DNA of 64,000 bases, taken from Pontiella sp. Its GTDB lineage: Bacteria > Verrucomicrobiota > Kiritimatiellia > Kiritimatiellales > Pontiellaceae. The position numbers and the translations under genes are program-made. The stretch covers positions 96,001 through 160,000 of the forward strand of contig JBNKHE010000006.1 in assembly GCA_050290185.1 (NCBI GenBank), given 5' to 3'. Positions 1 through 64,000 of the stretch are shown in pieces. Position 1 is the stretch's first letter. The number at the start of each line of letters is the position of its first letter. The notes under the pieces were generated by a model. That model was not told the DNA's origin. It saw only the letters and a program-made list of their open reading frames with translations, and did no database searches.

Positions 1-1039
1 GCACGCCCTGGACATTCCCGACCTGCTCATCCGTTCGGTGATCCTTCACCATTGTGTACGGCTGCATAACATAGGAGCGGATCTGATGCCCCCAGGCAAT
101 CTCTCCCTTATCGCCATAAAGCTGGTCAACCGCCTGCCGCTTCTTATCCTGCTCGAGTTCATAGAGACGCGCTTTGAGCATCTTCATCGCGGCCGCCTTG
201 TTCTTGTGCTGCGAACGTTCCGCCTGGCACTGCACCACGGTTCCCGTCGGAAGATGGACGATGCGAACGGCGGAATCAGTGGTATTCACATGCTGGCCGC
301 CAGCGCCCTGCGCGCGATAGGTATCGATCCGCAAATCCGATTCGACGATTTCCACATCAATGTCGTCATCGATCTCCGGCGTTACATCGGCGGCCACGAA
401 CGAGGTATGGCGACGCGACTGCGAATCGAACGGACTGATGCGTACCAGCCGGTGAACCCCGCGCTCGGACTTGAGCAGTCCGTAGGCATACGGACCGGAA
501 ATCAGTATCGTAACACTCTTGATGCCGGCCTCATCGCCGGCCAGATAATCAAGAATCTGAACACCGAACCCTTTTCGTTCAGCATAGCGTGTAAACATGC
601 GGTAGAGCATGTCGGCCCAGTCGCAGCTTTCCGTTCCGCCGGCACCGGCATGTAGCGTGAGATAAGCATTTGAGCCGTCAAACTCGTCCCCCAGCAACGA
701 CTGCAGTTCGAGTGCCTGAATGCCGCCGTCAACATTCTTCAACGAGGTTTCCGCCTCCGCCAGCGCCTCTTCTTCACCGGCCTCGGCCAGCTCCAGCATG
801 ACCTCGGCATCATCAAGTCCGGCGGCTATTTCATCGTAGGGGTCGAGCACTATCTTGAGGGCCTTGGTGGCCGATATATTGGACTGGGCCTTCGCCTGAT
901 CGTTCCAGAAATCCGGTTGTCCGGCCTCGACTTCAAGTTTTTCAAGCGCGGCACGCTTGGCGTCGACATCCAGATAGCCCTTCATCTCGGACAGCTGCTC
1001 CCGGTATGCGTGAATCCTGGTTTTTAAATCGTCTTGCAT
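1..1039 (-). CDS. prfB: Peptide chain release factor 2 (3' end runs off the window; absent from ORF track)
   Basis: Manual translation from ATG 1039: MQDDLKTRIHAYREQLSEMKGYLDVDAKR...HAGAGGTESCDWA...GVHRLVRISPFDS (SPF motif)...GAGGQHVN (GGQ). One continuous frame. Confidence 0.96.
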   Translation of the reverse strand, partial: MQDDLKTRIHAYREQLSEMKGYLDVDAKRAALEKLEVEAGQPDFWNDQAKAQSNISATKALKIVLDPYDEIAAGLDDAEVMLELAEAGEEEALAEAETSLKNVDGGIQALELQSLLGDEFDGSNAYLTLHAGAGGTESCDWADMLYRMFTRYAERKGFGVQILDYLAGDEAGIKSVTILISGPYAYGLLKSERGVHRLVRISPFDSQSRRHTSFVAADVTPEIDDDIDVEIVESDLRIDTYRAQGAGGQHVNTTDSAVRIVHLPTGTVVQCQAERSQHKNKAAAMKMLKARLYELEQDKKRQAVDQLYGDKGEIAWGHQIRSYVMQPYTMVKDHRTDEQVGNVQGV

Positions 1040-1120
1040 ATTCGTTCCAATGTTTGGGACTGGGCAATATAGCCCATGACGCATTCAAGCCAAACCCTGC
1101 ATTGCAAAAAATGAATCCGG

Positions 1121-2803
1121 TCAGGAGGCCTGCCGGCGGATTTTACAGCCCTTGGAGCGGAGCGTAAAGAAAGCCCAGACACTGACCAGAAGTGAAATCC
1201 GGGCGAAGAGATCGCCATGCTGTGTATAGAAGGTTTGTTCCTGCCCTTCGGCACGCGGGTAGAGCTGATCAACCGTAAAGCCCTCGGTACAAACCTCGAG
1301 TTCGGTCTCTGGCCGGGCTTCGTACGAGATCACACCAAAGGCATTGATCAGGCAGGACACGCCAGTATTGCAGCAACGGGCCATGGGAACGCGATTTTCG
1401 ACACAGCGGAATACGGCATGCGCAAGGTGCTGCTCAGACTCGGAGGAGGGATCGAACCATCCATCATTGGTCTGATTGACGAGCCAACGTGCACCGGAGC
1501 GCACCGCCTTGGCGGCAAGAGGTGCAACCGTATCTTCAAAACAGATGAGTACCGAAAAGGGCGATTTTCCGGGAAGCCGGAGCAATGAGCTTTCTTCCCC
1601 CGCACCGACATCGACCTCGACGGGAGTAAACTTGCGCATGAGTTTTGGAAAGGGAACATACTCGCCGAACGGAACCAGGTGCTGTTTATCGTATTTACCG
1701 ATAATATCGCCACCCACATCAAAGAGGATTGAGCTGTTGTAATATTTATAGCCGTCATCAACAATGTCGTAGCGCATCGCGCCAACCAGCAGCGGCACCC
1801 CCGGGGCAGTCATCCGTTTGGCCAGCTCGTAGCTCCGTGGTGTGCGCGAATTATTGATCAAGTCCGGCACCGCGGTTTCCGGCCAAATCACGAGATCGAT
1901 GCCGGGCAGGCGAGTGACCGCAAGAGTCAAATCCTCCAGGGTCTGGAGCACTTCCTGATCCTTGGCATCATCCCACTTCACGGACTGGGAAATATTCGGC
2001 TGGACGAGTGCAACATTCACCGACTCACGATGCAACGGCTTTGAAAGCAATGTATGCATGCCGTCCGCAAGGCATAGGGCAAGCGGAAGCAGACCGATCA
2101 AAAGTTCAAAGTGCGGGCGGTATTTCCGCGAACGTGTACCGTGGGTGTACTGCCGGAACGTGACAAAGAGCCCGGCATTAAGCCAAACGATGACCGCAGA
2201 AACAACATACACGCCGCCCCATGTCGAGCACTGGATGATAGCCGGAGAGGCATACTGACTTACGCCTAGCGGATTCCAGGGAAAGCCGGTGAATAAAAAA
2301 CCACGCACATATTCAGCCCCCACCCAGACCATGGAGAGCGTAAACATGAAGCGGATATTGCCGTGCAGATCATCCCCCAGCCACCGTTTTGCCCCGAGGG
2401 CCGCCGCCACGCCGAAGGGGATGAAATAGAGCCCGCAATAGAACGCAAGGAAGGCATACCCTGCCAGGGCACTGACTTTCATGCCGGCGCCATCCACCAT
2501 GCCGCCCAGATTGTAGAGCCATGACAGCGAAATCATGAAGAAGACAAACCCGGACAGCAGTCCCAGCCAGGCCGCACGTTTGATGGAGACCGACTGCACG
2601 GCAAACATCAAAGGGATCAACGCGGCAAAAGCGAGGGTGGATTGATTAAACCCGGGAAACGAAAGCGCCAACAGCACCCCCGAAAGAACACTTCCCAGTA
2701 TCCGCAGATACAGCGATTGAAACAACGGATGGCTAGGAAGTTCCGGCTTTTCATAGCCGTGTTCCTTCCTCCGACGTTCATACTGCTTCAGCGTTCCAAT
2801 CAT
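1121..2803 (-). CDS. lnt: Apolipoprotein N-acyltransferase
   Basis: N-terminal TM helices, FTGFPW, VIWPETA, YDKQHLVPFGEYVP and ICFED (nitrilase E-K-C triad), QTNDGWF. Confidence 0.95.
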   Translation of the reverse strand: MIGTLKQYERRRKEHGYEKPELPSHPLFQSLYLRILGSVLSGVLLALSFPGFNQSTLAFAALIPLMFAVQSVSIKRAAWLGLLSGFVFFMISLSWLYNLGGMVDGAGMKVSALAGYAFLAFYCGLYFIPFGVAAALGAKRWLGDDLHGNIRFMFTLSMVWVGAEYVRGFLFTGFPWNPLGVSQYASPAIIQCSTWGGVYVVSAVIVWLNAGLFVTFRQYTHGTRSRKYRPHFELLIGLLPLALCLADGMHTLLSKPLHRESVNVALVQPNISQSVKWDDAKDQEVLQTLEDLTLAVTRLPGIDLVIWPETAVPDLINNSRTPRSYELAKRMTAPGVPLLVGAMRYDIVDDGYKYYNSSILFDVGGDIIGKYDKQHLVPFGEYVPFPKLMRKFTPVEVDVGAGEESSLLRLPGKSPFSVLICFEDTVAPLAAKAVRSGARWLVNQTNDGWFDPSSESEQHLAHAVFRCVENRVPMARCCNTGVSCLINAFGVISYEARPETELEVCTEGFTVDQLYPRAEGQEQTFYTQHGDLFARISLLVSVWAFFTLRSKGCKIRRQAS

Positions 2804-2826
2804 TTCAAAATCCAGATATGCGATGT

Positions 2827-3504
2827 TTACAATTCAAGGTTGATAAGCTCCGGAATCGTCAACCACTGCCTCGTATCCTTTTCCTGCAAAAAAAGATCAT
2901 GGATATATCCACACAAATCCTCTTGCGCGGCGAAAGCTTTCCGAGATCTACCGGCGGGCACGCCGGCAAAGGAGGCCAGACCCTTTAACCCCAAAACCCC
3001 CTCCCCCAACGTCGCATCCCAAAAGACAAACATGTTTTCAATGATCGAGCGGATCGAACGGTAGAGCATCATCTCATGCTTTTCCGAATCTGAAATCGCC
3101 AGCCGATCCAGATCAAGCGTCCACATGCGATCCAGCCGGGCGCCGGCCCAATCCGCCGGACGAATGATCCCGAGCGAGAAATAGGGAAGCAACGACGGAA
3201 AATGATGAAGCTCGGAAAGAATCTCAAGCCAGCGTTCCACGTGCCGCGCATGCGGCTTGACCGACCGCAGTACACGTGTGGCCGACCGCTGATCGTTAAT
3301 GGCGCAAAACGCGCGGGCAATCAAAAGGATAAGATCGGACCGTTGCACGCCATGTGGATGATACTGACGGCAGTACTGGGCGACACTTGTCGTCAGATTA
3401 TCGGTTACCGTGTCTTGAGGAATCTCCAGCGACCGGAAAATTTCTTGCAGATGTTCCGCCCATGCATCCCGCTCGGCCATCATGTTTGCATAGCCGCCTA
3501 TCAT
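2827..3504 (-). CDS. Hypothetical protein translationally coupled to nrdR
   Basis: 225-aa ORF; its ATG overlaps the nrdR stop (ATGA, 3501-3504); no family recognised. Confidence 0.7.
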   Translation of the reverse strand: MIGGYANMMAERDAWAEHLQEIFRSLEIPQDTVTDNLTTSVAQYCRQYHPHGVQRSDLILLIARAFCAINDQRSATRVLRSVKPHARHVERWLEILSELHHFPSLLPYFSLGIIRPADWAGARLDRMWTLDLDRLAISDSEKHEMMLYRSIRSIIENMFVFWDATLGEGVLGLKGLASFAGVPAGRSRKAFAAQEDLCGYIHDLFLQEKDTRQWLTIPELINLEL

Positions 3505-3956
3505 TCGCGACCAATGAGGCGCTCAACCTCGTTCATGAATTGCCCGGCATCGCGGAAGCGACGATAGACTGAGGCGTAGCGAATGTAGGCCACCTCGTCG
3601 AGTTTCTCCAGTGCCGTCATGACTTTCTTCCCGAGGGCCATGCTCGGGATCTCTTTTTCAAATTCCGACTCGGCTTCCAGAATGATCGAATCGCAGATGC
3701 GTTCGATCTGCTCAACGCTGATGTGTCTCTTGCGGCAGGCAATGTTGAGACTTTTCACTAGCTTGTCGCGGCTGAGCTCCTCATGCCGTCCATCACGCTT
3801 GGCAACCTGCAGGTGAGCACGTTGAATTTCTTCATAGGTCGTGAACCGATGTCCGCAACCAACACACATCCGCCGCCGACGGATAGCATCTCCATTACGG
3901 ACCTCCCGGCTATCGATCACACGGTTTTCCCGGCCTTCGCATTTCGGACATCTCAT
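3501..3956 (-). CDS. nrdR: Transcriptional repressor NrdR
   Basis: MRCPKC...VIDSR...IRRRRMCVGCGHRFTTYE zinc ribbon, ATP cone, DEVAYIRYASVY. Confidence 0.97.
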   Translation of the reverse strand: MRCPKCEGRENRVIDSREVRNGDAIRRRRMCVGCGHRFTTYEEIQRAHLQVAKRDGRHEELSRDKLVKSLNIACRKRHISVEQIERICDSIILEAESEFEKEIPSMALGKKVMTALEKLDEVAYIRYASVYRRFRDAGQFMNEVERLIGRE

Positions 3957-4014
3957 ATAACTTCCCCTTCTTGAAAGTTGCGCTGAAGGTAGACGGAAAC
4001 ATCAAGGTGTAACA

Positions 4015-4047
4015 ACAAAAAACGGCGGATCGATATCCGCCGTTTTC
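4015..4047 (-). terminator. Rho-independent terminator after the histone-like gene
   Basis: aaaacggcggat-cgat-atccgccgtttt hairpin with an A-run on + (U-tract on -). Confidence 0.8.
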
Positions 4048-4066
4048 ACCATGCTGAATGATGGTT

Positions 4067-4558
4067 CTATTTCTTCTTAGCCGCTTTTTTCTTAGCTGGA
4101 GCCTTTTTCTTGGCTGGAGCCTTCTTCGCAACCTTCTTCTTTGCCGGAGCCTTCTTGGCGGCCGTTTTTTTGGCCGGAGCCTTTTTGGCAGCCTTCTTCT
4201 TGGCAGGAGCTTTTTTCGCAACCTTCTTCTTCGCCAGGGCCTTCTTGGTGCCCGTTTTCTTGGCGGGTGCTTTCTTGGCTACCTTCTTCTTGGCCGGAGC
4301 TTTCTTGGCAGCCTTCTTCTTGGCTGGAGCTTTCTTCGCAACCTTCTTCTTCGCCGGAGCTTTCTTGGCGGCCTTTTTCTTGGCGGGAGCTTTCTTCGCA
4401 GCCTTCTTCTTCGCCGGAGCTTTCTTGGCTACCTTCTTTTTGGCTGGCGCCTTCTTGGCGGCTGTCTTCTTGGCGGGTGCTTTCTTGGCTACGGCTTTCT
4501 TTTTAGCCGGGGCCTTTTTTGCTACTTTCTTTTTCGCTACTTTTTTCTTAGCTGCCAT
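4067..4558 (-). CDS. Histone H1-like Lys/Ala/Pro-rich repetitive DNA-binding protein
   Basis: [11 protein letters not shown] followed by tandem KKAPAKKK(V/A)A units; AAGGAGG Shine-Dalgarno before ATG 4558. Confidence 0.85.
4075..4550. repeat. Coding tandem repeat, ~30-nt period
   Basis: Repeated ttcttcttggccggagctttctt-type units encoding the 10-aa repeat. Confidence 0.85.
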
Positions 4559-4787
4559 TTTCGCCTCCTTGTTTGTGCTCCTGACAACAATCCGTTTCGT
4601 TTCTGCCGTCCCTTCAGCGGGATGCAATCATCAAAAGATGTGTCGGCGGTCGCCCGTCTATAAAATGTTTATAAACACAGTATTCATTTTATGCAACCTG
4701 TTTGGATTATTAAAACACATGCATTCACGCTACTTGCATCAACACATTTCGTGTTAAGCGAAATTGTTTCACGCGCTTGGATAGACA

Positions 4788-4820
4788 TAAAAAAACCGCC
4801 CACCATGTGGACGGTTTTCA
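4788..4820 (-). terminator. Probable terminator after infB
   Basis: aaaaaaaccgcccac-cat-gtggacggtttt hairpin with U-tract on -. Confidence 0.75.
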
Positions 4821-4843
4821 GTGCGAAAAATCCGCAGGTTCAA

Positions 4844-6931
4844 TTACAAACTCTGGGTGATCTTTTCGACCGTGTAGGCTTCGATTGTATCGCCTGCATC
4901 GAAGTTGGTGAAGTTCTCCGGACGTATGCCGCACTCCTGACCCTGACGGACTTCGGCTGCATCATTTTGGAATCGCTTGAGCGAACCGATTGAACCTTCG
5001 AACAAAATATCGCGACCACGTTTGATGCGAATGCTGGACTTGGCGGTTATGCGTCCGCTCATCACCATGCAACCGGCAATCTTGTTCTTTCTGCTGAGCT
5101 CGAAAACTTCCCGGACTTCCGCTTCGCCGATAATCTGCTCACGCAATTCCGGCTCTAGCAGCCCCTTCATCGCACTCTCAACATCTTCAATCAATTCATA
5201 GATAATGCTGTAAAGGCGAATCTCGACTCCTTCGCGCTTGGCGGCCGCATTCGTACCGTTTTCATTGCCGGTATGGAAGCCGAGGATGATGGCTTCGGAG
5301 GCACTGGCGAGCATTACATCATTAACGGTGATGTTTCCGACATCATTGGAGATGATGTTGATCTCAACCTTGTCGCTTTTAATCCCCGAAAGGGAATGGG
5401 CAATCGCTTCGACCGATCCCTGCACGTCGGCCTTGATGATTACTTTCAGCTCCTTCTTTTCGTCGCTGTCGGCCGCGCCGAACAGGTCGTCGAGGGAGAT
5501 CTTCTTCGCAACGGCACCCCCCTCGAGATTCTGCATCCGGTCTTCCTGCTGCAACTCTGCCGAAATGGCTTTTGCCTCGCGGTCAGTGGCGATTGCCTGG
5601 AACTCATCGCCGGCTCCCGGCACATTGGTCAGGCCCAGAACTTTAACGGCCATCGATGGTCCGGCAGAACGAACCTTTTTGCCCTGATCGCTGATCAGCG
5701 CCTTGATGCGTCCCCAGTACTTGCCGCAGATCACGCTATCGCCAACCTTTAGCGTGCCGCTCTTGACGAGCACGCTGGCCGTCGGCCCCATGCCGGGTTC
5801 CATTTGCGCTTCCACCACAAAACCGCGGGCCGGCTTGTTGGGATTGGCCTTGAGTTCGAGCATTTCGGATTCAAGCACAATACGCTCGAGCAGGCCGTCG
5901 ATCCCTTCGCCGGTTGCGGCACTGACCGGACAGCATCCAATCGATCCGCCCCAGTCTTCCACCATGACATCGTTTTCCTGAAGCTGTTGCTTCAGGCGGT
6001 CCGGATTCGCGGAACGCAAATCCATTTTATTCATTGCAACAATGACGCAGACGCCAGCGGCCTTGGCATGCTTGATAGCTTCCATCGTTTGCGGCATGAC
6101 TCCGTCATCAGCCGCGACGACGAGCACCACGATATCGGTCAGGTTTGCACCACGTGCACGCATGGCCGTGAAGGCGGCGTGGCCCGGGGTGTCGAGGAAC
6201 GTAATCTTGTGGTCATCGAGTTCGACCGTATAGGCCCCGATGTGCTGGGTGATGCCGCCGGACTCTCCGGTCACCACACGCGTGTTGCGAATCTTGTCGA
6301 GCAGCGAAGTCTTGCCATGGTCCACGTGACCCATAAAGGTTACGACCGGCGGTCGGGAAAGGAGCGCGTCGGGGGAATCCTCGACCTCTTCCTTTTGCTT
6401 GACCCGAACAACCTTGGATTTTGGTTGCTGGGGCGGAGCTTTCTTCTTCTCTTCCTTACGGACAATAAAGCCGTGCTTTTCGCCAATCTCCTTGGCGATC
6501 TTGAGATCGATCTCCGCATTGATCGATGCGAAGACATTCATCTTCATCAGTTCCGCGATAACCATGTTGGGCTTCATGCCCATGCGTTCGGCAAAATCCT
6601 TCACAATGATCTTCGGCTTCTTCAGCTCGATGATATTGGATACTTCTTCCTCTTCAGGAGCGGCTGGCTCGGCAGGCGGTGTATTTTCGACAGGCTTTTC
6701 AGTCCCAGCCTCGCTGACAGGAGCCGCCGCCACTTCCGGCTTCTCCGCCGGGGCATTGTCGGCACGCGCTTCTTCTATCGAAGCGTAACCCAGCTCGTCA
6801 CAAACGGCCGAGATCTGCTCATCGTTCAGTTCTGCTTCGATACCGTCCACCTCAATGTCGATATCCTGCAAGATCTCCAATAGTTCTTCGGGGGAGACGC
6901 CTACATCTCTAGCTGTATCTTGAATCTTCAT
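4844..6931 (-). CDS. infB: Translation initiation factor IF-2
   Basis: [60 protein letters not shown]. Confidence 0.98.
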
Positions 6932-8121
6932 TATTCCGTAATTTCCCCGTGTTCTTTAATGTATGCCGTCTCGGCTGCATACCAGATTGCCTTGGCTTGC
7001 TCAGTGGTAATCCCGTCGTCGATGGACTGGATATCGTTCATGTCGGCGGCCAAAACCCCTTCGAGCGTCAGGAAGCCTGCGAAGACCAGCTTCTCGGCAT
7101 ACTCGCTGCCGATGCCTTCAATGGCGGCCAGCTTCGTGACCGCCACGGCCACGCGCTCTTCGAAGTCCATGCTTTCTTCATCTTTCTGGATATCGACGCG
7201 CCAGCCCGTCAGCTTGGAGGTCAGACGAGCGTTTTGTCCGCGTTTCCCGATCGCCAGCGAAAGCTGGTCGGGATCGACCGTAACCTGAACCGTGCGTGTT
7301 TCTTCGTCAGCATCCACATCCTTCAGGCGCGCCGGCGCAAGGGCGTTGGCAATCAAGGTATGGATGTCTTCACTCCAACGGACAATGTCTATCTTTTCGC
7401 CGGACAGTTCGCGAACAATGTTCTTCACGCGCATGCCACGCATGCCGACGCAGGCGCCGACCGGGTCGACGCGTTCATCGTGGGAGATGACCGCCACCTT
7501 ACTGCGGTAGCCGGCTTCGCGGGCAATGCCCTTGATCTCCATGGTACCGTCGCTGATTTCCGAAACTTCCAGCTCGAACAGGCGGCGGACAAAATCGGGA
7601 TGGCTGCGGGACAGCACGATTTCCGGACCGCGTTCGCGTTCACGTACGGTCAGGATGAGTGCGCGGATCCGCTCGCCGATTTCATACTCCTCGGTCGGCA
7701 CACGCTCCTTGGAAGGCATGACAGCTTCGCCATGCTCCAAATCGACGATCACATCGCTGCGGTCAAAACGGGATACCGAACCGGTTATGATTTCGCCGAC
7801 CCGATCCTTGTATTCGTCGAAAATGATTTCCTTCTCTGCATTGCGGATCTTCTGCATGATGACCTGCTTGGCGGTCTGTGCGGCAATGCGGCCCAGCGGC
7901 GGCGGCGTGGTTTCGATTTCGCTTCCGTCCGAGAGCATCCGGTAGGCCTTGCGCTCGAAGGTTTTCCGATCGATGGCAATGCGAAGGGTATCGTCTACAA
8001 CACCGCCCTTTTCGGTTACGCTTTGCAGGGCCGACTCGATCGCGCGGATAATCAGCTCGCGCTCGACGCCCCGTTCGCTTTCCATATATTCAACAACGGC
8101 TTTTAATTCAGCAGGATTCAT
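6931..8121 (-). CDS. nusA: Transcription termination/antitermination factor NusA
   Basis: GRIAAQTAKQVIMQ, S1 domain, AREAGYRSKVAV, DPVGACVGMRG, LAIGKRGQNARL; TAATG overlap with infB. Confidence 0.98.
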   Translation of the reverse strand: MNPAELKAVVEYMESERGVERELIIRAIESALQSVTEKGGVVDDTLRIAIDRKTFERKAYRMLSDGSEIETTPPPLGRIAAQTAKQVIMQKIRNAEKEIIFDEYKDRVGEIITGSVSRFDRSDVIVDLEHGEAVMPSKERVPTEEYEIGERIRALILTVRERERGPEIVLSRSHPDFVRRLFELEVSEISDGTMEIKGIAREAGYRSKVAVISHDERVDPVGACVGMRGMRVKNIVRELSGEKIDIVRWSEDIHTLIANALAPARLKDVDADEETRTVQVTVDPDQLSLAIGKRGQNARLTSKLTGWRVDIQKDEESMDFEERVAVAVTKLAAIEGIGSEYAEKLVFAGFLTLEGVLAADMNDIQSIDDGITTEQAKAIWYAAETAYIKEHGEITE

Positions 8122-8172
8122 AAGCCCTCCTCCTTCACATACCTTCGAAAATCAAATAACCAGCCCATAGAG

Positions 8173-8202
8173 AATAAAAGAGCGGGCATCGCCCACTCTC
8201 TT
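8173..8202 (-). promoter_or_regulatory. Leader hairpin of the nusA-infB operon (rimP-leader type)
   Basis: Minus strand GAGAGTGGGC-GAT-GCCCGCTCTTTT: a GGGC/GCCC stem with U-tract ~50 nt upstream of nusA. Confidence 0.7.
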
Positions 8203-8296
8203 CCCAGAGCCAAACTATCAACAAAACGAGAAAGCTACGCCTCCTGCCCCGCCCCGTCAAGAGGCAATCGGGGAGAAATCCCGGCCTGTCCAGCAT

Positions 8297-9466
8297 CTAT
8301 TCCGGGATGGCATCCTGCTCTCCGAACAACCATTCCCCTATGTATATCCAGTCGGTTCCAGAATACTGGTAGCCTTGGCATTTCCCGCTCAAATAAGACT
8401 TCACGAATTGAAAGGCATACATGCTTGAAGGCTGGAACACAACACGGCCCAGGAAAGGATCGCTGGTCCAATCCGCCCAATATGTGAGTGAGTCCTGACG
8501 ACCTGCAATATCGAATGTTCCCGTCCCGCCTGCCACCGGGGCAAACAACAGCACGTTTGTGCCCTGACTGAAAAAAACATGGTGCCCTTCGAGGTTCGAG
8601 AACCAGGTGACCGCCTGCGGATAATATACCCGGGCCCCTCTGAAATATTCGGATGCACGGTTCGTGGAGGCGGGCATGTGCCAGTCGTTCGTGGCGGAAG
8701 ACCAGTAGCCGGAACTCGACCGGTTCCAATCGGAAAGATTGGTCGACGCGAAAACGGAAAATCCGCACTGATTGGAATAAGCCGCACACACCGTAATACC
8801 CGTAGCTGAACAATCCATCGCCATAGGCAACGTAGAAACCTGCGGCAGCGGCTGACCGGCCGGATTGAAGTCCTGCGCCATCGTGCCGATGCGTAATATC
8901 TGCACAGCATTGATCACAACATTGGTCAGTGGCAGGGCGTTCGCGCCGGTGGCCACCGCACCAATGTTGGAAACCACATTCATTCCTCCCACGACCTCCC
9001 CGAAAACAGAGTGCACCCCGTCAAGCCAGGGCGTCGGCTCAAGCGTGATAAAAAACTGGCTGCCATTGCTGTTGGGGCCGGAATTGGCCATGGAAAGAAT
9101 GCCGGCGCCATGGTGGGTCAGGTTGGTGCTGAACTCGTCAGGAAAATGATAGCCCGGCCCGCCGGTGCCGGTGCCGAGCGGATCGCCACCCTGAATCATG
9201 AAGCCGTCAATAACCCGGTGAAAAATCAAGCCGTCATAGAAAGGGCCGTTGCAAACGGCCCCTTTTGCATCAACCCAGCTCTGCGTCCCTTCCGCCAGCC
9301 CGACAAAGTTGGCGCAGGTCAGCGGAGCCTCGGCATAATCCAGCCGGCAAGTAATGCCCCCCATGGTCGTATCAACTGCCGCATACAGGCCGTCGTCAAG
9401 CTGGGCATATGCTCCGACCGCCCACGTAACGGCGAGACAATATAAGCCTATGAAATAGATTCTCAT
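8297..9466 (-). CDS. Exported cyclophilin-type peptidyl-prolyl isomerase with C-terminal extension
   Basis: Signal peptide, APLTCANFVGLAEG, FHRVIDGFMIQGGDP, LSMANSGPNSNGSQFFIT, WLDGVHSVFG. Confidence 0.92.
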   Translation of the reverse strand: MRIYFIGLYCLAVTWAVGAYAQLDDGLYAAVDTTMGGITCRLDYAEAPLTCANFVGLAEGTQSWVDAKGAVCNGPFYDGLIFHRVIDGFMIQGGDPLGTGTGGPGYHFPDEFSTNLTHHGAGILSMANSGPNSNGSQFFITLEPTPWLDGVHSVFGEVVGGMNVVSNIGAVATGANALPLTNVVINAVQILRIGTMAQDFNPAGQPLPQVSTLPMAMDCSATGITVCAAYSNQCGFSVFASTNLSDWNRSSSGYWSSATNDWHMPASTNRASEYFRGARVYYPQAVTWFSNLEGHHVFFSQGTNVLLFAPVAGGTGTFDIAGRQDSLTYWADWTSDPFLGRVVFQPSSMYAFQFVKSYLSGKCQGYQYSGTDWIYIGEWLFGEQDAIPE

Positions 9467-9608
9467 CACCAATCCTCCAAACGGTTGATTATTTCGATAA
9501 GAGGGAAGAATGCAATCCCTCCAACTTATAAATCCTCCATTCTTTTATAAGTGAAATGCGTTTCTGCATGCCCTACTATCACCGCACATTCAACCAAGGA
9601 GAACTCGG

Positions 9609-10199
9609 ATGATAGCCTTACTTGTCACTCTCGGACTCATTGTACTGCTGATCCTGTGGATCGTAGCCATGTACAACGGCCTCGTCGTGCTGCGCAACCG
9701 CTTCAAGAATGCCTTCGCGCAGATCGATGTGCAGTTGAAACGCCGCTACGACCTGATTCCCAACCTGGTCGAAACCGCCAAAGGTTATATGAAGCACGAG
9801 CGCGAAACCCTCGAAGCGGTCATCCAGGCGCGCAACCAGGCCGCCTCCGCGGGCAAGGCCGCCGCGCAGAATCCCGGCGACTCCGGCGCCATGGCCGGAC
9901 TGATGGGCGCGGAAGGTGCCCTGACCGGCGCACTCGGACGTCTGTTTGCCTTGTCCGAAGCTTATCCCGACCTCAAGGCCAACCAAAATATGATGCAGCT
10001 GACTGAAGAGCTGACCTCGACCGAAAACAAGATTTCGTTCGCGCGTCAGGCCTACAACGACGCCGTCATGGTCTACAACACCAAGCGCGAAACCTTCCCG
10101 ACGAACCTCATCGCGAATACGTTCAACTTCACCGCCGCCATGCTCTTCGAGATCGAAGATGCCGCGCAGAAGGAAGCCCCGAAAGTCAACTTTACCTGA
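9609..10199 (+). CDS. lemA: LemA family protein
   Basis: N-terminal TM, YNGLV, QIDVQLKRRYDLIPNLVE, EAYPDLKAN, ARQAYND. Confidence 0.95.
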   Translation: MIALLVTLGLIVLLILWIVAMYNGLVVLRNRFKNAFAQIDVQLKRRYDLIPNLVETAKGYMKHERETLEAVIQARNQAASAGKAAAQNPGDSGAMAGLMGAEGALTGALGRLFALSEAYPDLKANQNMMQLTEELTSTENKISFARQAYNDAVMVYNTKRETFPTNLIANTFNFTAAMLFEIEDAAQKEAPKVNFT

Positions 10200-10257
10200 G
10201 TCCGCGCTGGATCAATCTTCAAGTTGCGAATTTCAGGTTTCATAGCCCCGTCTACCC

Positions 10258-12297
10258 ATGGACTTCTTTGCCCGACAGGATAGCGCACGCAAGAGCACCG
10301 GCCTGCTGATGTTTTATTTCGGCATGGCCGTGGTGCTTACCATCCTGCTGATCTACTTTCTCCCAGTCATCGGATGGCATGCCTATCAGGTGAACACATC
10401 GACGACCGGTGAGCCCATCCCGTTCCACTGGTGGTATCCCGACGCCTTCATACTGGTTTGCGGCGTTACGCTGATCGTGGTACTCGGCGGGGCATCGTTC
10501 AAGATTTCGCAGTTGCATCGCGGTGGCGGCGGCGGCGTGGCCGAAATGCTGGGAGGCCGGCAGATCCGCCCCGAAACCAGCGACTTTTTCGAAAAGCGCC
10601 TGCGCAACGTAGTGGAGGAAATGGCCATCGCCTCCGGGGTCCCCGTTCCGCCCATCTATGTCATGGATCGCGAACGGGGCATCAACGCCTTTGCCGCCGG
10701 CTTCAGCCCGGCGACGTCGGTTGTTGCCGTCACCTACGGTACCATGACGGGCCTGACGCGCGAAGAACTGCAAGGCGTTGTGGCTCACGAGTTCAGCCAC
10801 ATCCTCAACAACGACATGCGGATCAATCTCAATCTGATGGGCGTCCTGCATGGCCTGCTCGTCATCGGTCTGACCGGGCGCGTGCTTCTGGAGCTCACGG
10901 GACGGGGCAGTTATTACGGAGGGCGGCGCAGCAAGGACTCGGGACAACTTGTCTTCGCCCTGCTGGCAGCCGCCGCAACCCTGATGGTGGTGGGCTTTAC
11001 CGGATACTTCTTCTGCAAGCTGATCAAGGCGTCCATTTCACGCCAACGCGAACGGCTGGCCGACGCCTCCGCCGTGCAGTTCACCCGCAATCCGGAAGGA
11101 CTGGCTGGCGCACTCAAGAAAATCGGGGGAATTGCCGAAGGCTCCCGCATCAGCGCCCCCCAGGCGGAGCAGGCCAGCCATATGTTTTTCGGTAACGGAT
11201 TGGGCTCTTCCATATTCAATACCCATCCACCGCTGGCCGAGCGCGTCAAATGGCTGGAGCCCACCTTCGACGGCAAGTTTGAACACGTGACCGCCGAGGA
11301 CCTGCGCGCCCAGCTGGCGCGCTTCGAGGGTGCACCGATGGAAAAGAAAGCGGACCGGAAAGAAAAGACCGATTTCGTCGACCTCTTCACCCAGCCCGGC
11401 AAGGTGGCGGCTACAGCCGCCGTCCTCGATGCCGCAACCCAGCCGAAGCCCAGACCCAACAATCCCGAGGCGCTGATCGCCTCCATCGGCGCGCCGATGG
11501 AACACCATGCCGACGCCGCCCGGAAGCTGATCGACTCAATTCCTTCATCCGTGAAGGAATACGCCCGCGATCCCTACGGCGCGCGCATGCTGATCTACTT
11601 CCTGCTACTGGACACCCGCGATGAGATTCGCGACAGGCAGATCGCCCTTATTAAGGAACAGGATGAACCGGCCGTGATCACGGTACTGGAAAAATCGTTA
11701 CTCGAACTCGATGGCATCACACCCGAAATGCGATTACCGATCGTCGATCTGTCCATCCCCGCCCTCCGCTTTCTTTCGGCGGGCCAGTACACACGCTTCC
11801 GGGAGATCGTGCAGGCCTTGATCGATGCCGACGAACAGGTCGACCTTTTCGAATACGCCCTCCAGCGCGTGCTCGTTCATCACCTCGACCCCGTGTTCGG
11901 TGGCACAACCAAACCCCATGCCGCGAACTATTACGCCATTCGCGGACTGGAACAGGAAACTTCTGTTGTACTCTCCGTCCTCGCCCGCAAAGGCAATGAC
12001 GATCCAGGCGAGCAGGCCGCCGCCTTCGATGCCGCCGCCGGCAAGATCGCCGCCCCGAAAGCCAACTTCCAGTTTCTCAGCGAGAACGAGTGCGGCTGGG
12101 ACAACCTCGATGCCGCGCTCAACAAAATCAACGAAGGCTCGTTCAAGGTTAAGAAATGGGTACTGGGCGCCGCTCTCGCCTGCCTGATGCACGACCGCGA
12201 AATCACCGTTGCCGAAGTCGAACTCTTCCGCGCCATCGCCGACACCCTCGGCTGTCCCGTCCCACCCTGGGTTTCACCTGGAGACCTGGAAGCGTGA
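10258..12297 (+). CDS. M48 family (HtpX-like) membrane zinc metallopeptidase with long C-terminal domain
   Basis: NVVEEMAIASG, INAFAAG, ELQGVVAHEFSH (HExxH), RERLADASA, THPPL; follows lemA as is typical. Confidence 0.92.
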   Translation: MDFFARQDSARKSTGLLMFYFGMAVVLTILLIYFLPVIGWHAYQVNTSTTGEPIPFHWWYPDAFILVCGVTLIVVLGGASFKISQLHRGGGGGVAEMLGGRQIRPETSDFFEKRLRNVVEEMAIASGVPVPPIYVMDRERGINAFAAGFSPATSVVAVTYGTMTGLTREELQGVVAHEFSHILNNDMRINLNLMGVLHGLLVIGLTGRVLLELTGRGSYYGGRRSKDSGQLVFALLAAAATLMVVGFTGYFFCKLIKASISRQRERLADASAVQFTRNPEGLAGALKKIGGIAEGSRISAPQAEQASHMFFGNGLGSSIFNTHPPLAERVKWLEPTFDGKFEHVTAEDLRAQLARFEGAPMEKKADRKEKTDFVDLFTQPGKVAATAAVLDAATQPKPRPNNPEALIASIGAPMEHHADAARKLIDSIPSSVKEYARDPYGARMLIYFLLLDTRDEIRDRQIALIKEQDEPAVITVLEKSLLELDGITPEMRLPIVDLSIPALRFLSAGQYTRFREIVQALIDADEQVDLFEYALQRVLVHHLDPVFGGTTKPHAANYYAIRGLEQETSVVLSVLARKGNDDPGEQAAAFDAAAGKIAAPKANFQFLSENECGWDNLDAALNKINEGSFKVKKWVLGAALACLMHDREITVAEVELFRAIADTLGCPVPPWVSPGDLEA

Positions 12298-12298
12298 T

Positions 12299-12616
12299 AT
12301 GTGGCAGGTCGACAAAGCGACAAAGACAATGCGCAGAAGGAACAAGATCATCATGGCCTTGGTCTGCGGACCTGTTTTCACGGCGCTGATTGCCCTCACT
12401 TCATTTCTTCTTAGCCGGATCCCTGACAATATCATCAACATCGAACACGCCTGGCTTAAGTTGTCGTGTATAACCAGCTTTACGGCCATGGTCTTCATCG
12501 CGGACCGACTGGGCAAACGTCTCCAGCTCACCCCCCAGCAATTTGCCGGACCGGTCGCGTTCAGCTGTGCCACATTCTGCCTGATTGCTTTTCTCATCTT
12601 CTCCACCCATTACTAA
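12299..12616 (+). CDS. Small hypothetical membrane protein (about 3 TM)
   Basis: ATG immediately after the peptidase stop; three hydrophobic segments. Confidence 0.6.
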   Translation: MWQVDKATKTMRRRNKIIMALVCGPVFTALIALTSFLLSRIPDNIINIEHAWLKLSCITSFTAMVFIADRLGKRLQLTPQQFAGPVAFSCATFCLIAFLIFSTHY

Positions 12617-12670
12617 ATATCTTCTTTCCCTTTGCTAGGACCGGGGGTTTCGTGTATCACCGTGCGCGCT

Positions 12671-14032
12671 ATGGAAGAAATTAAAAGCAAAAGAGTTGTG
12701 GCGATTGTTGGTCGCCCGAATGTCGGCAAGTCGGCACTGTTCAACCGGCTGGTGGGACGGCGCGTCTCGATCGTGCACGAGGAAGTGGGCGTCACGCGTG
12801 ACCGCGTGGTATGCGAAGCCAACTGGAATGGGGAGCGGTTTGAGCTGATGGATACCGGAGGTCTCGGCCATTTCGGCAAGCAGGTTTCCGACGACCAGAT
12901 TATCGCCGGCACCGAGCTGCAGGCTGAAATCGCCATTTCCGATGCCTCCTTCATCATTTTCACGGTCGATATTACCGCCGGCGTGGCCCCGCTCGACGAA
13001 GAGGTTGCCCGCATCCTGCACCAGAGCGGCCGTACCGTGATCCTCGCCGCCAATAAGTCCGACAATCCCGAACGCGACGAAACCGTCTACGACTTCGACC
13101 GGCTCGGCTTCCCCGTTTTCCCTGTTTCCGCGATCCAGAACCGCGGCATCGACGCGCTGATGGAAGCGCTTGTTCCGCAATTGCCGAAAGAGGAAAACCC
13201 GACCGAGAAAACGCCGTTGCGCGTCGCCGTCGTCGGCCGACCGAATGCCGGCAAGTCCTCCTACATCAACCGCCTGCTCAAGAGCGAACGTGTGATCGTT
13301 TCCGATGTGCCGGGCACCACGCGCGACAGCGTCGAGATCCCCTTCACCATCGGCAAGGGCGCAACCGCCCGTCACTACCAGCTGATTGATACCGCCGGCA
13401 TGCAGAAGGATACCCGCTCCAAAGGAGCCGTCGACTGGTTCAGCAACCTGCGTACCGAAAAGAGCATCGAGCGCGCAGACGTGGTCGTGATGGTGCTCGA
13501 TGCCGAAACCGGACCGACCAGCCGCGACAAAAAGGTCGCCGCCAAGATTATTGATGCCCAGAAGGGATGCATGCTGCTGATCAACAAGTGGGATCTGGCA
13601 CAGGATGCCGACGACGACATTACCCAGACCAAATATCTGCCCGCCCTGCGCGAAGCGCTGCCTTTCATGGGGTTTGCACCGGTGCTGTTCGTTTCGGCCA
13701 AGAGCGGTTACAACATCAAGCGCAGCGTTGAAGCCATCGACTATGTGGCCGCGCAGACCCGCACCGAAATCACCACGGGTGTTTTAAACCGCGTCATTCA
13801 GCAAGCGATCGAAAAATATCCGCCGCCCATCGCCAAGGGCAAGCGTCTCAAGGTATTCTACGGCACGCAATCCGGCACCAACCCGATCTACTTCAAGATC
13901 TTCGTCAACGACCCCGACTATTCGCGCTCCAACTGGCTCGCCTATCTGCAGAACCAGCTCCGTGCGGCCTTCGGCCTCGAAGGCGCCCCGATCTTCATCA
14001 AGCTCGTCGCCCGCTCCCGCCCGAAGAAATAG
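12671..14032 (+). CDS. der: Ribosome biogenesis GTPase Der (EngA)
   Basis: Two G domains: GRPNVGKS/DTGG/NKSD and GRPNAGKS/DTAG/NKWD; KH-like C terminus. Confidence 0.97.
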   Translation: MEEIKSKRVVAIVGRPNVGKSALFNRLVGRRVSIVHEEVGVTRDRVVCEANWNGERFELMDTGGLGHFGKQVSDDQIIAGTELQAEIAISDASFIIFTVDITAGVAPLDEEVARILHQSGRTVILAANKSDNPERDETVYDFDRLGFPVFPVSAIQNRGIDALMEALVPQLPKEENPTEKTPLRVAVVGRPNAGKSSYINRLLKSERVIVSDVPGTTRDSVEIPFTIGKGATARHYQLIDTAGMQKDTRSKGAVDWFSNLRTEKSIERADVVVMVLDAETGPTSRDKKVAAKIIDAQKGCMLLINKWDLAQDADDDITQTKYLPALREALPFMGFAPVLFVSAKSGYNIKRSVEAIDYVAAQTRTEITTGVLNRVIQQAIEKYPPPIAKGKRLKVFYGTQSGTNPIYFKIFVNDPDYSRSNWLAYLQNQLRAAFGLEGAPIFIKLVARSRPKK

Positions 14033-14046
14033 CGCTGAGCTGCACG

Positions 14047-15150
14047 ATGCTGATGAAAGATGGTCTAGGAGCAGCAGCGGTCGAGCGAATCGCCGAATCG
14101 ATCGTGCGGACCATTCCGGATTTCCCCAAACGAAAGTTCGTGGATGATGCAATGGATCGCATCCCTGACCTGGAACTGAAGGAGCGGGTGCGGCATATCA
14201 TCGACGTATTGAGCCGCTACCTGCCGGGTAACTTTACGGAAGCGGCCGACATTCTGATCCGGCTGAAGGACAACTGGCTTCCCGGCGATCCGGACGACAA
14301 CCTTGCGGGGTTCGCAGCCTGGCCGGTCATCGACTATGTCGGTGAACATGGACTCGATCATCCGGGCAAAGCGCTTGAGGTACTGAGGGAACTCACTCCC
14401 TTATTCTCTGCCGAGTTTGCGATCCGTCCCTTCATCATCGACCATTTCGACCTGACGTTCCAGACCCTGGGAAAATGGACGGCCGATCCGGACGAACATG
14501 TCCGGCGATTGGTTTCCGAAGGTTCCCGACCGCGCCTGCCGTGGGGGAAACGGCTTCCGCAGTTGATCGCCGCCCCCTCCATCGTCATCGAACTATTGGA
14601 AAAACTGAAGGACGATCCGAGCGAATATGTCCGCCGCTCCGTCGCCAATAACCTGAACGATATTTCGAAGGATCATCCGGCAAAGGTCATGGCCCTTTGC
14701 CGCCGCTGGCAAAAAGGTACGAGCCCTGAGCGGCAATGGATTATCCGCCATGCAACGCGGACACTCGTGAAGGCCGGACACCCTGCCGTCTTCGGCCTGC
14801 TCGGCTATACCGAAAACCCGCAACTCGATTTCCAAGCATTGGAAGTTTCGCCCAAAGCAATACACCTCGGCGAGGCGATCGAGTTCAAGGTCACGCTGCA
14901 ATCCACCAGCGCCAGGGCTCAATCCATCGTTATCGATTATGCCATCCATCACATGAAATCAAACGGACAGACCAGCCCCAAGGTTTTCAAGTTCCGGACA
15001 GTGAATATCGCCTCCGGCGAAACAATGTGTCTGACCAGGCGCCATGCCATCAAACCGGTCACCACGCGCAAATACTATCCCGGCGAACATGCCGTCGAAA
15101 TCCTGATTAACGGAAAACCATTCGGGAAAGCCGCATTTACGTTATCGTAA
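14047..15150 (+). CDS. DNA alkylation repair protein (AlkC/AlkD-like HEAT-repeat family)
   Basis: FSAEFAIRPF, EHVRRLVSEGSRPRLPW, YVRRSVANNLNDISKDHP, TTRKYYPGEH. Confidence 0.85.
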   Translation: MLMKDGLGAAAVERIAESIVRTIPDFPKRKFVDDAMDRIPDLELKERVRHIIDVLSRYLPGNFTEAADILIRLKDNWLPGDPDDNLAGFAAWPVIDYVGEHGLDHPGKALEVLRELTPLFSAEFAIRPFIIDHFDLTFQTLGKWTADPDEHVRRLVSEGSRPRLPWGKRLPQLIAAPSIVIELLEKLKDDPSEYVRRSVANNLNDISKDHPAKVMALCRRWQKGTSPERQWIIRHATRTLVKAGHPAVFGLLGYTENPQLDFQALEVSPKAIHLGEAIEFKVTLQSTSARAQSIVIDYAIHHMKSNGQTSPKVFKFRTVNIASGETMCLTRRHAIKPVTTRKYYPGEHAVEILINGKPFGKAAFTLS

Positions 15151-15265
15151 ACAATAGCCCGGACTTTCGAGCTGCGCGGCAACTGCGCCTAACATCGTGC
15201 CCTAACCGCGCAAATCATCTGTAGGAATTTCATCGATCCTTGCTCGTAATTTGGATTTAGAAACC

Positions 15266-15471
15266 AGGAGTAAGAGCGAGCTAGTGATGTGGCACTACAA
15301 CCGGTGTAGGACACGACCGCGTGGGAGACGACAATCTTGATGTAATCAGTGGATTTGCAGGCATTCTGTACCGGCTTCCATGACCCGATAGAACCAGAAC
15401 GCTCAACTATCGGGCTGACATCGCCGGCGGCCAGACCTATACTCCTCCTCCGTATCGCAACAGGAGGAGTA
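15266..15471 (+). ncRNA. Candidate structured RNA element (unassigned)
   Basis: Nested stems: 15280-15290/15418-15428, 15301-15311/15364-15374, 15384-15391/15407-15414. Segment 15440-15449 pairs with either the SD (15462-15471) or 15266-15272. Confidence 0.55.
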
Positions 15472-15475
15472 GGCC

Positions 15476-15823
15476 ATGAATTATCAAAACGTAAATCTGC
15501 CCGAAGGCGCCGTTAAGGCCGGCTCCACCCCCTCGATGACACAGGACACCGTGGTGCCGGGCATTCTTAAAAAGCATCTTGCCCCGAAAGGAAAATGGGG
15601 CTGTCTTGTCGTGGAAAGCGGGGCCCTGCAATATGTGTGGGAGGATGATCCCGACCATGTGCTGGATGCCGACCCCGGCCATCCCATCGTGATTGAGCCT
15701 GAACGCTTCCATCATGTGGTCATTACGGGAGATGTTCAATTTCGCGTCGAGTTCTATGTGGTCGACGAACCAGAAGCAAAACCGAAGCGGGATGGCGACC
15801 GGCCCGGTTCAACCTTTGTATAA
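15476..15823 (+). CDS. DUF1971-like (TehB N-terminal-like cupin) protein
   Basis: STPSMTQDTVVPGILKKH...GKWGCLVVESGALQY...IEPERFHHV...QFRVEFY. Confidence 0.8.
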   Translation: MNYQNVNLPEGAVKAGSTPSMTQDTVVPGILKKHLAPKGKWGCLVVESGALQYVWEDDPDHVLDADPGHPIVIEPERFHHVVITGDVQFRVEFYVVDEPEAKPKRDGDRPGSTFV

Positions 15824-15832
15824 GGAGCCGTG

Positions 15833-16006
15833 ATGGATTTTCTACAAACTCTGGACTCAACGACCTTGCTCGTCCTGATATCGGCGGGTCTGATCATTCT
15901 GCTTGTGCTGTTCGCGAAGTTTATCAAGGGCATTTTGAAGCTCGCCATTATCGCCGTGATGGCTCTTTGCATCATCTACTTCCTGCGGCAGGCGGGAGTC
16001 ATTTAA
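15833..16006 (+). CDS. Small 57-aa membrane protein (below ORF-track cutoff)
   Basis: TAAGGAG SD; MDFLQTLDSTTLLVLISAGLIILLVLFAKFIKGILKLAIIAVMALCIIYFLRQAGVI; two hydrophobic helices. Confidence 0.7.
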   Translation: MDFLQTLDSTTLLVLISAGLIILLVLFAKFIKGILKLAIIAVMALCIIYFLRQAGVI

Positions 16007-16191
16007 CTGCGTCTTATTTTTCTGGAGCGTCGCAGGCCCTGCGGCAGGGTAATATGTGATTAGCCCGCCAATTAACCCCGCCGCATACACCCCCCTTAAA
16101 GTTTATTCATAACAAACACTTTTTGGCATATGGGATGTATTTGCCAATTATAGCTTAATGTTGTAGAAAGTGCATAAACCGGGGGGCGTTT

Positions 16192-19100
16192 ATGGGGAAT
16201 GTTACTTCTGCAGCACCACCAGCCCGACTGCACCAATATATGATGGGCGGGCTCTTCCTTCTGATGGTCGGCCTCGGAGCGTGGTTGTCATTCGGAGCGC
16301 GGCATCGTGAAGACGAGAGCATCCGACGTGAACTGTTGCGACAGGCCAGCAACGTGGCATCGACCCTTTCACAGGAAAGCATCCGGGAACTGTCGTTCAC
16401 TGCGGAGGATGCCGAGCGTCCGGCATTCCAACGGCTAACCGAGCAGTTGCGGGCCTATTCCGAAACCACAGGCATCCGCAGCATCTACTCCTTGCAGCTT
16501 CGCGATGGCCAGCTGTTCTTTGGCCCCGAAAGCCTGCTTCCGGACGATCCGTATGCAACTCCACCCGGCACAATCTATCAGGAACCCTCATCACAAAACC
16601 TCGAAATATTCCGCACGGCCAAACCAGTCGTCTTTGGTCCGATTTCGGATGAATTCGGAGAATTCCTAAGCGCAATCGTTCCGATCGTTGACACCCGTTC
16701 GGGCGAAGTGCTGATGGTGCTTGGGCAGGACTTCGAGGCGGACGACTGGATCGCACAGATCCATAAGGCGCAAATGATTCCGCTCCTGGCCATACTTTGT
16801 CCGATCGGTATGCTTTTGCTTGGCTATCTGGCTTTCAAAACGTGCAAGCGCTCGCCCTGGTGCACCCCGAAGCGTCTCCGCTATGTGCAGGTTGGGACCT
16901 ATTTCCTGGTCATGCTCCAGCTCACGGTTATCGCGTCCCTATTCATACGCGACATTGAAAGAAAAGAGCTAAGAGCCCTCTTTAACGCCGAGGCCAACGT
17001 CCAGTCCCAATATTACAAAGAGACCTTCAACGAGATTCACCGTGATCTCCATTTGCTGGTCAGCTTTTTCGAAGCCAGCCAGAGCGTTACCCACGAGGAA
17101 TTCCGTGAGTTTTGCCAGCCCATACTCGATAACAACCCCATACAGGCGTGCTTCTGGATCCCGGAATGGGCCGTCACCAACGCGGCGGCATTCACGGCTG
17201 GCATACGGGCAGCGGACGTCCCGGACTTTTCGATCCGGCGATTCGAAAATGGCAACCGATCGGTCCGGGAATCCACGGACCCAATCTATCCGGTCGTCTA
17301 CGTCGAGCCCTTATCCCAGCGACCGGCCATGCTCGGATATGATTTTTATTCCGACCCGGCCCTCCGGGAAGCTCTTTTGGATGCATTGAAATCGGAGTTC
17401 GTCAGTGCGGGTATTGTCGCGGCGCGAACACCGAATACCACCGTGCCCGCCGGACTTTTTGTCTTCGAACCGGTTCCACATCCGCGACAGGGAGGATTGA
17501 TTGGCTTCTGCATCAATACCGACGAAGTGATCGAGCACCAGCAATCGGACCCCTCCCGTGAAATTCCGTCACTTTCAACAACGCTCTTCGAGGTGCAGTC
17601 CGGCAAATCACCGCAACCATTGTCCTGTTCCGACTGCGAACACGACTCTCTCGAATGCCTGAAAATGCTGGAATCCGATCTCTCGGTAACGATTCCGATT
17701 TTTGCTTTTGGAAAGTCCTTCGCGTTGCTTTCCACCGCCGAACCTCAGTGGTTCTCCGCCCATCTCCGGCGTTCGGCTGGGATCACTCTCGTCGCCGGGC
17801 TGGTGCTTACCCTCCTACTCACATACATATTCTCAACCATGCTGGGTCGCCCTCTCCTTTTGGAAAAACTGGTACAACAGCGCACACACGAACTGGCCGA
17901 AAGCAAGGAGCGTTTCGATATTGCGATCTCCGCTGCAAAACTGGGTGTGTGGGAACGCGATGTGACGACCGGTCGATTGATATGGAATGATCGAATGCTG
18001 AAAATCTATGGCATCCGGGAAAACGAATTTGACGGAGATTTCCACAAATGGCGCGAATATGTCCACCCCCATGACCAGGAGCGCGTTGCCCAGGAATTGA
18101 CGGATACCGAGACCGGTAAAAAGCGGTTCGATACCGAATTCCGCATTATCCGCAAGGACGGCGAAACCCGCCACATCCGCGCCTTCGGAAAAATGATGCG
18201 CGACGCATCCGGGGAACCCGCCCGCATGATCGGCATCAATCAGGACATCACAGATATGAAGATGGCTCAGCATGCCGCGGCACAGGAACGAGAGCGGCTC
18301 CAGTTCATTTTCGATGCCCTGCCTATTGGCATCAGCTTGAACAGGACATATGGCGACGGAAGTGAAACCCGCATGATCAACGATGCCCACCTGCGCATCG
18401 CCGGCATTCGCCGCGATCAGGACAATCCGGAAACATGGCGGCGCATCAACCATCCCGACAATCACGCCGATCAGGAGTCTTTCATGTACGAGACGGATGG
18501 CGGAAGGATTAAACATTTCACGGTGGATAAACGCTACGTCCATCCGGATGGCCGCATAGTCTGGGTCGCTTTTTCCAGGCTACGGAAAATATTGGACGAT
18601 GGCGGCTTCGAGGATTTATGTACTGCGGTGGACATCACCGAACGCAAAGAGGCCGAAGAGGATCTCAGAGAAAGCGAAGAACGATACCGGTCCACGCTCA
18701 ACGACCTCCAGGTGGGCGTCGTCGTGCATGCCGAGGATACCCGTATTTTGCTCAGCAACCCGGAGGCCAGCCGCATTCTCGGGCTAAGTGCCGCACAGCT
18801 GGCCGGGAAACCCATATCGGATCCGGCCTGGAAATTTATTCGGGAAGACGGCTCTGCAATGCCGGTCGAAGAGTTTCCGGTGAACCGGGTGATGTCGACA
18901 GGCAAGAGCGTTTTCAACCAGATCGTTGGCATCATGAAGCCCGGCCAGGCAGAATCCACCTGGGTCACCGTCAATGCGGTACGGGTTTTCTCGGACAACA
19001 GCTACCTCTTCCGGATTATCGTCAATTTCATGGATATCACAGAACAAATAAACACGGAGTTGAGCCTTAAGGCCCGGAATCAAGAACTGGAACGCTTTAA

Positions 19101-19227
19101 TAAGGTGGCCGTCGGCCGGGAACTGCGCATGATTGAACTGAAAAAAGAGATCAACGCACTTTGCCTTAAACTCGGTAAAAAAGAGCCCTATCCCATGGCC
19201 ACAACGGAACGGGAGACAACATCATGA
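16192..19227 (+). CDS. Membrane sensor: periplasmic domain, CHASE domain and three PAS domains, with no catalytic output domain
   Basis: TM segments, CHASE-like YPVVYVEP..LGYD, PAS/PAC ends (GINQDIT, VDITERK, FMDITE), C-terminal coil ELERFNKVAVGRELRMIELKKEIN. Confidence 0.85.
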   Translation: MGNVTSAAPPARLHQYMMGGLFLLMVGLGAWLSFGARHREDESIRRELLRQASNVASTLSQESIRELSFTAEDAERPAFQRLTEQLRAYSETTGIRSIYSLQLRDGQLFFGPESLLPDDPYATPPGTIYQEPSSQNLEIFRTAKPVVFGPISDEFGEFLSAIVPIVDTRSGEVLMVLGQDFEADDWIAQIHKAQMIPLLAILCPIGMLLLGYLAFKTCKRSPWCTPKRLRYVQVGTYFLVMLQLTVIASLFIRDIERKELRALFNAEANVQSQYYKETFNEIHRDLHLLVSFFEASQSVTHEEFREFCQPILDNNPIQACFWIPEWAVTNAAAFTAGIRAADVPDFSIRRFENGNRSVRESTDPIYPVVYVEPLSQRPAMLGYDFYSDPALREALLDALKSEFVSAGIVAARTPNTTVPAGLFVFEPVPHPRQGGLIGFCINTDEVIEHQQSDPSREIPSLSTTLFEVQSGKSPQPLSCSDCEHDSLECLKMLESDLSVTIPIFAFGKSFALLSTAEPQWFSAHLRRSAGITLVAGLVLTLLLTYIFSTMLGRPLLLEKLVQQRTHELAESKERFDIAISAAKLGVWERDVTTGRLIWNDRMLKIYGIRENEFDGDFHKWREYVHPHDQERVAQELTDTETGKKRFDTEFRIIRKDGETRHIRAFGKMMRDASGEPARMIGINQDITDMKMAQHAAAQERERLQFIFDALPIGISLNRTYGDGSETRMINDAHLRIAGIRRDQDNPETWRRINHPDNHADQESFMYETDGGRIKHFTVDKRYVHPDGRIVWVAFSRLRKILDDGGFEDLCTAVDITERKEAEEDLRESEERYRSTLNDLQVGVVVHAEDTRILLSNPEASRILGLSAAQLAGKPISDPAWKFIREDGSAMPVEEFPVNRVMSTGKSVFNQIVGIMKPGQAESTWVTVNAVRVFSDNSYLFRIIVNFMDITEQINTELSLKARNQELERFNKVAVGRELRMIELKKEINALCLKLGKKEPYPMATTERETTS

Positions 19228-22200
19228 GATCCGACCAGGCCTTTCCCGGTGACGATGCACAGAAACGACGGCAACGGGCCGAAGCGGCGATCCCGAAGCG
19301 GGACTTCCCGGATGTATCCTCGCTCCCGAAACAGAAGATCCATAAGCTTTTCCATGAACTGCAAGTGCATCAAATCGAGTTGGAGATGCAGAACCAGGAA
19401 CTGAGACGGAGTCGGCAGGAACTCGATGCCGCCAAAACCCGCTATTTTGATCTGTACGATCTAGCACCCGTTGGATACCTGACCCTGAATCAGGAGGGGC
19501 TGATTCTGGAAGCCAACCTTGCAGGGGCGAACCTGCTGGGACTGACCCGTTCGGCGCTCACCGGAAAATCGATTACTCAATTCATCCAGGACGAGGATCA
19601 GGATATCTTTTATTTGCACCACAACCAGCTCTTCGAAACCCGGGATCCCCAAACCTGTGAATTGCACATGAGGATTGAGGGAGGGGCTCCAATGTGGATC
19701 CGACTGAAAGCCAACGCGGTTTTTGATGAAGACGGTTCCCCAAAATGCTTCGCAGTCATGATCGACATCAATGATCGCAAACAACTGAATCAATCTCTCC
19801 AGACCCATGCGAAAGACCTCGAAAAAACCAACCTCGAACTGAACCAGGCCCGGAAGGCGGCCCTAAACATTATGGAGGACGCCGTCCTGGCCAAACAAGG
19901 ACTGGAGTTGACGCAGTTTGCGCTGGATCATGCCGATACCATCTTATTCAGGCTCGGCAAGGATGCCTCAATCAAATATGCCAACCCTGCGGCCTGCCAA
20001 AAACTGGGATATACGAACGACGAACTGGTGAACCTGTCGATTCCCGATCTCGACCCGGGTATGACTCAAGAACGCTGGAATGCCCATTGGAACGAGATGA
20101 GGAAGAAAAAGGCGCTTTACTTTGAAGGGCATCACCGAAGCAAGCATGGAGAAACCTTTCCGGTTGAGGTCCATGCCAGCTTTATCCAGCAGGATGGTGA
20201 CGAATATATTTTTGCCTTCATCAACGACATTACCGAACGCAAGCGGGCCGAGGAACAGATTGCCGATATGGCCCGCTTCCCGGCGGAAAATTCCAACCCC
20301 GTGCTGCGGATTTCAAAAGACGGAACGCTTCTGTACCGCAACGCCGCCTCCGCTTGTCTCGAGGGTTCTCTTGCGGGTGCGAAGGAAGGCGATCCGTTGC
20401 CCGAAACATGGTACCGACACGTCCGGGAAATCTTTTCCAACGGAAAACCTCACGAAATAGAAATGGGAAATGAATGCAGTTTTTTTTCCGTCACACTGGT
20501 GCCGTTCCCTGAACGCGGATACGTGAACATCTATGCAAAAGACATTACAGAGCTGAAACGGCAGACCAAGGCGCTGCGGACAAACGAAGAAAAGATGCGC
20601 ACCACGCTTACTTCCATTGGCGATGCAGTAATTTCGACGGATGCCGGAGGCCGGATCGAACTGATGAACCCATTTGCGGAAACGCTCACCGGATGGAAAC
20701 AGGCCGACGCCGCTGGAAAACCGTTGCGCGAAGTGTTCCCCATCTTCAATGAAATAACGCGCGAACCGGTTCCCAGCCCTGTCGACCTCGTATTGAGAAC
20801 CGGCAGGAAGGTCGAGCTCGCCAATCACACCATGCTGCGTTCCAGAGAGGGCCATGAAATCCCGATTGCCGACAGCGGAGCCCCGATCCACGATACCGAT
20901 GGCCGGATATCCGGCGTCGTGGTGGTGTTCCGCGATCAGACCAAAGAGCGGACCGCACGAAACGAGCTGGCGGCGAACGCCTCCCGGTTACGGCGGGCGC
21001 AGCAGGTGGCTCAGGTGGGGGACTGGGAGTTCGATCTGATCCGGAACACCGTCTCCGCGTCCGACGAGGCAAAACGGATCTATGGACTTGAGGAGGAGCA
21101 GTGGAGCATTGCCGGGGTTCAGAAAATTCCATTACGTCAATACCGGGGAATGCTTAATAGGGCGCTGAAGAAACTTGTACATGACGGGAAACCCTACGAC
21201 GTCGAGTTCACCATCAAACGCCCGTCGGATGGTGCGTTGCTCGATATCCATTCCGTCGCGGAATACGACCCTGGGAATCAGGTGGTCTTCGGCGTGATTC
21301 AGGATATTACATCCCGCAAACAGGCGGAGCGCGCTCTGCATGAACTTAACGACATCCAGAGCTTGATTCTGAACAATAGTACACTGGGCATTGCGCTGAT
21401 TCTTCAGCGGAAGTTCGAATGGGTTAATCCGCGCATGTGCGAGATGATCGGCATGTCCGAAGAGCAGCTTCGAGGTGGCTCAACGCGCTTGTTCTATCCC
21501 AACGAGCAGCAATTCAGCCGAATCGGAAAAAAAATCTACACCACACTCGGAGAAGGCCGCCGCTTCGATGACAAGGTTCAGTTCCAGCGTCAGGATGGAA
21601 CGCTCTTCTGGTGCAGGCTGATCGGCACAGCCATTGATCCCAACAAACCCAAAGATGGATCGCTCTGGATGCTTGAGGACATCACCGAACAGGAAGAACA
21701 CCAAATGCAACTGCTGCTTCTTTCAACAGCGATCGAGCATTCGCCCGAAACCATTATGATTACCAATCCGGACGGAAATATCCAATATGTGAATCCGGCC
21801 TTCGAAGCCACAACCGGCTACACGGCAGAAGAGGTCCTTGGCCAGAATCCGCGCCTACTAAAAAGCGAACAGCATCCGCTCTCTTTCTATTCGGACATGT
21901 GGAAAACCATTGTATCCGGCAACACCTGGGAAGGGCGCGTGTGCAATAAACGCAAGGATGGAACGTTCTTCACCGAAGAAACCACTATCACGCCGGTACT
22001 GGATGAAGACGAACAGATCGTCAACTATGTCGCCATCCAACGGGACATCACCCAGGAGCTGGTGAAAGAAGAAGAGCTTCAGCAGGCGCACAAAATGGAG
22101 GCCGTCGGGCAGTTGGCCGGCGGGGTGGCGCACGATTTCAACAACATCCTGCAGGGCATCCTCGGGTTCAGCGAGCTGTTGCGGTTCGAGTTGAATCAAA

Positions 22201-23210
22201 CATCCCAGGCCTACGACAATGCCAACGAAATCCACAAGGCGGCAAAGCGGGCAACGAAACTGACACAACAGTTGCTCGCCTTCAGCCGCAAGCAGCCCGT
22301 TCAACTATCGGAAATGGACCTGAATAATGTGGTCAACGATTCAGAAGCCTTGCTGCATATGCTGCTCGGAGGGAAACATGAGCTGGTGCTGGATCTATCG
22401 GACGCATTGCCCCCCGCATATGCCGACCACAGCCAGATGACGCAGATTATCATGAATCTGGCCGTGAATGCGCGAGATGCCATGCCGAACGGCGGCCGAC
22501 TGAGCATTTCAACCGAATGTGTCCTGATTGATGCCGCCGATGCCGCATATATTCCCGGAGCGCGGAAGGGCCGCTTTCTGTGCCTTTCCGTAACCGATAC
22601 CGGTTGCGGCATGCCTGCCGAAATAAAAAATCGCATTTTCGACCCGTTTTTCACTACAAAGGAGATCGGGAGCGGAACGGGTCTGGGACTTGCCGTAATC
22701 TATGGGATTGTCGAACAAAATAATGGCTGGATCAACGTCTACAGCGAAATCGACAAAGGCAGCTGCTTCAAAATCTATCTGCCGGCTGTAAATACGGATG
22801 AACTTCATGGCGAGAGCGACCAGTCAGACCGGCAGGATATCCGGAATACCCGTATCCTTGTGGTTGAGGACGACCCGGAAATTCGGAGCATGGTGCAGGA
22901 GGTTCTCGGGAGCGCCGCTTACGGCGTCGTGGTGGCGTCCAATGCCGAAGAAGGTCTGGCACTGTTCGATCAGGAGGAGGGCGGATTTGACCTGCTGATG
23001 AGCGACATGGAGCTTCCCGGAATGCGGGGCGACGAGCTCGCAGAAATACTTCGAGACAAAAACCCGACCCTTCCCGTCCTGCTCTTCAGCGGATACCGCG
23101 ATCAGACAAATCGCTGGAAACATATTATTAAAAAGGAATATCTATTTTTGAACAAACCATTTACGGTTCAGGTCTTGCTGGATGCGGTTGAAAACTTATT
23201 GAAAGACTGA
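19224..23210 (+). CDS. Cytoplasmic multi-PAS hybrid sensor histidine kinase
   Basis: About 7 PAS domains, H-box GGVAHDFNNIL, NLAVNARDAM, DTGCGM, GTGLGL, C-terminal receiver; ATGA overlap with upstream sensor. Confidence 0.95.
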   Translation: MRSDQAFPGDDAQKRRQRAEAAIPKRDFPDVSSLPKQKIHKLFHELQVHQIELEMQNQELRRSRQELDAAKTRYFDLYDLAPVGYLTLNQEGLILEANLAGANLLGLTRSALTGKSITQFIQDEDQDIFYLHHNQLFETRDPQTCELHMRIEGGAPMWIRLKANAVFDEDGSPKCFAVMIDINDRKQLNQSLQTHAKDLEKTNLELNQARKAALNIMEDAVLAKQGLELTQFALDHADTILFRLGKDASIKYANPAACQKLGYTNDELVNLSIPDLDPGMTQERWNAHWNEMRKKKALYFEGHHRSKHGETFPVEVHASFIQQDGDEYIFAFINDITERKRAEEQIADMARFPAENSNPVLRISKDGTLLYRNAASACLEGSLAGAKEGDPLPETWYRHVREIFSNGKPHEIEMGNECSFFSVTLVPFPERGYVNIYAKDITELKRQTKALRTNEEKMRTTLTSIGDAVISTDAGGRIELMNPFAETLTGWKQADAAGKPLREVFPIFNEITREPVPSPVDLVLRTGRKVELANHTMLRSREGHEIPIADSGAPIHDTDGRISGVVVVFRDQTKERTARNELAANASRLRRAQQVAQVGDWEFDLIRNTVSASDEAKRIYGLEEEQWSIAGVQKIPLRQYRGMLNRALKKLVHDGKPYDVEFTIKRPSDGALLDIHSVAEYDPGNQVVFGVIQDITSRKQAERALHELNDIQSLILNNSTLGIALILQRKFEWVNPRMCEMIGMSEEQLRGGSTRLFYPNEQQFSRIGKKIYTTLGEGRRFDDKVQFQRQDGTLFWCRLIGTAIDPNKPKDGSLWMLEDITEQEEHQMQLLLLSTAIEHSPETIMITNPDGNIQYVNPAFEATTGYTAEEVLGQNPRLLKSEQHPLSFYSDMWKTIVSGNTWEGRVCNKRKDGTFFTEETTITPVLDEDEQIVNYVAIQRDITQELVKEEELQQAHKMEAVGQLAGGVAHDFNNILQGILGFSELLRFELNQTSQAYDNANEIHKAAKRATKLTQQLLAFSRKQPVQLSEMDLNNVVNDSEALLHMLLGGKHELVLDLSDALPPAYADHSQMTQIIMNLAVNARDAMPNGGRLSISTECVLIDAADAAYIPGARKGRFLCLSVTDTGCGMPAEIKNRIFDPFFTTKEIGSGTGLGLAVIYGIVEQNNGWINVYSEIDKGSCFKIYLPAVNTDELHGESDQSDRQDIRNTRILVVEDDPEIRSMVQEVLGSAAYGVVVASNAEEGLALFDQEEGGFDLLMSDMELPGMRGDELAEILRDKNPTLPVLLFSGYRDQTNRWKHIIKKEYLFLNKPFTVQVLLDAVENLLKD

Positions 23211-23219
23211 GATGATTCC

Positions 23220-23630
23220 ATGGCTAAGATACTGTTGATCGATGACGATCCAACCATCCAAAAGGTATTCTCCCAATTCCTAACCAATATGGGACACGAG
23301 GTCGGGCAGGCAGAGAATGGGAAAATTGGGCTCCGCATGATGGAGGAAGGCCGCCCCGATCTGGTGATTACCGACATCATGATGCCGGAAATGGATGGAC
23401 TGGAGATCCTCTTGAAAATCCGCAGCAACCACGACGATATTCCCGTCATAGCGATTTCCGGCGGCATGCGTGCACTCCCGGTCAACTTCCTGCATCAGGC
23501 TAAGCTTTTCGGGGCAAAATACGTTTTTGAAAAACCGGTGCCGCTCGATGTGCTGAATAACGCCGTGAAGGAATTGATTGAGGACAATGACGCCTCCGTA
23601 AACTCGGGAAAGGTTGAGAGAGATTCATGA
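23220..23630 (+). CDS. Stand-alone response regulator receiver
   Basis: ILLIDDD, DLVITDIMMPEMDG, ISG, FEKP. Confidence 0.93.
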   Translation: MAKILLIDDDPTIQKVFSQFLTNMGHEVGQAENGKIGLRMMEEGRPDLVITDIMMPEMDGLEILLKIRSNHDDIPVIAISGGMRALPVNFLHQAKLFGAKYVFEKPVPLDVLNNAVKELIEDNDASVNSGKVERDS

Positions 23631-23882
23631 GTCCCATTGATTCAATGATTTAAGCACAGGATGGCATATTGCAGGGTCTCTCGCTATGCGAAACAATCGC
23701 TCAGCGATCTCTATAGCCTATATGAGGAGTGCATACCGGAGATGGCGGACCTCCGGCACAAAATTTCCGCCGAAGAACAAAACCACACTGTCATGCTCAA
23801 CCGGGTCCGATCCGATCTGACCACTGGCGAGGTGATTTCGCCGGATAAAGCTCACGTCACCATCCGCAACTGCTTTGCGTGA
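23627..23882 (+). pseudogene. Probable decayed ferritin/rubrerythrin-like gene
   Basis: ATG overlaps receiver stop; in-frame TAA at 23651; a +1 shift at 23691-23693 joins ILQGLSLCE to QSLSDLYSLYEEC..ISAEEQNH (E..Y..EExxH). Confidence 0.55.
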
Positions 23883-23891
23883 AATACGTCC

Positions 23892-24116
23892 CTATTCCGC
23901 GTCGAAGTCTGTACACAGATAAAGCGCCTCTACCTGATCGCGCGCCCACTGCGTCTTGCGAAGAAACTTTAAGCTGGATTTGATACTCGGCTCCCAATTG
24001 AAGCAACGGATATCGATCTGCCGCCCCAGCTCATCCCAGCCATAATGGTCGACAAGCCGAGTCAGCAGCTTTTCCAGCGTAATTCCGTGCAATGGATTGT
24101 TGGGTTGGTTGTTCAT
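23892..24116 (-). CDS. VF530 (DUF2132) family small DNA-binding protein
   Basis: [47 protein letters not shown]. Confidence 0.9.
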
Positions 24117-24306
24117 GCTCTCCACCTGTTCCTTCGGATGGGAAAACTATCCGCGATCCATACCGCACAGTCAACCGGCAACGAGGTTCTTCCCGACCAA
24201 CTCATACAATTTTACTGTTTCCAATGCGAAACGATCCGATAGGTTTACAACCAGTCAGGCAGTGGCGCCCATCAGCGCGCGAATACTAAAATCCACGAGG
24301 TACTGC

Positions 24307-25227
24307 ATGGAAACCATCAAGAGCATCCTGGAAGAAATCGACTGGAAATCCCTCATCACGCATGGATTGAAAATAGTTCTGATCCTTGTCCTTTCATGGA
24401 TTGCCATGAAGATTCTTAAACGGTTGCTGGTCCAACTGGAAAAACGGCTGCTGACAGAGAGCCTAAAGGAAGGCGAGCCTCCGTCTGAATCGCGGAAGCG
24501 TATCGAAACACTGGTTCGCCTGTTGAAGAAGGCCGCCCAGCTGGCACTATGGATCGTCGTCCTGCTGATCCTGCTCACAGAACTGGGCGTCAAGGTGGGG
24601 CCGATTATTGCGGGGGCTGGTATTCTGGGCCTCGCCATCGGCTTTGGCGCGCAGAATCTGGTCCGGGATATCATCTCTGGATTCTTCATTATTCTCGAAA
24701 ACCAGATCCGGGTGAATGACGTTGCCATCATTAACGGTACCGGAGGGCTGGTGGAACGGATCAATTTCCGCACGACCGTCCTGCGCGATCTCGCAGGCCT
24801 GGTACACATCTTCCCCAACGGCGGAATCACGACCCTGAGCAACCTGACCAAGGAGTGGTCGGCCTATGTCTTCGACATCGGCGTGGCATACAAGGAAAAC
24901 ACCGATCGCGTCATTGAGGTGATGAAGGAGGTCGGCAAGGAGATGCGCGAGGATCCGGAAATCGGCCCGCTCATGCTTGAAGACATCGATATCTTCGGCG
25001 TGGACAAGTTTGCCGATTCCGCCGTCGTCATCAAGGGGCGCATCAAAACGAAACCGATCCGGCAGTGGCAGGTGGGCCGCGAATTTCTGCGCCGGGTCAA
25101 GTTTGCCTTCGACGAACATGGCATCGAAATCCCTTTCCCGCACCGCAGCATCTACTATGGCGAAAAGAGCAAGCCGATCGATCTGCAGATCTACGAGCGG
25201 TTCCAGGCCGCCGAACAGAAGGACTGA
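24307..25227 (+). CDS. Small-conductance mechanosensitive channel (MscS family)
   Basis: AGAGILGLAIGFGAQNLVRDIISGFFI, G.VERINFRTTVLRD, GIEIPFPHR. Confidence 0.93.
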   Translation: METIKSILEEIDWKSLITHGLKIVLILVLSWIAMKILKRLLVQLEKRLLTESLKEGEPPSESRKRIETLVRLLKKAAQLALWIVVLLILLTELGVKVGPIIAGAGILGLAIGFGAQNLVRDIISGFFIILENQIRVNDVAIINGTGGLVERINFRTTVLRDLAGLVHIFPNGGITTLSNLTKEWSAYVFDIGVAYKENTDRVIEVMKEVGKEMREDPEIGPLMLEDIDIFGVDKFADSAVVIKGRIKTKPIRQWQVGREFLRRVKFAFDEHGIEIPFPHRSIYYGEKSKPIDLQIYERFQAAEQKD

Positions 25228-25230
25228 TCC

Positions 25231-26493
25231 CTAGATCGGTTCTTCCGGCGGGGCCTGTCGCATCATGCCGGCGATGATCCAAATGACCAGCAGGCTGACA
25301 GCACCAACGGCGAGCCCCGCCAGTAGTTTGGAATACTTCCGCCAGGGCTGGACTTTCGCCATCGCATTGGGCCGCGTCTCCCCGGTACCGATGATCGGTA
25401 GCGAGTCAATCTCGTCGTCCTTGATGCGATCACGAAGATCAAAACGCGGAGCGGTGATGTCCCACCCCCGGAAATACAAGGAAGCCGTATTTTCCGCCGC
25501 CGCCTCGAAAACCAGATAGCGGGGAATGGCTTCGAGCCGCATGGTGGCGATGTCGAGCGGCTGGTCGTCGTAGTGATAGACCTGCACCTTGAGAAAGCGG
25601 TATCGCGCTTGCAGTTTCACGGTATCATTCCGATCGTCCGGCAGCGCATGGATTTCGCCGCCGCCCACCCGGCGCCACTCCTCGTTCCCGTTGTTGCGGC
25701 CGTACACGGATACACACCGGGTATAGGAACGATCATTCACATCAAAATGGATAAACTCCACGGGACGGTTCGCATGCCCGATATCGAGGACATAGGTCTG
25801 AGCTTCGTCCTTCTGTTCCCGGTTGTCGACCGGCTGTTCCGTGAACGGTACCGCTTCGCGCTCCGCATCCTTTTCGGTGAGATGCTGCAGATAGGCTCCT
25901 GCAACCTCGAAGGTTTCCCCGGCGGATTGCGCATTGGGATAAATACGTACGCGCAGGCGTGCCAGATCCGAATCGGGATAGCGGATCAACCCGTTGCGTG
26001 CATCGTGCCTCCCGGAAAACTCGATGAGGTAGCCGGAGGCCATGTGTCCCGATGGTTCGGTCCCGGCGAAGATTTCCACACGCCGCACAAACGCATGGCC
26101 GGATGTAATCAGCTCAAGCCGGTTGTGCACCGGTGTTTTGCCATCGACATCGGGAATCGCAACATCAAACTGTAGATAGGGTTCCGGGTCGGAAACCCAC
26201 GCGCTATTGAGGATATTGAGTCCAATGGATTTTTTAACGACAGTCGCCCGGGGCTCATACAGAAAAAAGGGCCACTGCACCCCTTCGGAGTCGAAAATGC
26301 GCACGTCGTTCGGAAAGTTGCGCGCCTGCCCGAAAACATCACCGTCGACCAGCACCCTGCCCTGCCGGCCGGCTTCGAACGTTCTCTCCAGCGGACGTTC
26401 CAGATCAAAGCGCGCCGGCGATGTATCCGCACCGGCGGAACGCGTCAGAGCAACCAGCGCTGCAAAACAGATCATTAAGCCCCTGGATTTCAT
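25231..26493 (-). CDS. Exported protein with C-terminal membrane anchor (DUF3999-like partner of DUF2339)
   Basis: Signal peptide, DVRIFDSEG..PF motif, C-terminal TM; ATGA overlap with upstream gene. Confidence 0.7.
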   Translation of the reverse strand: MKSRGLMICFAALVALTRSAGADTSPARFDLERPLERTFEAGRQGRVLVDGDVFGQARNFPNDVRIFDSEGVQWPFFLYEPRATVVKKSIGLNILNSAWVSDPEPYLQFDVAIPDVDGKTPVHNRLELITSGHAFVRRVEIFAGTEPSGHMASGYLIEFSGRHDARNGLIRYPDSDLARLRVRIYPNAQSAGETFEVAGAYLQHLTEKDAEREAVPFTEQPVDNREQKDEAQTYVLDIGHANRPVEFIHFDVNDRSYTRCVSVYGRNNGNEEWRRVGGGEIHALPDDRNDTVKLQARYRFLKVQVYHYDDQPLDIATMRLEAIPRYLVFEAAAENTASLYFRGWDITAPRFDLRDRIKDDEIDSLPIIGTGETRPNAMAKVQPWRKYSKLLAGLAVGAVSLLVIWIIAGMMRQAPPEEPI

Positions 26494-28736
26494 TCTTCCT
26501 CTCCCAGCGATTGGAAATAAGCCGATGCTTTCTGGTAGGCAAATGACAAGGCCAGCAAAAGAATTCCCGTTCCGATAAACGCAGCGATACGCTCAAGCCC
26601 CTTGAGTTCCGATGAGTCGACAATCAGCACCTTAAACGTAGCAATGCCGAAAAGGATCAGTCCGAAATAGCGGTGCGCGGCAATCCGGCGTTTCATGCCG
26701 AACAAAATAAGGGCCAGTGCACAAACCGCCCAAAGGATGGTAATAGCAGAGGAAGCCCAGTCGGTTTGGCTCCGCATGATCTCCCACGTCATCATCCAGA
26801 TCGCGGAAGCCAGGGCCATGATGTTGAGCACCCGTTCCGCCGGGAAAGGCGATCCGTCGGACTTCTGCAAAATATTACACAGACGGGGCTGAAGGAATAA
26901 AATCATCGCCACCACCATGGCGAGCTGCACCCAGATAACCATATTCAGGAAAGCCAGATCCGATGTCCGGTAAAGGTTGAATCCGATCACAGAGTCAATC
27001 ATGAGCTTGGCCGGTACCAGTAAAACCAGCGCAACCCCCAGCTTGACCACCGCCGAATTTCGCGGGGCCAGCATCAACGTTGCCGTTCCCGCAATAAGCA
27101 GCCCCAGGGATGTAATCAGCCAGCTGAAAACCTCATCGGTTCCCAGCGTCCAGAAGGTATCCGAAACGAAGACCAGCACGATGCCGAGCACCCCAAAACA
27201 CCAAAGCAGATTCTGCATGGGAGCGTCCTCGTCTTCCGGGAAACGGCCGGCTAGCCACCCCTGTACACCTAGCAGGACCGCAGACACCATACCGACGGCA
27301 AACCGGGCATTGAGAAAGAGGTTCGGCGGAATGTGATAAAAGGTTATGTCGAACACCAGCGCCTTCAAAATGCCGATCATGCCCAGCAGGATGGCCCCGC
27401 CCTGCAAGGGCCGCGACTGAACCCGGGTGGCAAACCAGGCCAGGGCCGCGCCCTCGACCGCCCAGCCCAGCGAAACCCATTCCCGATCGAGCTGTACCGG
27501 AAACGCCAGCGTGGCAAAAAGCAATCCGCCGGTAAGGAAACAGAGTATTTCCGCGTTGAACTTCGATAGCACCTTGAATGCAAACCGGGCCAGCCCCACA
27601 TGAACCAGCGCCAGGATCAGGAACGCCGCTCCAACCCAGTCGTTTTTACCGGCTTCATCAAGCAGCCAGTACACCGCCCCCAGCAAGAGAAACGATGACA
27701 GCAACAACCGGACCATATCGGCGGTACGACCGCCCACCTGCTGCTCGCTCCGTAGCTTCAACAGACCGAGGGCGGCATATTGGGCAAAATAGAGCACGGC
27801 GAAGCCCAGCCCGACCCATACCTCCCGGGAGCCGATCCAATCGAGCCAGACGAGGAAGTGAATGATGGTAAAGCCAAATGCGAGATTATACAAAAGCTGC
27901 CATTTACGGCGCATGCCGAGCAGCAGCACCGGAACATTGATGACCGCAACATACACCAGAGGGAAGACCCCTTCCTTGATGTCCGCTCCGATCAGCAACG
28001 GCGTAATGAACGCGCCCAGAACGCCCAATACGCCAACGGCCTGCGAGCGATAGGCCATTGCCAGCCCGAAGACCGCCAGCGCACTGGCGAACAAACCAAA
28101 GCCGGCGGAGATCGGCCCGATCAGATGGTAAATGCCGTAGGCCGCAAAAACGGAAAAATAGAACAGCGCGCTACCCCCGCCGGTCAGCACCCGCGCAAAC
28201 AGGTGCAGCTTCGGATCCTTCCGCTCCACAAAATGTCCCACCCCCACCAGCACACCGCCACACAGCAAGCCAAGGATAATGCGCGTACCGGGACCGATCC
28301 AGTTATGCTGGATGGCATAACCCACGAGAAAGACAATCCCCATCACCAGAATGGCAATGCCCGCATAAGCAGCCGCCTTGCCTCCCATCATGAATTCAAC
28401 CCCGGAATCCGCCTTTTTAGAAACAGGCTTTGTCGTGCGGGATTCAGGAGTGGGTTGGGGTTTTGGGGTCAGCGGAACCCGCTGAACAGACGTTCCCGGA
28501 GCAGCGGGCTTGTGCCCGGAAACCGGCGGACTTGGCTTATTGACCTTTTCCGGCGCAGGTTGCAGCCTGGGTTCCCTTGGCGTATCGAATTTCTGCTGGC
28601 TGAGCAGAGACTGTATTTGGCCCCGCAGCTTTCGAATCTCTTCCCGCGTCCCCGCAACCTTTACGATCGCCACAATCGACAACGTGATCGGAGCGAATAC
28701 GACCAGCAACACGATCAGAACAATAAACCCTTCCAT
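26490..28736 (-). CDS. DUF2339 family polytopic membrane protein
   Basis: Pro-rich linker, GIVFLVGYAIQHNWIGPGTRI, many TMs, KVLIVD..LERIAAFIGTGILLL. Confidence 0.88.
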   Translation of the reverse strand: MEGFIVLIVLLVVFAPITLSIVAIVKVAGTREEIRKLRGQIQSLLSQQKFDTPREPRLQPAPEKVNKPSPPVSGHKPAAPGTSVQRVPLTPKPQPTPESRTTKPVSKKADSGVEFMMGGKAAAYAGIAILVMGIVFLVGYAIQHNWIGPGTRIILGLLCGGVLVGVGHFVERKDPKLHLFARVLTGGGSALFYFSVFAAYGIYHLIGPISAGFGLFASALAVFGLAMAYRSQAVGVLGVLGAFITPLLIGADIKEGVFPLVYVAVINVPVLLLGMRRKWQLLYNLAFGFTIIHFLVWLDWIGSREVWVGLGFAVLYFAQYAALGLLKLRSEQQVGGRTADMVRLLLSSFLLLGAVYWLLDEAGKNDWVGAAFLILALVHVGLARFAFKVLSKFNAEILCFLTGGLLFATLAFPVQLDREWVSLGWAVEGAALAWFATRVQSRPLQGGAILLGMIGILKALVFDITFYHIPPNLFLNARFAVGMVSAVLLGVQGWLAGRFPEDEDAPMQNLLWCFGVLGIVLVFVSDTFWTLGTDEVFSWLITSLGLLIAGTATLMLAPRNSAVVKLGVALVLLVPAKLMIDSVIGFNLYRTSDLAFLNMVIWVQLAMVVAMILFLQPRLCNILQKSDGSPFPAERVLNIMALASAIWMMTWEIMRSQTDWASSAITILWAVCALALILFGMKRRIAAHRYFGLILFGIATFKVLIVDSSELKGLERIAAFIGTGILLLALSFAYQKASAYFQSLGEEE

Positions 28737-28916
28737 AACATGCACCCCTTTGCAGGTATTCAGTATCCGTCAATGCCCACCCCGAGTCAACGAGGCAACC
28801 AGCTGACTGCCACCTCTGGACAACCAGTCTAACAGAACCGACGATTCCAATCGTATGGGTCGCCCGCGCTGTTCATATCAGGGAGTCCTTTTGCACGAGC
28901 TATGCCATTCCCTCAA

Positions 28917-28929
28917 CCCCCCCCCCCCC
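28917..28929. repeat. C13 homopolymer tract
   Basis: 13 consecutive C. Confidence 0.9.
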
Positions 28930-29126
28930 TATCCCATTACAACAATGGAACTTACAAATTTAACCACAAATATCCAGCTCATCCAAACCTGCATCGGATG
29001 TATTGGCAGGAAACATAAAATGACCATGAACTACGGCAAAGGGCACGATGTTTTTCTATTTTCAACGCCGACTGATCCGGTAGGGTCGGCGTTTTCATAA
29101 ATCGGTTTTTTGCAAAGAGGTTTTAG

Positions 29127-29849
29127 ATGGCATGGACAGGTAAAATTATTGGCGGGGTGCTCGGTTCGCTGATCGGCCCCCTGGGCACCGTGATCGGCGT
29201 TGGCATTGGACATCAGTTCGACAAGGGGTCGGATCGCATGCAGACCACGGCGACGGCGATCCATACGGCCTTCATCGGCTGCCTGGCCAAGATGGCCAAG
29301 GCCGATGGGAAAATCACGAAGGAAGAGATCTCCGCGGTGGAGCAGATCATGGCTCGCCTAGGCTACCGGGGCCCCATGCGCGAAGCTGCCATTGAAATCT
29401 TTCGCAAAGCCAAGGATGACGCTCACACGGCCGCCGACTATCTCAACCAGCTCGCCACGATCATCCAGTTCAATCCGCAGATTGCCATGACCTTTCTCGC
29501 AGCGCTGCACGCCGTGGCGCAGGCGGACGGCATCATCCATCCGAACGAACGAGACATCCTGCTGCAGGCGGAGCGAGCCTTCCGGCTCCGGCCCGGCACC
29601 ATCGACGCCATGCTTGGCGGCGTGAGGGGCAACACCGCCAGCTCACTCGCCAACGCCTACAAGATGCTTGAAGTTTCCCCGGATGCCTCCGACGACGAAA
29701 TCAGAAAGGTGTATCGGCAGAAGTGCGTGGAATACCACCCCGACAAATTGGCCTCCAAGGGGCTCCCCGACGAATTCATGCAATATGCCAACGAGCAGCT
29801 CGCCAAGGTCAACGCCGCCTACGACACGATCAAGAAGGCGCGCGCCTGA
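29127..29849 (+). CDS. djlA: DjlA-like co-chaperone (TerB-like plus J domain)
   Basis: WTGKIIGG..GHQFD, MAKADG, VAQADG, J domain with YHPDK. Confidence 0.9.
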   Translation: MAWTGKIIGGVLGSLIGPLGTVIGVGIGHQFDKGSDRMQTTATAIHTAFIGCLAKMAKADGKITKEEISAVEQIMARLGYRGPMREAAIEIFRKAKDDAHTAADYLNQLATIIQFNPQIAMTFLAALHAVAQADGIIHPNERDILLQAERAFRLRPGTIDAMLGGVRGNTASSLANAYKMLEVSPDASDDEIRKVYRQKCVEYHPDKLASKGLPDEFMQYANEQLAKVNAAYDTIKKARA

Positions 29850-31653
29850 TCTGCTCCGACACCGCCGTCTCAAGTGCCTGCTTCAACACGGAGAAATCCA
29901 CCGGCTTGGTCACGAAACCGTCCATGCCCACCGACAGGCAACATTCCTTGTCCTCGGGCATGACGCTCGCGGTCACCGCAATAATCGGCGTCCGTGGACA
30001 GCGGTGCTCCGACTCCAACTCGCGAATACGGCGGCAGGCACTGAAGCCGTCCATTTTCGGCATACTGCAATCCATGAGAACAACTTCGTGCCGATCCCGC
30101 TGCCAGGCTTCCACGGCCTCGAGACCATTGACCGCAACATCCACAACGCATCCCATTTTTTCGAGCAGTTTGACGGCTACCACCTGATTGATCTTATTGT
30201 CCTCGGCGACCAGAACCCGCAAGCCAGCCAGGCCAACACCCGCTCCGGAAGAAGCGTCGCCGTTTGACGGGACGGAAACCTCTGGTGAAGTGGACGGAAT
30301 GGCCTTCTGCGTCTGCTGCGCAAAAGGCAGGGAAAACCAAAAAATCGAGCCCACGCCATACGTACTTTCAACGCCCATGGTTCCCCCCATCAAATCCACG
30401 AGTCGGCGGCTGATGGTCAGGCCCAACCCGGTACCGCCATACTTGCGCGTAGTGGAGGACTCCGCCTGCGTGAAGGAATCGAACAGGCTTTGCTGCACCT
30501 CCTCGGGTATGCCGATGCCGGTATCGCGGACGGAAAAATGCAGAACCACTTCATCGTCGCGGGTGTCCATTAGGGCGATTTCCAGATCAACCCCGCCCCT
30601 CTCTGTAAACTTGATGGCATTGCCCAAAAGGTTCAGCAGCACCTGCCGTAACCGCGCGGGGTCTCCGACCAGCTTATCGGGAACATCTGCGGGCAGCGAG
30701 CAGTCCAGGACCAACCCTTTTTCATCGGCACTGGGCCTAAACAGTTCGACGCATCTTTTGACCGTATCGCGCAGATCGAAATCCGTTTTCTCAAGGCATA
30801 GCTTACCGGCCTCGATTTTGGAAAAGTCGAGAATGTCGTTGGTGATGGCCAGCAAACTGTCTGCGCTGAACTTGATGGTTTTAGCCAATTCGCGCTGCTC
30901 CGGCATGAGCGGCGTATCCAGCAACAGATTGATTATACCAAGGACGCCGTTCATCGGCGTACGGATTTCATGACTCATACTTGCGAAGAACTCGTTCTTG
31001 GCCTTGCAGGAGACGAGTGCAGCCTCGGCCATTTTCTGGGCATTCCGGGTCGCGGACTTCAGCATTTCACTGGCCCGGGCCAACTCCGCGTTGACCTTTT
31101 CCAACTCCACGGTGCGCTCGTGCACCTTTTGCTCCAGGTGCACCAACCGCTGTTTCGCCTCGTTGTATAGCCGCCATTTTTCGGTCATGGAAACCGCCAG
31201 TTGCAGCACTTCGATGGTGTCGAACGGCTTTTTCAAGATGACAAGCCGGTCCGAGTAGCCGAGCTTTTGCAGCATCTCCTCCCAGGAATAGTCGGAATAG
31301 GCAGTGCAGATGACAATCTGGAGGTCGGGATATTTCCGCCAGATATGCGCGGCGGTTTCAATGCCGTCCCAGCCGGGCGGCATGCGCACGTCCACAAAGG
31401 CCATCGCGTAGGGCCGGTTCTCCATCAGGCTTTTTTCAATCAGGCCGAACCCTTCCCGGCCCTGGAACGCGGAATCGATCTGGAATTCCGGCATCGCGGC
31501 TTGCGCGGGTTGCTCGCCGAACAGTTCGGTCTCCATCGCGTCCAGCCGGTCGTTCGTGTTTTTGCGCCCGAGGATTTTCCTGAAATCTTCGTGGATTGAC
31601 TTGTTGTCGTCGATCACAAGTATGCGGTGGTTCTGGTTTGGATCAAATTTCAT
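29830..31653 (-). CDS. Hybrid kinase REC-HisKA-HATPase-REC
   Basis: FVDVRMPPGWDG, MSHEIRTPMNG, NLLGNAIKFT, GGTGLGL, MDCSMPKMDG. Confidence 0.95.
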   Translation of the reverse strand: MKFDPNQNHRILVIDDNKSIHEDFRKILGRKNTNDRLDAMETELFGEQPAQAAMPEFQIDSAFQGREGFGLIEKSLMENRPYAMAFVDVRMPPGWDGIETAAHIWRKYPDLQIVICTAYSDYSWEEMLQKLGYSDRLVILKKPFDTIEVLQLAVSMTEKWRLYNEAKQRLVHLEQKVHERTVELEKVNAELARASEMLKSATRNAQKMAEAALVSCKAKNEFFASMSHEIRTPMNGVLGIINLLLDTPLMPEQRELAKTIKFSADSLLAITNDILDFSKIEAGKLCLEKTDFDLRDTVKRCVELFRPSADEKGLVLDCSLPADVPDKLVGDPARLRQVLLNLLGNAIKFTERGGVDLEIALMDTRDDEVVLHFSVRDTGIGIPEEVQQSLFDSFTQAESSTTRKYGGTGLGLTISRRLVDLMGGTMGVESTYGVGSIFWFSLPFAQQTQKAIPSTSPEVSVPSNGDASSGAGVGLAGLRVLVAEDNKINQVVAVKLLEKMGCVVDVAVNGLEAVEAWQRDRHEVVLMDCSMPKMDGFSACRRIRELESEHRCPRTPIIAVTASVMPEDKECCLSVGMDGFVTKPVDFSVLKQALETAVSEQIRRAPS

Positions 31654-34066
31654 CGTCGTTCGTCCTTTGGTGGTTCAAGGGCAGTTCGAGGGTAAAGGCC
31701 GCCCCCTTTCCGGGGCCTTCGCTGAATACAGCAAGCGAGCCGCCCAACTCCTTGGCAGTCAGTGCGCTACTGTGCAGGCCAAAGCCGTACCCGTCTTTAC
31801 GCGTGGTGAATCCGTGGCTGAAAATGCGGACGAGGTTTTCCGGGGCAATCCCCACCCCGTTGTCCTCGACGGAAATCAGCACCCGGCTTCCGGCCTTGGC
31901 GGTGCGAAGAATGATCCGCTTGTCGGGCCGGCCCGACTCGTTGCAGGCGTGCCTGGCATTGCGGATGAGGTTCCCTACGATTTGCAGCACCTTGTGCTTC
32001 TCAATCGAAATGGGCGGAATCAGCATATACTCGCGTCGCAGCTCGATCTCGCGGAGCTCCATCGAGCCGAGGCTCAAGCGGAGGGCGTCCTCGACCAAAT
32101 CGGCAACCGGAAGGATTTCAGTCACGCCCTGGGTCTTGGCAAAGCTTTGCTGCATGGCAAGCACCTCCTTGACATGCCGAAGGTTGCCCGCCAGCGTTTC
32201 CATCTCGCACAAGATTTCCTCCTGCTCCTCGGCCAGCCGACCCGCCAAACTCTCCAGATAGGCCGGCAATTGCCTGCCCCTGGAATCCTCGGAAAAGAAC
32301 CCGGGCAAATCGTTTCCGTGCGCGTCGAGCAGCTCCACCACCTTCGGCAGGCTGGAGATCTTCGATTCGCGGATTTTTTCGGCGATCATGACGCTGGAGA
32401 CATTAACGCTGTTGAGCACGTTGCCGATGTTGTGCAGAACGCTGGTGGCTACTTCCGCCTTGCCCGCTTCGCGCGAGGCCTCCAGCAGCTGGCGATGCAA
32501 CACCTTCAGTTTCTCCTCGGATTCCTTCATCGCGGTAATGTCCTTGGAAATACCGAAAGTGCCGATGATCCCTCCCGATTCGTTGCGAAGCGGCATTTTG
32601 CTGGTGAGCACCCAGGAGACACGACCGTCCGGCCAGGTTTCCTTTTCCACCTTGCCAATGAGCGCCTCGCCCGTACGGATGATTTCCTGCTCGTCCCGCA
32701 ACGCATCTTCGGCATGTTCCTCGGAAAAGAAATCGTGGTCGGTCTTCCCGATGACATCGTCTATGCCAAGGCTCTGGAAGCGTTCCGTCTGCGCCGCGCT
32801 GCAACGGACAAAACGCGACCGGAGATCCTTGAAGTATATGAGGTCGTCGGAATGGTCCATCAAGGAGCACAGCAGGTTGCGTTCCTTGCTCACCTCCTCC
32901 GCGCGCTTGCGCTCGGTGATGTCCCGCATGATTCCAAAGGCGTTCCATCGATCCTTCAACTTGAAGCCGGACACAGAGAGCTCGATCGGGATTTCCTCCC
33001 CGTCCTTTCTTCTCGCCACCAGTTCCAGCGTCTTGCCGATGGACGCGCCTTCGCCGGTGTTCCGAAAACGTTCGAACGCCTTCCGGTGGGCCTCCCGATA
33101 CCGATCCGGCAGCAACCGTTCGTGCATTTCCCGGCCAAGAACCTCGTCTTCCGGATACCCAAGCATGTCCGCCGCGGCCTGGTTCCAGAAGGATACTTTT
33201 CCCTCGTGATCCAGCATGATGATGGCGTCCCGCGCCGTAGCGGTCATCAGCCGGAATTTTTCCTCGCTTTCCAGCAACTCTACTTCGGTGCGCTTGCGCC
33301 CGGTGATGTCCTCAAAGATGCCCAATATGCCGGACACCTCCCCCCCCTCGTTGCAATACGGCACTTTGATGGTGTGGACCCAACGCCGCTCCCCGTCAAC
33401 AACGTATTCCTCCTCGATATTCTTCATCGTCCCACTGGTCATGACCATCTGGTCGTCGGCCCGGTAGCTTTCCGCCAAATCACGGGGGAAAAATGCGAAA
33501 TCGTCTTTTTCAACCACCTGCTCGGGCTCGATCCCCAGGTCGTGCGCGTAGTTTTCGTTGCAGGTCACGTACACGGAATCGAGATCCTTGATGAAGATGC
33601 GAAGGGGAAGATGTTTCACGAGGTTGCGGTTCAACTGTTCGCTGCGCCGCAGCTTCTCTTCCGCCCGCTGCACCTCTTTTGCGGTCTCGACCTGGCGTCG
33701 CATTTCCTCCAGCACAATGTTCAGGCCGTTTTCGATATATTTCAGGTCATCGGAGCTTTGGGTATTCAGCAGATTGATCTGATCGGGCAGAATTCCCGTG
33801 GCGACATTCGTGACATACTGCCGAAGCCGGATGATGTTTATGGGAAATTTCAGAAGAATCAAAAGCCCGGCAATGGACAGAAGCACTGTTGATATAAACA
33901 CAATTATTTGGTCGGTAGTCGCCAGTTCTGCAGGCTTAAGCCATATCATCGCACCGATGTACAACAGCGACAAGAGGGGAACCAACGATGTCAGCACCAC
34001 CGCGATGATGGATTGGTGCAACGCGCTCTGAGACGTAAATTTGATCGTAGAACGTTTTTTCATCAT
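31643..34066 (-). CDS. Membrane PAS sensor histidine kinase
   Basis: Two TMs, three PAS domains, H-box ATSVLHNIGNVLNS, DNGVGI, GYGFGLH. Confidence 0.94.
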   Translation of the reverse strand: MMKKRSTIKFTSQSALHQSIIAVVLTSLVPLLSLLYIGAMIWLKPAELATTDQIIVFISTVLLSIAGLLILLKFPINIIRLRQYVTNVATGILPDQINLLNTQSSDDLKYIENGLNIVLEEMRRQVETAKEVQRAEEKLRRSEQLNRNLVKHLPLRIFIKDLDSVYVTCNENYAHDLGIEPEQVVEKDDFAFFPRDLAESYRADDQMVMTSGTMKNIEEEYVVDGERRWVHTIKVPYCNEGGEVSGILGIFEDITGRKRTEVELLESEEKFRLMTATARDAIIMLDHEGKVSFWNQAAADMLGYPEDEVLGREMHERLLPDRYREAHRKAFERFRNTGEGASIGKTLELVARRKDGEEIPIELSVSGFKLKDRWNAFGIMRDITERKRAEEVSKERNLLCSLMDHSDDLIYFKDLRSRFVRCSAAQTERFQSLGIDDVIGKTDHDFFSEEHAEDALRDEQEIIRTGEALIGKVEKETWPDGRVSWVLTSKMPLRNESGGIIGTFGISKDITAMKESEEKLKVLHRQLLEASREAGKAEVATSVLHNIGNVLNSVNVSSVMIAEKIRESKISSLPKVVELLDAHGNDLPGFFSEDSRGRQLPAYLESLAGRLAEEQEEILCEMETLAGNLRHVKEVLAMQQSFAKTQGVTEILPVADLVEDALRLSLGSMELREIELRREYMLIPPISIEKHKVLQIVGNLIRNARHACNESGRPDKRIILRTAKAGSRVLISVEDNGVGIAPENLVRIFSHGFTTRKDGYGFGLHSSALTAKELGGSLAVFSEGPGKGAAFTLELPLNHQRTNDDEI

Positions 34067-34250
34067 AAGGATCGCTCCAAGATCCCCCTGCGAAGCCGGC
34101 TATCCGTTTCCCCGCAAAAGTCGCCGTCTTCTTTATGGGTCAGGAAATCATTTTTCATCCGACACAATCCGGTTGGAATCCCATAGGAGACCTGCTTGTC
34201 CAGCAACTCGGGCACATACCCGCTACGGTCTGTACGACCGACCATAAACA

Positions 34251-34266
34251 CGCAGAAATTATGCCA
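34251..34266 (-). promoter_or_regulatory. Putative sigma-54 (-24/-12) promoter
   Basis: Minus strand TGGCATAATTTCTGCG, GG-N10-GC, ~185 nt upstream of the kinase operon. Confidence 0.5.
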
Positions 34267-34634
34267 TGCATGACGTTATCTTTAGCAGTCTTCCGGGGCT
34301 GCAGCGCTTCGGGTACAAAACGAAATGAAGGGCCAGGTTGCCGACGCTCATCATCCGCTTCGGGGTCGGCACTTCCATGATCTGATACAACGGTATTGTC
34401 CGCATCCAGCGGGCTCCAAAGCTGCCAGGATGGCGGCTTCGCAGGCAACTCGCCGGCTACCGGAAAAGCTGGAACGGAGACTTAGTTCCGGTCATGAACC
34501 CTTTTTATACATTCATTGACGGATAAGCGGGTGCATTGCCCGTGTTTAATAGAAAACCCTTGGAACCGCAGGGCATAGTGCTATACGGTTCCTGCGCGAA
34601 GAAAAATGATTGATTTACAGGGAGAGTGAGAACC

Positions 34635-37283
34635 ATGAAAACCCCGTTTGCTACAGGATTGTTGTTGATTGGAGGCTTTATGCTTGGCCTCGCACCGATG
34701 CAGGGTTGCGCGATGCTGACGGACGCGTCCGAGGGCCGAGTCATCGAAGGGCTTGCTCAATGGGAATTTCTTCAGGACACCTCAAAGGAAGGTTCTGATA
34801 TCCGGCTTCCGATGTCGGGCGCCGACTGGACCACGCTGACTATTCCGCATTGCTTCCGTCTTTCCGGACTGCCGGAAAAATCCGCCGGCTTCTATCGCAC
34901 AACCCTGAATATCGCGGCGGAAGATTCCAACAAATGCTTCTACCTCTTCCTTGAAGGCTCAGGCGCGATTGCCGATGTCTTCGTGAACGGCAAACATGTA
35001 GGTCAGCACAAAGGGGCCTACACCGCCGCCGTATTCGACCTCTCGCCGGCCCTGAAGTTCGGCAGGAAAAACGAGATTGTGGTGCGCGTCACCAACCGCG
35101 ATCACGAAGCGGCCAACATCCTGTCGCAGTCCAACCTCTTCTACACCAATGGCGGCCTTTACCGCCCCGCATGGCTGATCAAGACCCTCGGCGTCCACAT
35201 CTTCCCCGACATGGGATCGACCGGCGTCTACCTCACGCCAAGGAATATTTCCACGAGCAGCGCCGATATCGAAATAACCACTCATGTGCGCAACGCCATG
35301 AAAAAATCAATTCAGGTCGTCGTGCGCAGTACGATTACCGATCCGGAGGGCGAGGAAGTCGGCCAGACCGAGGAAAAGGTCACCATTGCGTCCGGCACGA
35401 CCAAGGCCGTCACCACCCGGAAGAATATCGACCATCCCAAGCTGTGGGCCATCCACCAGCCCAATCTCTACACCGTCCGCACCGAGATCCTCGTGGGCGG
35501 CCAGGTGGCCGATGCCATCACCGAACGGACGGGCATCCGCACAATTGAAATGAAGAACGACGACTTCATCCTCAACGGCGAAAAAATCCTGTGCCGCGGG
35601 GTCTGCAAGCACCACATGGACGAACATGTCTGGAATGCCATGAACGAAGAGCAGCTGAAGTGGGAAATGGACGGCATGATCGATCTCGGCGTCAATACCA
35701 TCCGCCTCGCCCACTACCCCCACCGCCGGTTCGAATACAACATGGCCGATGAACACGGTGTGCTCGTCTGGGCGGAAAACGGACTCGCCGGTCAGAACTG
35801 GGACAAGGGCGACATGAAAAACCGGGAAACCGAACCCACGGAAGCCGGTGACTACATCACCACCGAAATGGTGAAGCAAAACTGGAACCATCCCTCGATC
35901 TGCTTCTGGAGCAGCGGCAACGAAACCCGCCAGGAGGTCGCCTCCCACTATGCCGACACCATCCGCGCGCTCGACCAGACCCGCCTCATCACCTATGCCT
36001 CGGCCGGCGAAAAGCCGGCCAACGTCGATTTCGTGGCGGGGAACACGTATGATGGCTGGTATGGCGGGAACTATACCGATTTCTCGAAGCTGCCGAGAAA
36101 TGAATATGTTTCGGAAACTGGTGCGGGCTCCTGGATTACCATGCATGTCCCCTACGGCACGGAAAAGTGGGACGTGAACAAGTATGAACCGGAGGAGTAT
36201 TGCGAGATGTTTGCGGAGTTCCGCTTTCAGGAAATCTTCCGCAACAACCCGGACGGACACAAATTCTTCCTGTGGTGGAACTATCGCGAGTTCTACGACC
36301 ACAAATTCAAAATGAACCGCAATACCAAGGGCATGCTGACCCTTGGCGGCATGCGCAAGGACTACTTCTACCTCTACCAGTCCTTCCTGCGCCCGGACTT
36401 CCCGGTCCTGCACCTCTGCGGACGCCACCACTTCTACCGCCAGTTCGATCCGGCCAACGGCATCAAGGCCTACTCGAACGCCGAATCCGTCGAGCTGTTC
36501 ATCAACGGCGAGTCGCAGGGCGTCATGAAGAACGGCGACTATGTCCTGCCTGGTACGGAAAAGAATCCCAATGCAGAAGAAAAGATCATCTCCGTAGGCG
36601 ATCTCGGCCAGACCGGCAATGACTCGGGCGAAAGAGTGCAGGTGGCAGGTATCGTTGTAAACAACGTCTTTTTCTGGAACACACCGCTGGCTCCGGGCAA
36701 AAACGTCATCAAAGTGCGCGATAATCGTGGGAACACTCAGTCCATGGTCATCTACCAGAAGGCCAACGAAATGCCGGTTCCCGCGGACAGCCTTGTGGTG
36801 GATCTGAAGAGCTCCAACGAAAACAATCCGGCAATCTTCATCGAGCGTCCGATCGAAGCCCAGGGACCGGTCTACTATGCAGTCGACGGCTCGTCCGACA
36901 ACACCTTCGATCTCCTGCCGAAGGACGTTGAAGGAGCATGCTGGATTACCACCAAGCGACTCAGCGATGCAAAGAACAAGACGGACCTGACCTTCAGGTT
37001 AACGAAGCCAGCCACTATCTACGTCATGTATTCCTCCGGTACCTTCCCGGCTATCACACTCGATGATCCGGATGAAGACATGATCAAGACCGCCGCCGTA
37101 TTGAAGGCCGATCTCGCCAGGAACGGATTTACCGACACCGGCAGTGCCGGGATCTGGCGCCGCCACAGCCTGTGGCTGGCGGACTTCGGGCTGATGAGCC
37201 GTACCGTCAAGGCCGGCGATGTCGTCACCATCCCCGGCCAGACGCTCGACTATGTCGTGCTGATCAAACCGGATATGTTCTGA
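34635..37283 (+). CDS. Glycoside hydrolase family 2 (exported, possibly lipoprotein)
   Basis: HKGAYT, GGLYR, NTIRLAHYPH, WNHPSICFWSSGNE (acid/base), YVSETG (nucleophile); signal ending in QGC. Confidence 0.92.
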   Translation: MKTPFATGLLLIGGFMLGLAPMQGCAMLTDASEGRVIEGLAQWEFLQDTSKEGSDIRLPMSGADWTTLTIPHCFRLSGLPEKSAGFYRTTLNIAAEDSNKCFYLFLEGSGAIADVFVNGKHVGQHKGAYTAAVFDLSPALKFGRKNEIVVRVTNRDHEAANILSQSNLFYTNGGLYRPAWLIKTLGVHIFPDMGSTGVYLTPRNISTSSADIEITTHVRNAMKKSIQVVVRSTITDPEGEEVGQTEEKVTIASGTTKAVTTRKNIDHPKLWAIHQPNLYTVRTEILVGGQVADAITERTGIRTIEMKNDDFILNGEKILCRGVCKHHMDEHVWNAMNEEQLKWEMDGMIDLGVNTIRLAHYPHRRFEYNMADEHGVLVWAENGLAGQNWDKGDMKNRETEPTEAGDYITTEMVKQNWNHPSICFWSSGNETRQEVASHYADTIRALDQTRLITYASAGEKPANVDFVAGNTYDGWYGGNYTDFSKLPRNEYVSETGAGSWITMHVPYGTEKWDVNKYEPEEYCEMFAEFRFQEIFRNNPDGHKFFLWWNYREFYDHKFKMNRNTKGMLTLGGMRKDYFYLYQSFLRPDFPVLHLCGRHHFYRQFDPANGIKAYSNAESVELFINGESQGVMKNGDYVLPGTEKNPNAEEKIISVGDLGQTGNDSGERVQVAGIVVNNVFFWNTPLAPGKNVIKVRDNRGNTQSMVIYQKANEMPVPADSLVVDLKSSNENNPAIFIERPIEAQGPVYYAVDGSSDNTFDLLPKDVEGACWITTKRLSDAKNKTDLTFRLTKPATIYVMYSSGTFPAITLDDPDEDMIKTAAVLKADLARNGFTDTGSAGIWRRHSLWLADFGLMSRTVKAGDVVTIPGQTLDYVVLIKPDMF

Positions 37284-37639
37284 TTGATATTACTGGATGG
37301 GGAAACTCGCCGGCACGCTTAAGATGCCGCGTCCCGTACATGAAAAAAAGATCCAGCCGAGGCCGCGATCTTTAAAGCGCATCGGTATGACCGATCTGGT
37401 GAACGTAAAATCCCAGCAGGAAAACGAGTCAAGATCTGCCAAGGCATGCAGATCGCAGTGAGGTATACTTGATATCCGCGAAGAAAGACGGGCCGAGGCC
37501 CTCCGAATCCATGGAAAAGCCCCGACATGCCTGACACATCTATGGATGGCTAAACACGCAGGCAAACGATACTTAGGAAAATTTAATACCCAATAGTTTT
37601 TGACTATGGCATAATATGTACGGCTTACTAGGGTATTCT

Positions 37640-38047
37640 ATGAATAACTATTCCCACATCCGGGTGCTGGTGATTGACGATGAACCGGCCATACGTGACA
37701 GCCTTGCGGCCTTTCTTGAAGATTATGGCTTTGACACCACTTCTTGCGCCAGTGCGGAGGAAGCACGTGAGCTGATGTTCGAGAACCCCTTCGATGTATG
37801 CGTGGTCGACCTGCGCCTGCCGGGACTCAGCGGGGAGGACCTGATCCATCTGGCCAGCAAACGGTTTCCGCACCAGCGGTATATCATTCATACCGGCTCC
37901 ATCTCCTATAATCTTCCGTCCCACCTCCGGGAACTGGGCATGCGCCCGGAAAATGTTTTCCACAAGCCGGTTAGGGTTTTAACCCTGCTGGTCAAGCGCA
38001 TCAAAGAGCTGGCCGAGAGCCGCGATACCCCACAGACAGCCATGTAG
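37640..38047 (+). CDS. Stand-alone response regulator receiver (paralog 1)
   Basis: VLVIDDE, VDLRLPGLSG, HTG, HKP. Confidence 0.9.
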   Translation: MNNYSHIRVLVIDDEPAIRDSLAAFLEDYGFDTTSCASAEEARELMFENPFDVCVVDLRLPGLSGEDLIHLASKRFPHQRYIIHTGSISYNLPSHLRELGMRPENVFHKPVRVLTLLVKRIKELAESRDTPQTAM

Positions 38048-38129
38048 ATTTCAGCTGAAAACTGCTACATTGAACTTGGGTTGTCGGATGTCTTGACTGT
38101 AGAATCCCCCGAAATAAAGGATTTATCAA

Positions 38130-38525
38130 ATGTCAGACTACTCTTCCATTCGTGTGCTGGTTATCGACGACGAACCAGCAATATGTGCAAGCCTCTCGGC
38201 CTTTCTCGAAGATTACGGATTCGATGCGTCCACCGCGGAAAGTGCTGAGGAAGCGCTTGATCTCATGAAGAACAATACCTACGACGTATGTATTGTCGAC
38301 ATGCGCCTGCCGGGGATGAGCGGTGAGGATCTGATCCTGCAGGCCAAAGAGCGGTATCCAAATCAGCGGCACATCATCTACACGGGATCCATCTCCTACA
38401 ACCTTTCCGACAAACTCAAGGAATTGGGCATGCGCCCGGAGCATGTGTTCCTGAAACCGATACGCGTACTTACTTTGCTGGTAAAATGTATCAAGGAGCT
38501 GACCGCCGATACTCAGCCAACATAG
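38130..38525 (+). CDS. Stand-alone response regulator receiver (paralog 2)
   Basis: VLVIDDE, VDMRLPGMSG, YTG, LKP. Confidence 0.9.
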   Translation: MSDYSSIRVLVIDDEPAICASLSAFLEDYGFDASTAESAEEALDLMKNNTYDVCIVDMRLPGMSGEDLILQAKERYPNQRHIIYTGSISYNLSDKLKELGMRPEHVFLKPIRVLTLLVKCIKELTADTQPT

Positions 38526-38595
38526 TCCCGTTGCAGTATTGATACAGGGGCTACATGCGGAAGCGGGGTACCGCAACAGGAAACAGGAAGCCGCC

Positions 38596-39402
38596 ATGTC
38601 ATCCACCGTTGCCATCATCATGCGTGCAAAAAATGAAATGCCGCATGTGCAACGTTCCCTTGAAATGCTTCAACAACAGTCCTTTCAGGACGCTGAGCTT
38701 CATGCCGTAGATTCCGGTTCGTCAGATGGAACCCTCGAAGCGCTGTGCAATGCCTGTCCAAATGACCGGCTTACGCAAATTGCGCCCGCAGACTACGTCC
38801 CCGGCCGGGTGCTCAATGATGCCATTGCCCGAACGGACCACGGAATCATTGTACTGCTTAATGCCGATGCCATTCCCCAATCCGGCGACTGGCTTGAAAA
38901 ACTGATTGATCCCATCATGGGCAACGAGGCCGACGCCACCTACTGCAAACAGGTCGCCCGTCCCGATGCAAAATTCATCGTGGCCTACGACTACGAACGT
39001 GCCTATAATCCCGCACAGATTGATTCCAGGTTCTTTTCTGCTGTGGCCTGCTCCTTCAAGCGGGAGCTTTGGGAAACACATCCTTTCCGCCAGCAAGGCT
39101 ATGCAGAAGACGCCGCCTGGGCGCGGACATGCATTGCAAACGGCGCACGCTTCAGGTTTGTGGAAAATTCCGTCGTCGAACATTCCCACAACTACACGCT
39201 CAAGGAGTTGCATCAAAAGCGCTACCGGCAGGCAGTTGCTCAAGGAACCAACTCAAACACAGCCAGACTCCTGCGCGAAATCGCACGCGATTTTCTATAT
39301 GCCGGCCTCAAGCTGAAACTCCACACGATTCCCTACAACATCGCCTACCGCATCACCATCCACTCCGCGACTCACCAGGGATGCAAGGAGCGTTGCGTAT
39401 GA
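38596..39402 (+). CDS. Glycosyltransferase family 2
   Basis: IIMRAKNE, VDSGSSDGT, LNADA, YAED, HSHNY. Confidence 0.9.
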   Translation: MSSTVAIIMRAKNEMPHVQRSLEMLQQQSFQDAELHAVDSGSSDGTLEALCNACPNDRLTQIAPADYVPGRVLNDAIARTDHGIIVLLNADAIPQSGDWLEKLIDPIMGNEADATYCKQVARPDAKFIVAYDYERAYNPAQIDSRFFSAVACSFKRELWETHPFRQQGYAEDAAWARTCIANGARFRFVENSVVEHSHNYTLKELHQKRYRQAVAQGTNSNTARLLREIARDFLYAGLKLKLHTIPYNIAYRITIHSATHQGCKERCV

Positions 39403-40415
39403 GCACATACACGATCAGGGGATCAGCCGGGCTTGATGAATGGATCGATGCGGATCTTGCGCGGATCGCAGAAGCGGCTTCGCCGCACAGTATCGCCGGC
39501 ATCCTGCTCGGCGGCTATGGACGCGGTGAGGGCACGCCGTTTATTCGCCCCGATGGTTCACAGTCGCCGTTTAACGACTATGATTTGGTCGTGGTGGTTG
39601 AACAGATCACTGCTGAAACACGGCAAATTTTCACAGAACTGGAAGGTTCGTTATCCGACCAAATCGGCTTGCCGGTGGACCTCTACCCCTATGAAAAACG
39701 TGCGTTATCCACCTGCGAATTTTCGCTGCTGAACTATGAGATGAAGTACGGCCACAAGGTGGTCTGGGGCGATGGACATGTTCTCGATGCCATGCCCGAT
39801 TACCCGCATGACGCAATTCCACTGTCTGAGGGTACGCGCCTGCTGCTTAATCGCGGGAAGCTGCTACTCGATATCAAACTGCGGCTCGGCCTGCCGGAAC
39901 CGTTGACCCATGAAGAAAGCATCCGCTTCCTCAAGTTTATCTACAAAGTCTGGCTGGCTCTCGGCGACTGCGCATTGCTGGCGGAACGTAAGTACGACAT
40001 TTCATACCGTGTGAAGCGTGAACACATTGTTTCCATCGGCAGCATTCCCCAACGTTCCCCGGTGATTGAAGAATACATTCATGGCATCGAGCTCAAAGAA
40101 TGGGGAGACTATCATGCCCGTTCGGCCGACACCGATATCCCCTTAGCCTTCCGGCGGGTGCGCGAAGCCTTTCTTGAATTCTTCACGTGGTATCGCAAAC
40201 ATTATTCTGCAAGGGAATGCTCTATCCCCAAGGCCATGCTGCTGAACCTGAAGTGGAACCGCTGGCCTTATCCTTCCCATCCCCGCCAGCGGCTCTACGA
40301 AGCCCTGCCGGAACTGCTGAAGGACCCGCCCGACAAGATCGCACTCGGACAAACCCTCGGTTGCAATCGCAATTTTGAAGACCGGTTTTATAAACTTCAG
40401 TCGAGGTTTTCCTGA
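39399..40415 (+). CDS. Protein with Pol-beta-type nucleotidyltransferase-like motif
   Basis: ILLGGYGRGEG...FNDYDLVVV...VDL, followed by a helical domain (RLLLNRG); ATGA overlap with the GT2 gene. Confidence 0.7.
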   Translation: MSTYTIRGSAGLDEWIDADLARIAEAASPHSIAGILLGGYGRGEGTPFIRPDGSQSPFNDYDLVVVVEQITAETRQIFTELEGSLSDQIGLPVDLYPYEKRALSTCEFSLLNYEMKYGHKVVWGDGHVLDAMPDYPHDAIPLSEGTRLLLNRGKLLLDIKLRLGLPEPLTHEESIRFLKFIYKVWLALGDCALLAERKYDISYRVKREHIVSIGSIPQRSPVIEEYIHGIELKEWGDYHARSADTDIPLAFRRVREAFLEFFTWYRKHYSARECSIPKAMLLNLKWNRWPYPSHPRQRLYEALPELLKDPPDKIALGQTLGCNRNFEDRFYKLQSRFS

Positions 40416-41575
40416 TGCACGCCAAGAAGGACAAGCTCAGCCTGTTTATCTTCATCGACGCCTTCGGCTGGGAAGTGAAGCGGCGCAATCCCGGGTTTCT
40501 TAAGGGACTGATCCAGGACAGCAAACCCCTTGAAACCATTTTTGGCTATTCATCCGCCTGCGATCCATCCATCATCTCCGGCCTGACTCCCAGCGAGCAC
40601 GGTCTCTGGACCTCCTACTACTACGACCCCGAAAACAGTCCATTTAAATGGACGCGGTTTCTGCAGGTTTTTCCCGACGCCATCTTCCGCCGCGGCCGCA
40701 TTCGAAACCAGATGAGCAAATGGATCAAAAAACGGTGTGGCTTCACCGGATACTTCCAGCTCTATAGCGTGCCGTTTAAGGATCTGCCGCTGTTCAACTA
40801 TGCCGAACAGAAGCGCATCTGGGAACCCCGAGGTCTGCCCCGCGGGCAATCCATCTTTGATCTGATGACCGAAAACAACATTCCCCACTATGTCCATGAC
40901 AGCAGCTTGCCGGATGAACAACGGCTTGAACACCTCATGTCCGACATCCAGAACCAACGCATCGACTTTGCCTACTGTTCGCTGGGCCGCCTCGATGCCT
41001 TGATGCATGCTGAAGGGAACGACTCGCCGAAGATCGGAAAACTGATGGAATGGTACGACGATAAGATCCGCGCCCTGCTCGATGCTGCCGACGAAAATTA
41101 CAACGAGGTTTCCTGGTACGTCTTTACCGACCACGGCATGCACAACGTAACAGAAACCTACGACCTGATCGTGGACATCGAAGCCCTCGGCCTCGAATGG
41201 AACAAAGACTACGTCGCCTTCTACGATTCAACCATGGCCCGCATCTGGTTCCTCACCGACACGGCCCGCGAGGTGATTGTACGTCTATTATCCAACCACC
41301 CCAAAGGCCGCATCCTCTCCGAAACGGAGCTCAAAACCTTCGGGGTCCATTTCGAAGACGGGCAATATGGCGACCTGATCTTCCTGATGAACTCCGGCAT
41401 CCAGATTGTGCCCAGCTTCATGGGAACCCGGCCGGTCAAAGGCATGCACGGGTACCACCCCACCGATCCCGACTCGCTCGCCTCGATCGCATCCAACCGA
41501 TCGATTCCGTCCACCATCACCAAGATCCAGCATATCCACCAACTCATGCTCAATGAACTGGGACGTGAGGCGTGA
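40415..41575 (+). CDS. Alkaline phosphatase superfamily (nucleotide pyrophosphatase/phosphodiesterase-like) protein
   Basis: FIDAFG, GYSS, LDALMH, TDHGM, GMHGY metal ligands; no signal peptide; TGATG overlap. Confidence 0.85.
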   Translation: MHAKKDKLSLFIFIDAFGWEVKRRNPGFLKGLIQDSKPLETIFGYSSACDPSIISGLTPSEHGLWTSYYYDPENSPFKWTRFLQVFPDAIFRRGRIRNQMSKWIKKRCGFTGYFQLYSVPFKDLPLFNYAEQKRIWEPRGLPRGQSIFDLMTENNIPHYVHDSSLPDEQRLEHLMSDIQNQRIDFAYCSLGRLDALMHAEGNDSPKIGKLMEWYDDKIRALLDAADENYNEVSWYVFTDHGMHNVTETYDLIVDIEALGLEWNKDYVAFYDSTMARIWFLTDTAREVIVRLLSNHPKGRILSETELKTFGVHFEDGQYGDLIFLMNSGIQIVPSFMGTRPVKGMHGYHPTDPDSLASIASNRSIPSTITKIQHIHQLMLNELGREA

Positions 41576-41621
41576 GGAATACGGTTTACAATCACGTTTT
41601 AATCGTCAATCGTCACGGCTC

Positions 41622-41843
41622 ATGGAAGAGTTGACCCCCGATCCTGAATTTATGCTCGAACTTGCCGAAGCGCGGATGCCGTTCGGCAAGTACAAGGGCC
41701 GGTTGCTCATCGACCTGCCGGAGCCGTACGTCGTCTGGTTCCGGCAAAAGGGGTTCCCCACCGGGAAGCTTGGAACACAATTGGAAACCGTCTACGTCAT
41801 CAAAGCCAACGGGCTTGAACACCTCTTCAACCGGTTGCGCTGA
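41622..41843 (+). CDS. DUF3820 family protein
   Basis: MPFGKYKGRLLIDLPEPYVVWF..KGFP.GKLG..IKANGL. Confidence 0.88.
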   Translation: MEELTPDPEFMLELAEARMPFGKYKGRLLIDLPEPYVVWFRQKGFPTGKLGTQLETVYVIKANGLEHLFNRLR

Positions 41844-41852
41844 CCGGCTCAT

Positions 41853-44234
41853 TCATTGCTTTTCGATCGCCTGCGCTCGGGGGCGGTAGAGCAGGCCGTA
41901 GAACATTTCGAGATAGCGCCGGGTTTCTTCGCGGTCAATGTTGGAAATGTGTTTCCAGAAGCCGTAGATGCGCGTGAGTTTCAGCAAGCGCGCGGCATAC
42001 AGTTCCCAGGTATAGGCCGCCTCGACGCGGTCCAGCGAACCTTGCGAGAGCTGGCTCCAATAATTTTCGTCTTTGGTGGCCCGGTCAAAGAAGTCGCACA
42101 TTTTACGGGCGGTTTGCTCGCCGTGGTTCGGATCGATATGGAAGCCGCTGATCCCGTCTTCGATGATTTCGAACGGACCGCCGAAACGGGTGGCAAAAAC
42201 CGGCAGGCCGGAAGCCATGGCCTCGATCACGGTCAGCCCGAACGCCTCAAACAGGGCGGGTTGCACAAAGGCTCCGTGATTATCCGCAATACAGCGATAC
42301 AGCTCGCCGTTGAAGTTGCGGTCCGAGCTGGCCTTGACCCATCGGACACAGGCATCGAGATCGTAGCGATCCATGAGTTCATGCATCAACTCGCACTGCT
42401 GCCGTTCCTCCGAATCTCCCGACTTTTTCGGATCGACCGTACCGGCAACCAGAAACAGATTGGCTTTTTCCCGCAGCTCCGGGCACTCGGCATACCATTG
42501 AACAAATCCGGTGACGTTCTTGATGCGGTCGAGGCGCGACATGGCGAACAGCAATGGTTTTTCACGGTCGGCCAGCTCGCCCCGGGCATCCGGATTTGCC
42601 GACCCGTAAATCATGGAATCGATGTCGTTGTGCAGAGAGCTCAACCGCCGGTCCGTTTTGTTGAAGGAGAAATAGACCTCGGCGTCGGCGCCGGGCGAAA
42701 TAATGTTGAACTTGGGATCGAAGACATTAATGCCCTGAAGCACACGATACAGCCCCGGCATGGTGAAGGCCTGGTAGCTTTCATACTGCCCCATCCCCTC
42801 ATCGGTCCCTGCAATTTCCTGATAGGTGCTGGTGATGATGAAATCCGCCGTGTTCATCGCAATCAGGTCGGCCGTGAACTGGCAGGAAAAGTGGTATTCC
42901 GGATCATGCTTCTGCCAATGAAGGGCGGAGAACAGATACTTGGTCTTTTCCAGTGCATGGGCAATGTTGCATTGCGTCACTCCCAGACGCTGTGTCATCA
43001 ACGAGGCCACCAGATTGCCGTCCGAATAGTTGCCGATGACGAGATCGGGCCGGCCTTCCAGCTTTGCAACCAGGTCGCGTTCGGCTTCGCGGGCAAAGCG
43101 CTCCAGATAGGGCCATATTTCAAAGCGCGAAATCCACTGGGGAACCACTTCGCCGTTTTTATTCCGGAAAGGAACCCGCAGAATCAGGGCATTTTCCGTT
43201 CCGAGAATCGGTTCGACACGTTGATTGCAGGTGGTATCTCCGGCATCGGGTATCAGACGGGTCAGCACTACAATGCGGGGCTCGATATCAAGCCCCTGCT
43301 CATACAGGTCGTGCCGCATCTGTTTTTCGAGCGCACGCACCTGATCCAGGATATAGACCACCTGCCCGCCGGTGTCGGGCATCCCCAAAACCCCGGACTG
43401 GCCGAAATAGCCGTGAGGCGATAGGATCGCCAGCCGCGATACCATCGGAATGCGGCTGAGAAATTCCGTCAGGTTGGAGGCATCGGGCGATTCGAGCACG
43501 TCCAGCAACAGCCCCATGGTTTCGCGGATCTTGTCTGCACGTCTTCCCCATCCCGGCTCAAAACAGGATTCGGGGAGTTCGTTGTGCAGTTTATCCCATT
43601 CCAGCCCGGGATCAACCCCCTGCAGATAGCGCCGTGCTTCACGCAGGTACCGCTGCAGTTCTTCGACGTTTTCAATCTGCTGGTTCAACAGCAGTTGCAC
43701 GTCGCCGTATTTATGCAGTTTCAGGAAATCAAGCAGGGCCTCACCGTGCTGGCGTGAAACCGTATGGGCCAAATGGCGGTTCAGAAAAGCGACGCCCTGT
43801 CCGATTGAACTGGTTTCCTTCATGAGCGGGAATCCGCGCTCGAACGGCTTAAGATCGATTTCAAGCGACCAGTCCTCATCGGGACTGAAGTCATTGGCCA
43901 TCTTCTCCTTGGCCTGCAGGAAGCCGGATGGATTCAGCTGGCTGATGCTGACATTGGTGGTGTCGATGCAGTAATAATGCCACTCGGCCACCTTATAACG
44001 CGCCGCCATATGGAGACATCCCTCCTGAACAATCATTTCCTCGGTCTTGTGAAAGAGGGTTTCCGACTCCGTCCCGCGCAGGGAAAAACCTTCCGGAGAA
44101 TCAAGAAACAGATCGAGTATATCGGCCACATCCGTGCGAAGCAGCAGCGGGCGCTCGGATCCACAGAATCGCCGGAGCAGGGAAAACAGGGCAGGACGAT
44201 TCGTCTCGAAATCGGATTGCAGTCTAAGAATCAT
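41853..44234 (-). CDS. Sucrose synthase (GT4)
   Basis: [61 protein letters not shown]. Confidence 0.95.
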
Positions 44235-44235
44235 A

Positions 44236-46386
44236 TTATTTCTCCTCGGGAATGTGGATTTCACCAAAAAAGTCGTAATGGGCAATCCCCTCCAGAATTC
44301 CGTTGGCGTGGCATCCTTCCGCAAAATAGATCCGGGGCCGCCCGCGCAGTTTTTTCAGCTCGGGGCTGTGATTGCCGACAACCACACCCAGCGTTTCCCC
44401 GCGGAGCATGTCTTCGTCGTTTCCGGAATCGCCCGCCACCAGCAGATGCTCAAAAGGTATGCCCCACTTGAATGCCAGATAGCGGATCGCCAACCCGCAC
44501 GATGCACGGATCGGCATCAGATCGAGATACATCCTGAACGAACAGGTCAGATTGACCCGAAGACCGGCCTCGCGGAGAAGACGGCGGATTCTCGCCACGG
44601 TCGGGGCCTTCTTTAAATCGATGGTATAGCTGATCTTGAAGCGATGCTGCTCCGTGACGTCCTGCATATACACGCCCGGAATTTCATCCATCACCGCCCG
44701 TATGGCGTCCGGCTCCCAGCGATAGTCGATGTGCCGCTTCCAAGCCTTGTCCTCCGTCAGGTGGCTGCCATAGCGGATGGAGGCACCGTTCGAGGTAATG
44801 AGAATATCCGGAGGCGGAGTCCCCAGTTCTTCTAGTTTTTCAAGCGCACTAACCTTCGAGCGCCCCGTTGCGATACCAAAGCCGGAGAACGAACCCGCCT
44901 GTTCCAACACCTTAAGCAACCGGGCGACAGCTTCGTCATCGCCAGTCAACGTATTATCGACATCCGTGATCAGGATTCGGTCCACTTCGGGGATGCGGCT
45001 TCGACGGGCTGACAGCTTCTGGGATCTTGAGCTGTCGGTCAATATGCCTTTGACCTCCCTGAGATAGCGATTCACGTGGCTAGGCCATGAAAACGTTTCC
45101 GAGGCCCCATGAATGCCGCTTTCCGACCATTTTTTCCACCTGTTGCCCTGCACCATGCCCAGCAGGGTCTCGCCCATCTTGTCGGCATCGAACGGATCGA
45201 TCAGAATACCGTTGTTGCAAGCGCCGATAATATCGCGTGGCCCGCCGTCGTTGGTCGCGGCAATCGGCAACCCGCTGGCCGCGGCCTCGATCAGAGTAAG
45301 CCCAAACGGCTCCGTCCAGGCGGGATTGACAAACACGCCGCGCGAGGCCGCCGCTAGGCGGTAGATATCCGGCACGTCGTCTGCGTCATGGTGTTTAGGC
45401 AGGGCTACCGATCCATACAGGTCGTATTTATCGATTAAATAAAGCACCTCGATCATCACCTTGCGCGAGCCCCGGTCCATAGCGCGAATATCGTCGCGGT
45501 TTCCCAGCACCAGCACCAGATTGGCCGCTTGGCGCAACCGCGCGTTGTTTGCATAGGCGTGGATCAGCGTGCTGATATTCTTGCGTTCATCCGGCCGCGC
45601 CATGGCCAACACCATGGGCCTGTCGGGGTCGTGCAGGAAGCGGTCGATTTCGCCGCGGATATGGCACTGAAATTTTTTGCGGGCCGGCGGGGAAAAGCGG
45701 TCGAGGTTGACCCCCGGCGGAATGACCCGCATGCAGGTCGGGTCGTAGTGTTCGTACATTTCATACTGTTGCTCGATCTCCTGATGCGTGCTGGTGATCA
45801 CCAGCGGCGCGGAATCCAACGCCAGCTCTTCGGCTTCGATGCGAGCATCCATGTTGTAGCGCTGGTTGATCTGCTCCCGCTGCGCCCCGCTTTCGAGCAT
45901 CCGCTCCATCTTCACCCGTCCGAGCGAGTGACCGGTAAACACAAACGGCACACCCAATAGATGAGCCAGGGTTGCCCCCACCATGCCGGCGTCGGCATAG
46001 TGTCCGTGTACGATATCGGGAATGCGGCGTAGCTTGCGGAAATGCGGCAGGGCGTTGTCGACAAAACTCGGCAGGTGCGGCCAGAGCTTTTCCTTGCGCA
46101 GATAGCGGCGTGGGCCAAAGGGAACCCGGATGATGTATGCGTTCTCAGAGAGTTGTTCTTCCGGCTGCGCGTAGCTGTCATCCACCTTCTTGTCGATCAC
46201 CTGCCGGGTAAAGAGATCCACGCGATCGACCGATGGATGCCTGGCCAGCGCCCGGGCCAGCTCGACGACATAGAGGATCTGCCCTCCGGTATCCGGGTCC
46301 CTTCCTAACTCCATATTCTGGCCACGAATCAGTCCATGCAAACTCAGCAACGCGATATAGCATCCCTTTTCTCCGTGCTTAGCCAT
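44236..46386 (-). CDS. Sucrose-phosphate synthase (GT4 plus C-terminal HAD domain)
   Basis: [53 protein letters not shown] motifs TDVDNTL and AGDSGND. Confidence 0.95.
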
Positions 46387-47311
46387 TGGTCACCGCCTCC
46401 AGTCCTTGGTATATGTCGGGGTTCGACGCCGTAGCGCCCTGCTGCCCGCAAACCCGAGTCGCCAGCTTTGTGGCACACGCCGCGGTTTCGGCGGGAGAGG
46501 AGCCCTTGAGAAAACCGCCCAGAATGGCGGCACAAAACGAATCGCCTGCCCCCACGGTATCGACCACCGGAGCCGTATCCTCATCGGGTTTCACACGCAA
46601 CGGTTCCACCGCGCCGGAACTATACAGCGCGCCTTCCTTTCCCAGCGTCAGCCAGATGGCATCCAGATCCCATTCGACACGAATCTTCCCGAGCGCCTCC
46701 TCCACCGCAAGCCCGCGCAGGCGTTCCGGCATCAGCAACTCCAATTCATCGTCGTTCAATTTCAACAGGCGCGCACGCTGTATCATATCCAGGACAGCAT
46801 CCTTCGACCACCAGGGCTCGCGCAGGTTGATATCCAGGAAAACCGGGGCTTCGGCCGCCTCGATCAGCCGCTCGAGAGCAGCACGCGATTTGCCGCGCAG
46901 CGCCAGCGAGCCATGGTAGAGGACGCCGCACTGCCGCAGGTTCACGGAACACCGGGCGGTTTCCGGTTCGATGAAATCATAGGCCTGGTCGGGCAGGATA
47001 TCGAAGGTGTGGCTCTTGCCGTCCATCTTGATTTCCACGCGTCCGGTCGGATGTTGCATGTCGCGCTGGATGCCGGAAGTATCCATCCCCCAATCGCGCA
47101 TCCGCGTAACCAGCTTCTGACCCGGATCATCATTTCCTATGCGGGAAATCAACAGCGGATTCCAGCCCAGGGCATGGAGGTGCCAGGCCACGTTGAGCGG
47201 AGCGCCTCCGGGAACGTTCCGGTCTTCAAAGCAGTCAAACAGTACTTCACCGAATACAACAGGACGGGTCGGCTGCATTTCGAGCGGATCAATTATTACC
47301 TTCCGGCTCAT
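46379..47311 (-). CDS. PfkB family carbohydrate kinase (probable fructokinase)
   Basis: FGEVLFD, PGGAPLNVA, DINLR, KLNDDEL, DTVGAGDSF; overlaps the SPS start. Confidence 0.9.
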   Translation of the reverse strand: MSRKVIIDPLEMQPTRPVVFGEVLFDCFEDRNVPGGAPLNVAWHLHALGWNPLLISRIGNDDPGQKLVTRMRDWGMDTSGIQRDMQHPTGRVEIKMDGKSHTFDILPDQAYDFIEPETARCSVNLRQCGVLYHGSLALRGKSRAALERLIEAAEAPVFLDINLREPWWSKDAVLDMIQRARLLKLNDDELELLMPERLRGLAVEEALGKIRVEWDLDAIWLTLGKEGALYSSGAVEPLRVKPDEDTAPVVDTVGAGDSFCAAILGGFLKGSSPAETAACATKLATRVCGQQGATASNPDIYQGLEAVTNG

Positions 47312-47414
47312 GACCTTAACCAAGCATTTCCAACGGACGACCGCAAAGGAATTATCAAACTTCCCCGGAAATCCGTTTGCAACGAGTGGTTAAAGCGCGT
47401 TAGGTAGAATCATC

Positions 47415-48221
47415 ATGAACACGACTCGATATCTGCTCGCCAGCGACATGGACGGCACCGTCATCCCGCTTGATGACCGGCCCGAACGGGAACAGGAGAT
47501 CGAATGGTTCACCGACGATCTGCATGGGCAGTCGGGACTGGTTCTGGCCTACGCCACCGGTCGCGATCTCAACCGTGTACTTATGGGCATCGCCGAATGG
47601 AAACTCCCGGAAGCGGACTGGCTGATCTGCGATGTCGGCACCTCTCTCTACTACTCCGCCGACGACGATGGTGAATGGGTTTTGAGTAACGAATACCGTG
47701 CGGAAATGCAACAGCGGTTCGGAGGGCACACGGCGCACGATGTTGCCGAAGTCCTGCAGGGCTACCCGGAACAGGACGCCTCGCGACAGACAGAGTTTAA
47801 GCACAGCTATGTCTTCAAGGTTGAGAACAAACCTGAACAGCTACTGCCGGAGATAAAACAGAAGCTGCAGGATGCCGGCATCCGCGCCGAGCTGGTTTAC
47901 AGTACCGATGTCTACACCGGCGAAGCCTTTCTCGATGTACTCCCCGCCGGCGTGGCCAAAGACTACGCCGTTTATTTTCTGCGCAAGCATCTGAACCTCG
48001 ATGCAAGCCAGGTGGTTTATGCCGGCGATTCCGGAAACGACGAACTCGCCTTCAAAAGCGGCATCAACGGCATCGTGGTAGCCAACGCCGACCCCAAGCT
48101 TGTAGCCGATCTAAAAAAATGGGCCGCCGAAAACGCCAAGCGTGACCACTTGTTTTTTGCAACCCAACCTTTCATCGCCGGCGTCCATGAAGGATGCCGC
48201 CATTTCGGGCTTCTGCACTAA
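47415..48221 (+). CDS. HAD-IIB hydrolase, probable sucrose-phosphate phosphatase
   Basis: ASDMDGT, YATGR, CDVGT, KHSY, DVLP...K, AGDSGND; divergent from the sucrose operon. Confidence 0.85.
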   Translation: MNTTRYLLASDMDGTVIPLDDRPEREQEIEWFTDDLHGQSGLVLAYATGRDLNRVLMGIAEWKLPEADWLICDVGTSLYYSADDDGEWVLSNEYRAEMQQRFGGHTAHDVAEVLQGYPEQDASRQTEFKHSYVFKVENKPEQLLPEIKQKLQDAGIRAELVYSTDVYTGEAFLDVLPAGVAKDYAVYFLRKHLNLDASQVVYAGDSGNDELAFKSGINGIVVANADPKLVADLKKWAAENAKRDHLFFATQPFIAGVHEGCRHFGLLH

Positions 48222-48235
48222 CATCGATCAAGACA

Positions 48236-49822
48236 ATGGATATTGCACAACACCAACCGGCCGTACTGGACTATTGGTTGATTGCCCTGTATGCCGCCGT
48301 GGTTCTGTGGATCGGCATCCGCTTGGCCAAAAAACACACGAACGCCGAGGACTATTTCCTCGCCGGCCGCAACATGATCTGGCCGTTTATCGGCGTCTCG
48401 CTGTTTGCCTCGAACATTTCCTCCACCACGTTGATCGGGCTGGCGGGCGATGCGTACCATACCGGCATCTCGGTCTTCAACTATGAGTGGTCGGCGGTGA
48501 TCGTGCTGGTCTTTTTCGGACTGTTCATGCTGCCCGCGATTCTAAAGTCGCGGGTCTTCACCATACCGGAGTTTCTGGAAAAGCGGTACGACCGGCGCAT
48601 ACGCATCTACTTTTCCGCCCTGACGCTTTTCCTCAACATCGTCGTCGACACCGCCGGCAGTCTTTTTGCCGGTGGCATCGTGCTGAAGATGGTCTTCCCC
48701 GAAACCGATCTGGGCCTGATCATCACCTGCCTCGCGGTCGTGGCAGGCCTGTACACCATTGCCGGCGGTCTGGCGGCGGTGATCTACACCGACTTTATCC
48801 AAACCATCCTGCTGCTCATCGGAGCCATAGTGATCAGCACGGTCGCATTTTCACGCGTCGGCGGCTGGGCCGGCATGACGGAAGGAATCGACCACGCCCA
48901 GCTCAGCCTGATTCGTCCGCTGGATGATCCGGGCGTGCCATGGCTCGGCGCGCTGCTGGGAATCCCGATCCTCGGATTCTATTTCTGGTGCGGCAACCAG
49001 TTCATGACGCAACGCGTCCTCTCCGCCAAATCGGTGGACCACGGCCGCAGAGGCGTATTGCTCGCGGGACTGCTTAAATTACCCGTCTTGTTCATCATGG
49101 TCCTGCCCGGCACGATGGCGATCCACCTTTATCCCGACCTGCCGCGCCCGGATCTGGTCTATCCCACCCTGATGTTCGATCTGTTGCCGACCGGATTGCT
49201 CGGACTGGTACTCGCCGGATTCATCGCGGCGCTGATGTCGCAGATCGACTCCACCTTGAACGCCGCCTCAACGTTGGTGACCATGGATTTCATCCATACC
49301 CGCATGCCCCAGCTTTCCAGCCGTGGCCTGATGGTTACCGGCCGTTGGGTAACCGGCATATTCATGGTGCTGGCCGCGCTCTGGGCCCCGCAGATCGAAC
49401 GGTTTCCCTCTCTCTTCAAATACCTGCAGATGGTCCTCTCCTATACCGTGCCGCCGATCGTGGTCATCTATTTGATCGGCGCGTTCTGGAAAGGCGCCAC
49501 GGCCAAGGGCGCCTGGCACACGGTACTATTCGGCACGCTTGTGGGCGGCGCACTCTTCGTCGTCAATGAAATTCTCGGATGGACCCATTTGCACTTCCTC
49601 TACATTGCACCGATCCTCTTTAGTGTTTCGCTCCTGATCCTGCTTCTGGTCAACCATGGCGGAACGGCCCCCGCTCCCGAACAGCAGGCTTTGGTCTGGA
49701 CGCCAGCCTTCTTCCGCGCCGAATCCATGGAACTGAAAGGCGTGCCCGTTTGGAAAAACTACCGCATCCTCTCCATCATCCTGCTCGCCCTCACCGCCTG
49801 GCTCGTGATTGCTTTTCGGTAG
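48236..49822 (+). CDS. Sodium:solute symporter (SGLT-like sugar transporter)
   Basis: DYFLAGR, SLFASNISS, TIPEFLEKRY, GGLAAVIYTD, NQFMTQRVL, AALMS. Confidence 0.92.
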   Translation: MDIAQHQPAVLDYWLIALYAAVVLWIGIRLAKKHTNAEDYFLAGRNMIWPFIGVSLFASNISSTTLIGLAGDAYHTGISVFNYEWSAVIVLVFFGLFMLPAILKSRVFTIPEFLEKRYDRRIRIYFSALTLFLNIVVDTAGSLFAGGIVLKMVFPETDLGLIITCLAVVAGLYTIAGGLAAVIYTDFIQTILLLIGAIVISTVAFSRVGGWAGMTEGIDHAQLSLIRPLDDPGVPWLGALLGIPILGFYFWCGNQFMTQRVLSAKSVDHGRRGVLLAGLLKLPVLFIMVLPGTMAIHLYPDLPRPDLVYPTLMFDLLPTGLLGLVLAGFIAALMSQIDSTLNAASTLVTMDFIHTRMPQLSSRGLMVTGRWVTGIFMVLAALWAPQIERFPSLFKYLQMVLSYTVPPIVVIYLIGAFWKGATAKGAWHTVLFGTLVGGALFVVNEILGWTHLHFLYIAPILFSVSLLILLLVNHGGTAPAPEQQALVWTPAFFRAESMELKGVPVWKNYRILSIILLALTAWLVIAFR

Positions 49823-49870
49823 GAAGCCAGCTATGCTCCAACGCATTATCCGAACAGAAAGGAAAACAAT

Positions 49871-50338
49871 ATGGAATCACTCGAAGGAAAAAAGGCGCCG
49901 GCGTTTACGCTCGAAGGTAGCGACGGCAAGAAGCACTCGATCAAGGAGTATGCCGGCAAGCGGGTCGTCATCTATTTCTATCCGCGCGACAACACGCCCG
50001 GCTGTACCAAGGAATCCTGCGGCTTCCGCGACCTGAACAAGGAAATCGCCGGCCTGAACACGGTCGTCCTCGGTGTCAGCAAGGACAGCCTCGCCTCGCA
50101 CGACAAGTTTATCGAAAAGTTCAACCTGCCCTTCGTCCTGCTCTCCGATCCGGAAACCAAGATGATGGCCAAGTATGGCGCATGGGGCGAAAAGGTGCTC
50201 TACGGCAAGACCTCCATCGGCTGCATCCGCTCCACCGTGATCATCGATGAAAAGGGCAAAATCATCAAGCACTGGCGCAAGGTCCCCAAGGCCGAGGCTC
50301 ACCCCGCAAAGGTGCTGGAAGTTCTCCAGAGCCTGTAG
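49871..50338 (+). CDS. bcp: Peroxiredoxin Bcp/PrxQ
   Basis: YFYPRDNTPGCTKESCGFRD. Confidence 0.93.
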   Translation: MESLEGKKAPAFTLEGSDGKKHSIKEYAGKRVVIYFYPRDNTPGCTKESCGFRDLNKEIAGLNTVVLGVSKDSLASHDKFIEKFNLPFVLLSDPETKMMAKYGAWGEKVLYGKTSIGCIRSTVIIDEKGKIIKHWRKVPKAEAHPAKVLEVLQSL

Positions 50339-50367
50339 GGTTGAAACCTTTCATCCGCTAATAGTAC

Positions 50368-50419
50368 TGGAGGGGCATCGTCCTCGATGACCACGGACGC
50401 CGGGGACGGCATCCCTCCA
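50368..50419. repeat. REP-like imperfect inverted repeat between convergent genes
   Basis: tggaggg...gtcctcg...cggggac...ccctcca. Confidence 0.55.
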
Positions 50420-50421
50420 AT

Positions 50422-50643
50422 TCAAACCCACCAGATGCCGCGCTTGCGCGGATTGCCGAACGAAGCAAAGTCATCGCCCGATTCGCGCAATACGGTATCG
50501 AGTTCCTCTTCCGTGAAGTCGAAGCCCTCCCGGTTGGCTTCCGCCACAAAGGCCGGTTTCGGCTCCAATGTATCGTATTTCAGCCGCAATACCTTGTCCT
50601 CGCCACCCGCAATCAAAAACCGTTCCACTTCTTTCTTCGCCAT
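50422..50643 (-). CDS. Nif11-like leader-peptide family small protein
   Basis: MAKKEVERFL...FVAEANREGFDFTEEEL matches the Nif11 pattern (FL...A...GF.FT.EEL); AGGAG SD. Confidence 0.8.
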   Translation of the reverse strand: MAKKEVERFLIAGGEDKVLRLKYDTLEPKPAFVAEANREGFDFTEEELDTVLRESGDDFASFGNPRKRGIWWV

Positions 50644-51070
50644 TTTCTTCTCCTGGTTAAATAGGTTACCTCTATTTAACATGAGGTGTGCCAACCAGCC
50701 CGAAACCCATAAGCTACTTGCTTTCTATAGGTTGCATAAATCCCAAAAAAGCAGGGTTCCGGAAAGATTTGTCGGACACGTCCGTTTGGACCGATCCGCA
50801 GCTAGACAAAGCAATACCTGAGCGTATGTTGCAAAAAATGGTGACAAAAATTTCCGCCCGTAGCCATTCCGAACAATAAAGCCCTTCTGCTGCACGAAAA
50901 GATGGGTTCAAGTGGGGGAGATTATGCTTTAGCTTCGAATGCAATTCTTTAGATGCCTATCCATTCCGAAAAGAGCTTTTATCATAATCTAAAGTTTTGC
51001 ATCATGTCATTGAAAGTGAATGAATCGATCCATCCGAAGCATGTACAAGAAAGCACCAGAGGGACTCCAT

Positions 51071-52075
51071 ATGAAAAAACCGTACATTCTCATCGCCGTG
51101 CTGCTTTGGTCGGGTACTGCCTTTTCCGAATATCCGGAACTTACCGCTATCAAACAGCATTCCGCAAAAAAACTGCCCAGCTATGCCGATAGGCTGACTG
51201 CTGTAGATTCAAAATTCGAAGGCGTGATCGGCGTCGGGGAATCGCTTCGGAAATTTACGCCCACAAGCAATATCGCCGACTTCACCAGCCGGTCGAAAGA
51301 CTACTGGCGGGCAACCATGGAAATGAGCTCGACCGACCCCTCGATACTCCTGGCCAAAGCCTATATGTACATGATGCAAGGGAAGATCTCATGGGGGGAA
51401 CGCTATTTGTTTCTTGCATCTCTTTCCATGGATGATCGGTTCAAGGATGAGCTCAAGACCTATTCCGCATTGCAGGAAAAGCTTACCAAACGGCTGGTTG
51501 CAGATATGAACAAAGGCATCGCGCTCCACGATCAAGGGGAATACGACAAGGCGCTGGAAGTGTACGATGCCGTTCTCAAGGAATATCCCGAATGCGCATG
51601 GGCCTGGTACGAAAAGGGATTCGTGTACCTCACCATGCGCACACAGGAACCAGAGAAGGACGCCGGGGACGAAGAACCGGGAAAGGACGCCGCCCCGGAA
51701 AAAACCGACGACAAAGCCAAACCGTCCGAAGCTGATAAAGCCGCCGAAATGTATGCCCGCTGTCGCCAGTGCGATCCGTTCTATTGGAAGGCCTACCAAG
51801 GTAATGACCAGACGGTTATTTCCAAACTGCTACCGGTCATGAAAGCCTGCTCGTTTCTCGAAGGCGATGCCTCCGGTATTAAAGGATTTCAGGAATTTGC
51901 CCAAGGTTGCCACGATGCTGGACTCTATGATTTCGCCGCGCAAGCCGAATGGATACTCGCCCTCTACGACGCTGGATCGTCCAAGAATCATCTAAAGGCG
52001 TTTCTCGACGACTTGGATAAACTGGGCTTGAAAGAGGTCGATTTCTTCCGGAAGCAATTCAAGCTCGACGATTAG
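51071..52075 (+). CDS. Exported tetratricopeptide-repeat protein
   Basis: Signal peptide; TPR KGIALHDQGEYDKALEVYDAVLKEYPECAWAWYEKG. Confidence 0.8.
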   Translation: MKKPYILIAVLLWSGTAFSEYPELTAIKQHSAKKLPSYADRLTAVDSKFEGVIGVGESLRKFTPTSNIADFTSRSKDYWRATMEMSSTDPSILLAKAYMYMMQGKISWGERYLFLASLSMDDRFKDELKTYSALQEKLTKRLVADMNKGIALHDQGEYDKALEVYDAVLKEYPECAWAWYEKGFVYLTMRTQEPEKDAGDEEPGKDAAPEKTDDKAKPSEADKAAEMYARCRQCDPFYWKAYQGNDQTVISKLLPVMKACSFLEGDASGIKGFQEFAQGCHDAGLYDFAAQAEWILALYDAGSSKNHLKAFLDDLDKLGLKEVDFFRKQFKLDD

Positions 52076-52097
52076 GCCAGACGGTCGAAAACCTGCA

Positions 52098-52133
52098 CAA
52101 AAAACGCCCTCCCGCAGAAGCGGGAAGGCGTTT
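52098..52133. terminator. Probable bidirectional terminator
   Basis: aaaaaacgccctcccgc-agaa-gcgggaaggcgttt between convergent genes. Confidence 0.8.
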
Positions 52134-52156
52134 GCATTGCAAATATATACCGCGGA

Positions 52157-53629
52157 TTAGAGCGACTTCATGTTGCTCATGGCGGCGCGCAGCTCTTCGC
52201 CGATGATTTCCACTTCGTGGTAGCGGATTTCGGCGTTTACTTCGACGAGCGTCTTGTTGTCGACCTTGTTGTCCGCCAGTTCGAGGCCCTTGCCGATAAC
52301 GTCGGTGCCAACCTTGGACATGAAATCCTTCAGCAGCGGAACGGCGGCGTGCGAGAAGAGGTAGCAGCCGTATTCAGCCGTGTCGGAAATAATGCGGTTC
52401 ATTTCAAACAGCTTCTTGCGCGCAATCGTGTTGGCGATGAGCGGCGTTTCGTGGAGCGATTCGTAGTAGGCCGATTCCGGCTTGATGCCGACTTCAACCA
52501 TCGCTTCGTACGCCAGTTCGACGCCGGCCTTGACCATGGCGACCATCAGGATGCCCTTGTCGAAATATTCCTGCTCGCTGATTTCAGCAGCGGTAGGCTC
52601 GGTCTTTTCGAAGGCCGTCTCGCCGGTCTCCTTGCGCCACGTCAGCAGCTTGACGTCGTCGTTGGCCCAGTCTTCCATCATGGTGCTGGAAAACACGCCG
52701 GTGATGATGTCGTCCATGTGCTTTTCAAACAGCGGGCGCATGATGATCTTCAGCTCCTCGGCCAGGTCGAACGCCTTGATCTTGGCCGGGTTGGAAAGGC
52801 GGTCCATCATGTTGGTGATGCCCCCCTGCTTGAGCGCTTCGGTAATCGTTTCCCAGCCATATTGGATGAACTTCGCGGTCCAGCCTGTATCTACGCCTTC
52901 GGCGACCATCTTGTCGAAGCAGAGGATCGAACCGGCCTGCAACAGACCGCAGAGAATGGTCTGCTCGCCCATGAGGTCGGATTTCACTTCGGCAACAAAA
53001 TTGGATTCCAGCACGCCGGCGTGGTGCCCGCCCTGGGCAACGGCAAGTGCTTTTGCGAGTTCCATGCCGTCGCCATTCGGATCGTTTTCGCGGTGGCAGG
53101 CAATCAGCGTCGGAACACCAAAGCCGCGCTTATATTCTTCGCGCACTTCGGAACCGGGTGATTTCGGGGCAACCATGATCACGGTCAGGTCCTTGCGGAT
53201 GAGCGTGCCTTCTTCAACAATGTTGAAGCCGTGGGCATAGCAGAAGGTCGCGCCCTGCTTCATCAGCGGAACAACGGTTTCAACGACGTTGGTGTGCTGT
53301 TTGTCGGGGGCGAGGTTCATGACGATGTCGGCGGTCGGAAGCATTTCCTCATAGGTGCCGACGCTAAACCCGTTTTCGGAAGCGTTGAGGTAGGACTGGC
53401 GTTTTTCCGTGATGGCGGCGGCGCGCAGGGTGTAGGAAACGTCGAGGCCGCTGTCACGCATGTTGAGACCCTGGTTCAGGCCTTGGGCGCCGCATCCGAC
53501 GATGACGATCTTCTTGCCCTTGGCATATTCGCATCCATTGGCGAACTCGGCGGCATCCATGAAGCGGCAGGTGCCGATTTCTTCAAGCTTCAGACGCATC
53601 GGAAGCGTATTGAAATAATTTTGTCCCAT
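52157..53629 (-). CDS. ilvC: Ketol-acid reductoisomerase, long (class II) form, 490 aa
   Basis: [38 protein letters not shown], duplicated knot domain [10 protein letters not shown]. Confidence 0.97.
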
Positions 53630-53679
53630 TGTTTTCTCCTTGGTTAATTCGAACGCGCGGAACCTACTCCAAATCACAC

Positions 53680-53727
53680 GTTGCGTAAATTGAATTATTT
53701 GGGATATAGTATTGCGATTTTCGAAAT
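53680..53727. promoter_or_regulatory. Tandem IlvY operators (O2/O1-like)
   Basis: gttgcgtaaattgaa (53680-53694) and attgcgattttcgaaat (53711-53727): LysR T-N11-A boxes 31 bp apart between ilvC and ilvY. Confidence 0.7.
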
Positions 53728-53853
53728 AAAAAAAGGCGTGAGCCGTGACGATTGAAACGTGATCTGGGGGGAATTCACGCTTCATGGCTCAATCATCACG
53801 GAATCACGGTCATGGAATTGATCTTCGTGGCTACACAAAACCGAGGAGATGTC

Positions 53854-54717
53854 GTGGATATTGCTGCATTGGAAACCTTCATCAAAACGGCGGAACTGCT
53901 GCATTTCGGCCGGGCAAGCCGGGCTTGCAACCTGAGCCCGTCGGCACTCACGCGTACCATCCAGCGGCTGGAAGAGGAGGTCGGGCAGATGCTCTTCATC
54001 CGCGATAACCGCAGCGTAGCACTGACTGAAGCAGGCAACCAGCTGCTTACGTATGCTCGCAGTGCCGTCCTGGAATGGCAGCATTTCCAGGGATCTCTTG
54101 CTCCCCGGGAGGAGGTTGCGGGTGCGATTTCGGTCTACGCCTCCATCACCGCGGTTTACAGCCTGTTGCCCGATCTGCTCGAAGCGTACCGGTCGGCCTA
54201 TCCCGACGTGCAACTGGCGCTGCGGACCGGCGCCGCTGAACGGGCTATCGAGCAGCTGATGAGCGGGGAAATCGATCTGGCCATTGCCGCCCTGCCCGAT
54301 ACCAAGCAGACCCAGCTGGAATTCATGCCGCTGGCGGAAACACCGCTGGTGTTTATCGCGCCGAAATCATCGGATCCAATACGACGAAAACTGGACCTGT
54401 CGAAAGAGCCGCTGGTGGTACCGCAATCCGGTGTGGCGCGGAACCGGCTGGATGCATGGCTGCGGCGCAACCATGTCGTCCCCAACATTTCCACGGAGGT
54501 TTCTGGAAATGAAGCCCTGATTGCCATGGTCCGCCTGGGCGCCGGAACGGGAATCGTGCCGCAACTCGCCCTGGAGCGCAGTCCTTTCCGCGATGACGTG
54601 AACATTATTGCAAACGCCCCCAAACTTGACCCCTACGTCGTCGGCCTCTGCTCCAGCAAACGCAACCTCAAGCGGCCTGCCGTCAAAGCTATTTGGGAAT
54701 TGGCGGCATCCCTCTAA
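53854..54717 (+). CDS. ilvY: LysR family activator IlvY
   Basis: LHFGRASRACNLSPSALTRTIQRLEEEVG..LFIRDNRSV, ASITAVYS, VSGNEALIAMVRLG; divergent from ilvC. Confidence 0.9.
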   Translation: MDIAALETFIKTAELLHFGRASRACNLSPSALTRTIQRLEEEVGQMLFIRDNRSVALTEAGNQLLTYARSAVLEWQHFQGSLAPREEVAGAISVYASITAVYSLLPDLLEAYRSAYPDVQLALRTGAAERAIEQLMSGEIDLAIAALPDTKQTQLEFMPLAETPLVFIAPKSSDPIRRKLDLSKEPLVVPQSGVARNRLDAWLRRNHVVPNISTEVSGNEALIAMVRLGAGTGIVPQLALERSPFRDDVNIIANAPKLDPYVVGLCSSKRNLKRPAVKAIWELAASL

Positions 54718-54822
54718 AAAACGGGACATGGCCCTCCCCGGAAAAGGTAGAGCACGCTCTCCGGGCGAGCCGCACGCACGCAATGCCGTCGCACGAAGCT
54801 ACCGAACCGATCCTGCGGGCGT

Positions 54823-55164
54823 CTAGCCGATGGCTTCGGTGCCCTTCTCCCCGGTGCGGATCCGGATGCATTCCGGCAGATCGAGAACGAAAATCTTTCC
54901 ATCCCCGATGTTGCCGGTGCGAGCTCCCTTGATGATCGCATCGGTCGTGGCTTCGACAAATTCAGCGTTTACCGCGATCTCGAGACGAACCTTCTTGAGC
55001 AGGTTCACTTCGACGTCCGTGCCGCGGTAGGTCTCATGATAGCCCTTCTGCTGACCACATCCCAGCGCGTTGGTGACGGACATCTTGTAGACTTCGGCCT
55101 CGTACAGGGCCTGTTTGACCTCGTTGAGGGCTTCGGGCTGTATGTATGCAATAATCAGCTTCAT
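54823..55164 (-). CDS. P-II family nitrogen regulator
   Basis: [11 protein letters not shown]-loop [32 protein letters not shown]. Confidence 0.95.
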
Positions 55165-55356
55165 ATCCAACATCCTTTGTCGTTTGGTTTATAAGTGGTC
55201 AAGTGCCAGTCAGGCTTCTGCAATGGAGGAGGCTTAACACCTAAACCCTCCTTCTTAACACTCCCTATACATGGGTAAAGAGCAACCATCCATATGTAGA
55301 TCAGGAAACCATTCCTGTCCATATCCGAAGGACGGAACAAATGTCCGACCGGGAAC

Positions 55357-57633
55357 TCAGGCCAGGACTTCAGGGGCCAGGTTTTGATCGATAAGAAAAG
55401 CCTCGATTTCGCTGATCCGGCCAAGGTCAAGCATCTGATTGGCGATCGCCTCGGCATCCTGCAGCCGGATAGAGCCTACCAACCGCTGCACGGTAGGCGC
55501 ATTGACGATATCGATACTGAACTTCCGCAGGCCAACGCCCAACAGAAATGGAAGCAAGCGGTTATCGGCTGAAAGATCCCCGCAAATGGAAACATCCTTG
55601 TTCTGGGTTTTTGCAGCAGCAACAATCCGGTTGATGGCCCGCAGGATCGCCGGATGGTGGGCCAGGTAGAGACTGGACACCTTTTCGTTGGTCCGGTCGA
55701 CCGCAAGCATGTACTGGATGAGATCGTTGGATCCGATGGAGAGAAAATCAGCTTCCTGAGCCAGCTCATCGATAACCTCCACGGCCGAAGGAAGTTCCAC
55801 CATAACACCCAGTTGGGTCTCCCGGTTGAACGGAATCCCGCCGGCTTCGAGCTCATCCATGCATTCGTAGACGATATCCCGGGCCGCCAGAAAATCATCC
55901 ACCGATGAAACCAGCGGAAACATGATCCGGGTATCGCTTTCCGCTCCGGCACGCAGAAAAGCGCGCAACTGGTCGCAGAAAATATCCTTGTTCTGCAACG
56001 AAAAGCGGATGGCACGCATGCCGAGAAACGGGTTGGCCTCGCTGACGTGCGAATAGTAGGAGAGCATCTTGTCCCCGCCGATATCCAGCGTGCGGAAGGT
56101 TACGCTTCGGCCTACCATCTGATCCACCAGCTTCTTGTAGATCAGATACTGCTCCTCCTCGCTCGGGAAGTCGGTGCGCACGATAAACGGAAATTCGGAG
56201 CGGTAGAGCCCCACGCCTTCGGCCTTGAACTTATGGGCAGGCTTGAGGTCGCTCAACAGATTGATGTTGGCATAGATATGCACGCGTTCACCGCATTTTG
56301 TCAGGGTTTTTTCCTGCACGTCGGCGGCATCGTGCAAGGCTTGCCAGGCCTCATCCAGCTCCTTGTATTTGCGCTGGACCTCGTCGGTTGGTTCGAGATA
56401 GATAATCCCCTGCTCGCCATCGACCAGCATCTCGATGCCTTCCTCGATGGCATCGGCCTCCTCGCGGCTGATGGAGACCATGGGGATACCCAGTGAGCGG
56501 CTGATGATGGCGTTGTGCGAGGTTACCCCGCTACTGACAATGAAGCCCTCGACGTTTTCGGCCGACAATTTAAGGATATCGGACGGCAGCAGCTCGTGAG
56601 CGATGATGATCTGGCCGCGATAGTCGCAGGCGTCGGCTTCCTCATTGAGCAGGTTGCGCGTAAGGCGGGTTCCCAGGTCTTTTACGTCGATCACCTTTTC
56701 GCGAATCATCGGCATCTTGCTTTTGGAGAACACCTCGACATATTCGTTGACCACTCCCGCAATCGCCTTAACAGCAGGCGTGCCGGTTTCAATCAGGCCG
56801 GCAATGCGGCCGGTAAACTGCTTATCCTCGAGGATGAGCAGGTGGGCGCTGAAAATGAGTACGGCGACGTCGGCCAGCTCGGTCGAGGTCTGGCGCTGCA
56901 GTTGCTCGATCTGGCGCATCGTTTTATCGAGCGCCTTGTTGAAATCATCCAGGGTATGCGGCGACGCATCAGGGTCGGGCAGCAGGCAGGCATCGGCATC
57001 GTTTGCATCCAGCGTACAGGCCCGCCCCCGGGCCGTTCCCGTGCTCGCAGCCCGCCCCCGCAGGATGTCCCCCTTGCCCATCTTCCTGATGGCCGGCGCC
57101 TCTTCTACCAGCGCCCGTTCGCGAACCTCGCTCAACAGCTGGACATTCTCGATCATCGTCGCCAGCTGGGCCGCAATGGCCCGCAGAGCCTTCACGTCGT
57201 TCGGGGTAAAATAGTTGGTTTCCTTCGCCTGGACCACCAGAGCGCCGATTCTTCTCAAACCGCGAAGGATCGGCACGGCCAGAAACGCTTCGTATTCCTC
57301 TTCATGAATGCCCGGGAAAAACTTGTAGGAGGCGCTCTTGGAGGCGCTCCCAACGCAGATGGGGCGCAATTCACGGATCGCCCGGCCGGTAATCCCCTCC
57401 CCCACGGCCAGCTTGACGGTTCCAATGGCGCCTTCATCCAGGCCCTGGGTGGCGCGCAGGGTCAGCTCCTTGTGCTCCTCGTCATAAATGTAGATCGAGC
57501 AAACATCGGCCTGCATATGCCTGGCAACCGTCGTCACCACGGTTTGCAACAACACCTTGCGGTCCTGTCCTTCTTCGGCCAAGGACATCAGCTCGGCGAT
57601 ATCGCATACGAGATCTACATTCCGTTTTTTCAT
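55357..57633 (-). CDS. ptsP: GAF-domain PEP-protein phosphotransferase (EI-Ntr)
   Basis: N-terminal GAF, TSHNAII phospho-His, GVGLYRSEF, RTLDIGGDK, EANPFLGMRAIR, SIGSNDLIQY. Confidence 0.93.
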   Translation of the reverse strand: MKKRNVDLVCDIAELMSLAEEGQDRKVLLQTVVTTVARHMQADVCSIYIYDEEHKELTLRATQGLDEGAIGTVKLAVGEGITGRAIRELRPICVGSASKSASYKFFPGIHEEEYEAFLAVPILRGLRRIGALVVQAKETNYFTPNDVKALRAIAAQLATMIENVQLLSEVRERALVEEAPAIRKMGKGDILRGRAASTGTARGRACTLDANDADACLLPDPDASPHTLDDFNKALDKTMRQIEQLQRQTSTELADVAVLIFSAHLLILEDKQFTGRIAGLIETGTPAVKAIAGVVNEYVEVFSKSKMPMIREKVIDVKDLGTRLTRNLLNEEADACDYRGQIIIAHELLPSDILKLSAENVEGFIVSSGVTSHNAIISRSLGIPMVSISREEADAIEEGIEMLVDGEQGIIYLEPTDEVQRKYKELDEAWQALHDAADVQEKTLTKCGERVHIYANINLLSDLKPAHKFKAEGVGLYRSEFPFIVRTDFPSEEEQYLIYKKLVDQMVGRSVTFRTLDIGGDKMLSYYSHVSEANPFLGMRAIRFSLQNKDIFCDQLRAFLRAGAESDTRIMFPLVSSVDDFLAARDIVYECMDELEAGGIPFNRETQLGVMVELPSAVEVIDELAQEADFLSIGSNDLIQYMLAVDRTNEKVSSLYLAHHPAILRAINRIVAAAKTQNKDVSICGDLSADNRLLPFLLGVGLRKFSIDIVNAPTVQRLVGSIRLQDAEAIANQMLDLGRISEIEAFLIDQNLAPEVLA

Positions 57634-57771
57634 ATGTCTCCAACTCACTTAACAGGGTAACAGCATATCCGGCATTTCGAGGCGTGTCAAAAAATAGAGA
57701 TTGTCCAATTTACGAATCGACCTTGCCCAACGCCTTCCCTACTATTTTGTCCTTAAAAAGCCGGAAATTCT

Positions 57772-60700
57772 ATGAACAAGCCCTCTGCAGAAAAGCTGCT
57801 CGAAATCTACCGTTCCATGATCGCCTCGCGCTATACCGACCAGTTGCAGTCGGCCGCCGCGCAAAGGGGCGAAGTTTTCTTCTATATTCCTTCGTCCGGG
57901 CACGAAGCCAGCGCCGCGCTCAACGCGCACCTGATCGGGGCCGACTGGCTGCACCTGCACTACCGCGACCGCGCCCTGGCCTACGCCCGCGGCGTCACGT
58001 ACGAATCCGTATTCTACGGCCTGTTCTCCAAAGAGGAATCCAATTCCGGCGGCCGGCGCATGCCCGCCTTCCCGTGCGATCCCGAATTGAATATACTGAG
58101 CACCCCGACTCTGGTCGGAAGCAACGTGCTGCAGGCGGTCGGCGTGGCATCGGAAATCAAAGATCTGGACGGCAACCCGTTCGTGACGGTATCGGTCGGC
58201 GACGGAGCCACCCAGCAGGGCGACTTCTACGAAGCCATCGCCGAGGCCGTCCGCGCCAACCTTCCGGTGCTGTTTCTGATCGAGGACAACCGCTTTGCGC
58301 TTTCCACCGTGACCAAAGGCAATACCTTCTACTCCCTGCCCGGCGGGGAAACCGAAAGCTTCTACGGCCTGCCCATTCACCGGGTTGACGGTAGCGACGC
58401 CATGGCCACCTATGAAACGTTTGGCGACGTCGCTTCAACGATTCGTGCATCGCGCGGACCGCAGATTGTGGTCTTCAACGTCGAGCGGCTCGAAAGCCAC
58501 ACCAATGCCGACGACCAGTCCATGTACCGTACCGAGGCCGACCTGAAACATGCCAAGGACAATGCCGACCCCTGCGCCCGCCTGCGCGAAGCCATGCTGG
58601 CCGACGGCATTGACGAGGCACAGGTTAAAGCGATCGAGGACGAGGTCAAGGACGCCATCGACGCGGCTTTTCACACCGCCCGCAAGGGAACTACGCCCAA
58701 GGCGAGCCTTACGGCCAAGAAACCGCTTCCCGAACCGCGCGTGGAATACCGCGGCACCGATGACGCCCGTACCTTGAGCATGCTCGAAGCCATGCGCGAG
58801 GCCCTCAAGGCCCGCCTGGCGAGCGACCCACGAACCTCCTTGCTCGGGCAGGACATCGAAGATCCAAAGGGCGATGTCTTCGGTCTCACCCGCGGTTTGA
58901 GCAAGGCATATCCCGATCAGGTCCACAATGCGGCGTTAGCCGAAAACACGATTCTCGGCGTCTCTACCGGTCAGGCGCTGGCCGGCGGCCATCCCGTCGC
59001 CTTCATGCAGTTTGCCGACTTCCTGCCGGTGGCCTACAACCAGATCCTTTCCGAAATCGGCGCCATGTACTGGCGGACCAACGGCCAGTGGGAAGCGCCC
59101 GTGCTGATGATGTCGATCTGCGGCGGCTACCGTCCGGGCCTCGGCCCCTACCACGCCCAAACCATGGAATCGATCTGCGCCCACGTCCCGGGCGTCGATG
59201 TCTTTATGCCTTCGACGGCCGCCGACGCCGCCGGCCTGCTCAACGCCATTTCCGAATCGGGACGCCCGTCGGTCTTCCTCTTCCCGAAGAGCCTGATCAA
59301 CGACCGCACCAACACGACCTCTGCCGATGTTGAAAAGCAGTATGTGCCCATCGGCAAGGCACGAATCACACGCACCGGACAGGATATTACCCTCGTGAGC
59401 TGGGGCGGATCCATGCCGGTATGCGAACGCACGGCCGAAGCCCTTGCCGAAACCGGCATTAACGCTGAAATCATCGATCTGCGCACCATCTTCCCGTGGG
59501 ACGAGGAAGCCGTATTGGCCTCCGCGAAAAAGACCGGCAAGCTCGTTATCGTGCACGAAGACAACCAGACCGCCGGCATGGGCGGCGAAATTGCGGCCAC
59601 CATCGCCGAACGCGCCGGTAACGCGGTACAGATCGCCCGCGTCACGCGGCCCGATACCTACATCCCCTACGACTATTCCTGCCAGATCGAGGTGCTGCCG
59701 TCCTACAAGCGCACCCTCGAAAAGTGCTGCGAGCTGCTCGACATCGACATTCATTGGGATAAGCCCGTGGAAGAGGAAGCCGGAACCGTCACCGTCAAGG
59801 CGATCGGCTCCAGCCCGTCGGACGAAACCATCACGATCACCAGCCTCCCCATAAGCGTCGGCGATACCATTGCCGAGGGCGATCTGATTGCGTCGGTTGA
59901 AGCCGACAAAGCGTCGATGGATATTTCCGCCCCGGTCAGCGGCACGATTTCGGAGTTGCTTGCAGAAGAAGGCGATGTGCTACGCGTCGGAACACCGATG
60001 GTCAGGATTGCATCCGACGAGGCGGCCCAGCTGAAGCCGCTGACCAAGGAAGATCCCGGCACCCCGGTCATGGAACGCCGCCGCGCGGCTGAAGCACAGC
60101 CGGCCCCGGACAGGAGCGATATCCATCCCGCCCTTTCAAACTCCATATACATTTCCAATATCGCCACCGTCTTTGGCTCGCGCCACCTCACCAACGACGA
60201 GCTGCTGCAGGGCCATGGCGAATGGGATTCGGAAGCGATCCGCAAGCGAACGGGCATCGAAAACCGCTACTGGATTGACGGAGATGAAAACGTGCTGTCG
60301 CTGGCGGTCAAAGCCACCCGCAACCTGCTTGCAAAGGAACAGCTCCACATTTCCGATATCGGCGCAATTATCTGCTCAACCGGCACGCCACTGGTCATGA
60401 CGCCTTCGCTGGCCTGTAGCGTTCTGCACGAACTCAGCCCGGAAAAGGGCGAAGTACTGATGCAGGCACATGACGTCAACGCCGCCTGCTCCGGCTACAT
60501 GTATGCCCTGCAGTCGGCATTCGACTTCCTGACCAACGCCCCCGACAAGAAGGTGATTGTCATCACCGCCGAAACGCTCTCGCCCATGGTCAACCACGAT
60601 GACCAGAAAACCATGGCCCTGTTTGGCGATGCAGCGACGGCATCACTGGTCAGCTGCGAAAAACGTCCGGGCGATATCGGCGTCAAACTCAACCGCCCGG

Positions 60701-61104
60701 TACTCTCTGCAACGGGCGTGGATGCAAAGGTCCTCTATGTCCCGAACATGGGCAGCGGCGAAGTGATCGAGATGGAAGGGCTGACCGTCTTCAAGCTGGC
60801 CGTGCGCAAAATGATCGACATGCTCGACCTGGCCTGCCAGGAACGCGGCATCACGGTCGAGGATCTGCAGAAGATCGTGCCGCACCAGGCCAACGAACGC
60901 ATCATCGAGGCCATCCGCAAGACGATCAAATGCCCGTCGGAAAAGATGTTCAACCATATCCGCAAGTACGGAAACACCTCGTCGAACACGATTCCGATCG
61001 CGCTCGCCGAGCTGGTCCCCGAACTGGACTCCGACACGCTGATCGGCCTCACCGCCTTCGGCGGCGGATTCACCTTTGGCGCCGCGGTGATCGAGAAGGT
61101 TTAG
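57772..61104 (+). CDS. Fusion: 2-oxoacid dehydrogenase E1alpha, E1beta, lipoyl domain and beta-ketoacyl-ACP synthase III
   Basis: ThDP motif GDGATQQG...IEDN; E1beta LAENTILG, QFADF, GPYHAQ, IIDLRT, VHED; lipoyl VEADKA; KAS III RKRTGI..R, AACSG, PHQAN, YGNTSS, AFGGGFTFG. Confidence 0.93.
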   Translation: MNKPSAEKLLEIYRSMIASRYTDQLQSAAAQRGEVFFYIPSSGHEASAALNAHLIGADWLHLHYRDRALAYARGVTYESVFYGLFSKEESNSGGRRMPAFPCDPELNILSTPTLVGSNVLQAVGVASEIKDLDGNPFVTVSVGDGATQQGDFYEAIAEAVRANLPVLFLIEDNRFALSTVTKGNTFYSLPGGETESFYGLPIHRVDGSDAMATYETFGDVASTIRASRGPQIVVFNVERLESHTNADDQSMYRTEADLKHAKDNADPCARLREAMLADGIDEAQVKAIEDEVKDAIDAAFHTARKGTTPKASLTAKKPLPEPRVEYRGTDDARTLSMLEAMREALKARLASDPRTSLLGQDIEDPKGDVFGLTRGLSKAYPDQVHNAALAENTILGVSTGQALAGGHPVAFMQFADFLPVAYNQILSEIGAMYWRTNGQWEAPVLMMSICGGYRPGLGPYHAQTMESICAHVPGVDVFMPSTAADAAGLLNAISESGRPSVFLFPKSLINDRTNTTSADVEKQYVPIGKARITRTGQDITLVSWGGSMPVCERTAEALAETGINAEIIDLRTIFPWDEEAVLASAKKTGKLVIVHEDNQTAGMGGEIAATIAERAGNAVQIARVTRPDTYIPYDYSCQIEVLPSYKRTLEKCCELLDIDIHWDKPVEEEAGTVTVKAIGSSPSDETITITSLPISVGDTIAEGDLIASVEADKASMDISAPVSGTISELLAEEGDVLRVGTPMVRIASDEAAQLKPLTKEDPGTPVMERRRAAEAQPAPDRSDIHPALSNSIYISNIATVFGSRHLTNDELLQGHGEWDSEAIRKRTGIENRYWIDGDENVLSLAVKATRNLLAKEQLHISDIGAIICSTGTPLVMTPSLACSVLHELSPEKGEVLMQAHDVNAACSGYMYALQSAFDFLTNAPDKKVIVITAETLSPMVNHDDQKTMALFGDAATASLVSCEKRPGDIGVKLNRPVLSATGVDAKVLYVPNMGSGEVIEMEGLTVFKLAVRKMIDMLDLACQERGITVEDLQKIVPHQANERIIEAIRKTIKCPSEKMFNHIRKYGNTSSNTIPIALAELVPELDSDTLIGLTAFGGGFTFGAAVIEKV

Positions 61105-62747
61105 ATTTCCTTCGTAATCCAGGGCTTACCGCGCTTGAAGCTTTTGAATTGCATTTCATACAGTCTTCGAATCTCAGCTTTGGAGTCCGTCGAAGCATCC
61201 AATACTTTCTCCATGATTTTGGATGCCGCAGTAAAATCGCCACTTCTGGCATATGCACACGCCAACAGGCTCTGCGCTTCGTGGTCATTAGACTCACGAG
61301 TGCCAACCAAAAGCTGGGCATATTTCAGCGCTTGTTCTGCATCCCACAATGCAGAATCATTGGCACACGCATAACATTGTATTAATGATTTGCAGGCAGA
61401 GATGTTTCCGACATCGGCAGCGCGCTCCCACCACGTGATCGCTTCAGCCATATCCACATACCTATGCGAAAGGTTCCCGATCTCGTCTGCATAGTTTGAC
61501 AAGGGATTCAGCTTGTAGGCCTCATGGTAGATCTCCAACGCCAATAATCCTTTTTTAGGCAAATGACTTCCTGTCTCAAACTTCACAGCCTCATCAGCCA
61601 GCGCCTTGGCTGTTGCCTCCCTGCCAGACTTATCCTTATTCTCAAGGATTCTCAGGTATGCGCCCATATTGTTATCGAATTCTTTGACTTTTTCCTGAGC
61701 CTCCGAATGCCCTTTGTAGGCAGCAATCCGGAAAAGGAAATAGGCGGTGCGAAGGCTGCGTTTCTGATTGTTTATATTCGTAATTTGACAATCGCTACAG
61801 CCAGGACAATCCGGACTGCAGTACCTTTTTGTCACATCTGAAAAACCAGTCATGTACTTCTTCGCAAGCTCGAATGCGGATTCCGCAGAGTTTTGCAGTA
61901 AATAGTACCTTACCGTTAACTCTCCAGGCATCTGGTTCCACATGTCATGTCTTTCGTAATATTCACACAATGAATCCAAGCACTTATGGGCGGCCTCCAG
62001 ATTGTTTTCATCCAAATATAGATAGCTCATCTGGAGATATATATCCGGCTGCCCCGAATCAACCAGCCGTTGGCAGATTTTCATTCCGGTTTCCGGACTG
62101 TAATATGGATCCGTGCGCTCACAAAAACGACATAGCATCCGTTTCTCCGCCCATGCGGAAGCCCCGGTTTCAGCAGCCTTTTTCAGCCACTCATCGGTAA
62201 CCTCCGGAGGGTATGGCCTTCCTTGTTTATATTGATTAAGTACCCGTAATAGTTTCGCCTTGAACCCTTTTTCGCCGGCATAGAACTGTGCTTGCGCCCC
62301 CGTCTTGGTTGCTTTGCCAAACTCCATATTGCGCGCATAAGCTGCGGCAAGAAGGCTCAGCGCTTCCGCATCCTTCGACTTTTTCCGAACTACAGCACCA
62401 GCGTATTTGACCGCCTTTTCGCCATCGTGGAATTGTGGATTGGGACAGGAGGCATAGATGCGCGCAAGGCCCTCGCAGGCCTTGAGATTGTTTTGGGAAA
62501 CCGCCTGTTCATACCACTCAATGGCCTTGGCATAATCGACCTCGGTGCCCTCGCCGTTTTCCAGACAGTGCCCCGCACCGACCATCGCCGGCACATGCCC
62601 CTCTTCCGCCGCCTGCACAAACAAAGGAAATGCCTGCGCCGGATCGGACTCGAACAACACCGCTCCCTGCTTGAATAGCTCGGCGCCATTCCCGTATGCA
62701 ACACCTGACCATAGACAAAGCATCAGCCTTGCAATAAGCCTCTTCAT
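61101..62747 (-). CDS. Exported Sel1/TPR-repeat protein
   Basis: Signal peptide; AAEEGHVPAM..G..LENGEG..DYAKAIEWYEQA; WWERAADVGN. Confidence 0.82.
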   Translation of the reverse strand: MKRLIARLMLCLWSGVAYGNGAELFKQGAVLFESDPAQAFPLFVQAAEEGHVPAMVGAGHCLENGEGTEVDYAKAIEWYEQAVSQNNLKACEGLARIYASCPNPQFHDGEKAVKYAGAVVRKKSKDAEALSLLAAAYARNMEFGKATKTGAQAQFYAGEKGFKAKLLRVLNQYKQGRPYPPEVTDEWLKKAAETGASAWAEKRMLCRFCERTDPYYSPETGMKICQRLVDSGQPDIYLQMSYLYLDENNLEAAHKCLDSLCEYYERHDMWNQMPGELTVRYYLLQNSAESAFELAKKYMTGFSDVTKRYCSPDCPGCSDCQITNINNQKRSLRTAYFLFRIAAYKGHSEAQEKVKEFDNNMGAYLRILENKDKSGREATAKALADEAVKFETGSHLPKKGLLALEIYHEAYKLNPLSNYADEIGNLSHRYVDMAEAITWWERAADVGNISACKSLIQCYACANDSALWDAEQALKYAQLLVGTRESNDHEAQSLLACAYARSGDFTAASKIMEKVLDASTDSKAEIRRLYEMQFKSFKRGKPWITKEI

Positions 62748-62769
62748 GATTCCCCCTTGCGTGATCCTC

Positions 62770-63537
62770 CTACCCGGAAGCCTCTCCGTCCCAGTTGTAT
62801 TCCTCCAGCAGGTCCTCGGGGTCGGAGATGTCGCGGACGGAAGGCTCGTTGCCAACCGCCGGCCCGTACACCTTCAACCAGATTCCCAATAGCTCGTCCT
62901 CGCTCACCTTTTCGTACTCGTAGGCCACCACATCCTCCGCAGTTCGAGAAGGGTCCTCCACTTTCGTGCGGTTATACTTTACCGCAATGGTGAGGTCTGC
63001 GGTGGTAAAGGTGTAGTCTTCTCCCGCTTCGATGCGATCCACCGTTACGGTCCGGGTGTTCATTTTCTTGATGGACTCGCCGTCACTGGTGGTGACCATG
63101 ACAAAATAGCGGTATTCGAGCTTCAACCCTTCGACCGGTTTTTTCGCCTTGTTCTTCAGAGTTATGTCATAGCGCAGGATCTGTCCCTTGCTGTGTTTCT
63201 TGGCGTCTTCATTGTCGGTCAACCCGTTCTTGAAGCTTTCCACCTTGTCCTTGTCGAAGGAGACGCGCAGATGCTTGTCGGATAAAACCCGGTCGGCGGC
63301 AATCCATTGCTTGATATAGGCCTGGTCGTCTTCGGAAAACATCCCGGGTGACACCGAGAACCGCTGGCCATCCTCCCGCTCGATCTGGATCTGTCCCTTG
63401 ATAGCGTCGAATGAAATGATTTTCGCCGCAATGGCACGGCCTTTCGAATCCGTGAAGACGTGGATTCCACTTTCCGCCAACGTTGCCAACACAGAAGACA
63501 ACAGTACGGCAACCAATCCAATAATCCTGTATTTCAT
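62770..63537 (-). CDS. Exported hypothetical protein with SHD1-like N-terminal domain
   Basis: Signal peptide then FTDSKGRAIAAKI...IEREDG...FSEDDQAYI. Confidence 0.7.
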   Translation of the reverse strand: MKYRIIGLVAVLLSSVLATLAESGIHVFTDSKGRAIAAKIISFDAIKGQIQIEREDGQRFSVSPGMFSEDDQAYIKQWIAADRVLSDKHLRVSFDKDKVESFKNGLTDNEDAKKHSKGQILRYDITLKNKAKKPVEGLKLEYRYFVMVTTSDGESIKKMNTRTVTVDRIEAGEDYTFTTADLTIAVKYNRTKVEDPSRTAEDVVAYEYEKVSEDELLGIWLKVYGPAVGNEPSVRDISDPEDLLEEYNWDGEASG

Positions 63538-63627
63538 CAGTACCTCCGGCTAGTAGATCGAATCTTACAAGAAAGTGCGAATCCCAGGCAAGGTTTTGAA
63601 CCATGCGTTATAAAAGCATCCTCGCCC

Positions 63628-63792
63628 GCACGACGGGTTGGTCTCACACGGTCATCTACTCTGAGGGACGAGCCCTCAGGCTCAAACTCGAACGAGAGCA
63701 ACGGAGATAACAGGGGTTTATGCATTTCTCCGCTGGCTCTGCTAGCTCTGCGCGAAATACTCCTCCGGCCATGCACGACGGGTTGATCTCAC
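63628..63792. repeat. 20-bp direct repeat pair flanking palindromic elements
   Basis: gcacgacgggttggtctcac (63628-63647) and gcacgacgggttgatctcac (63773-63792). Confidence 0.75.
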
Positions 63793-64000
63793 GAGCAAGA
63801 GGACTCTGACCAAGGGCCTGGACTTTCCTGTGGGGGATTCCCCCACAAATCTTTCAAGGGCATCATCTTGCCGAACAGCCTTGTGCGCGGATAGTATGTT
63901 TCTGATATGCGGTCTTCACCAAACCGGCACGGTCGCATTGGAAAATTCAAGGGGAACCATGTCCGACTATAGGAGAAAAATGAATAAAACCACCGCGAAG

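Follow-up and report, generated by a model that had tools for sequence, protein, structure and literature searches.

Architecture of the fusion gene

The window, a stretch of 64,000 nucleotides from the genome of Pontiella sp., encodes at positions 57772..61104 of the forward strand a single open reading frame (ORF) of 1110 aa with 0 internal stops, whose product is one E1alpha-E1beta-lipoyl-KAS III fusion protein. The features of the locus are as follows:

52157..54717, both strands: ilvC (-) and ilvY (+) (PRK05225 and PRK11716, above cut-offs)
55357..57648, - strand: GAF-domain PEP-protein phosphotransferase (PtsP-like), divergent neighbour (domain matches)
57772..61104, + strand: whole ORF of the E1alpha-E1beta-lipoyl-KAS III fusion (P0001; AlphaFold2 mean pLDDT 94.1)
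57808..58701, + strand: E1alpha ThDP/Mg-binding domain, aa 13-310, with GDG143...N173, Y64-R65, F37 and His243 (PF00676, E=4e-44)
58774..59676, + strand: E1beta pyrimidine-binding and C-terminal domains, aa 335-635, with Glu391 (58942) and His461 (59152) (PF02779, PF02780)
59785..60012, + strand: lipoyl domain, aa ~672-747, with Lys713 at 59908-59910 (PF00364)
60019..60147, + strand: linker from the lipoyl domain to KAS III, aa 773-788 disordered
60148..61098, + strand: FabH-type KAS III, aa 793-1109, with Cys906, His1038 and Asn1068 (PRK09352 above cut-off)

The four-domain fusion in one uninterrupted frame that had been claimed in the original prediction was recovered as the same ORF, with Pfam boundaries at 13-310 (E1_dh), 335-509 (Transket_pyr), 528-635 (Transketolase_C), 689-746 (Biotin_lipoyl), 901-967 (ACP_syn_III) and 1022-1108 (ACP_syn_III_C). 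The predicted motif sites agree in position, namely GDG at 58198, LAE(391) at 58936, GPYH at 59143, EADKA at 59899, and the triad Cys906, His1038 and Asn1068 at 60487, 60883 and 60973. Neither PF00198 (E2 catalytic) nor PF02817 was among the 10 families listed by the Pfam scan of the fusion, and no E2, E3 or ACP gene is adjacent to it in the window, as had been anticipated for E2 and E3; KAS III replaces E2 in the fusion, in E2's usual place. The linker preceding KAS III measures 28-77 aa across the family (median 42).

An assembly artefact or frameshift was ruled out, since the layout is common to 118/120 listed homologues, in which the E1_dh, lipoyl and KAS III Pfams are all present, the other 2 being labelled partial. 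Contigs of runs X1 and X2 each cross the E1beta-lipoyl-KAS junctions with 0 differences; both runs come from one study, possibly the source of the present DNA, and do not constitute independent support. Database labels for the family are only 'beta-ketoacyl-ACP synthase 3' or '2-oxoisovalerate dehydrogenase', and no prior description of the fusion architecture was found in the open-access literature.

Conservation of the E1 and lipoyl modules

The best PDB matches of E1alpha and E1beta are the two chains of the same Thermus branched-chain 2-oxo acid dehydrogenase (1UM9_A and 1UM9_B, respectively), and the best NCBIfam alpha-subunit model (TIGR03181) scores under its cut-off. Residues F37, Y64, R65, N173 and H243 of E1alpha, as well as E391 and H461 of E1beta, are kept in 99/99 full-length members, and K713, the predicted lipoylation site, in 98/99. 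The His of the GRQMPxH loop of the Thermus enzyme is Phe in the clade of the Pontiella fusion (F in 42 and H in 47 of the 99 members), and FADF is found in 99/99 members where the Thermus enzyme has FADY. A biotin-carrier identity of the PF00364 domain was ruled out, as E2 lipoyl domains head its PDB matches and biotin carriers rank lower.

The KAS III domain and its coenzyme A site

The fused KAS III shows the FabH fold (Foldseek TM about 0.9 versus FabH chains), and its catalytic residues are conserved throughout the family, with C906 and N1068 in 99/99 and H1038 in 98/99 full-length members. It passes the PRK09352 subfamily model (268 versus a cut-off of 249) but fails TIGR00747 (226 bits versus 292), on which the stand-alone FabH of the same genome reaches 420.

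W32 and R151 of FabH constitute its CoA-adenine pair (PMC4606726). In E. coli numbering, the fusion has Ala822 at W32, Gln945 at R151, Trp818 at T28 and Thr877 at F87, and keeps Arg1043 (=R249) and Arg826 (=R36). Among fused KAS III domains from genome loci, W32 and R151 are each found in 0/92, the W32 count being register-dependent: the register used is supported by profile-profile alignment and an anchored count, whereas one MAFFT run set Trp818 on W32 in 115/115 and 100/109 homologues. Divergent fusion representatives have W32 in 2/47 and R151 in 1/47. Both residues are present in 30/30 stand-alone FabH of the class, and in carriers from other phyla the stand-alone KAS III has W32 in 27/28 and R151 in 21/28 (with K in 3 more). 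The pantetheine tunnel residues F157, G209 and N247 are kept in 92/92 fused domains and R249 in 91/92, while position 214 on the ACP face varies, with K in 27/92.

Other residues around the adenine site show a mixed pattern. R36 is kept in 78/92 fused domains from genome loci; in a second homologue set it is Leu in 96/109, and R151 is Phe in 100/109. Under the supported register position 28, which also contacts adenine, is Trp in 71/139, and in the Pontiella fusion the new Trp818 sits four residues from the W32 position and Lys946 adjoins position 151; an aromatic near 32 plus a basic residue near 151 occurs in 25/92 fused domains. Because of the Trp at 28, the kept R36 and Lys946 next to 151, the family may possess a remodelled CoA site, most so in the clade of the Pontiella fusion.

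The Thr at position 87, present in 83/92 fused domains, was dropped as a sign of branched specificity: it is not diagnostic because 5/28 stand-alone KAS III share it, the FabH of S. aureus and B. subtilis have Phe, and no literature statement on residue 87 and specificity was found.

Distribution and genome content

The layout of the listed homologues is order-wide and patchy beyond, the fusion being found in 10/10 sampled genomes of the Kiritimatiellales, in 19/71 of the class sample and in 17/151 of the phylum sample, and scattered in other phyla. An ordinary KAS III occurs alongside it in 19/19 class carriers and 31/32 further carriers, and an E2 domain was found in 48/51 carriers. The E2 catalytic domain was not found in 3/51 (G004, G022 and G218), all of them metagenome-derived assemblies; E2 is present in a congener of G022. 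G004 is 97% and G022 96% complete, the fusion containing the sole high-scoring non-biotin PF00364 domain found in them, and G218 is a single-chromosome assembly.

As to the separate fabH and branched-chain E2 considered in the original prediction, the Pontiella sp. genome encodes an ordinary FabH and two E2s, the latter both beside other E1 genes. Since FabH and two E2s are kept, the fusion would represent an additional priming route rather than the principal one. A separate BCKDH-type E1 was not found in this genome, which encodes two 2-oxoacid:ferredoxin oxidoreductases. Genes for LipA and a LipB/LplA-type enzyme are present in trans, as is the postulated E3, encoded elsewhere in the genome and presumably used by the fusion. 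LipA and E3 co-occur with the fusion in 18/18, a figure that is uninformative because their base rates are high (64/70 and 66/70) and GcvH is present in G004 and G022.

Gene neighbourhood

To the left of the fusion lie the GAF-PtsP gene, P-II, ilvY and ilvC, and to the right Sel1/TPR genes. The predicted location of ilvY (3 kb away) and ilvC (4 kb away) held, but their value as a clue to a branched substrate did not: ilvC occurs in 4/99 and ilvY in 3/99 loci (fetched flanks), all from close relatives, and this local synteny was consequently rejected as evidence. The PtsP-like gene stands beside the fusion in 17/99 loci, close relatives only. Clustering of 80 loci and scanning of 75 ORFs chosen from the flanks of 36 loci revealed no operon partner conserved across phyla, no conserved ACP or lipid gene and no recurrent biosynthetic cluster around the fusion, and a promoter scan returned 2 sites versus 1.3 expected, none for the fusion. 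In one Rhizobium locus, a fatty-acid hydroxylase-family gene lies upstream of the fusion. A possible link of Rhizobium rhizogenes to an iso 3-OH fatty acid was set aside, no supporting paper having been found.

Relatives and comparison with known systems

Related E1ab-lipoyl modules terminate in a variant E2 (DHxxxNG in 10/13 checked), with or without ACP, one of them heads a PKS-NRPS, and one member is E1-lipoyl-KAS III-KR-ACP. Single-chain E1-lipoyl-E2-like-ACP proteins are relatives of the fusion's E1; an E2-type domain plus dedicated ACP, present in relatives P0197 and P0188, is absent in and near the fusion. Such E2-like or ACP-ended relatives would fit a lineage of starter-loading modules, the E1 tree (FastTree, midpoint root) being used with the order of events left unclaimed. 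P0188 was dropped as an example of a lipoyl arm feeding a type I KS directly because an E2-like domain and an ACP intervene.

In Bacillus and Staphylococcus, the branched-chain 2-oxoacid dehydrogenase complex (E1alpha2beta2/E2/E3) produces acyl-CoA, which is used by FabH. The fusion resembles this BCKDH route in its BCKDH-like E1 (1UM9), lipoyl arm, need for E3 and FabH-type Cys-His-Asn triad; unlike the complex, it is one polypeptide without E2 core or E2/E3-binding domain, its KAS III is devoid of W32 and R151, and acyl-CoA is probably bypassed. With FabH (TIGR00747, PRK09352) the fused domain shares the fold, triad, tunnel residues and R249, but it differs in its fusion to E1-lipoyl, its score below the TIGR00747 cut-off, the loss of W32/R151 and the F87 to T exchange.

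Published loaders in which E1 and a lipoyl arm charge a carrier protein are QncN/QncL/QncM and SclQ1-4 (in the accessible part of PMC6335953) and the ripostatin loader, described as PDH-like in the accessible part of PMC5490192, citing Fu et al. 2017. To the extent covered by those parts, the fusion is like these systems in having a ThDP E1-type enzyme and a lipoyl arm, whereas they use an E2-type acyltransferase and a dedicated ACP within natural-product clusters and the fusion has a condensing KAS III and is a lone gene. Initiation of FAS II without FabH and acetyl-CoA is known for the malonyl-ACP decarboxylases MadA/MadB and for P. putida FabB, in which the primer comes from malonyl-ACP; a 2-oxoacid/lipoyl donor is not described in the accessible part of that source (PMC10869286).

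Substrate of the fusion

Given the mechanism proposed below, a branched-chain substrate is slightly favoured, another or larger hydrophobic 2-oxoacid is possible at clearly lower probability, and pyruvate is unlikely; the substrate may differ between lineages. In the Pontiella lineage 2-oxoisovalerate, yielding isobutyryl and even iso-fatty acids, is the likeliest, because Pontiella makes even iso-fatty acids. The fusion is present in both P. desulfatans and P. sulfatireligans, whose major fatty acids include i-C12:0, i-C14:0 and i-C18:0 (PMC7356697), a link that comprises two congeneric species and no negative control; even iso-fatty acids are abundant in cultured Kiritimatiellales (PMC7356697, 10.1101/2023.06.09.544357). 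The BCKDH-like E1 together with these iso-fatty acids constitutes better evidence for a branched substrate than ilvC/ilvY. The two 2-oxoacid:ferredoxin oxidoreductases could be an alternative source of isobutyryl-CoA.

Proposed mechanism and alternative explanations

Decarboxylation of 2-oxoacids with reductive acylation of lipoyl by E1, and condensation with malonyl-ACP by FabH, are established chemistry. In the fusion, E1 with ThDP would decarboxylate the 2-oxoacid and reductively acylate the in-chain lipoyl-Lys713; the arm would then swing to KAS III, where S-acyl-dihydrolipoamide would acylate Cys906 with no E2 or acyl-CoA, and the acyl-enzyme would condense with malonyl-ACP from the housekeeping FAS II, forming 3-oxoacyl-ACP. 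E3 would re-oxidise the arm in trans, LipA and the LipB/LplA-type enzyme would lipoylate it, and the fusion would supply a second primer class beside ordinary FabH. Judging from sequence, the fusion probably primes fatty-acid synthesis while skipping the customary coenzyme A step, and the chains that it starts in Pontiella are most likely branched. Direct transfer from lipoyl to Cys followed by condensation appears rather probable, being partly supported by the retained E1, lipoyl and KAS residues, the swap of KAS for E2 and the loss of the CoA-adenine pair.

The fusion might instead act by proximity, an E2 in trans moving the acyl group from its lipoyl arm to CoA, and KAS III using the acyl-CoA via a remodelled adenine site (Trp818, Arg826, Lys946). 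Although E2 is encoded in 48/51 carriers, twice in the Pontiella sp. genome, and both the Trp at position 28 (71/139) and the kept R36 (78/92) would suit such a site, we consider this unlikely in view of the family-wide loss of W32/R151, the prevalence of Leu at R36 (96/109) and Phe at R151 (100/109), the absence of an E2 gene or E2-binding domain in and beside the fusion gene, and the three genomes in which E2 was not found (G004, G022 and G218). FabH has a transacylase side activity, and KAS III could also substitute for E2 by passing the acyl group from lipoyl via Cys906 to CoA or holo-ACP without condensation, the least probable of the alternatives. The variable K214 of the ACP face (K in 27/92) is compatible with it, as are sister modules that load ACP via an E2-like domain (accessible part of PMC6335953) and the existence of KAS III-like acyltransferases such as CerJ (accessible part of PMC4425429). 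According to the latter source, however, CerJ has lost the catalytic His, which is retained in the fusion (His1038, 98/99) together with Asn1068 (99/99), both needed for malonyl decarboxylation; moreover, the KR and ACP carried in the same chain by one member point to a 3-oxo product, and W32/R151 loss speaks against CoA as acceptor.

Between these two in probability, and likewise doubtful, stands direct transfer with another product, either a minor specialised lipid or polyketide primer or the salvage of longer or aromatic 2-oxoacids, not bulk membrane fatty acid. It would be consistent with the patchy spread (19/71 class, 17/151 phylum sample), the nearly constant retention of ordinary KAS III (19/19 and 31/32), the PKS/NRPS-type relatives, the E1 pocket changes and the hydroxylase-family gene of the one Rhizobium locus; against it, the fusion occurs in 10/10 order genomes sampled, cultured members are rich in even iso-fatty acids (PMC7356697, 10.1101/2023.06.09.544357), and no biosynthetic cluster recurs around it.

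Conclusions

Building on direct transfer with condensation, we give an even chance to the complete proposal that this family, spanning several phyla, constitutes a new fatty-acid initiation route that channels a 2-oxoacid within one polypeptide into 3-oxoacyl-ACP, with acyl-dihydrolipoamide in place of acyl-CoA or acyl-ACP as donor to the ketosynthase Cys; under this proposal the even iso-fatty acids of Kiritimatiellales would stem from the fusion, which would act as a branched-lipid synthesis module encoded by a single gene. If direct transfer from the lipoyl arm to a ketosynthase is real, ketosynthases would gain a new donor chemistry and type II fatty-acid synthesis a new point of entry, with branched primers staying outside the CoA pool, away from acetyl-CoA competition and catabolism. 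It would also explain the abundant iso-fatty acids of anaerobes like Pontiella, in which a conventional branched-chain dehydrogenase was not found, and the single gene could serve as a compact tool for the production of branched fatty acids.

A conserved fusion family

The fusion is encoded by one unbroken reading frame:
57772-61104, + strand: E1alpha-E1beta-lipoyl-KAS III protein (P0001), 1110 aa

A domain search of this ORF bore out the original prediction of a single frame with these four domains and without an E2 catalytic domain, and the predicted motif coordinates were correct when re-checked on the window. In the AlphaFold2 model (mean pLDDT 94.1) every domain is confident, and disorder is confined to one stretch, residues 773-788, joining the lipoyl domain and KAS III. 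Foldseek matched single components only; no PDB chain spanning the whole architecture occurred among the matches listed.

The fusion is a real, conserved family. Its nearest named relatives belong to Pontiella/Pontiellaceae (82-87% identity), E1, lipoyl and KAS III domains occur together in 118/120 homologues among the matches listed, and 50%-identity representatives include dozens of full-length fusion clusters, with identity down to ~37%. At least 80 genome loci were identified, 73 with all three components in one frame, six cut by a contig end and one split; the groups represented include Kiritimatiellales, other Verrucomicrobiota, Planctomycetota, Spirochaetota, Rhizobium, Armatimonadota, Sumerlaeota, Nitrospirales and a cyanobacterium. 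A frame break, due either to an error or to decay into a pseudogene, interrupts the fusion in three assemblies (loci L087, L107, L117). The fusion was present in 10/10 sampled genomes of the order Kiritimatiellales, 19/71 of the class Kiritimatiellia (plus one partial) and 17/151 of the phylum Verrucomicrobiota (single query, E<=1e-50), samples that share genomes and in which related genomes are not independent. Every one of 99 full-length members (20 partial rows of alignment A2 excluded) has F37, Y64, R65, N173, H243, E391, H461, C906 and N1068; 98 have K713, and 98 have H1038. Because the catalytic residues of all three modules are kept in 98-99 of the 99, the modules are under joint selection.

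The CoA-adenine site of the KAS III domain

In E. coli FabH, whose numbering is used for this site, the CoA adenine is reported to be sandwiched between Trp32 and Arg151 and hydrogen-bonded to Thr28, with Arg36 contacting the phosphopantetheine part (PMC4606726). W32 and R151 each occur in 0/92 fused domains from genome loci, and in two and one, respectively, of 47 representatives of the fused family. Both are found in 30/30 stand-alone FabH proteins of the class, and the best stand-alone KAS III of carriers outside it (n=28, leaving out one truncated locus and one fused match) has W32 in 27 and R151 in 21. The fused domains retain F157, G209, N247 and R249. Ala822 falls at position 32 and Trp818 at position 28 in a profile-profile alignment, in HMMER alignments to PDB and in a gap-free count anchored on the GI..R motif, while a third alignment set Trp818 against W32 (115/115 and 100/109 homologues). 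By the anchored count, Trp occupies position 32 in 2/139 fused domains versus 31/31. These comparisons indicate that the canonical CoA-adenine site has been lost.

In the fusion of the window the site may instead have been remodelled, because Trp occupies adenine-contact position 28 in 71/139 domains, R36 is kept and Lys946 is present. In a set of 109 homologues (including Rhizobium, Devosia and some Planctomycetota) the site is hydrophobic, with L at 36 in 96/109 and F at 151 in 100/109, and would accommodate a lipoyl-lysine arm more readily than it would a nucleotide. The stand-alone FabH of planctomycete-type carriers (loci L219, L221, L223, L225, L227) often has an aromatic residue or Cys at 28 and Thr at 87, as the fused domain does; this lineage is a possible source of the fused KAS III.

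Genomic context

No neighbour conserved across phyla was found around the fusion loci. Within flanks of ~6 kb or less at 99 loci, ptsP recurs 17 times, P-II 11, ilvC four and ilvY three, in close relatives only, and the substrate clue originally drawn from ilvC/ilvY is thus not upheld. Other features of the window and of the Rhizobium rhizogenes locus (L108) are:
54823-57648, window: PtsP-like PEP phosphotransferase with a GAF domain, in divergent orientation to the fusion, then a P-II gene; conserved in Pontiellaceae, with what we read as an ammonium-transporter-like gene following in relatives
41853-49822, window: gene cluster of sucrose synthase, sucrose-phosphate synthase/phosphatase fusion, HAD phosphatase and sodium:solute symporter-like gene
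16192-23210 and 29830-34066, window: large multi-PAS/CHASE sensor proteins and hybrid histidine kinases
L108:4720-5715: fatty-acid hydroxylase-family gene preceding the fusion
L108:9464-10390: 309-aa ORF after the fusion, without Pfam match

The genome holding the window (G000, 95.5% complete) has several P-II copies. It encodes an AceE/AceF pyruvate dehydrogenase, PFOR, two 2-oxoacid oxidoreductase alpha subunits, two Lpd, LipA, GcvH and two LipB/LplA-type genes; a separate BCKDH-type E1 was not found in it. Two further loci are:
G000:C5:140519-145701 (L032): second E2-E3-E1 cluster, among sugar-catabolism genes; E1 of 817 aa, fused alpha-beta
G000:C1:600888-602054 (L034): gene resembling a type III PKS (its top NCBIfam match, DpgA, scores below cut-off); adjoins a large membrane protein gene

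E1 frames of 820-850 aa like that of L032 occur in many genomes of the class. The separate fabH that was to be looked for is present, above the TIGR00747 cut-off and in a plsX-fabH-fabD-type context, and 19/19 class carriers and 31/32 carriers of other groups retain a KAS III apart from the fusion. LipA and E3 occur in 18/18 class carriers, yet in most non-carriers too, and GcvH accounts for their presence.

Related E1-lipoyl modules

In a FastTree phylogeny of 71 E1 regions, arbitrarily rooted, a 35-member clade (support 100) contains 30 KAS fusions, and nested in the same clade are a protein with an E2 tail, one with a thioesterase tail and further variants. Next to this clade lie single-chain E1-lipoyl-E2 proteins, 10 of 13 checked having the E2 motif DHxxxNG (the usual motif is DHxxxDG), and some carry an in-chain ACP or head PKS-NRPS modules:
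P0197, P0188, P0154, P0187, P0189, P0195, P0198, P0201, P0204-P0206, P0213, P0172: single-chain E1alpha-E1beta-lipoyl-E2, DHxxxNG type
P0197: E1-lipoyl-E2-ACP
P0188: E1-lipoyl-E2-ACP, then PKS-NRPS modules
P0127: 1942 aa, E1-lipoyl-KAS III-KR-ACP with a C-terminal domain (~250 aa) of no assigned family
P0159: E1-lipoyl module with thioesterase end
P0157: E1-lipoyl module with end domain (~230 aa) of no assigned family

The DHxxxNG proteins are probably one-protein Qnc-type starter loaders, P0127 is possibly a mini assembly line making an acyl product, and P0159 and P0157 might either liberate a free acid or pass the acyl group to another acceptor. Because relatives end in E2, thioesterase, ACP or KAS III-KR-ACP, the acceptor domains are interchangeable and the module is linked with the loading of carrier proteins.

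Substrate and mechanism

Both E1 halves best match the Thermus branched-chain 2-oxo acid dehydrogenase, from which the pocket deviates at two places. Even iso-chains require an isobutyryl primer. C18:0, i-C12:0, i-C14:0 and i-C18:0 are reported as major fatty acids of P. desulfatans and P. sulfatireligans (PMC7356697), both of which encode the fusion (P0025, P0049), and a similar composition is given for P. agarivorans (10.1101/2023.06.09.544357). The simplest division of labour would assign straight chains to FabH and iso chains to the fusion, the species compared all being Pontiella with iso profiles; ferredoxin oxidoreductases could be an alternative source of isobutyryl-CoA.

We consider it most likely, with some confidence, that E1 would decarboxylate a 2-oxoacid and reductively acylate lipoyl-K713, that the acyl group would move directly to C906 and condense with malonyl-ACP, and that E3 would re-oxidise the lipoyl arm in trans. 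The original interpretation is partly borne out: KAS III stands in place of E2 and the catalytic residues are kept, and the comparisons made here add the loss of the CoA-adenine pair. Foremost among the rivals, if improbable, is an E2 acting in trans to make acyl-CoA, which would stay in the path. In its favour, 48/51 carriers have an E2; against it, no E2 domain was found in the other three (G004, G022 and G218, the last a single chromosome), all metagenome assemblies. G004 and G022 each have one strong PF00364 match besides the fusion, to the biotin carrier AccB, and G022 has no E1_dh match other than the fusion. Direct transfer into a specialised product ranks next and is also unlikely; least probable is that the KAS domain is a pure transacylase (for the KAS III-like acyltransferase CerJ, see PMC4425429).

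By this route the fusion would work like BCKDH plus FabH and like the Qnc and ripostatin loaders, yet it lacks a defining trait of each of these families. E1-lipoyl loading has precedents in Qnc/Scl (as cited in PMC6335953) and ripostatin (as cited in PMC5490192). Known fatty-acid initiation routes are treated in PMC10869286; nothing relevant was found in PMC10054515. Full-text searches of the open-access literature, judged on titles and abstract openings, yielded no paper on the fusion architecture. The architecture is conserved, built from known parts and apparently uncharacterised, and one chemical step of the fusion is probably new.
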